Positions 1 to 32,000 of a DNA stretch of 32,000 nt are shown in pieces. Below the pieces are notes generated by a model that searched no databases, had not been told where the DNA came from, and worked only from the letters and a program-made list of their open reading frames with translations. The stretch lies in assembly GCF_025697965.1 (NCBI RefSeq), contig NZ_JAHWBK010000003.1. One strand, 5' to 3'. Origin of the DNA: Stenotrophomonas riyadhensis (GTDB lineage: Bacteria > Pseudomonadota > Gammaproteobacteria > Xanthomonadales > Xanthomonadaceae). The position numbers and the translations under genes are program-made. How positions within the stretch are numbered: the stretch's first letter is position 1; each line of letters begins with the position of its first letter.

Positions 1-6578: not shown

Positions 6579-6636
6579 GACTTCCCCCTGTAACTGGGGC
6601 GAAGCTTACCCGCTCTACGAGGGCCGTGCCCTGGCT

Positions 6637-6720
6637 TTAGCCACGGCTATACCGCTTAAAGGCCCGATCAAGCCATCGGGCCACCCAATAGTGCAGATCG
6701 AAGTATCGGCGCATGGTCAT
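6637..6720 (-). CDS. conserved 27-aa basic peptide (paralog of 4624-4716)
   Basis: MTMRRYFDLHYWVARWLDRAFKRYSRG. ATGA overlap with the traX stop. Confidence 0.45.
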   Translation of the reverse strand: MTMRRYFDLHYWVARWLDRAFKRYSRG

Positions 6721-7343
6721 GGCGCGAGTATAAGCGCCAGCAGCCCAAGGCACGCCAGATGGCCCACGTAGTAGCCGTAGAAGGCCCACCGGCCACGTGG
6801 CACCGCCCACGCCGCATGGAATAGCCCCACGGCCACGGGAATGGCGGCCAGCGCCCACAGGTTGCCATTGAAGGCGCATAGGGGCGCGAACGCCGTCAAG
6901 ATCAGCAGCGGCAGCCCTGTGCGGAATCCCAGCCATGCCAGAAGGACGAACCCTACCCCGGACCACTGGTAGTCCACGAATGCCGGCAGCACCGCCGCGG
7001 CGAATGCCAGGACGATCCAGTTCCGCCGGCTGGCCGCGTAGACCGCCGCGGCTGACAGCGCGAAGGTCAGCAGGATGTTCAGCGGCAACCAGTAGCCGAA
7101 CACCAGCGCGTGCACGGGCTGAGCGATGGCGCCCCACAGCACGAGCCTGCGAACAGACTTGATAACATCGGCGCCGGGCTGGGCGAGGTTGTAAGCCATG
7201 ACGAGTGCGAACAGAGGGAAGGCCACCCGCCCCGCTTCGCTGAGTCCTGGCACATAGCCGCCATAGATCACCTTGGCAACATGGTCCCCGGTCATGAGGA
7301 TCACGGCCAGCCATTTCAACAGTTCGCGTGCGCTGCTGGTCAT
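6717..7343 (-). CDS. traX: TraX-family membrane protein, 208 aa
   Basis: MTSSARELLKWLAVILMTGDHVAKVIYGGYVPGLSEAGRVAFPLFALVMAYNLAQPGAD... ATGA overlap with the zot stop. Confidence 0.75.
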   Translation of the reverse strand: MTSSARELLKWLAVILMTGDHVAKVIYGGYVPGLSEAGRVAFPLFALVMAYNLAQPGADVIKSVRRLVLWGAIAQPVHALVFGYWLPLNILLTFALSAAAVYAASRRNWIVLAFAAAVLPAFVDYQWSGVGFVLLAWLGFRTGLPLLILTAFAPLCAFNGNLWALAAIPVAVGLFHAAWAVPRGRWAFYGYYVGHLACLGLLALILAP

Positions 7344-8545
7344 AGCTTGTTCGGCCCCGGCGCAGTGGTCATGTAGCTGGTAGTCGTATGAGGCGGTGAT
7401 TCCGGGAAAGTGCCCATTGGACGCTCAACGTGCTGCATTGCCACTCCGCCCGCTTCCTCGCGGATGCGCCGCGCTTCCTGCTGATAGTGCGCCGATTGCT
7501 GCAAATCGTTCATGCGCCGAGCCTCAGCTTGATTGGTGTCCAAGAAAGGTTCGTATTGCCCGTTGACCGCGACCATGCGGCATTGCTCCTGATCCATCAC
7601 GTACGTGGTGCCCTGCTCCGTTTTGCAGCTGCATCGACCGATCTGATGGTCACCGTTGGCATCGAGCCCATCGCCGGACGCCATGCAGTACACCCGAGGC
7701 GGTTGATTGGTCGGAATCGACAGACTGTCATATGCGGGGGCGGTCCACGGCTGGCCCTGAATTCGCGGCGTCACCCATGCCACGTAGTCGCTACTGCGAG
7801 TGACAGCCGGAGGTGCGGCTTGCGGCGCGGCTGCGACCGTCGCTCCCGCTCCGTTCTCCGCCGCTTGCGGCGCCGCTGCCTTGGCTTGACCCGTATCAAG
7901 TTCCCCCGATAGCTGGGCATGCACGCGATTCACGGACCACCACGCGCCACCGATAACCGCGACAAGCAACGCAGCCGCCGCAGGGTAGTACCAGGGGATG
8001 ACCTTCTCGCTGGTGTCCATCACTGTGGACTCATAGAGACCCATCGGCCGCTTAGGCAGCTTGACCCGCTTCAGAATCAGCGGATGGCCCTTCTCCGGAT
8101 TTTTCTCGTAACGATCGAACGTGCGCAGGTGCGCGAACGGCAGGCCAAAGCGCCGACGGACATGCACATGCCGCTCAATGAGGTCCTGCACGAAGTCATC
8201 ACACTGCCGGTCAGGTGACTGGCTGACGAAGATGAAGTCCAAGCCACGATGCCGGTGCTTCGCAAGCTGCTCAACGTGATGCGGCACAGCCGAGCCGGGG
8301 CGTCGCTTCGGCAGCATTCCGTGCTCGTAAGCCTCATCGACAAGGCACACCGCACCGTCAGGCAGGAAGTTCGGCCAATCACAGAACTGCTCGGGCGTCA
8401 TCGGCAGCATGCGCGCCTCATCATGCTTGAAGCCGCGCACATTGCAGACGTAGACCAGTCGCCCCTCATTGAGAAAGTCGATGGCGTGATCGATAGCGTG
8501 CAGGGTTTTGCCGTGTCCTGGCTGGCCCGTATACCAGTAAATCAT
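7340..8545 (-). CDS. zot: Zot-like assembly ATPase (pI family), 401 aa
   Basis: Walker A GQPGHGKT, Walker B-like CLVDEAY, a central TM helix and a conserved C-terminus ...FPESPPHTTTSYMTTAPGPNKL*. Confidence 0.9.
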   Translation of the reverse strand: MIYWYTGQPGHGKTLHAIDHAIDFLNEGRLVYVCNVRGFKHDEARMLPMTPEQFCDWPNFLPDGAVCLVDEAYEHGMLPKRRPGSAVPHHVEQLAKHRHRGLDFIFVSQSPDRQCDDFVQDLIERHVHVRRRFGLPFAHLRTFDRYEKNPEKGHPLILKRVKLPKRPMGLYESTVMDTSEKVIPWYYPAAAALLVAVIGGAWWSVNRVHAQLSGELDTGQAKAAAPQAAENGAGATVAAAPQAAPPAVTRSSDYVAWVTPRIQGQPWTAPAYDSLSIPTNQPPRVYCMASGDGLDANGDHQIGRCSCKTEQGTTYVMDQEQCRMVAVNGQYEPFLDTNQAEARRMNDLQQSAHYQQEARRIREEAGGVAMQHVERPMGTFPESPPHTTTSYMTTAPGPNKL

Positions 8546-8865
8546 TCCTTGGTCACTCCCAGCTGCTGCGCCTGCGCTGTCGGCATCGGGATGATCTTGA
8601 ACATGAAGCGCACCGAGACCGCCGACAAGATCATGCTCATGAACACATCAAATCCAACCGCGCCGATGAAATTGTGTGCCCAATCCGGCAAGCCACTGAA
8701 GTAGTCCGTGACGGCAGAACGCAGCTGCGGCAGAAGCTGATTGATCGACACCAACGTAATACCTGCGGTCGAAAGCGCCTTGGTGACGATTCGACCAATA
8801 CCGCCGAACAGCACGGTCCAAACAAGGTTCACGCCACGCGTGATCCATTCCCATATAGAACTCAT
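8542..8865 (-). CDS. pVI-like minor coat protein, 107 aa
   Basis: The internal ATG at 8865 (MSSIWEWITRG...) overlaps the pIII stop (ATGA), and its own stop overlaps the zot ATG. The longer 137-aa reading would lie inside pIII. Confidence 0.6.
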   Translation of the reverse strand: MSSIWEWITRGVNLVWTVLFGGIGRIVTKALSTAGITLVSINQLLPQLRSAVTDYFSGLPDWAHNFIGAVGFDVFMSMILSAVSVRFMFKIIPMPTAQAQQLGVTKE

Positions 8866-10247
8866 CACGAATCCCCAAAGACGATGCGGAAGGAAATGAA
8901 CATGCCCAGCAAGAGCATCACAGTACGCAGTGCAGAGATGAGCGGGCACCACCACGTCTGCCCATCAAGAGACACCGTGCCGAAACGACCGAAATCAAGC
9001 GTTCCCAGCTGCGGGCAAGAACCGCCTCCAAAGCCGGTCTTATCGATCAGCTTCTCGTCAAACTTCCAAGACCACTTGCCCGGACCATCAACGTCTTCCG
9101 CACCCTCATGTGGATTGCCCCCACTACCCTCGCCGGAGCCGGGTTTTCCACTACACAGCTGTGCGCGCTGCGCGCGAAGCTGATTGGCCTGTATCGAATC
9201 ACCCTCAACAGAAAAAGGCGCTTCACAGTTCCCAACATCGCCCGTGACCTTGGCGGAATTCGCCTTCTCGGTGGCGCAACGCGTTGCCCAGGTCTGTGAC
9301 GCGATCATGCCGAGGATGGGATCGCCGCTGGTGGTCGGAGGCGTCTTGCAATCCCCGCCGCCACTGGCGCTGTTGCCGCTATCCTCGCCTTTCTCACCGT
9401 TGCCGTTGCTGCCGCCAGCACCGGGGCCGGAGCCATCACCCGGAGTCGGCTGGTTGCCGTTGGGTGTGCCCTGATTGTTGTATGTGCTGGTATTGGTAGT
9501 GCTGCCGGTGTTGTTATTGGTGATATTTGTGGTGTTGCCGCTGGGCTGCCAATTCTCTCCCGGGCGATTGCTGGGGGCGTTCGGCGGCGTGTTAGGCGCG
9601 CTGATGCTTGCGGCCTCGGTGCGCGGATTGTTCGTGGCGGTGTGGCCCTGCTGATTGGCCGTATCGCTCGCGCAAGTGCGAAAACCGCTGGCCGTGCTGA
9701 TACAGGTTCGATCCTTCGACTTACAGACGCTGTAGTTGCCCGTCTGATGGCAATAGTCATCCTTCTTTTCAGGCTTCGGCGGCGTAGAATCCACGCTGCA
9801 AACCTCGCCATTCGCCTTCCAAGTGCCAGAACGAATCGAGATGGCATTAGGGTTGGAATTCTCACGTAGCGAGAAATCGATGCCCGGATCAAGGTTCGGC
9901 TGCACCTTGCATCCATTGTCGCAGACGCCGCTGCTGTAAAGCGTGCCGTTGATCATTCCCGCCTGACCATCGACACGAGAAGAACACAGGCCGGAATAAG
10001 GGTAAGGCACGCCCCAAAGGTACGTAGAACCCTCATAGTCATAGACACCTTGATACTGCGGGCCGGGTTCATGGCGACACCTCTCGTTGCTGGACCCAGG
10101 ACCAACGGCCTTGGCAAGGCTGGCCATGCAGGCGGCATACGCCTGTCCCTGATCTAATATCGTATTCGCAGCCACTGCGGTACCTGGCAATAGCAAGGTT
10201 GCGAGTAGAGCGAATACAGGTGCAATTAGGAATCGAAAGCAAGCCAT
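8865..10247 (-). CDS. pIII-like adsorption/minor coat protein, 460 aa
   Basis: The start at 10247 gives signal peptide MACFRFLIAPVFALLATLLLPGTAVA|AN. The upstream ATG at 10313 lies inside a terminator hairpin. The N-terminal block QGQAYAACMASLAKAVG...YDYEGSTYLWGVPYPYSGLC is shared with prophage 1. Has an N/T/G-rich low-complexity linker and a C-terminal TM. Confidence 0.75.
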   Translation of the reverse strand: MACFRFLIAPVFALLATLLLPGTAVAANTILDQGQAYAACMASLAKAVGPGSSNERCRHEPGPQYQGVYDYEGSTYLWGVPYPYSGLCSSRVDGQAGMINGTLYSSGVCDNGCKVQPNLDPGIDFSLRENSNPNAISIRSGTWKANGEVCSVDSTPPKPEKKDDYCHQTGNYSVCKSKDRTCISTASGFRTCASDTANQQGHTATNNPRTEAASISAPNTPPNAPSNRPGENWQPSGNTTNITNNNTGSTTNTSTYNNQGTPNGNQPTPGDGSGPGAGGSNGNGEKGEDSGNSASGGGDCKTPPTTSGDPILGMIASQTWATRCATEKANSAKVTGDVGNCEAPFSVEGDSIQANQLRAQRAQLCSGKPGSGEGSGGNPHEGAEDVDGPGKWSWKFDEKLIDKTGFGGGSCPQLGTLDFGRFGTVSLDGQTWWCPLISALRTVMLLLGMFISFRIVFGDS

Positions 10248-10285
10248 AGCGCCCCCAGCACGGCCACGATCACGAAATAGCCCAT
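10226..10285 (-). CDS. 19-aa hydrophobic peptide (pVII/pIX-like candidate)
   Basis: MGYFVIVAVLGALWLAFDS. The positional analog of 982-1050, overlapping the start of pIII. Confidence 0.25.
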   Translation of the reverse strand: MGYFVIVAVLGALWLAFDS

Positions 10286-10292
10286 AAGACCC

Positions 10293-10320
10293 CCAAAAAA
10301 GCAGGGGCGACATGCGCCCC
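10293..10320 (-). terminator. rho-independent terminator after the coat genes
   Basis: The - strand reads GGGGCGcatgtCGCCCC followed by TGCTTTTTTGG. Located between the coat paralog and pIII. Confidence 0.7.
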
Positions 10321-10448
10321 TACTTTGCTTGCTTGATGTTCCCCCACAGCAGAAACAGCCCCTTCACCGCTGCAAGGACCGAGAGGATTCCGGCGATGAC
10401 CTCAGCGGCCGTCGCCAGATACCCCATGATTGCTACGACAACGGGCAT
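10320..10448 (-). CDS. leaderless coat-like paralog, 42 aa
   Basis: MPVVVAIMGYLATAAEVIAGILSVLAAVKGLFLLWGNIKQAK aligns with the mature part of the adjacent coat (AEAITAEITNGKSSVSGILVVLAGVLGLFLLWSMIKRAK). It lacks a signal peptide. Confidence 0.45.
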   Translation of the reverse strand: MPVVVAIMGYLATAAEVIAGILSVLAAVKGLFLLWGNIKQAK

Positions 10449-10463
10449 GGCACCCGCCCTCGG

Positions 10464-10703
10464 TTACTTGGCGCGCTTGATCATCGACCACAGCAGGAAC
10501 AGGCCCAGCACACCAGCCAGCACGACCAGAATGCCGCTGACGCTGGACTTGCCGTTGGTGATTTCGGCGGTGATGGCCTCAGCCGGGCCGCCACTGGCGA
10601 GCGCGGCACCGCTGGCGATCATGGCGGTTGCGCCCGTGGCGACCTTGCCTGCGGTGCTACGGGTGAAGTCCAGGACGTTGCTGGCAATCTTGTTCATCTT
10701 CAT
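10464..10703 (-). CDS. major coat protein (pVIII-like), 79 aa precursor
   Basis: Signal peptide ...MIASGAALA|SGGPAEA, a TM helix and a basic tail (SMIKRAK). Confidence 0.75.
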   Translation of the reverse strand: MKMNKIASNVLDFTRSTAGKVATGATAMIASGAALASGGPAEAITAEITNGKSSVSGILVVLAGVLGLFLLWSMIKRAK

Positions 10704-10724
10704 GTCGGTACTCTCTTGGTTGGG

Positions 10725-10937
10725 TTAGAACCGCTCACGGGACACACGGGCGAGCTGCCTGAAAACGACGCCCAGTGCCCAGCAGGCCGCGATAGCGAAT
10801 GCGACTTGCGTACCCTCAGCCAGCGTGAGCGGTGGCAGAACTGGCTGAGGGTTTTCGATCCAGACCGGCACAGCGCAGACGCCATCGGTGCCGATGTTCT
10901 GGACCGTGCACGACTGGATGTAGACCGGTTCTGGCAT
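10725..10937 (-). CDS. small membrane protein, 70 aa
   Basis: Positional homolog of 467-670. Shares ...VPVWIENPQPVLPPLTLAEG... with ...AVVWIPQPALLPELPIEDA..., followed by a TM helix and a basic tail. Confidence 0.55.
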   Translation of the reverse strand: MPEPVYIQSCTVQNIGTDGVCAVPVWIENPQPVLPPLTLAEGTQVAFAIAACWALGVVFRQLARVSRERF

Positions 10938-10940
10938 GGG

Positions 10941-11210
10941 TTAGGCCTTAGCGACTGGCTTGGCCGACAGCGGAACGAGGTCCACATAGCGCTTCAGCAC
11001 CAGATCGCCGTACTGGCTCAGCGCGAAGGACTGCGGGTCAATGTCGTACTCACCCGGCGTGTACGGCGGGCGCGAGCCGAGGCCGACACGGAACGGCAGT
11101 TCAAAGCCATTGCCCAGGTCGAGGCCAACGGTCTGCGAACGGTTGATGGTGTTTGTCTTGCTGTTGTGCCGTTCTTCGACGGCAGCGGACTTCACGCGGC
11201 AGATGGGCAT
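10941..11210 (-). CDS. putative ssDNA-binding protein (gV-like), 89 aa
   Basis: Paralog of 187-462, with the same 19-nt overlap with rep. Confidence 0.6.
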   Translation of the reverse strand: MPICRVKSAAVEERHNSKTNTINRSQTVGLDLGNGFELPFRVGLGSRPPYTPGEYDIDPQSFALSQYGDLVLKRYVDLVPLSAKPVAKA

Positions 11211-12247
11211 AGTTCTTCTCTCACATAGCGATGGAGTGGTTCACCCTTGGAAATGCCGCGAAAACGTCCGGGGTGACCGTCACGGACGACGCGAGCCAGC
11301 AGGAAGTCGGTGAACGAATCACCGAACGCTCCATGCAGAACACTGAGGGCCGGGCCTACTTGGCGCTCCATCCAGAGCACCATTGCCTCGGCAGAAACTT
11401 CGACATGCTTGCGGATCGTGCGCAGTCGAGTGCACACGCCCTTGATCAGATCGTGCAACGCGCTGTACGAGCCGCGCAGGTAGGCGCCGGGGTTCAACAG
11501 CACATCCAGCGGGATTTCCATGTGCTTGCCGTACAGACGCACTTCCGCGCGCACCCAGCGCGAGGACGGCAGGCCCTCGGCCTTGCCCTTCTCGTACACG
11601 CACAGCTCCTTGTGGCCTTTGCCGCCGACGTACAGAGTGCAGCCGGTGTTGTGGCCTTCATCGGAAATGAAACGGTGACGCGGAGGGCATCCGCCCTCGG
11701 TAAAGCCGCCCTCCGCGGCAACCTCGCGGAGCGCATGCACGTCCAGGCGTTCGCCTTCGTAGTCGTCGTGCGCGCAGTCAACGCGGGTGATCTTGGCATC
11801 GAGCATCGAAAGCTGCTTGTAGATGCGGGCACGATCACGAATCCACTTGCAGCCCATGCCGGTGAGGCTGATGCAGACGGTGTTCTTCTTGCCGCCGATG
11901 CCTACGCGGCCAACGACTTCGTTCTCACGGTCGATCAACACCGCGGATTGCTCGTAGAAGTTCCAGTTCTTCTCACGAATCGCACCGGCAACCACTTCGC
12001 CGCGGAAGCCGAAGATGCGGAACAGCAAGAGGTCCAGCTTCTTGCAGTTCACTTCTTCAAGGGCGGAGAGCGGGACCACAAAGGTCAGATAGTCGATGAT
12101 CGCGTCTTCCTGACCCTTTTGGCCCGTGTTACTCCCCGGGCCAATCTCCGCCGCCGCCCGCTGCCCCTTTTCACCGCGCGAAAGCGGGGAAAAGCCCCCT
12201 GCCCCGCCCTCCACTGCCATCCTGAAGCGTGCGCGATCAACGGCCAT
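11192..12247 (-). CDS. replication initiation protein (RstA / PF02486-like), 351 aa
   Basis: DYLTFVVPLS..., ...ISLTGMGC..., RVDCAHDDYEG and TLYVGGKGHKELCVYEKG resemble the replication-initiation-factor family of CTX/Cf-type inoviruses. Positioned upstream of ssb. Confidence 0.8.
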   Translation of the reverse strand: MAVDRARFRMAVEGGAGGFSPLSRGEKGQRAAAEIGPGSNTGQKGQEDAIIDYLTFVVPLSALEEVNCKKLDLLLFRIFGFRGEVVAGAIREKNWNFYEQSAVLIDRENEVVGRVGIGGKKNTVCISLTGMGCKWIRDRARIYKQLSMLDAKITRVDCAHDDYEGERLDVHALREVAAEGGFTEGGCPPRHRFISDEGHNTGCTLYVGGKGHKELCVYEKGKAEGLPSSRWVRAEVRLYGKHMEIPLDVLLNPGAYLRGSYSALHDLIKGVCTRLRTIRKHVEVSAEAMVLWMERQVGPALSVLHGAFGDSFTDFLLARVVRDGHPGRFRGISKGEPLHRYVREELCPSAA

Positions 12248-12443
12248 TGGCAGCGCTCCGGATACGGGAAATGCGACGGCGACGCAGCTGCAACCTCACG
12301 TAATGCCGCAAGAGATGCCAGAACACATCCCAATCGATCAGTGAAAACACGAAAAGGACGGTAATCAGCAGGCACATGCCGCCGAAAACCATCATCAGCT
12401 GATCCCAATCCGCCCTATTGATGACGAAACACTCAGCGGCCAT
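12237..12443 (-). CDS. small membrane protein, 68 aa
   Basis: TM segment MMVFGGMCLLITVLFVFSLI followed by an Arg-rich tail. Overlaps both neighbours in an operon-like way. Confidence 0.45.
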   Translation of the reverse strand: MAAECFVINRADWDQLMMVFGGMCLLITVLFVFSLIDWDVFWHLLRHYVRLQLRRRRISRIRSAANGR

Positions 12444-12696
12444 GGATCGACTCCCGCATGCGCTTCAGGGAAACGCCCTGCTGGGCGCGGATGGCTTGGA
12501 ACGCGGCTTCGTCTTCAGCGGTCCAGCCGGTGGCGGCCAGTTCCCCGCGTGCCTGGGCTACCAAGGCCGCTTCGCGCGCACTGCGACGGGCAGACTCCCC
12601 ACGCCGGTCGAGGCACCACGAAACGAGTTTGGCGCTGCCGATCGAAACGGCCACGATGGCCGCCAGCAGCACGAAGGCAATGAACGGATCGATCAT
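12433..12696 (-). CDS. small TM/coiled protein, 87 aa
   Basis: The internal ATG at 12696 (MIDPFIAFVLLAAIVAVSIGS...) follows GGGGAAG. It is the first gene of the rep-side operon, divergent from the repressor. Confidence 0.45.
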   Translation of the reverse strand: MIDPFIAFVLLAAIVAVSIGSAKLVSWCLDRRGESARRSAREAALVAQARGELAATGWTAEDEAAFQAIRAQQGVSLKRMRESIHGR

Positions 12697-12760
12697 CCAT
12701 CTTCCCCTACCCCAAGCCCCCAAGGGAACCCGCCAGCGGCCTTGGGTGCCGGTGGCGGGG

Positions 12761-12828
12761 CGCTCAACACCGTTGAACGCGGGGTAATGTATAAAGGGGT
12801 TGAACAGGGGTGTCAACAGGGTTGAACG
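12761..12828. promoter_or_regulatory. divergent promoter/operator region with (G)TTGAAC / GTCAAC repeats
   Basis: gCTCAACAc cGTTGAACgc ...TAATGTATAAA... gGTTGAACAgg ggtGTCAACAgg gGTTGAACg ATG. The three downstream copies are spaced ~10-11 bp apart. Lies between the divergent repressor and the rep operon. Confidence 0.5.
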
Positions 12829-13314
12829 ATGCAGACGGTTACAGACCTCATCGACGCGGCGAGAAAAGCGCTAAACGTCAGTAGTGACGCGGAATTCGCG
12901 CGACAGCTCGGTGTATCGCGCGGAACAATCGCCAACTGGAAATCGGGCTATTCCCTGCCCGATACGGTGATGTGCGCAACTTTGGCAGGGCTCACGGGCC
13001 TGCCGCTTGCCCGTGTCCTGGGCATAGTTGGGGAGGCGCGTGCCGTCAGCCGAGAGGAGAAGGCGGTCTGGCGGAAGCTGGCTGCAACTGCAATGGCCCT
13101 ATGTCTGGCCGTTGGTTTCGCCCTGCCCCACAAGGCTCAGGCGGCCGTGCCGGGCTTCGATAACGCCCACGTTGTATACATTATGCGAAATTGCGTATCC
13201 GTCGAGTCTGCGCTTTTGTTGGCTCCGCATGGCAATGGCTCCGGCTCTGGCTTGGCTCTTGCCTCCCTGTTGGCTCCCCCGACAAGGATGAGCTTGCAGC
13301 ATGATCGAGATTGA
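12829..13314 (+). CDS. XRE-family HTH repressor-like protein, 161 aa as integrated
   Basis: N-terminal HTH (SDAEFARQLGVSRGTIANWKSGYSLPD) and a hydrophobic segment (LAATAMALCLAVGFAL). The ORF reads through the attP-like site at 13164-13191, so its last ~45 codons depend on the junction. Confidence 0.7.
   Translation: MQTVTDLIDAARKALNVSSDAEFARQLGVSRGTIANWKSGYSLPDTVMCATLAGLTGLPLARVLGIVGEARAVSREEKAVWRKLAATAMALCLAVGFALPHKAQAAVPGFDNAHVVYIMRNCVSVESALLLAPHGNGSGSGLALASLLAPPTRMSLQHDRD
13164..13191 (-). other. attP-type dif-like site (XerC arm and central region intact, XerD arm degenerate)
   Basis: The reverse complement is ATTTCGCATAA-TGTATA-CAACGTGGGCG. The first 17 nt are identical to the 5574-5601 site. 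Followed, as at copy B, by a conserved leader and a XafT-like gene. Confidence 0.7.
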
Positions 13315-13672
13315 TCCACACGACCGCACAGATCTGACCGGCCCATGGGCCGGATTCGGCTTCCAAGGCGGCCATATGTTCACGCCTGAAGGTCACCAGC
13401 TGGATCCATGCGATATGACCTGGTGGTCGTTGACCTGCAACATCGCCCGGGAGTGGCGGCTGATGATGGCCGAGGCTCGCACAGGCTTGGCCGAACGATC
13501 GGTTCCGGTCTCCAAGGGATCCGCCACGGCGAAATCCGGCATGATCTACCTTGCCGAAGTCCTCAGAATTCGCCGAGAACGGCGGCTGGCCGGATGTGGA
13601 CCGGATTCCGACGCCGAGCCCTCCAATGTGGTCTATCTGAGCTGTGGGCCAAGGCCCCGCCAGCGCGTGTGA
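13301..13672 (+). CDS. DUF3653/XafT-like protein, copy C, 123 aa
   Basis: MIEIDPHDRTDLTGPWAGFGFQGGHMFTPEGHQLDPCDMTWWSLTCNIAREWRLMMAE...GPDSDAEPSNVVYLSCGPRPRQRV*. Confidence 0.7.
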   Translation: MIEIDPHDRTDLTGPWAGFGFQGGHMFTPEGHQLDPCDMTWWSLTCNIAREWRLMMAEARTGLAERSVPVSKGSATAKSGMIYLAEVLRIRRERRLAGCGPDSDAEPSNVVYLSCGPRPRQRV

Positions 13673-13707
13673 GGCGCCTCCGTAGGGGCGCTGCCCCTAC
13701 ACCCCGG
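13673..13707 (+). repeat. GTAG...CTAC REP-like hairpin, copy C
   Basis: ggcgcctccGTAGGGGCgctGCCCCTACaccccgg, directly after the TGA of copy C. Confidence 0.8.
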
Positions 13708-13715
13708 GTACGCGC

Positions 13716-14201
13716 TCACTTCCCATTGAAATCCCTTCTGAGCAACCAATCCAGCACCAGCCACATGGGCCTGCTGACAGGGACACCAGTTGCGACTCGA
13801 TTAAGAAGAGCCATCGCTAGCGTATAGACAACTTGATCCGTTTCGGCAATCACAACCGCCTCGTTTGGCCGATTGTAATGTTTGATCGCTCTTTTCCCTT
13901 CGTAAACGAAGTTGTAGACATCCGTGTCATCGATTCCGGGGATCTTGGCCGTCAACCTATTGGCAAGCTTTGTGATCGCACGATCCGACGACTCACCCCG
14001 GTGCTTAAGGACCGCCCCGAAGATTTCTTCGGCAGCGGCTGCCAAGTGCCAGACAGCAACCGCGTGGCCACCGCTCTGAAAAAGCTCACACGCGGAGTTG
14101 AGCAGTGCCTCCGCAATGTCCTCCTTAGTCCAGGCTGACGTTGAAGAGTCTTGAACCGGGGCGTCAAAACCCATTAGAGAGAGATTGTCGGGAAGCCTCA
14201 C
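13716..14201 (-). CDS. hypothetical all-helical cytoplasmic protein, 161 aa (cargo, lower GC)
   Basis: Clean ORF in a visibly AT-richer stretch. No signal peptide or TM. Occupies the cargo slot between the hairpin and zot. Confidence 0.55.
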   Translation of the reverse strand: MRLPDNLSLMGFDAPVQDSSTSAWTKEDIAEALLNSACELFQSGGHAVAVWHLAAAAEEIFGAVLKHRGESSDRAITKLANRLTAKIPGIDDTDVYNFVYEGKRAIKHYNRPNEAVVIAETDQVVYTLAMALLNRVATGVPVSRPMWLVLDWLLRRDFNGK

Positions 14202-14290
14202 TAAGTACCCTCAACGCCCGGCGCAGGAGTGACGGATATCGAAGCGGAGAGCGTACATCGAAACGTACGGAACCGTCAGTGGCCGTGGAT

Positions 14291-15041
14291 TCAGAAGCTT
14301 GCGGGGTATGGTGGCGTCTCCGGGAAAGTCCCCATGGGACGTTTGCCGACCTCAATCAGTGCGTGTGCGGCCTGCTCAGGCGAGCCTGCCGCCGCCTGTG
14401 CTACTCCCTGAGCAGGATCATCCCGACGCGGTTCCGCATCCTGCCTTGGTGCCCGATACGGGTTGTAGGCCGGGCCATCGCGTGCGATCGCCACGCAAAC
14501 CGGGATCGAGATTTTTGCCTTGGTGCCCTGCTCTGTTACGCACGTGCATGTGGTGTCCTGCGGCGTGGTGCCGGAGGCCATGCAGTACAGCTCAGGCTGC
14601 GATTGCACGGTGCGCTCATCGAAGGCGGGCACTAACCATGGCTGAAATTCGATGCGCGGTTTGTACTTCGCCACGTAATCATCGCGAGAGAGGGGCCGTG
14701 CCGCCGGCATGCCGGCGCCCAAGGGCGCCAGGGCACCTGCCGGCGCCAAAGCACCGGCCCCCTGCTCTTCCTTCTTTGTGACGGATGAAACTGGAAGGCT
14801 TTATGAGGAATAGCCATCCCAACCACAGGATGCTTATGAGGGCCACTACAACTGATAGCCCCTGCCAGACCCGTTTCGGCACCTTGAACTTGTGGCTTGC
14901 CGTATGCAGCGTTGCGCTGCGATAGCGAGCATAGAGATCCTTCGGGTAGACCCAGATCTCTTCCTCGGCCTTGTCGCGTATCCGTTCGTCGTAGGGATCG
15001 ACCTGCATACGGGTCCACGTCAGAACACCCGCGCGCTGCAT
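14291..15041 (-). pseudogene. zot: zot (pI) pseudogene: N-terminal ATPase third missing, one frameshift
   Basis: Two overlapping ORFs. 14679-15041 covers the region before and including the TM (...KVPKRVWQGLSVVVALISILWLGWLFLI). 14291-14749 covers the C-terminal domain (YKPRIEFQPWLVPAFDERTV...CVTEQGT...PMGTFPETPP). The frame switches near 14775-14800. No Walker A region is present. Confidence 0.75.
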
Positions 15042-15194
15042 GCCATTCCTGAGCGCTTGGTTGCATCAGTACCCATCGCAGGTAGCGTCACCACCTCAGC
15101 GGATGGACTGGGGTGTCTCGCTTGGCTGGACTCCTGCTGTAGTGCACTGGCCTCAAGCCCGTCACAGAGCGGCTTCATGCCCGGATGCGGATGA

Positions 15195-15377
15195 TTGGGC
15201 CAACGATACTGCTCGCAGTTGAGCGGCGTAATGGAGTGGTTGCCAACATCCGCGCAGGGCCAAGAGGCGTTCACGCTCAGCGAGTCCGGCACGCTGTTGC
15301 GGTATCGCCACGCATGGGAGCAGCGGCGTGAGCTTTACGTGGTGTATGCGCGCGGGAGTGCTGGGCCCTGCCCCTGA
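15195..15377 (+). CDS. truncated copy of a repeat-borne hypothetical ORF
   Basis: The C-terminal 36 aa (AFTLSESGTLLRYRHAWEQRRELYVVYARGSAGPCP) are near-identical to 23253-23531. TTG start directly after an in-frame TGA. Convergent with the CPCC gene. Confidence 0.25.
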   Translation: MGQRYCSQLSGVMEWLPTSAQGQEAFTLSESGTLLRYRHAWEQRRELYVVYARGSAGPCP

Positions 15378-15466
15378 TAGACATCCCTAATCCCCTGCCC
15401 TGACGATGTCCGGATTCAGGCAGTAGTGGGTATTCGTGAACGTCATGAGTTGAGTCCAAAGTGGAT

Positions 15467-15823
15467 TCAGATCGAGAGATCGCCCAAGTTCGACCAGTAA
15501 GCCTCCCCCTCGTGCGAGACGGCCTTGCTGTGCCAGTGCTTGTCGTCCCTTAAGGCTTCGTAGTGCCTGATTTCCGAGCTGGATAAAGGGCGCCAGCTAG
15601 ACCCGCGGCGAAAGCCGCTTGCGACATTGACGCCAATAGGCAACCTGAAAAGAGCTTTCTGCTGCGCTTGCGCCAGGGACTCGCCGCTGGCTCCGCCGAC
15701 GGATGTGGGGTTGGCAAGTAGTACTCCGTCATCCTCCCAGTCGCAGATCGGACATATGGCAAATGATCCGTAGAAGCCTTTCAGAGTCAGGAAGCCACAC
15801 GATGGACAAGGCAGATCGATCAT
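15467..15823 (-). CDS. CPCC-family Cys-rich protein, 118 aa
   Basis: MIDLPCPSCGFLTL...FAICPICDWEDDGVLLANPTSVGGASGESLAQAQ matches the CPCC (PF14206-like) pattern CPxCG...CxxCxWEDD. ATGA overlap with the upstream 55-aa ORF. Confidence 0.7.
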   Translation of the reverse strand: MIDLPCPSCGFLTLKGFYGSFAICPICDWEDDGVLLANPTSVGGASGESLAQAQQKALFRLPIGVNVASGFRRGSSWRPLSSSEIRHYEALRDDKHWHSKAVSHEGEAYWSNLGDLSI

Positions 15824-15987
15824 TGAGGCCCAAGAACATTAGGTGGGTGAATCACTCGACCAGCAGGTGTCGTGTAAGGCTGAATATGCAGTAGCTCGCG
15901 GGCTCGGCTCAAGCGCATTAAATGGGCGTCAGTAGTGAAGCGCTGTCCCACCTGGCGCAACAGCGCCTCGCGCTGCGTGAAGGTCAT
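15820..15987 (-). CDS. small protein, 55 aa (65 aa if the TTG at 16017 is used)
   Basis: MTFTQREALLRQVGQRFTTDAHLMRLSRARELLHIQPYTTPAGRVIHPPNVLGPQ. The 65-aa ORF translation in the track is identical in the second copy (23915-24112). Translationally coupled to the CPCC gene. Confidence 0.45.
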   Translation of the reverse strand: MTFTQREALLRQVGQRFTTDAHLMRLSRARELLHIQPYTTPAGRVIHPPNVLGPQ

Positions 15988-16022
15988 GGGGCGGCCTTTG
16001 ATTGCGCGATGAATCAAGTTCT

Positions 16023-16433
16023 CTACTTCAGATCTTTCGAGTAGTCATCAAGCAGCTTCTCCGCAACCCGCGCCACTCCCTCATCAATCTCGTTATCCGT
16101 CAGGAAGTCGGATAATGCGCGAAACTCCGCCTTATTCCTAACCCGTCCCCGCTTGAGAATTGCACGAACCTTGGCCGAGCCCCTATCCATAAAGAATTCA
16201 AAACTGAACCCATATGTGGATAGAAGATATTCCCTCGCAATTTTCCTGGCATCCTCGGGGAGATCATTCAGTCCATCAGCAATATCAGCTGCCACCTCAT
16301 AGAGCTTGCGACTACGTGCAAAATGCGTAACCGTCTTCCTCCGCAACTCAACGAGACGTGGGATATCGTTGGGGGAGGACAACATTGTGATGCCATCCTG
16401 GCACCATTTTTCCAGCTTTTCCAGTTCCATCAC
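16023..16433 (-). CDS. putative cognate immunity protein, 136 aa
   Basis: The start overlaps the RHS stop (ATGA). AT-rich, acidic, helical, with no signal peptide. About 82% identical to the orphan copy at 24118-24531. Confidence 0.7.
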   Translation of the reverse strand: MMELEKLEKWCQDGITMLSSPNDIPRLVELRRKTVTHFARSRKLYEVAADIADGLNDLPEDARKIAREYLLSTYGFSFEFFMDRGSAKVRAILKRGRVRNKAEFRALSDFLTDNEIDEGVARVAEKLLDDYSKDLK

Positions 16434-19400
16434 CTTTCACCAAAATTAGCCCACTGATAGCCAGTAAATGAATTCTTTTCGCCAAACATAAAATTCGACG
16501 ATTCATGATATAGCAATCCATTGGGGTTGCTCTTTGCCACTCCGCGAATAAGGTTTCCAACCTTTTCGCTGCCAATTCCACCCTTGTAATCGATCATTTG
16601 CTGTTCGCGCCCTCGAATGGCCAATTTGCCGCTCTCACCTTGCCCAGACTTATCCAGCTTCGGATTTCGATAGCCTTCCAGTCGCCTCCCCCAGTGTCGA
16701 GCGTACCGCTGCATCATAACTTCCTCAGGTGATCCGTAACCACTGGCTCGGCCAACGTAGGTGATCGTACGGACGTCTTCGACTCTGGTCATCGTGTAAG
16801 TGACAAACGTTTTCTCTTGCGGCCTGCTTTGCGATGCCTGCACCGTGACCGTGGCAAGGTTCACCGTTTGCGGCGCTGTGTCTACAGGCCTCTCGCCAAG
16901 TAGAACAGGGGGCGAGGGCGAGGGCGGGAGCGGCACAGGAAGCGGCATGGGCATAGGAACTGCTTGCCTTCCGTCGGGATCACGGAATCGAAGGGGGTTA
17001 TCGTTGGCGTAGCGATAACGATTGAAGTTGTACGCGTTCTCCAAGTTGACTGCATCAGGATCCGGCGAGATAAAGCGCCCCAATTGGGGGTCATAGAAGC
17101 GCTGCCCCATGTAGATCAGGCCGGTGTCGGCATCTTTAAGGTGACCGGAGTAGCCGGGCGTGTTCGCAGGAGGTGTTGCGTCGGCCTCGCCATACGGCGA
17201 CCAGAAGTGACGGGTTAGAACCGCACCATTGGCGCCACTGGTGGCCGCCAAGGTGTTGAGAGCGTCGTGATGAAGGTAAGTGAGCGTTGCACCCGCTGAA
17301 GAGCTGGTGCGAATCGCTAGCAGTCGCTTGCCCAGGTAGATGTAGTCGGACGTTTCCCCGCCCTGGGTGGATTCGATCAGCTCCCCGCCCACCAGGTACT
17401 GCCAGGTGCGATCTGGAATGTCTGATCCGTCTACGAAAAGCTCGGGCGCCCCTCGTTCCACAGGAAGCTGGATCGCTCTTCCGTCCAGCGGAACTGTGAT
17501 CGGTTCCTCCAGCCCCGGGATGTGTGGTGTGCCGCCTGAACTGCCTGAACTGCCCGATGCAGATGCGCGCAATCCTGCCCCGTCGTAGAAGTACTTCTGC
17601 ACATTCCCTGCGGCACGGAGCTGGCCACCCATGTCGTAGGTGAATGTCTGGCCGTTACGGATCGCCAGATTGCCTGCCGCGTCATAGGAGAAGCCAGAGA
17701 CACCACTGCCACCGGGGTCCCGCAGCAACTCCAGGCGATTGCGGGCGTCGTAGTGGAACGTACGCTCCCGCTTTCCCGGCAACCGCATCGAGACGATGTT
17801 GTCCAGCGTGTCATAGCCGAACGTGTACTGCCCATTGCCACCATAGGCTGGAGCACTGGCTTGAATCAGCCGGTCGAGACGGTCGTAGCCCAGGTTGATC
17901 GTCCCGGAGTCGCCGCGCACACCATCGCGGATCTGGGTGATGTTTCCTGCCGCATCGTAGCTGTAGTTCAGATCGACCGCGCCACCGTCGACGATGCGGC
18001 TGGTCAACTGTCGCGCGTTCTCGGTTACGCCACGTACGATGCCATTGCCATAGGTCAGCGCAGTGGCTTCGCCACTGGGAGAGTAGGCGATGTTGCTGGC
18101 GAGCACGGCGCCGGTGCCATCTTGCAGCCGTACGGGCTGACCCAGGGCGTTCAAGGACTGCCGGACGGAGTAGCCGTCGGGATAGTCCGTACGGATGTGC
18201 TGCCCCAGAGGGTCGTAGCCAAATCCCAGGGACCGGGCGCTGGCGCTGCCCACCACACGGCTCTGACTGGCCACCGACCCGAGTGAGTTGTAGGTACGGG
18301 TGGTCACCACCGGCACCCGATCCTGATTGAAGACCCTTTCGGTCTTCAGCTGGCCTGTGGGGGTGTACTCCAGCTGCTGATCACCCAGGCCATCAGGATA
18401 GACAACAGCCTGGAGGCGATTGCTGGAATCGTAGTTGCGGGAAATGCGACGAGCAGCAATCTGCGGTGACTCACGATCACATGCCGTCAGGCTGGGCAAA
18501 TCGAGTCCTGTTGCACTCCAAGCAATGTTTCCGGCCGCATCGTAGCCAAGCACGGTCGCCCCTGTTTCCGGCTCGATGACCTTGCACAGCCGGAGATTGT
18601 CGTCGTAGACGTATCGCCGGGCCACAGTTGGGGCCGGATTGTCTGGATTGACGGGCACGATAGGAGCGCCCTTGGCGGTGGCAACCGCAGTGGCAATTGC
18701 ATCACCGGCAACCGATAGCGTGAATCGGCTCGTTCCAGCGCCAAGCGGTACAACGACGGAACCGTTCGCACCACTGCCCACCACGGCACCACCATCTCGC
18801 TTGAGTTCTGCGCGCGAATCGGTGGCCGACCAGGTCACGGTGACGTTGCAGGTCTGCGTGCCCGATGCAATCTGGCACATCGCAGGAGCCACCGACACCG
18901 ATCCACTGGGCGCTGCGGGAACGACAAAGGTCCCGGAGCCGCCAATAGCGTTGTTGGGCTGTCCAACGGGGGAAATCCCGTGGACATAGATCGACTGCCC
19001 CCCGCGCTGACGCCGCTGCTCGTTGCTTATCGGGAGCGAGAAACGGTGATTCCCCCCAGCCTTGCAGAGCGTAGCCACGGCCGGCTCACTCGCCAAGTCG
19101 GCCTTGCCGGTCAGGAAGATCGTCCCGCCCCCGCCTGCGGCTCCCCCGGTGTAGACATGAAGGTCGATCGAAGATTCAATGCCTGTCGAACACGCCCAGC
19201 CCCGGATCTGTCCATCGCTGGAGACACCATCGATGCCGCCAATGACCTTGGACGGCGGCCCGGTCACCGTGACCTGGACATTGTCGCTTTCCCGGCCAAA
19301 CCACTCCTTTCCTTCTTCCAACAACCTCCATTGGAAGCTGTAGACACCGGGTAATGTCGGAGCGACCACATCGAACTCAAAGAACGCAGGCAACGGTGGG

Positions 19401-20341
19401 ATCACATCATTGGGCATTGGGACCCGCGCCCTGCCCCATCGAACGTTGTCATTGGGATTCCAGGACCCCAACGCATAGCCTGCCGCCGCCGACCACGTTG
19501 TGTTGCCCGTATTGGAAAATTTCAGCTTGACGCGATAGGTGCGCCCCGCCTCCATGCTGGTCGGAACTTCCTGTTGATACATCACACCACGATTGAGTCT
19601 TCCTGTCGTCTCAAATTTTTGCTCATTGCTGGTGCTTCCAAAGCGAACACCGTTGCGATTCATCTGCCACTGAATGGTGTTAGGTCCATTCTCTTTGGCG
19701 GCTGTGCCATTGAATGAGAACGTCACCGTCCCACCCGGGGCCACGTCGTGAGGAACAGAAACTTCGGCAATTCCCAGCAGGGTAGCGTCAAGAACGTAGC
19801 CCTCGGCCTGTCCCAGTCGATAGCCGTCCCCTGATCGCCACGTCGTGTTCCCTGTATTCCGGAATGTGACCGTGCCGCTGAAGGGCGTACCTCTGTCGCC
19901 AGACCCCGGCCAACTTGCCGAGACATACTCAGCCCCATCGAAAGGGGTTGGTGGCGCCGCTACTGTAATCGTAATGGTGGGCGAGATCAGCCGCCTGGAA
20001 ACTTCATCGCCATTGATGTTGCGCACACCGAACGCACTGAATACATAGTTATATGTACCTGCCGATAATCCGTTCTCAGTGTATATACCCTCCGAGAACC
20101 GGGAGATCACGACTCCATTTCGTGTCAGCTGTGGCTCGGAAAGATATTCATATTTGCCACCACTGCCTGTATTTCCGCTCTTGAGTTGCAACTGATACGT
20201 GGCAGGTGCCGTATAAGATCGCTGAGCTGGGCCCACCAACTCGATCCATACCTGGGCGCGTACGGACGGGCAGATAAAGGAAAGAAAAAGGCCCAGCAGA
20301 ACCGCGGCCATGCGCAGTTTTCCAGTGTTCGCGAATTCCAT
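16430..20341 (-). CDS. RHS-repeat polymorphic toxin, 1303 aa
   Basis: Sec signal (LGLFLSFICPSVRA|QV). Two tandem beta-sandwich repeats (F[RS]NTGNTTW...GY.LG...W[QR][ML]...FG). Many YD repeats (YDAAGN, YDSSNRL, YDPLGQ, YDAAGNI...). RHS core end ...YRYANDNPLRFRDPDGRQ. A Pro-rich linker precedes a 177-aa variable AT-richer C-terminus. Confidence 0.9.
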   Translation of the reverse strand: MEFANTGKLRMAAVLLGLFLSFICPSVRAQVWIELVGPAQRSYTAPATYQLQLKSGNTGSGGKYEYLSEPQLTRNGVVISRFSEGIYTENGLSAGTYNYVFSAFGVRNINGDEVSRRLISPTITITVAAPPTPFDGAEYVSASWPGSGDRGTPFSGTVTFRNTGNTTWRSGDGYRLGQAEGYVLDATLLGIAEVSVPHDVAPGGTVTFSFNGTAAKENGPNTIQWQMNRNGVRFGSTSNEQKFETTGRLNRGVMYQQEVPTSMEAGRTYRVKLKFSNTGNTTWSAAAGYALGSWNPNDNVRWGRARVPMPNDVIPPLPAFFEFDVVAPTLPGVYSFQWRLLEEGKEWFGRESDNVQVTVTGPPSKVIGGIDGVSSDGQIRGWACSTGIESSIDLHVYTGGAAGGGGTIFLTGKADLASEPAVATLCKAGGNHRFSLPISNEQRRQRGGQSIYVHGISPVGQPNNAIGGSGTFVVPAAPSGSVSVAPAMCQIASGTQTCNVTVTWSATDSRAELKRDGGAVVGSGANGSVVVPLGAGTSRFTLSVAGDAIATAVATAKGAPIVPVNPDNPAPTVARRYVYDDNLRLCKVIEPETGATVLGYDAAGNIAWSATGLDLPSLTACDRESPQIAARRISRNYDSSNRLQAVVYPDGLGDQQLEYTPTGQLKTERVFNQDRVPVVTTRTYNSLGSVASQSRVVGSASARSLGFGYDPLGQHIRTDYPDGYSVRQSLNALGQPVRLQDGTGAVLASNIAYSPSGEATALTYGNGIVRGVTENARQLTSRIVDGGAVDLNYSYDAAGNITQIRDGVRGDSGTINLGYDRLDRLIQASAPAYGGNGQYTFGYDTLDNIVSMRLPGKRERTFHYDARNRLELLRDPGGSGVSGFSYDAAGNLAIRNGQTFTYDMGGQLRAAGNVQKYFYDGAGLRASASGSSGSSGGTPHIPGLEEPITVPLDGRAIQLPVERGAPELFVDGSDIPDRTWQYLVGGELIESTQGGETSDYIYLGKRLLAIRTSSSAGATLTYLHHDALNTLAATSGANGAVLTRHFWSPYGEADATPPANTPGYSGHLKDADTGLIYMGQRFYDPQLGRFISPDPDAVNLENAYNFNRYRYANDNPLRFRDPDGRQAVPMPMPLPVPLPPSPSPPVLLGERPVDTAPQTVNLATVTVQASQSRPQEKTFVTYTMTRVEDVRTITYVGRASGYGSPEEVMMQRYARHWGRRLEGYRNPKLDKSGQGESGKLAIRGREQQMIDYKGGIGSEKVGNLIRGVAKSNPNGLLYHESSNFMFGEKNSFTGYQWANFGER

Positions 20342-20354
20342 TCTTGTCGTGCCT

Positions 20355-23003
20355 TCAGTTAGCGGACTGGGCTACTTCCGTCGTAAGTCCAAAAGCATTT
20401 CGTTTAATGCTGACTTTGCTGCCATCGGCCCGGATGATCTGTGCAGGCTTCCCATAATCCGGTCCATCAAAGGCATCAAACCGAGTGATCGTCTGGTGGC
20501 CTAGCGGGTCAATCGTCGTAGTCGTGGCATTGATACCGTAGGCAATGGTGGTGATCAGCAGGCCCTGCTCACTGTCCTGAGAGGAAGAGGTTTTCCTTCC
20601 AAGTGCGTCGTACTCGGTCCAGGTGCCAGTCGCCACATTGCTATCCCTTGAAGGATAGGAAGTGAACGTAAGGCGACCTTCGCTGTCGTAACTGCTCCTG
20701 ACCCACCGCTGGGTTCCAGCCATGTCGCTTGCATCGTATTCGTGCACCAGACGGGGCTGCCAAAGCGCGTCGAGATAGGTTTCCTGGCGGCGCGCCCCTT
20801 GAGTGTTATCGACCCTCCAGTGCCCCGCCGAGAGGCCGTATTCATCAGCTGAGATCTGCCGGAACGAGATGGTTGTCTTGGCCCACTGGTTCTCATCGAC
20901 CGGTGGTTGGACTTCCCGCACACGCCCCATCGGATCGTGCAGATAGGACGTGGTCCTCTGCAGTTCGTCCGTAGTCGAGGTGATCCACCCGTTCCCGTCT
21001 GCCGTCATGCGGTTGGTGGTGCCATCCGGATTGATGACCAGCCGTGGCACTCCTCTGTACCAGTCCTGGATGTGCGTCTCGTTCCCTTTCCCGTCACGCA
21101 CGTTGCTGATCGTGCCGTCCGAGGCATAAGTAACGCTCTGCAGCAATGCCCCAGCACGATAGACGGCATTCGGCTTGGCCAGGGCGTCGTAGGTGTACCG
21201 GGTGGTGGTCTTCCCGGAGGCGGCCTCCTTGACGCTCAGCACCTGATCCTGGACCCAAGGGCTGGCCGTATCCAGATACTCCCTCACCTCGGCCTTAGTT
21301 CCAGAAGGACCGGTGTAAGTCACACGTCCTGGACGTGCACTACGATTGAAGTCACTGAAGATCACGCGATAGGTATCACCATCCTGAGAGGATTGGCTTT
21401 CGCTCAGCGCACTGAGCGTACCTGCAAGGAATTGGCCCGACTGAATACTAATCGAGCGCCCAATTCGTTCAGCAAACGGCCCAGTTGCAGAGCCGAACAG
21501 GTAGGTCGAAAACTCTTCGCGTTGCACCTGGCCTGCCGCATCCAAAACCTGCTTTTGAAGGAGCTTTCGCTCATCCAATCCTGGGTCAGCGCCATAGCGC
21601 TCTCGAATCTGCGTCCCATCCGGCCTCGTCAGACTGGACCAACGACCGCCTCCCGGCAGCTGCAGGTTGTAGTTTCGCGTACTCACCATTGGTGGCAGGC
21701 CGGGCCCGGTGATGGTACGCCGCTTCAAAGACCAAACCTGGTAGTGGGAGGGCGCCAGTCCTTGGCAGGGGTCGGAGCGAATAAACAGCTCCATTTCGAA
21801 GTCGAACACGCCCCGGGCCCCCGACGGAGAGACCACAGTCATCTGCGTGGGAGGGGGTTCTCTGCCGGCGCGAATCTCACAACCACCATCGTCGTCGGCT
21901 TTGCGGTAAGGAAAGCTGGACTGAAGACGCCCGCGATGACTGTAGGTCCAAGCGGAGCCATCGGGAAGCGTGACGCGGGACAAGCCGCCGTCATTGCCGT
22001 CCGCATCCCCCAAATAGGCATATCGCCAAACCCGCCCATTGGCCGTCACAGTGGCTACCCGACCGTCGCCATCGTAACTCAGGTCAATCCGGCGACCGTC
22101 GCTGGACTCGATTTTGGTTAGCTTATCCCCGTTGTAGCTGTAGGATACCCAGTTCCCATGGCGATCCTCCACACGCGAGGCCAGAAGATAGACCCGCTTA
22201 CGCTCCACCGAGCGACTACCGGCACCGTTATTGAACTCAGCCCTCGCATAGGGCCTTTCCACGCCCCAGTCGAAGAAGTACTTCTTTCCATCAGGGGTGT
22301 GCCCGATAAACGCCTCGCCCGGATAACCGTTGCGTGTTGCAGCCAAACAACTGAACCGGGCTCTGGAGGTAGTCATCCACTTGGGCGCCTCCAGGCCTGG
22401 TGCTGTGGCATAGGACGGGTCGTCAGCAATCAGAAGCTCCTCGCCATTTCCACCATGCCACTTCACGTCAATGCCGAAGCCGATATCGGTATAGCCCCAA
22501 GTCTCCAATAGGAAGGGCGCTTTATTGACCGAGCAGCGCTGTGTGGTCTGAGCGCCTCGATCGCCAGTAATCCACCCAGCACCCTTGGTCCAAACGCCTG
22601 ACATATAGGGAACGACGATTTCCCAATCATCAAAGAGTGTCAGTCCTTTGGCCTCGCTGTAGCGAGACCCTCGGTTGACCGCTTCCACCCCGAAGCGTCG
22701 GGCAATGCTGACCGGAAGGTCGAAGTTGCCAGGAATGGAGACATCTTCAATGAGAAACTCAGTGCTGCCGTCGAACCCCGAGGTTCGATCGCCGAACACC
22801 TCGTCCGCAGAGATGGCGGTGACAGATTGCGCGCTCTTTATCCGCTTCTCATATTCTTGGTAGCTAAAGAGTCCATCTTGGGCCGACACGTGGAATCCGG
22901 CTCCCAACATAAGCGCTACGCCCACGATGAGCGAGCAAAGTCGTGGGCTGCGATAAGTGCTACGGGGAGCCTTTCCCTCCCGCCTGTCCCTGGCAGAATT
23001 CAT
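20355..23003 (-). CDS. Sec-signal YD/RHS-repeat protein, 882 aa (no core-end motif, no toxin tip)
   Basis: Signal-like N-terminus (LIVGVALMLGAGFHVSA|QDG). YD repeats (SYNGDKLTKIESSDGRRIDLSYDGDGRVATV, YTYDALAKP, SYDSEGRL, EYDALGRK). Ends 13 nt before the 1303-aa gene. Confidence 0.85.
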   Translation of the reverse strand: MNSARDRREGKAPRSTYRSPRLCSLIVGVALMLGAGFHVSAQDGLFSYQEYEKRIKSAQSVTAISADEVFGDRTSGFDGSTEFLIEDVSIPGNFDLPVSIARRFGVEAVNRGSRYSEAKGLTLFDDWEIVVPYMSGVWTKGAGWITGDRGAQTTQRCSVNKAPFLLETWGYTDIGFGIDVKWHGGNGEELLIADDPSYATAPGLEAPKWMTTSRARFSCLAATRNGYPGEAFIGHTPDGKKYFFDWGVERPYARAEFNNGAGSRSVERKRVYLLASRVEDRHGNWVSYSYNGDKLTKIESSDGRRIDLSYDGDGRVATVTANGRVWRYAYLGDADGNDGGLSRVTLPDGSAWTYSHRGRLQSSFPYRKADDDGGCEIRAGREPPPTQMTVVSPSGARGVFDFEMELFIRSDPCQGLAPSHYQVWSLKRRTITGPGLPPMVSTRNYNLQLPGGGRWSSLTRPDGTQIRERYGADPGLDERKLLQKQVLDAAGQVQREEFSTYLFGSATGPFAERIGRSISIQSGQFLAGTLSALSESQSSQDGDTYRVIFSDFNRSARPGRVTYTGPSGTKAEVREYLDTASPWVQDQVLSVKEAASGKTTTRYTYDALAKPNAVYRAGALLQSVTYASDGTISNVRDGKGNETHIQDWYRGVPRLVINPDGTTNRMTADGNGWITSTTDELQRTTSYLHDPMGRVREVQPPVDENQWAKTTISFRQISADEYGLSAGHWRVDNTQGARRQETYLDALWQPRLVHEYDASDMAGTQRWVRSSYDSEGRLTFTSYPSRDSNVATGTWTEYDALGRKTSSSQDSEQGLLITTIAYGINATTTTIDPLGHQTITRFDAFDGPDYGKPAQIIRADGSKVSIKRNAFGLTTEVAQSAN

Positions 23004-23252
23004 GTCCGCTACATCCTTGAGTGAAGGGTGATAGGTGACTCAGCTTCTATTTGGGTGACGAATTACTCCCCCGTCCTCGACTTGTCAAGCCTCGCTAAGC
23101 GGGGCGCTCTTTGGGGGGGTAATGCCGATGGCGACCAGGGCCGGTAGGCAGATGCCGATGAGCGTGACTGCGCGTGCTGTCTTGGGCGCTTCCGGGATGG
23201 GCTTTGGCGCAGGGCCTCTCGCCGAATACAGGGTGGTTCCAGGAGGGTCTCC

Positions 23253-23531
23253 ATGGAGCGATTGCCGACCTCAACAAGCAGGTGGCGATGGCTCGGGCTT
23301 GCTGGCCGATGCCACGAGCTGCGACTGAAACGGCAGTGGCTGGACTTGGTGGCTGACCAGCCGATCGTCTATCGGCTTGACGCGCAGGGCCAATTGAACA
23401 GAAGTCAGGAGAACGATGACGCGTTCACGCTCAGCGAGTCCGGCACGCTGTTGCGGTATCGCCACGCATGGGAGCAGCGGCGTGAGCTTTACGTGGCGTA
23501 TGCGCGCGGGAGTGCTGGGCCCTGCCCCTGA
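23253..23531 (+). CDS. hypothetical protein, 92 aa (repeat-borne; may be a fragment)
   Basis: ...LVADQPIVYRLDAQGQLNRSQENDDAFTLSESGTLLRYRHAWEQRRELYVAYARGSAGPCP. Upstream, protein-like stretches occur in two other frames, so the 5' part may be frameshifted. Confidence 0.3.
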   Translation: MERLPTSTSRWRWLGLAGRCHELRLKRQWLDLVADQPIVYRLDAQGQLNRSQENDDAFTLSESGTLLRYRHAWEQRRELYVAYARGSAGPCP

Positions 23532-23620
23532 TGGACATCCCTAATCCCCTGCCCTGACGATGTCCGGATTCAGGCAGTAGTGGGTATTCGTGAACGTCAT
23601 GAGTTGAGTCCAAAGTGGAT

Positions 23621-23918
23621 TCAGATCGAGAGATCGCCCAAGTTCGACCAGTAAGCCTCCCCCTCGTGCGAGACGGCCTTGCTGTGCCAGTGCTTGTCGT
23701 CCCTTAAGGCTTCGTAGTGCCTGGACGCCAATAGGCAACCTGAAAAGAGCTTTCTGCTGCGCTTGCGCCAGGGACTCGCCGCTGGCTCCGCCGACGGATG
23801 TGGGGTTGGCAAGTAGTACTCCGTCATCCTCCCAGTCGCAGATCGGACATATGGCAAATGATCCGTAGAAGCCTTCCAGAGTCAGGAAGCCACACGATGG
23901 ACAAGGCAGATCGATCAT
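23621..23918 (-). pseudogene. CPCC-family gene inactivated by a 59-bp deletion
   Basis: Identical to 15467-15823 apart from K15E, except that 15570-15628 is absent. The N-terminal part (23541-23918 ORF) and the C-terminal part (...RHYEALRDDKHWHSKAVSHEGEAYWSNLGDLSI in the 23621-23857 ORF) are in different frames. Confidence 0.8.
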
Positions 23919-24082
23919 TGAGGCCCAAGAACATTAGGTGGGTGAATCACTCGGCCAGCAGGTGTCGTGTAAGGCTGAATATGCAGTAGCTCGCGGGCTC
24001 GGCTCAAGCGCATTAAATGGGCGTCAGTGGTGAAGCGCTGTCCCACCTGGCGCAACAGCGCCTCGCGCTGCGTGAAGGTCAT
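23915..24082 (-). CDS. small protein, 55 aa (second copy)
   Basis: Translation identical to 15820-15987. Confidence 0.4.
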   Translation of the reverse strand: MTFTQREALLRQVGQRFTTDAHLMRLSRARELLHIQPYTTPAGRVIHPPNVLGPQ

Positions 24083-24117
24083 GGGGCGGCCTTTGATTGC
24101 GCGATGAATCAAGTTCT

Positions 24118-24531
24118 CTACTTCAGATCTTTCGAGTAGTCATCAAGCAGCTTCTCCGCAACCCGCGCCACTCCCTCATCAATTACGTTATCCGTCAGGA
24201 AGTCAGACAATACGCGAAAATCCGCCTTATTCCTGACTCGTCCACGCTTCAGAATTGCACGAGCCTTGGCCGAGGCCCTGTCCATAAAGAATTCAAAGCT
24301 GAACCCATAAGTAGAGATGAGATACTCCCTTGCAATACGCCTCGCATCCTCAGGAAGATCACTCAAATCCTCGGATATATCGCTTGCTAGCTCGTAGAGC
24401 TTGGGGCTGCGAGAAAAGTGCGCAACCAATTTCCGCCTCAATTCGACAAGGTGCGGGGTATCGTCAGGAGAAGACAACATTGTGATCCCATCCTGGCACC
24501 ATTTCTCTAGGATTTCCAGGTTCATTTCCAT
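24118..24531 (-). CDS. orphan immunity protein, 137 aa
   Basis: MEMNLEILEKWCQDGITMLSSPDDTPHLVELRRK... Intact ORF. It is divergent from 16023-16433 mainly in the N-terminal two-thirds, and the last ~30 aa are identical. Confidence 0.7.
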   Translation of the reverse strand: MEMNLEILEKWCQDGITMLSSPDDTPHLVELRRKLVAHFSRSPKLYELASDISEDLSDLPEDARRIAREYLISTYGFSFEFFMDRASAKARAILKRGRVRNKADFRVLSDFLTDNVIDEGVARVAEKLLDDYSKDLK

Positions 24532-24730
24532 TCGCCGAAATTTGTCAACTGGTAGCCGGTGTACGAGTTTATCTCACCAAACATCGAACTGGATGCCTCA
24601 TGATAGAGCAGCCCGGAAGGATTGCCTTTCGCCACACCTCGAATCAGGTTTCCAACCTTCTCGCTACCAATCCCGCCCTTGTAATCGATCATTTGCTGCT
24701 CACGACCCCAAATAGCCACTGGCGCCTTGC
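24522..24730 (-). pseudogene. orphan RHS toxin-tip fragment (last ~65 codons only)
   Basis: ...VAIWGREQQMIDYKGGIGSEKVGNLIRGVAKGNPSGLLYHEASSSMFGEINSYTGYQLTNFGEWK aligns with the end of the 1303-aa protein. No RHS core lies upstream, and homology stops at ~24730 where phage-derived sequence begins. Confidence 0.75.
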
Positions 24731-24754
24731 TGGGGATTACAGACGGTGCAATCG

Positions 24755-24899
24755 GGCACTACCGAATGGGTCAGCGCGTGCCGCAAGCGCGGGTATTCGC
24801 CGAGAGCGACGCCTGGACGCGCATGATCTCGGCCCCGACGCCGAGGCGTCCATTGTGGTCTAGATGAGTCGTGGACAGAGATCGTGTCAGCGCGTGTAA
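24755..24899 (+). pseudogene. DUF3653/XafT-like 3' remnant, copy D
   Basis: ...ALPNGSARAASAGIRRERRLDAHDLGPDAEASIVV*MSRGQRSCQRV* aligns with the C-termini of copies A-C (IRRERRL...GPDSDAEPSNVV...RQRV*). It has an internal stop and the 5' two-thirds are missing. Confidence 0.6.
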
Positions 24900-24933
24900 G
24901 GCGCGACTGTACGGGCGACTGCCCTACACCCCA
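24900..24933 (+). repeat. degenerate copy of the post-XafT hairpin
   Basis: ggcgcgactGTACGGGCgactGCCCTACaccccag. Same position and flanks as copies A-C, but the stem is broken. Confidence 0.55.
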
Positions 24934-24968
24934 GTACAATGCAATCTGGACGTGATTGGGGGGGGCGT

Positions 24969-25433
24969 ATGGAGCGCGAACGGCCTGAGTACCTTCCGCC
25001 GATTGAGCGGAAGCGTTGGAATTTCCCATGGCTGATCACCGGATTTTTGACTCTGGTGAGTCTTACAACCATCGGCGTACTTACGCTCGGCCGCACCAAC
25101 AGTGCCTGGAGTGAGCGTTTTGAAGGTGTGCGGCGATCCATCGAGTCCGCTGAGCAGCCGTCTGCTGTGAGGACTGAGCCGCCAACGGCTGTCAGATCGG
25201 CGTCAGCGGCTCCTCCTGAGCGTCAGCAGGTGCGGCCGACACAGAAGGCGCAGGATCTGCGCTGTATCAATGGAATGTTCTTCCGTCGAATTGAAGGTGG
25301 CTGGGAGAACCTGCCGGGCTCTCGATGTGGCGACATCCCTAAGGGCGCTGTCCAGTGCTTCGCCGGAAAGCCCTACAGGCAGATGGCTGCAGATGGTGGC
25401 TGGATTCTTTCACCGCGAGATCGTTGCCCGTGA
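24969..25433 (+). CDS. membrane-anchored Cys-containing protein, 154 aa (homolog of 4721-5098)
   Basis: MERERPEYLPPIERKRWNFPW, a TM helix, a linker, then LRCINGMFFRRIEGGWENLPGSRC plus an extra Cys-containing tail. Same position after a XafT-like gene and hairpin as in prophage 1. Confidence 0.6.
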   Translation: MERERPEYLPPIERKRWNFPWLITGFLTLVSLTTIGVLTLGRTNSAWSERFEGVRRSIESAEQPSAVRTEPPTAVRSASAAPPERQQVRPTQKAQDLRCINGMFFRRIEGGWENLPGSRCGDIPKGAVQCFAGKPYRQMAADGGWILSPRDRCP

Positions 25434-25909
25434 TGCGTCACGTTAATAAGGGGCAGGTCATCGTTCGCGAGTTTGTCGAGGCCGATCGAGAGGCCCTTCG
25501 CAAGCTGTTCGTCGCATCCCGCGATGCCGCCTTCTCGTGGGCTGCCGTTGGTGCCCACAAGCTTGAAGACTTTGATGTGAGCACTGCAGGCGAGCGGATT
25601 CTGGTGGCAGAGCATTCGTGCACCCCCATCGGCTTTGCGTCCGTATGGCAGGACGACAGCTTCTTGCATAACCTATTTGTTCATCCGCACTATCAGCGAT
25701 GTGGCGTGGGAGGAATGCTGCTGGCGGGCTGCGACAGGTACTTTTCCGCCGCACCAACGCTGAAATGCCTGAAAGCCAATGATCCTGCCAAGCGGTTTTA
25801 TCAGTCTCAGGGATGGCGCGTGTGTAGTGAGGCCGATGGTCCGGAGGGGTCGTATGTCCTTATGGTGAGGGCCAGGCCCAACGATTCATTGAGGGCGAAG
25901 CCAGGATGA
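25433..25909 (+). CDS. GNAT-family N-acetyltransferase, 158 aa
   Basis: The ATG overlaps the upstream TGA (TGATG). IVREFVEADREALRKLF..., LFVHPHYQRCGVGGMLL (motif A-like Q/RxxGxG) and FYQSQGW are typical GNAT features. Confidence 0.75.
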   Translation: MRHVNKGQVIVREFVEADREALRKLFVASRDAAFSWAAVGAHKLEDFDVSTAGERILVAEHSCTPIGFASVWQDDSFLHNLFVHPHYQRCGVGGMLLAGCDRYFSAAPTLKCLKANDPAKRFYQSQGWRVCSEADGPEGSYVLMVRARPNDSLRAKPG

Positions 25910-26039
25910 CTGTTTCGTCGCCGCTGGCGCACTAATGCGGAAGGTCGTTCCCTCGTCCCTGCCCTGCCCCGAACCACTGCAATTGTGGGCCTCCTGGCGA
26001 AGCGCGTCGGCTGAGTCATTCAGTTCTGCACTTGCTCAG

Positions 26040-26465
26040 TCATTCCGGTGAGTAGAGAGGGCCATCCCAGCCGTCGAGGTACTTGGGCAGATCATCCACA
26101 ACATCCACCACCCGCTGGCGGTAGAACAGGTGCATGGTGGGAGCCCAGCTGGAATAAGAGCCCTCACCGCTGATGCGGTGGAGCATGGCATTGGGAACTA
26201 CATGCATGCCGAGCCGATTGGTGCCGAACACAACCTCGCCGCAAACGGCACAGAAGGTCTTCTTCAGTTGCTTTTCGGGATGGCTGAAGCTCCTCACGTC
26301 AGAGGCCTTCATCTGAACAGAGGCGGGCTCCCATGCCGTTGCAGAGAACATGGGTACTCCGTAGAAATCCCTGCAGGATGCGCAGTGGCAGTTGGCGCGC
26401 GCTACCGGCTGTCCTTGCAACTCAATGGCAACTTTCCCGCACAGGCACGCTACTCGAATCGACAT
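26040..26465 (-). CDS. GFA-family (CENP-V/glutathione-dependent formaldehyde-activating-like) protein, 141 aa
   Basis: Cys pattern C-x-C...C-x-C-x2-C...C-x2-C (VACLCGKV..ANCHCASCRDF..FCAVCGEVVF), characteristic of GFA zinc sites. Confidence 0.7.
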   Translation of the reverse strand: MSIRVACLCGKVAIELQGQPVARANCHCASCRDFYGVPMFSATAWEPASVQMKASDVRSFSHPEKQLKKTFCAVCGEVVFGTNRLGMHVVPNAMLHRISGEGSYSSWAPTMHLFYRQRVVDVVDDLPKYLDGWDGPLYSPE

Positions 26466-26558
26466 GGTGGGCCAGCAAGGCGTGGACGATTCCGGATTGT
26501 ACTGTTCCTACAGCCTGAAGAACGGCGGGAAATGTTCGTGATGAGCCTCGCGCGCCGA

Positions 26559-27266
26559 TTACCGCAACTTCAGAAAGACTATCGCCCCCAGGATCAGCGC
26601 GAAAGCAATGCTGCCCCAGCAGCGGAAAGCGCCCCGAGCGGAAGCCTGTTGCACTTCCTTGTCGTGGTTTGCGAACTGCCTGCGGTTTCCGCTCAGTTGC
26701 AGCTCCAGAAGTTCGATGCGCGAATAGGCCTTCGCGAGTGCGGTGCCGATGTCCATGGCCTTGACCCCGCGAACCTCGTCCAGCGCGTGGAGGTCAGATG
26801 TGGGCTGCACTTGGGATCGCCCATCTATCCCCGGGACAGTCCAGTCGATCTGGCTGCCGAACTGTTCATAGAATCGGCTGCGTCGTGCCTGGTTCTGTTC
26901 GTGGGCATCGGCAGGAGCGAGCCAGAAGGAATGGATACGCCCCGCCGGTTGCCGCTGCAGCCAAAGCATGACCTGATTCTGGCACCAGGTGCCGATGTGC
27001 AGACCTCTCAGCTCGCGGAGGTACATGTCGCCATCGGTGATGCTGTAATGCGGGCCCGTACCATCGACATAGTCCAGCTTGCCGCCGAAGCTGCCGATGA
27101 AGTGCCACCCATCATGCCGGTTCTGGGCAAAGACTTTCAGCTTGATGGCGGGGCGATCCCCCACGGTGTACTCCAGTCGGATCAGGGCCTGTCGGGGGCG
27201 TCGGTATTCATCGGCTTCGAGTTCGAGGACATGCAGTGATGGATTGATCGGCGGTGATGTTGGCAT
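26559..27266 (-). CDS. hypothetical tail-anchored protein, 235 aa
   Basis: Internal ATG at 27266 (MPTSPPINPSLHVLELEADEY...). Globular N-terminal domain, a predicted coiled segment (RIELLELQLSGNRRQFANHDKEVQQ) and a C-terminal TM (WGSIAFALILGAIVFLKLR). The 75 upstream codons look non-coding (Arg/Gly/Ser-rich). Confidence 0.55.
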   Translation of the reverse strand: MPTSPPINPSLHVLELEADEYRRPRQALIRLEYTVGDRPAIKLKVFAQNRHDGWHFIGSFGGKLDYVDGTGPHYSITDGDMYLRELRGLHIGTWCQNQVMLWLQRQPAGRIHSFWLAPADAHEQNQARRSRFYEQFGSQIDWTVPGIDGRSQVQPTSDLHALDEVRGVKAMDIGTALAKAYSRIELLELQLSGNRRQFANHDKEVQQASARGAFRCWGSIAFALILGAIVFLKLR

Positions 27267-27489
27267 TCGGATGCCCAGTTCGATGGATGGACTCAGGCGC
27301 CGGAATCCTCTCCTGCGCCACTCAGTTCTGCGGCCCGTCGGCTGGCCGCATGACGTTCTTGCCTTCGACGCGGCGGCTGTCGGAGCGGAGGTATACAACG
27401 CACGCGTCACCTCAGATCCAGCGTCACCCCATTGGCGCTCCACCCCTCGCCCACTATAGTGCCAACCCCACAAGGACGAGGCGGCACAC

Positions 27490-28245
27490 ATGCCCTATAT
27501 CGGAATCGGACTCCACGTGCTGGCAGCCATCTACTTCGCGGTGCACGCCATCCGCTCGGGCCAGAGCCTCTACTGGCTCATCCTGCTCTTTTCGTTCCCG
27601 CTGCTCGGCAGCGTCGTCTACTTCCTGGCGATCTACTTCCCGGAAGTCCGTCACTCGCGCGGCGCCCGGCAGGTCGTCCGCTCCGCCAAGCAGCTCATGG
27701 ACCCGGGTCAGGACCTGCGCAACGCACGTACTGATCTGTCGCGAACGCCCACCGTGCAGAATCGGGTTCGTCTTGGCATGACGCTGCTGGATGCAGGCCA
27801 AGCGGAGGAAGCCATGACCCTGCTTGAGCAGGCGGCCAGCTCGCCACTGGGGGACGACCCTTACATCCTTACCGGTCTGGCGCGTGCCCGCCTCGAGTAC
27901 GGGCACGCCTCGCTTGCAGTCGAGACGTTGGACGGCCTGTTTGCCCGCCATCCGGACGTGCGCCGCAAGCCGGAACAGACCCTGCTTTACGCGCAGGCAC
28001 TGGCTGCTGCCCAGGCGCCAGGCACCCGCGCCGCGTTCGAGCGTGCTGTGGAGTGTGGAAACGATGCGGCCGCCCGCTGCCTCTACGCCGAGTGGCTGAT
28101 GGCGCAGCCGCAGCCCGCCGACCGTGAGCAGGCCCGTAGCCTGTTCGCCAGCATCATCGACGATGCCCAGCATTGGTCGCGCCATGCGCGCAGTCACAAT
28201 GCCGCCTGGCTGGAGCGGACCAAGGCCGCGTTGAAGGGCTACTGA
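27490..28245 (+). CDS. PLDc_N-domain membrane protein with TPR-like C-terminal domain, 251 aa
   Basis: The N-terminus (GLHVLAAIYFAVHAIRSGQSLYWLILLFSFPLLGSVVYFLAIYFPE) matches the cardiolipin-synthase-N-terminal-type two-TM domain. The remainder is Ala/Leu-rich helical repeats. Confidence 0.75.
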   Translation: MPYIGIGLHVLAAIYFAVHAIRSGQSLYWLILLFSFPLLGSVVYFLAIYFPEVRHSRGARQVVRSAKQLMDPGQDLRNARTDLSRTPTVQNRVRLGMTLLDAGQAEEAMTLLEQAASSPLGDDPYILTGLARARLEYGHASLAVETLDGLFARHPDVRRKPEQTLLYAQALAAAQAPGTRAAFERAVECGNDAAARCLYAEWLMAQPQPADREQARSLFASIIDDAQHWSRHARSHNAAWLERTKAALKGY

Positions 28246-28439
28246 CGCCTGGCGGCCTTTGGCAATCCTGTCGCATCCGCCTCGCTCATGGCCCCTGCGT
28301 GCGGATGCCGACAGTCCGCAGGCCCGTACCACCGACATCGCCGATAGCATTGCAGCGCAAGGCTCCAGCCGCGTTGCGCCATATACAACGATTCTGAAAC
28401 TGTTGAATGTAGTGACGGCATCGGCCCTACTGCATTGGC

Positions 28440-28680
28440 ATCGCGCACAACCGGGCGTATTTCTTGCCGTGCCACCTTGAACAGGTGGCCGGGCTTCGAA
28501 ACCCCGGTTGTGCAATCGTAAAAAGCGCTTGCCAGTCGGCACCACCACCGCGTGGTGCCGACTGGCAATCCGTCAGCCGGCTATGGCGGGCGGTGCGTGG
28601 GGGCCTTGCGCCCGCCGGTCTGATTGCACACCGGGTTTCGAACCTCGCACCGTCCGCCACCTTTATCGGTGGCGGCTTCT
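28440..28680. repeat. cluster of nested REP-like palindromes
   Basis: Perfect 16-bp stem TTGCCAGTCGGCACCA(ccaccgcg)TGGTGCCGACTGGCAA at 28529-28568. An 8-bp stem GGCGGGCG...CGCCCGCC at 28585-28616. These are flanked by an imperfect ~50-bp inverted repeat (28471-28518 versus 28622-28673) containing GCCACCT..AGGTGGC hairpins and ccggg(g)tttcgaa motifs. Confidence 0.7.
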
Positions 28681-28703
28681 GCCTGCACGCAAGGAGCCCA
28701 GCC

Positions 28704-29060
28704 ATGACCCAGACCCACTCCCCTGCCCCGCACCCGATCCAAGACGCGCCCGCCAACGGCCCCGCGTTGGATCCGAACACGCTTATCGCCCTGCTGCACA
28801 GCATCGGCTCCGGCGCCGCCTCCGACGGCCAGCCTTGGCCTGAGCGTCATCAGATGCCGGGCAGACGCATCGCCCTGGCGGACACCGATTGCTCGCTAGC
28901 CGGCCTTCGTGTGGTGCTGGAGATCCTGCTGGCCGCACAGCGCGCCCGCGAGAACGGCGAACTGGAACAGTACGTCGGCCCGCGCGTCATGGAGGGGCTG
29001 ATCATGGCCGGGCTGGGACTCACGGCGCATGCCATCGATCGGGTACGCCCGGAGGGCTGA
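28704..29060 (+). CDS. hypothetical protein, 118 aa
   Basis: AAGGAG lies 7 nt before the ATG at 28704. The upstream part of the 198-aa ORF would read through the palindrome cluster, so the shorter start is preferred. Confidence 0.5.
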   Translation: MTQTHSPAPHPIQDAPANGPALDPNTLIALLHSIGSGAASDGQPWPERHQMPGRRIALADTDCSLAGLRVVLEILLAAQRARENGELEQYVGPRVMEGLIMAGLGLTAHAIDRVRPEG

Positions 29061-29531
29061 GTGGCTTGCTGCCGCTGTGCGGCCACGGTGCTGTGCCTCG
29101 CGGCAGTGATCGGGGCACAGCTTTGGTGGTCGGCGCCACCCGTGCCTGAGCAGCTCGCGTTCCAGAGCATCACCGACAATCGCTTTTCACAGCTGCGCCG
29201 CCAGGCGACGCAGTTCGTGGGGTCTCGGCCACGACAGGGCTTCCAGTTCGTGGAACGGCATCGGGATGCCGAGTTCCAGGTTCATTGCCGAGGCGTACCG
29301 GTGCTGTGGCTGGAGCGGCGCTCGCAACATCTGCTGTTGCGGGTCTCGCTGGACGCGGAGCAACGGGCGCCCGCAGTTCTGCAGCTGCGGGCAATCCTCC
29401 AATGGCAGTTGGAGCCATTGGATTATCTGGAACAGGTGCTGGCTGGTGTGCCGGAGCCTGTTCTGATGGATCGGGTGCTGCAGGTTCTCGCAGGCGATGT
29501 GCCTGATAGGGCGCGATGTGGTGTGCCGTAG
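29061..29531 (+). CDS. hypothetical protein, 156 aa (weak call)
   Basis: GTG immediately after the upstream TGA. N-terminal hydrophobic segment. High GC3, but the exact antisense register is also open for ~110 codons with similar GC3. Confidence 0.3.
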   Translation: MACCRCAATVLCLAAVIGAQLWWSAPPVPEQLAFQSITDNRFSQLRRQATQFVGSRPRQGFQFVERHRDAEFQVHCRGVPVLWLERRSQHLLLRVSLDAEQRAPAVLQLRAILQWQLEPLDYLEQVLAGVPEPVLMDRVLQVLAGDVPDRARCGVP

Positions 29532-29553
29532 TCGAGCATGGCTCGACGCTACA
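29529..29553. repeat. GTAG...CTAC REP-like palindrome between convergent genes
   Basis: GTAGTCGAGCatgGCTCGACGCTAC. A 7-bp core stem with GTAG/CTAC ends, resembling the SMAG-type REPs described for Stenotrophomonas. Confidence 0.6.
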
Positions 29554-30280
29554 GAGGCGCGGGCTGCGGCGGCTCGGGTTCGTGAATGGAGCCTTCCAGC
29601 AAGGCCACGTAAGTGTCCAGGCGGGTGCGCAGCCCGATCAACAACCAGCCCGCAAGGTAGAGCAGCACCAGCGCGTAGATGAGGAAGGCTCCAAGCATGC
29701 CGACATCAAAGGCGCTGGCCCAGTCACCCCATTTCCATCCACGGAACTGCAGGTAGAGCGCAATCAGCAGCGGAAATGGTCCAAGGCGCTGCAGCCCGCC
29801 GTACATCAGGCCCATGCGTTCGATCATGCTTGCGCGCAGGTGGCTTACGTACTTCAGTCGACGCTCACGCTCGACCCTGGGAAATCCTCGAAGGTCAGCA
29901 ATCACAGCTTGCCACTGGGCAAACTCGCCATCCATTTCCTGAGCATGCGACAGTCGTGGCTGGACGAATTGACGGATTCCGCGGCGCGCTGCGAGAAAGC
30001 CGCCTATGACGAAGCCTCCGATCTCCACCGCCAGGCATACCCTGACCAGAAGTAGCGCGGCCGTAAGCGGAAGCCATCGATCAGGAAGCTGGCTACCCAG
30101 AATGCCGATAGCGGCCGCCAGCGCGCCCACGCGGAATGACCATCTCTCAACGCTGCCCGCCTTGGGGTAGATGCTGTGCTCAACCAGCCCCTGCACCCGC
30201 AGGTAAAGCCAGTGGAAGGTCAATTCCTGCGAATCGGTCTTTGCCGGCGAATCGAGTTCGCCCCCTGTCTGCATGTCCAT
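29549..30280 (-). CDS. polytopic inner-membrane protein, 243 aa
   Basis: Four or more hydrophobic helices (VGALAAAIGILGSQL, LTAALLLVRVCLAVEIGGFVIGGFLAA, LGPFPLLIALYLQF, GAFLIYALVLLYLAGWLLIGL). I recognise no family. Confidence 0.6.
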   Translation of the reverse strand: MDMQTGGELDSPAKTDSQELTFHWLYLRVQGLVEHSIYPKAGSVERWSFRVGALAAAIGILGSQLPDRWLPLTAALLLVRVCLAVEIGGFVIGGFLAARRGIRQFVQPRLSHAQEMDGEFAQWQAVIADLRGFPRVERERRLKYVSHLRASMIERMGLMYGGLQRLGPFPLLIALYLQFRGWKWGDWASAFDVGMLGAFLIYALVLLYLAGWLLIGLRTRLDTYVALLEGSIHEPEPPQPAPL

Positions 30281-30340
30281 TGCGTCCCCTGCCCCGGCTA
30301 CGATGCCGGCCGTGGCATCGTAGCCGACCCACAGCTGCTT

Positions 30341-31438
30341 TCAGAAGTAGAACCCGATGTTGAGGTTAAGCCGCGAATGCCAGCGCGACGGGCCGCCGTT
30401 GTTGATGCCAATGCCATCGCCGCCGGCAAACCACATGTTGCGGCCTGCAATCCAGTCGACATAAGTGAGCATCACGCCCTTCTGCAGGCTGCAACCGGTG
30501 ACGTTCTGCCAGGAGTCGCGCACCCCGCTACTGTGCCCCACCGGGCGCGTCATGCTGAGGTTGTTGTAGCAGGTCAGGTCGTCCAGCCAGCCGCGCGGGC
30601 CAAAGGAATAGGCAACGTTGGCACTGGGCACATCGGCCTCGGCCGCGATTTCAAACGGGGCCTGGAACGCCGACAGCGCGATGCGCTCGCCGGGCACGTT
30701 GTAGCGGTACCGCGCCCATTGCAGCTGCGTGGTCCAGCCATCGCGCTTCCACTGCGCGTGGACGGCCGCGGCCTGATGATCGTGATGGCGGCGGTTGCGG
30801 GTGTTCTGCACCTTGCCTGCGAAGGCCGATGCACCGATCAGCAGCTCGCCGCCTGCCCAGTCGCGCGATTGCTCGACGCGAGCATTGAACCGCTGCCGTT
30901 CGCGATACGGCAACGCGTCGGTCTGTGCCACATCGAAGGAATAGCGGTCGTAGCGCGCCCCGGTTCCGTACTCGTCACCTGAGAACCAGCCGAGGTGCCA
31001 GGTGGTATTGCCGGCCTGGTGAATCACCACAAGGCCTGGATCATAGTCATCCTCGATGCCCAAGTAGTACCCGGAGCCGAACCAGAAACTCTGCGAGACC
31101 GTGGGCAGCAGCCCGAAGGGTACCTGCTGGATGCCAGCCTTCAGCTGCGTGGCATCGGTGAACTGCCAGCCCGCGTAGGCATGATGGATGGCGTTGAAGC
31201 CATCGTACCAACGGTACTGCGCGGAGAAGGAGAAAGGCCCGCTGCCGGCATCGATGTCGGCGCGAAGCAGCTCCAGCTGCAGGCGGCTGGTGGGCTCGTA
31301 ATCGAGCCAACCATAGTTGAATCGAACTGCGCCACCGAGATCGAAGTGGGGCGCTGCATTGCGGTCTTCGCCGACCGCGCGCGCATCAAGTGAGGGTGCG
31401 GCCAGTGCTGCGGCGATGATGATGGGAACTGCCTTCAC
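30341..31438 (-). CDS. outer-membrane beta-barrel (porin-like) protein, ~365 aa
   Basis: The GTG at 31438 follows AGGAGG and gives signal peptide (M)KAVPIIIAAALAAPSLDARA. Alternating aromatic/Gly beta-strand pattern and a C-terminal ...NLNIGFYF ending in Phe. The annotated ATG at 31501 would add 21 non-signal residues. Confidence 0.7.
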   Translation of the reverse strand: MKAVPIIIAAALAAPSLDARAVGEDRNAAPHFDLGGAVRFNYGWLDYEPTSRLQLELLRADIDAGSGPFSFSAQYRWYDGFNAIHHAYAGWQFTDATQLKAGIQQVPFGLLPTVSQSFWFGSGYYLGIEDDYDPGLVVIHQAGNTTWHLGWFSGDEYGTGARYDRYSFDVAQTDALPYRERQRFNARVEQSRDWAGGELLIGASAFAGKVQNTRNRRHHDHQAAAVHAQWKRDGWTTQLQWARYRYNVPGERIALSAFQAPFEIAAEADVPSANVAYSFGPRGWLDDLTCYNNLSMTRPVGHSSGVRDSWQNVTGCSLQKGVMLTYVDWIAGRNMWFAGGDGIGINNGGPSRWHSRLNLNIGFYF

Positions 31439-31578
31439 GGTCGCGTCCTGCCTCCTGTTCTGCGAGTGAAAGCACTCGATTCTAGCCTCGGCGCGCGTCA
31501 TGTCTCAACGTGAGGCATGACGTGCTGTGGCGTGCAGGTTACGCAATCGAGGGTGAAGCGAACGTCGGCCAGCCGTGC

Positions 31579-32000
31579 TCACATGCCCAGATCAGACAGC
31601 CCCGGGTGATCATCGGGGCGACGCCCCAGCGGCCAGTGGAACTTGCGATCGCTTTCCTTGATCGGCATGTCGTTGATGCTCGAGAACCGGCGCTGCATCA
31701 GGCCATCCGCACCGAATGCCCAGTTCTCGTTTCCATAGGAGCGGAACCAGTTGCCGGAGTCGTCATGCCACTCATAGGCGTAGCGCACGGCAATGCGGTT
31801 GTCGGTGAAGGCCCATAGCTCCTTGATCAGCCGGTACTCAAGCTCTTTGTTCCACTTGCGGGCCAGGAACTGCCGGGCTTCCTCGCGGCCATGGGTGAAC
31901 TCGGCGCGATTGCGCCACTCGGTGTCCAGCGAATAGGCCAGCGAAACCTTGTCGGCATCGCGGGTGTTCCAGCCATCCTCGGCAAGACGCACTTTCTCGA
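31579..32000 (-). CDS. DUF1348 / NTF2-like family protein (5' end beyond window)
   Basis: ...[99 protein letters not shown] matches the highly conserved DUF1348 pattern. The frame stays open to the window edge. Confidence 0.8.

Follow-up and report, generated by a model that had tools for sequence, protein, structure and literature searches.

Two neighboring genes of Stenotrophomonas riyadhensis, designated A and B, encode what sequence alignment identifies as the two halves of one Rhs cage. Together with a third gene, C, they probably form an operon for a T6SS-independent antibacterial Rhs polymorphic toxin, the cage of which is made from two polypeptides. An Rhs cage cut into two separately exported proteins would be a little-described, T6SS-independent variant of a known bacterial weapon. 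Moreover, the break in the shell would supply free chain ends, to which diverse binding modules and interchangeable toxin "cartridges" can attach. The locus was analyzed within a 32,000-nucleotide stretch of DNA (the window), in which an earlier note had recognized a two-gene, Sec-signal, non-T6SS Rhs system. This was confirmed, as signal peptides were found on both A and B and neither protein contained PAAR or VgrG.

Locus layout and division of the cage

Genes A and B were called as open reading frames on the minus strand, and their sizes and spacing agreed with those given earlier, 13 nt separating the stop codon of A from the ATG of B. AAGGA is located 11 nt before the ATG of A, AAGG precedes the ATG of B, and the ATG of gene C overlaps the stop codon of B (TGATG). 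Prophages, which are filamentous and non-lytic, adjoin the locus. The parts of A and B are listed below.

20355..23003, minus strand: gene A, 882-aa pre-protein, putative N-terminal half of the Rhs cage, without core motif or toxin (ORF, RHS_repeat, AF2 model, colinearity)
22881..23003, minus strand: signal peptide of A, residues 1-41, predicted cleavage between VSA and QD (hydropathy and -3/-1 rule)
22134..22880, minus strand: A_N, residues 42-290, family-defining N-terminal region (common to all three architectures in 80 loci)
20358..22133, minus strand: YD-repeat half-shell of A, residues 291-882 (AF2 hairpins, alignment to the single-chain relatives P0052 and P0066)
16430..20341, minus strand: gene B, 1303-aa pre-protein with signal peptide, Ig/FW array, C-terminal half-shell, Rhs core, Pro-rich linker, and toxin
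20255..20341, minus strand: signal peptide of B, residues 1-29, predicted cleavage between VRA and QV (heuristic; kept in orthologues)
18626..20254, minus strand: external module of B, residues 30-572 (PF16158 twice, internal repeat)
17201..18625, minus strand: YD-repeat half-shell of B, residues 573-1047 (alignment to P0052 and P0066, TEN_YD-shell)
16964..17200, minus strand: Rhs-associated core of B, residues 1048-1126, YDPQLGRFISPDP ... NPLRFRDPDGRQ, presumed autoproteolytic plug (TIGR03696)
16433..16963, minus strand: Pro-rich linker (1127-~1176) and C-terminal toxin domain (~1177-1303), putative Tox-URI1/GIY-YIG-like nuclease

The first protein had been described as having YD repeats with neither core end nor toxin, and the domain searches were in line with this: RHS repeats were matched in A by PF05593 (E 1e-12), and TIGR03696 (Rhs_assc_core) was absent from A in the NCBIfam search. 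The AF2 model of A (pLDDT 84.7) showed unbroken beta-hairpins over residues 241-880. Its closest folds in Foldseek were Rhs shells, teneurins, and TcB/YenB; Rhs structures were found at E~1e-24, and the top query-normalised TM-scores, 0.49-0.51, were obtained with YenB, a TcB protein. In Pfam, neither PF03534 (SpvB) nor a propeller family was found in A at E<=0.1. The first strands of the shell (FDGSTEFLIEDVSIPGNFDLPVSIARRF) fall within the A_N region, which is approximately 250 aa long and also has a globular insert bearing C157 and C219. A_N shows few strands at residues 106-240 in the AF2 model, matched no Pfam family, and presumably caps or plugs the cage.

In B, RHS repeats were matched by PF05593 (E 8e-19), and the core was matched by TIGR03696 at residues 1048-1124 (E 1.4e-20; 73.5 bits, cut-off 32.5). 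The core closes with NPLRFRDPDGRQ and includes NPLRFRDPDG at 1115-1124, which is of the PxxxxDPxG type; by analogy with solved Rhs and TcC structures, the core of B would self-cleave. The earlier note had assigned a core end, a toxin tip, and a shell of its own to the second protein. The core end and the toxin tip were upheld, but the shell had to be reassigned, since by homology B holds only its C-terminal half and A the N-terminal half.

This division was derived from alignment with single-chain relatives. In P0052, residues 4-634 align with A 268-880 (31% identity, E 9e-67) and residues 616-1140 with B 549-1128 (33% identity, E 8e-77), the core of P0052 being at 1059-1136. Similarly, residues 58-758 of P0066 align with A 77-879 and residues 761-1270 with B 573-1132 (E 3e-39). 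On these chains, the A stretch is followed after approximately 2 residues by B from residue 573, and A is colinear with their N-terminal ~760 residues. Because of this colinearity, A and B are read as consecutive parts of one shell. In addition, mature A (841 aa) and B 573-1126 (554 aa) sum to 1395 aa, a length that agrees with single chains measured from the A_N start to the core end (residues 21-1433 in L012). The TEN_YD-shell model also matched at its positions 35-98 (shell start) in A and 575-890 in B. Thus, the shell, core, and toxin on a single polypeptide that define Rhs toxins were not found, the shell being shared between A and B; the colinear alignment instead points to a cage split over two proteins, the second with core and toxin, as in TcB/TcC.

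Proteins of the A type are annotated in databases as "sugar-binding protein" or "wall associated protein". If these names were taken at face value, A could be a secreted YD-repeat adhesin and B, in which both RHS repeats and a core occur, a complete and compact Rhs toxin with a small shell, the two being independent neighbors with a signal peptide each. This reading is improbable. The names are automatic labels and not tests, and the shell and core of B span only ~555 residues versus ~1000-1150 in solved Rhs cores and single-chain relatives. Moreover, independence would leave unaccounted for the end-to-end alignment of A and B with its ~2-residue junction and an adjacency or start/stop overlap that is conserved across genera.

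In total, 326 related loci were found, and 80, mostly from Lysobacterales, were kept. A single chain is encoded in 36 of these, whereas the chain is split just before the core in 17 and mid-shell, as here, in approximately 16; another 8 are cut by contig ends. The mid-shell split is intact in ~16 species-level genomes of several genera, the gene pairs being adjacent or overlapping by 1-4 nt in Stenotrophomonas, Xanthomonas, Lysobacter, and Pseudoxanthomonas. The downstream fragments of both split types begin with a canonical signal peptide in every case, and in the pre-core split the mature N-terminus starts exactly at the strand YIHTDALGS. Arrays of FW, Big_7, PKD, fn3, or ChitinaseA_N domains are located at the B-type N-terminus or the shell-protein C-terminus and are absent from single chains; in other species, Big_7, PKD, or FW arrays occupy the position of the B module.

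As the single chain is the commonest form (36/80) and two loci, L055 and L058, do resemble fragmented single chains, the pair might be regarded as a pseudogene, in which a frameshift or sequencing error has interrupted one single-chain Rhs gene. This is hardly credible for A and B. Both ORFs are intact, an exact copy of A occurs in an independent assembly (P0001), the A/B junction is 99% identical in L009, and orthologues of 50-88% identity as well as other genera show the same split. The frameshift, which had been named beforehand as an outcome that would overturn the two-gene reading, fails because B opens with a separate signal peptide, followed by a ~545-aa module without single-chain counterpart, and because the split is intact in ~16 genomes.

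Signal peptides, external module, and delivery

Signal peptides of A, B, and their relatives were assigned using our own heuristic, based on hydropathy and the -3/-1 residues. Both proteins carry Sec signal peptides, which would direct their export. The signal peptide of A has the n-region RSTYRSPR and the h-region LCSLIVGVALM (Kyte-Doolittle 2.66), with cleavage predicted after residue 41; in the AF2 model, residues 20-34 are helical and residues 1-43 are of low pLDDT. That of B has K8/R10 in the n-region and the h-region VLLGLFLSFIC (2.80), with cleavage predicted after residue 29. The B-type signal peptide is kept in orthologues, for example in L001, L005-L008, and L018 (...AQAQ before and AWIELTGPAQT after the cleavage site), and equivalents of both peptides are conserved in other-genus orthologues. 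Mature A and mature B contain 4 and 6 Cys, respectively, and C157 and C219 of A are retained in all of 43 homologues, which fits disulfide bonds formed outside the cytoplasm.

The external module of B begins with an N-terminal segment (30-139), followed by two NBR1-type FW domains (~140-362) and then by a segment at 363-572 that contains the Cys pairs 384/426 and 489/498. FW-type beta-sandwiches had been proposed at 19262-19942 (B ~134-360), together with a Pfam search of the B N-terminus and of A. The search returned RHS repeats in A and two NBR1-FW domains in B, the latter as two matches to PF16158 (N_BRCA1_IG; E 1.1e-10), which scored 42.4-45.6 bits and thus exceeded the gathering threshold of 28. 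Identity between the two repeats is 34% (E 6e-14), and the region weakly matches NBR1 (PDB 4OLE). No Pfam family was assigned to the putatively Ig-like segments 30-139 and 363-572, and pieces of the module are common to secreted M4 and S8 proteases and to other RHS proteins with Big_7. The FW/Ig module may bind a surface or glycan, as suggested in the earlier note. As the array is placed at the shell break, it should project from the cage exterior.

The N-terminus of B had also been held to be unrelated to PAAR or VgrG, and indeed no such Pfam match was obtained. The PAAR- or VgrG-binding N-terminus of T6SS effectors was absent from A and B in the Pfam and NCBIfam searches, with no linked vgrG or eag, and a Pfam scan of the ~40 window ORFs found no PAAR, VgrG, T6SS, T2SS, or TcA family. 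No vgrG, eag, or TcA-size gene was seen flanking 84 related loci, where the large upstream ORFs checked by Pfam were those of L024 and L031, both PurL, and other large antisense stretches (e.g., in L014 and L022) are unannotated. Delivery by a contractile or syringe-type apparatus whose genes are located in another part of the genome, either a T6SS or a TcA translocator, is thereby given a very low probability. In some Stenotrophomonas strains, Rhs effectors do accompany a T6SS (preprint 10.64898/2026.07.13.738213), the fold of A is similar to TcB as well as to T6SS Rhs shells, and the genes were read within the window, outside which the rest of the genome lies. However, such delivery is at odds with the lack of PAAR, VgrG-binding, SpvB, and beta-propeller domains in A and B, as well as with the flanks of the related loci. 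The cleavable Sec signals, moreover, point to the periplasm, away from cytoplasmic T6SS loading and cytoplasmic Tc assembly.

Release of the A/B complex through the T2SS (Xps) is considered most likely, by analogy with Bcn-A, an Rhs bacteriocin of Xanthomonas perforans with supernatant activity that was lost in an xpsD mutant (PMC7259588). A T2SS-linked Rhs family has also been predicted in Xanthomonas (preprint 10.1101/2025.05.08.652813). Near the related loci, within ~8 kb (6-10 kb for the loci collected first), a prepilin/GspG-type motif was found in only 1 of 85 sources; thus, the gspG linkage given in that preprint was not seen for the A/B family.

The same split cage could instead be tethered by its Ig/FW array to the producer surface or to outer-membrane vesicles and act on contact in a WapA/CDI-like manner, or it could be freed by lysis. 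This is rather unlikely, though a realistic possibility. No T2SS linkage was seen, surface-attached proteins often contain FW and Ig-like domains, and Tc toxins are freed by lysis (PMC10847048). The adjoining prophages could likewise suggest lysis, but they are filamentous and non-lytic. Tethering, for its part, is countered by the absence of a lipobox, anchor, or autotransporter domain from A and B. Furthermore, Bcn-A, the sole experimentally studied Xanthomonadales Rhs bacteriocin, acts cell-free and needs XpsD (PMC7259588).

Toxin tip and candidate immunity genes

The C-terminal tip of B differs sharply from the shell in its conservation: compared with the S. lactitubi orthologue, the shell is 90% identical and the toxin 17%. 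The GC content falls over the toxin and immunity genes (0.537 vs 0.598 at the toxin, 0.50 in gene C). The toxin family has at least 1330 representatives and was C-terminal in the best 150 matches listed. It is not in Pfam, and no GIY-YIG Pfam match was obtained for the B tip.

The conserved motifs of the toxin are TY, YVGR, R..HH, RGREQQ, and GN. Tox-URI1 nuclease tips occur on RHS toxins of the signal-peptide class, and their signature was given as "Y, YxG, R, [RK]xxE, N" (PMC3482391). In the numbering of the toxin segment, TY32, Y45-V-G47, R62, R93-G-R-E96, and N113 follow this signature in order. All signature residues except Y32 are invariant or at least 90% conserved in a 74-sequence alignment, and the first-strand TY is in the majority consensus of both toxin alignments. 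The AF2 model of the toxin (pLDDT 90.2) has the element order beta-beta-alpha-alpha-beta-alpha, which is that of the GIY-YIG fold. No sequence match was found in the PDB and no PDB fold match at E<0.05; the top BFVD matches were weak (E 6e-3 to 0.1, with probabilities reaching 0.99) and were mostly GIY-YIG, Seg, and group I intron endonucleases. The signature, with weak support from the fold, makes the toxin a probable DNA-cutting nuclease of the Tox-URI1/GIY-YIG type.

The genes and repeats associated with the toxin are as follows.

16023..16430, minus strand: gene C, 135-aa candidate immunity protein without signal peptide (overlap with the B stop codon)
24525..24716, minus strand: orphan 3' toxin fragment, equal to B residues ~1240-1303, without the GIY-YIG half
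24118..24531, minus strand: paralogous immunity gene, 137 aa, adjoining the orphan toxin fragment (clear paralogue of C; surrounding DNA repeat 88% identical)
15264..16623, unstranded: direct repeat of ~1.3 kb, copy 1, with the toxin 3' end, immunity gene, small ORF, and Cys_rich_CPCC gene (15467-15823)
23418-24718: direct repeat, copy 2, with CPCC gene (23541-23918)

Gene C matched no Pfam or NCBIfam family and no known immunity family; its position, together with the paralogue beside the orphan fragment, makes it the likely immunity gene for the B toxin. The orphan toxin fragment and the paralogous immunity gene are placed upstream of A, and the gene beside a related orphan toxin is unrelated to C. 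The two repeat copies are identical at 303 of 306 positions over the CPCC part and at 872 of 995 over the toxin/immunity part, and PF14206 matches the Cys_rich_CPCC genes.

Proposed mechanism and comparison with known systems

A and B would be produced from one transcript, each being exported unfolded via Sec. In the periplasm, mature A, with its N-terminal cap region and half-shell, and B 573-1126, with its half-shell and core plug, may assemble into one closed cage, as TcB and TcC do. The aspartyl-protease motifs of the B core would cut after DPDG, so that ~175 aa of linker and toxin stay enclosed in the cage, and the ~545-aa N-terminal array of B, including the two NBR1-FW domains, would remain outside and probably bind a target-cell surface structure or matrix. 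The complex would then leave the producer, most likely via the Xps T2SS as reported for Bcn-A, and the nuclease toxin would act in the target cytoplasm. Cytoplasmic C would neutralize toxin entering sibling cells.

The locus resembles TcB/TcC in its split but is not a Tc toxin. The TcB/TcC cocoon (YenB/YenC2, PDB 4IGL; TcdB2-TccC3, PDB 4O9X) is likewise an RHS cage of two polypeptides split mid-shell, the second with a core plug and a C-terminal toxin, and the B core matches TcC cores. The TcB/TcC likeness drawn in the earlier note therefore stands for the split cage and goes no further, as the SpvB and beta-propeller domains and the TcA partner of Tc proteins are all missing from the A/B locus. 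No TcA translocator gene was found in the window, and no TcA-size ORF in 84 related loci (the upstream ORFs of L024 and L031 being PurL). Tc subunits also lack the Sec signal peptides that both A and B have, and TcC starts directly at the RHS repeats, whereas B has a 545-aa N-terminal module with two FW domains. The candidate immunity gene beside B points to a bacterial and not an insect target.

By its description, the Bcn-A locus (PMC7259588) comprises an RHS shell protein without obvious toxin, a separate Rhs-like ORF that bears a signal peptide, and an immunity gene. It resembles the pre-core split found in 17 loci, a likeness taken from the description of BcnA (GenBank AF454545.2). Its split point differs from that of A and B, with a 1398-aa shell, a 290-aa ORF, and two further small ORFs that are required, and no FW/Ig module was reported on its toxin-bearing subunit (PMC7259588).

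According to the preprint (10.1101/2025.05.08.652813), XRhs F VIII of Xanthomonas is likewise a lineage-specific, non-T6SS Xanthomonadales Rhs, with a diffusible T2SS route proposed; this likeness also follows from description. Its T2SS prediction rests on gspG linkage, which was not seen near the A/B family. The two-gene architecture was not found in the available text of that preprint, and the word "split" is absent from its main text.

WapA of Bacillus subtilis, with the "T2SS" (signal-peptide) RHS class of Zhang et al. 2012 (PMC3482391), is Sec-dependent and T6SS-independent, as predicted for A and B, and is accompanied by an immunity protein, to which C would correspond. It is, however, single-chain and belongs to a Gram-positive cell-wall context, and no split cage with two signal peptides is described in PMC3482391. 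Accordingly, from the WapA likeness proposed earlier, only Sec dependence was retained.

T6SS Rhs effectors (RhsA of P. protegens, PDB 7Q97; Salmonella bongori Rhs, PDB 8QJD; Tse15) gave the best Foldseek E-values for the A model. They likewise have a YD-repeat cage, a TIGR03696 core with DPxG motifs, a polymorphic C-terminal toxin, a downstream immunity gene (gene C being the candidate here), and orphan toxin/immunity modules. These effectors are single-chain, cytoplasmic proteins with a PAAR or VgrG-binding N-terminus and Eag chaperones, and no such N-terminus was detected in A and B. In contrast, the A/B pair is distinguished by its signal peptides, conserved Cys pairs, and what the alignments indicate to be a two-piece cage.

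Gene order and division of the shell

The cassette is composed of three open reading frames (ORFs) in the same orientation.

20355..23003, minus strand: A, upstream shell gene, 882 aa
16430..20341, minus strand: B, downstream gene with Rhs core and toxin, 1303 aa
ATG at 16430, running to 16023, minus strand: C, candidate immunity gene, 135 aa

A and B are separated by 13 nt, and the start codon of C overlaps the stop codon of B (TGATG). Signal peptides, called by hydropathy and a -3/-1 heuristic rather than SignalP, were predicted in A (a basic n-region, then LCSLIVGVALM, with cleavage between VSA and QD) and in B (K/R, then VLLGLFLSFIC, with cleavage between VRA and QV). The two-gene, Sec-signal RHS pair described in the earlier note was thus confirmed by the ORFs and their signal-like N-termini. 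Its description of A as a YD-repeat protein without core or toxin also held, as RHS repeats were present and the Rhs-associated core TIGR03696 was absent. B contained RHS repeats and the core at residues 1048-1124 (E 1.4e-20); the core ends NPLRFRDPDGRQ, and ~175 residues lie beyond it. Mature A and mature B contain 4 and 6 Cys, respectively, and C157 and C219 of A were invariant across 43 homologues; the Cys content and this invariant pair fit extracytoplasmic folding.

Most work on Rhs toxins treats them as cargo of the T6SS. In a Pfam scan of ~40 window ORFs, no T6SS, T2SS, PAAR, VgrG, or TcA family was found, in agreement with the claim that secretion-system genes are not recognisable in the window, and a T6SS effector was rejected on the lack of PAAR, VgrG, and T6SS families there. 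The family-defining N-terminal region of A (A_N) matched no Pfam or NCBIfam family, and Rfam gave no match over window 13000-26000. The promoter/terminator scan of the locus was uninformative, with fewer sites than in shuffled sequence.

B had been credited with a YD-repeat shell of its own, but it was found to hold the C-terminal half only, judging from single-chain alignments, lengths, the halves of a shell model, and a structure model of A. Two homologues of A, P0052 and P0066, possess the Rhs core and are therefore single-chain Rhs toxins, with shell, core, and toxin in one polypeptide. P0052 4-634 was colinear with A 268-880 (31% identity, E 9e-67), and P0052 616-1140 aligned to B 549-1128 (33% identity, E 8e-77). 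Similarly, P0066 58-758 aligned to A 77-879 and P0066 761-1270 to B 573-1132. Therefore, the end of A and B ~573 are consecutive points of the shell. Mature A (841 aa) and B 573-1126 (554 aa) sum to 1395 aa, which equals the span from the A_N start to the core end in single chains. Moreover, the start of the Pfam teneurin shell model (positions 35-98) was matched in A and its end (575-890) in B. In the AlphaFold2 model of A, built from a 43-sequence alignment (pLDDT 84.7, pTM 0.82), the signal peptide was disordered, the first strands began at residue 72, residues 106-240 formed a less regular insert, and beta-hairpins ran unbroken through 241-880. When this model was compared with the PDB using Foldseek, Rhs shells were matched at E~1e-24, followed by teneurins and Tc cocoons, and the top query-normalised TM-scores (0.49-0.51) were to the TcB protein YenB. 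On these alignments and this model, A is the N-terminal half-shell, and B 573-1126 is the C-terminal half-shell and plug.

The remaining part, B 1-572, comprises the signal peptide and a module with no counterpart in single-chain proteins. The two ~110-aa repeats of Nbr1-FW type noticed earlier at 19262-19942 (B residues ~134-360) were recognised by Pfam N_BRCA1_IG, the NBR1 FW domain (a beta-sandwich), as two matches above the gathering score, with 34% identity to each other. No further Pfam domain was found in B 30-572. Close relatives conserve the pieces that flank the FW domains, and the ~110 residues immediately preceding the B shell resemble Big_7-annotated regions of other RHS proteins. 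Typical secreted enzymes, namely M4 metalloproteases, S8 subtilases, and chitinase-N proteins, share pieces of the module. At the equivalent location, other species have 2-5 Big_7 domains, PKD, or FW. As the module is variable and located at the chain break, it should sit outside the cage, where it may plausibly bind a target surface or glycan.

Family and its three architectures

Related loci were collected by a degenerate-pattern scan of species-representative genomes, with the pattern derived from an alignment of A homologues. The scan found 326 loci, 80 of which were fetched. Most belonged to Lysobacterales (Stenotrophomonas, Xanthomonas, Lysobacter, Luteimonas, Pseudoxanthomonas, Arenimonas, Rhodanobacter, and Dyella), and a few were from Burkholderiales, Pseudomonas, Myxococcota, Acidobacteriota, and one Bacteroidota MAG. 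The A/B junction in L009, a 3580-bp contig of a MAG labelled Ancylobacter novellus, was 99% identical to the window; this contig probably comes from Stenotrophomonas and was placed in an alphaproteobacterial MAG by mis-binning.

Architectures were assigned by phmmer with A and B segments against plus-strand ORFs called from the first start codon. The A_N region opens all loci, and three forms were distinguished. Single chains of ~1600-1750 aa (36 loci) contain A_N, A-type repeats, B-type repeats, core, and toxin, in that order, and have no Ig/FW-like array. In the pre-core split (17 loci), a core-less shell protein of 1334-2160 aa, mostly ~1740-1880, is followed by a small ORF with core and toxin. 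The shell protein carries a ~450-850-aa ChitinaseA_N/fn3-like extension at its C-terminus, and the small ORF, mostly 280-360 aa and up to 447, has a signal peptide and the core at residues ~50-150 (about 187-264 in L042). The mid-shell split of the window was seen in about 16 loci, in addition to the S. lactitubi and L. capsici loci. Eight loci were interrupted by contig ends, and two (L055 and L058) resemble broken, frameshifted single-chain genes.

The possibility that A and B are one gene split by a frameshift was also considered. A canonical signal peptide opens the downstream protein of both split forms; where the split is pre-core, the predicted mature N-terminus of that protein lies exactly at the conserved strand YIHTDALGS. 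The genes of the mid-shell pairs lie next to each other or share 1-4 nt. In a neighbour-joining tree of the A-type part, which is crude and has no support values, the three forms were interleaved, and mid-shell splits appeared in several clades, each kept over substantial divergence; this picture of how the architectures spread is only suggestive. Based on the survey, the downstream signal peptides, the adjacency, and the tree together, a frameshift artefact was therefore excluded, and the mid-shell split is, by these comparisons, a maintained state kept in relatives.

Several loci contained additional ORFs. In L042 (Undibacterium flavidum, 9-13258), a core-less 1334-aa shell gene is accompanied by three core-plus-toxin ORFs of 415-447 aa with signal peptides, one downstream and two upstream of it, and by two shorter core-containing ORFs further upstream. 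Such a cluster resembles a set of alternative toxin cartridges serving a single shell. Extra short Rhs-core or YD-fragment ORFs near the main genes of L010, L014, L027, L042, L055, L058, and L078 look like orphan tips or decayed copies.

Toxin tip, immunity gene, and surroundings

When B was compared with its S. lactitubi orthologue, identity was 87-90% across the shell and the FW and mid modules, 74% in the N-terminal segment, and 68% in the core, and it dropped to 17% over the final 127 residues. The GC content fell from 0.60 to 0.54 over the linker and toxin and reached 0.50 in C, so that window 16023-16963 had a GC content of 0.50-0.54 compared with ~0.59-0.60 elsewhere in A and B. B thus has a swapped polymorphic tip, and the GC drop fits horizontal exchange of this tip.

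The toxin domain matched no Pfam or NCBIfam family. A word-indexed search found 14 relatives, and an exhaustive profile search found at least 1330 cluster representatives; the match was C-terminal in the best 150 of those listed, in proteins of up to 3335 aa. In a Pfam scan of ten relatives, eight had an N-terminal extension, six of these being RHS proteins. The conserved residues (TY, YVGR, R..HH, AIRGREQQ.ID, and GN.IRGV) match the Tox-URI1 signature "Y, YxG, R, [RK]xxE, N" (Zhang et al. 2012, PMC3482391). The AF2 model (pLDDT 90.2) has the element order beta-beta-alpha-alpha-beta-alpha. PDB sequence searches with the toxin and its 15-sequence profile gave nothing at E<=10, and the fold search with the model gave no significant match; its top matches, pyruvoyl arginine decarboxylase and ribosomal proteins, were judged to be chance and rejected. 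Weak BFVD matches (E 6e-3 to 0.1) were mostly to GIY-YIG, Seg-like, and group I intron endonucleases. The toxin is thus quite probably a nuclease of the URI/GIY-YIG type.

C has no signal peptide and no Pfam or NCBIfam family. It is a candidate immunity protein because of its position and the presence of a C paralogue in an orphan module. None of the 85 fetched loci had homologues of C, the CPCC protein, or the small ORF, and the neighbour of a related orphan toxin, P0071, was unrelated to C.

A ~1.3-kb direct repeat brackets A-B-C (window 15264-16623 and 23418-24718); its copies are 99% identical in the part with a Cys_rich_CPCC gene and 88% identical in the part with the toxin 3' end and immunity gene. 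The features outside A-B-C are as follows.

187-4716, plus strand: filamentous (inovirus-like) prophage 1, with Zot and DUF2523 genes
about 6100-15230: filamentous (inovirus-like) prophage 2, with Zot, DUF2523, CI-like repressor, DUF3693, and DUF3653
15467-15823, minus strand: CPCC gene (Cys_rich_CPCC PF14206), other repeat copy
23541-23918, minus strand: CPCC gene (Cys_rich_CPCC PF14206), upstream repeat copy
24118-24531: C paralogue, upstream repeat copy
24525-24716: orphan toxin fragment (equivalent to B ~1240-1303), upstream repeat copy

Orphan Rhs modules are usually downstream of the main gene; the upstream repeat copy is an orphan toxin/immunity module unusually placed upstream of the main genes. 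Each CPCC gene comes after an immunity gene and a ~55-aa ORF, and the two are 89% identical in the first 72 residues and divergent afterwards. Both prophages lie to the left of the cassette, and the second, which in pieces shares ~90% identity with the Stenotrophomonas phages SMA6 and SMA9, ends at ~15230, adjoining the direct repeat. This phage match also assigns the host to Stenotrophomonas. The end of the phage DUF3653 gene occurs twice, at 76-84% identity (13568-13705 and 24795-24932), and its second occurrence is immediately upstream of the orphan toxin fragment. An earlier copy of B was apparently cut short by a phage remnant. The cassette adjoins integrases or comM in other genomes and is therefore mobile.

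Proposed mechanism and relation to known systems

A and B each have a signal peptide and a half-shell; in B, the core has protease motifs and the tip is variable, and a small gene is coupled to the pair. In the proposed mechanism, both chains would be exported by Sec and A and B would build one cage in the periplasm, where autoproteolysis would trap the toxin and the FW/Ig array would be displayed on the exterior. The cage would then be released and taken up by a competitor, in which the toxin would damage DNA, while C would protect siblings. As every piece has its own Sec signal, it is implied that an Rhs cage can assemble after export, outside the cytoplasm; the TcB/TcC cage, the two-protein Tc-toxin cocoon, is put together in the cytoplasm.

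Release is the weakest step of this scheme and would follow the precedent of Bcn-A, an RHS-family bacteriocin of Xanthomonas perforans that is active in supernatants and lost in an xpsD mutant (PMC7259588). Its locus encodes a shell protein of 1398 aa and has an ORF of 290 aa with a signal peptide and similarity to Rhs, together with an immunity gene (PMC7259588); it resembles the pre-core split when the locus descriptions are compared. A T2SS-linked Xanthomonas Rhs family is also predicted in a 2025 preprint (10.1101/2025.05.08.652813). In the family studied here, a GspG/prepilin-type gene was nearby in only 1/85 sources, and genomic T2SS linkage was therefore dropped as evidence.

Tentatively, and with less than even confidence, A and B are proposed to form a soluble two-component Rhs bacteriocin that may be assembled in the periplasm and released by the T2SS, a TcA-independent antibacterial counterpart of the Tc "BC" cocoon. 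In such a system, A would serve as a reusable chassis, and B-type subunits or small core-plus-toxin ORFs would be exchangeable cartridges bearing the toxin and a variable Ig/FW receptor-binding array. If true, repeated switching between one-piece and two-piece forms would be the family's way to change targets and toxins.

To our knowledge, the export, assembly, and delivery of T6SS-independent Rhs toxins of Gram-negatives are largely open. The present family occurs widely across Lysobacterales (Stenotrophomonas, Xanthomonas, and Lysobacter among them) and provides a natural experiment in which the same cage occurs as one chain, as a shell with a small core-toxin piece, and as two half-shells. 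The variable Ig-like/FW arrays at the break are a concrete candidate for target recognition by a diffusible Rhs bacteriocin, and the points on assembly and targeting are amenable to genetics and cryo-EM. They bear on how strains of plant-associated and clinical Stenotrophomonas and Xanthomonas compete.

Sec-dependent RHS toxins were catalogued as a class in 2012 (PMC3482391), and a T2SS-dependent Rhs bacteriocin has already been reported (PMC7259588). In the open-access texts searched, no description was found of a shell split midway with both halves bearing signal peptides, of variable Ig/FW arrays at the shell break, or of three interconvertible architectures coexisting in one family. The TcB/TcC-like arrangement suggested by the earlier note stood in one respect, as one cage is divided between two proteins, A and B being its halves. 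However, membership of the Tc toxins was rejected, since A and B lack the SpvB domain and propeller, have signal peptides, and are accompanied by a candidate immunity gene, and no TcA family was found among the window ORFs scanned; the large upstream ORFs of loci L024 and L031, considered as TcA-like partners, proved to be PurL. A-B-C is an Rhs polymorphic toxin by its shell, core, and variable tip, with a candidate immunity gene, and departs from the single-chain rule.
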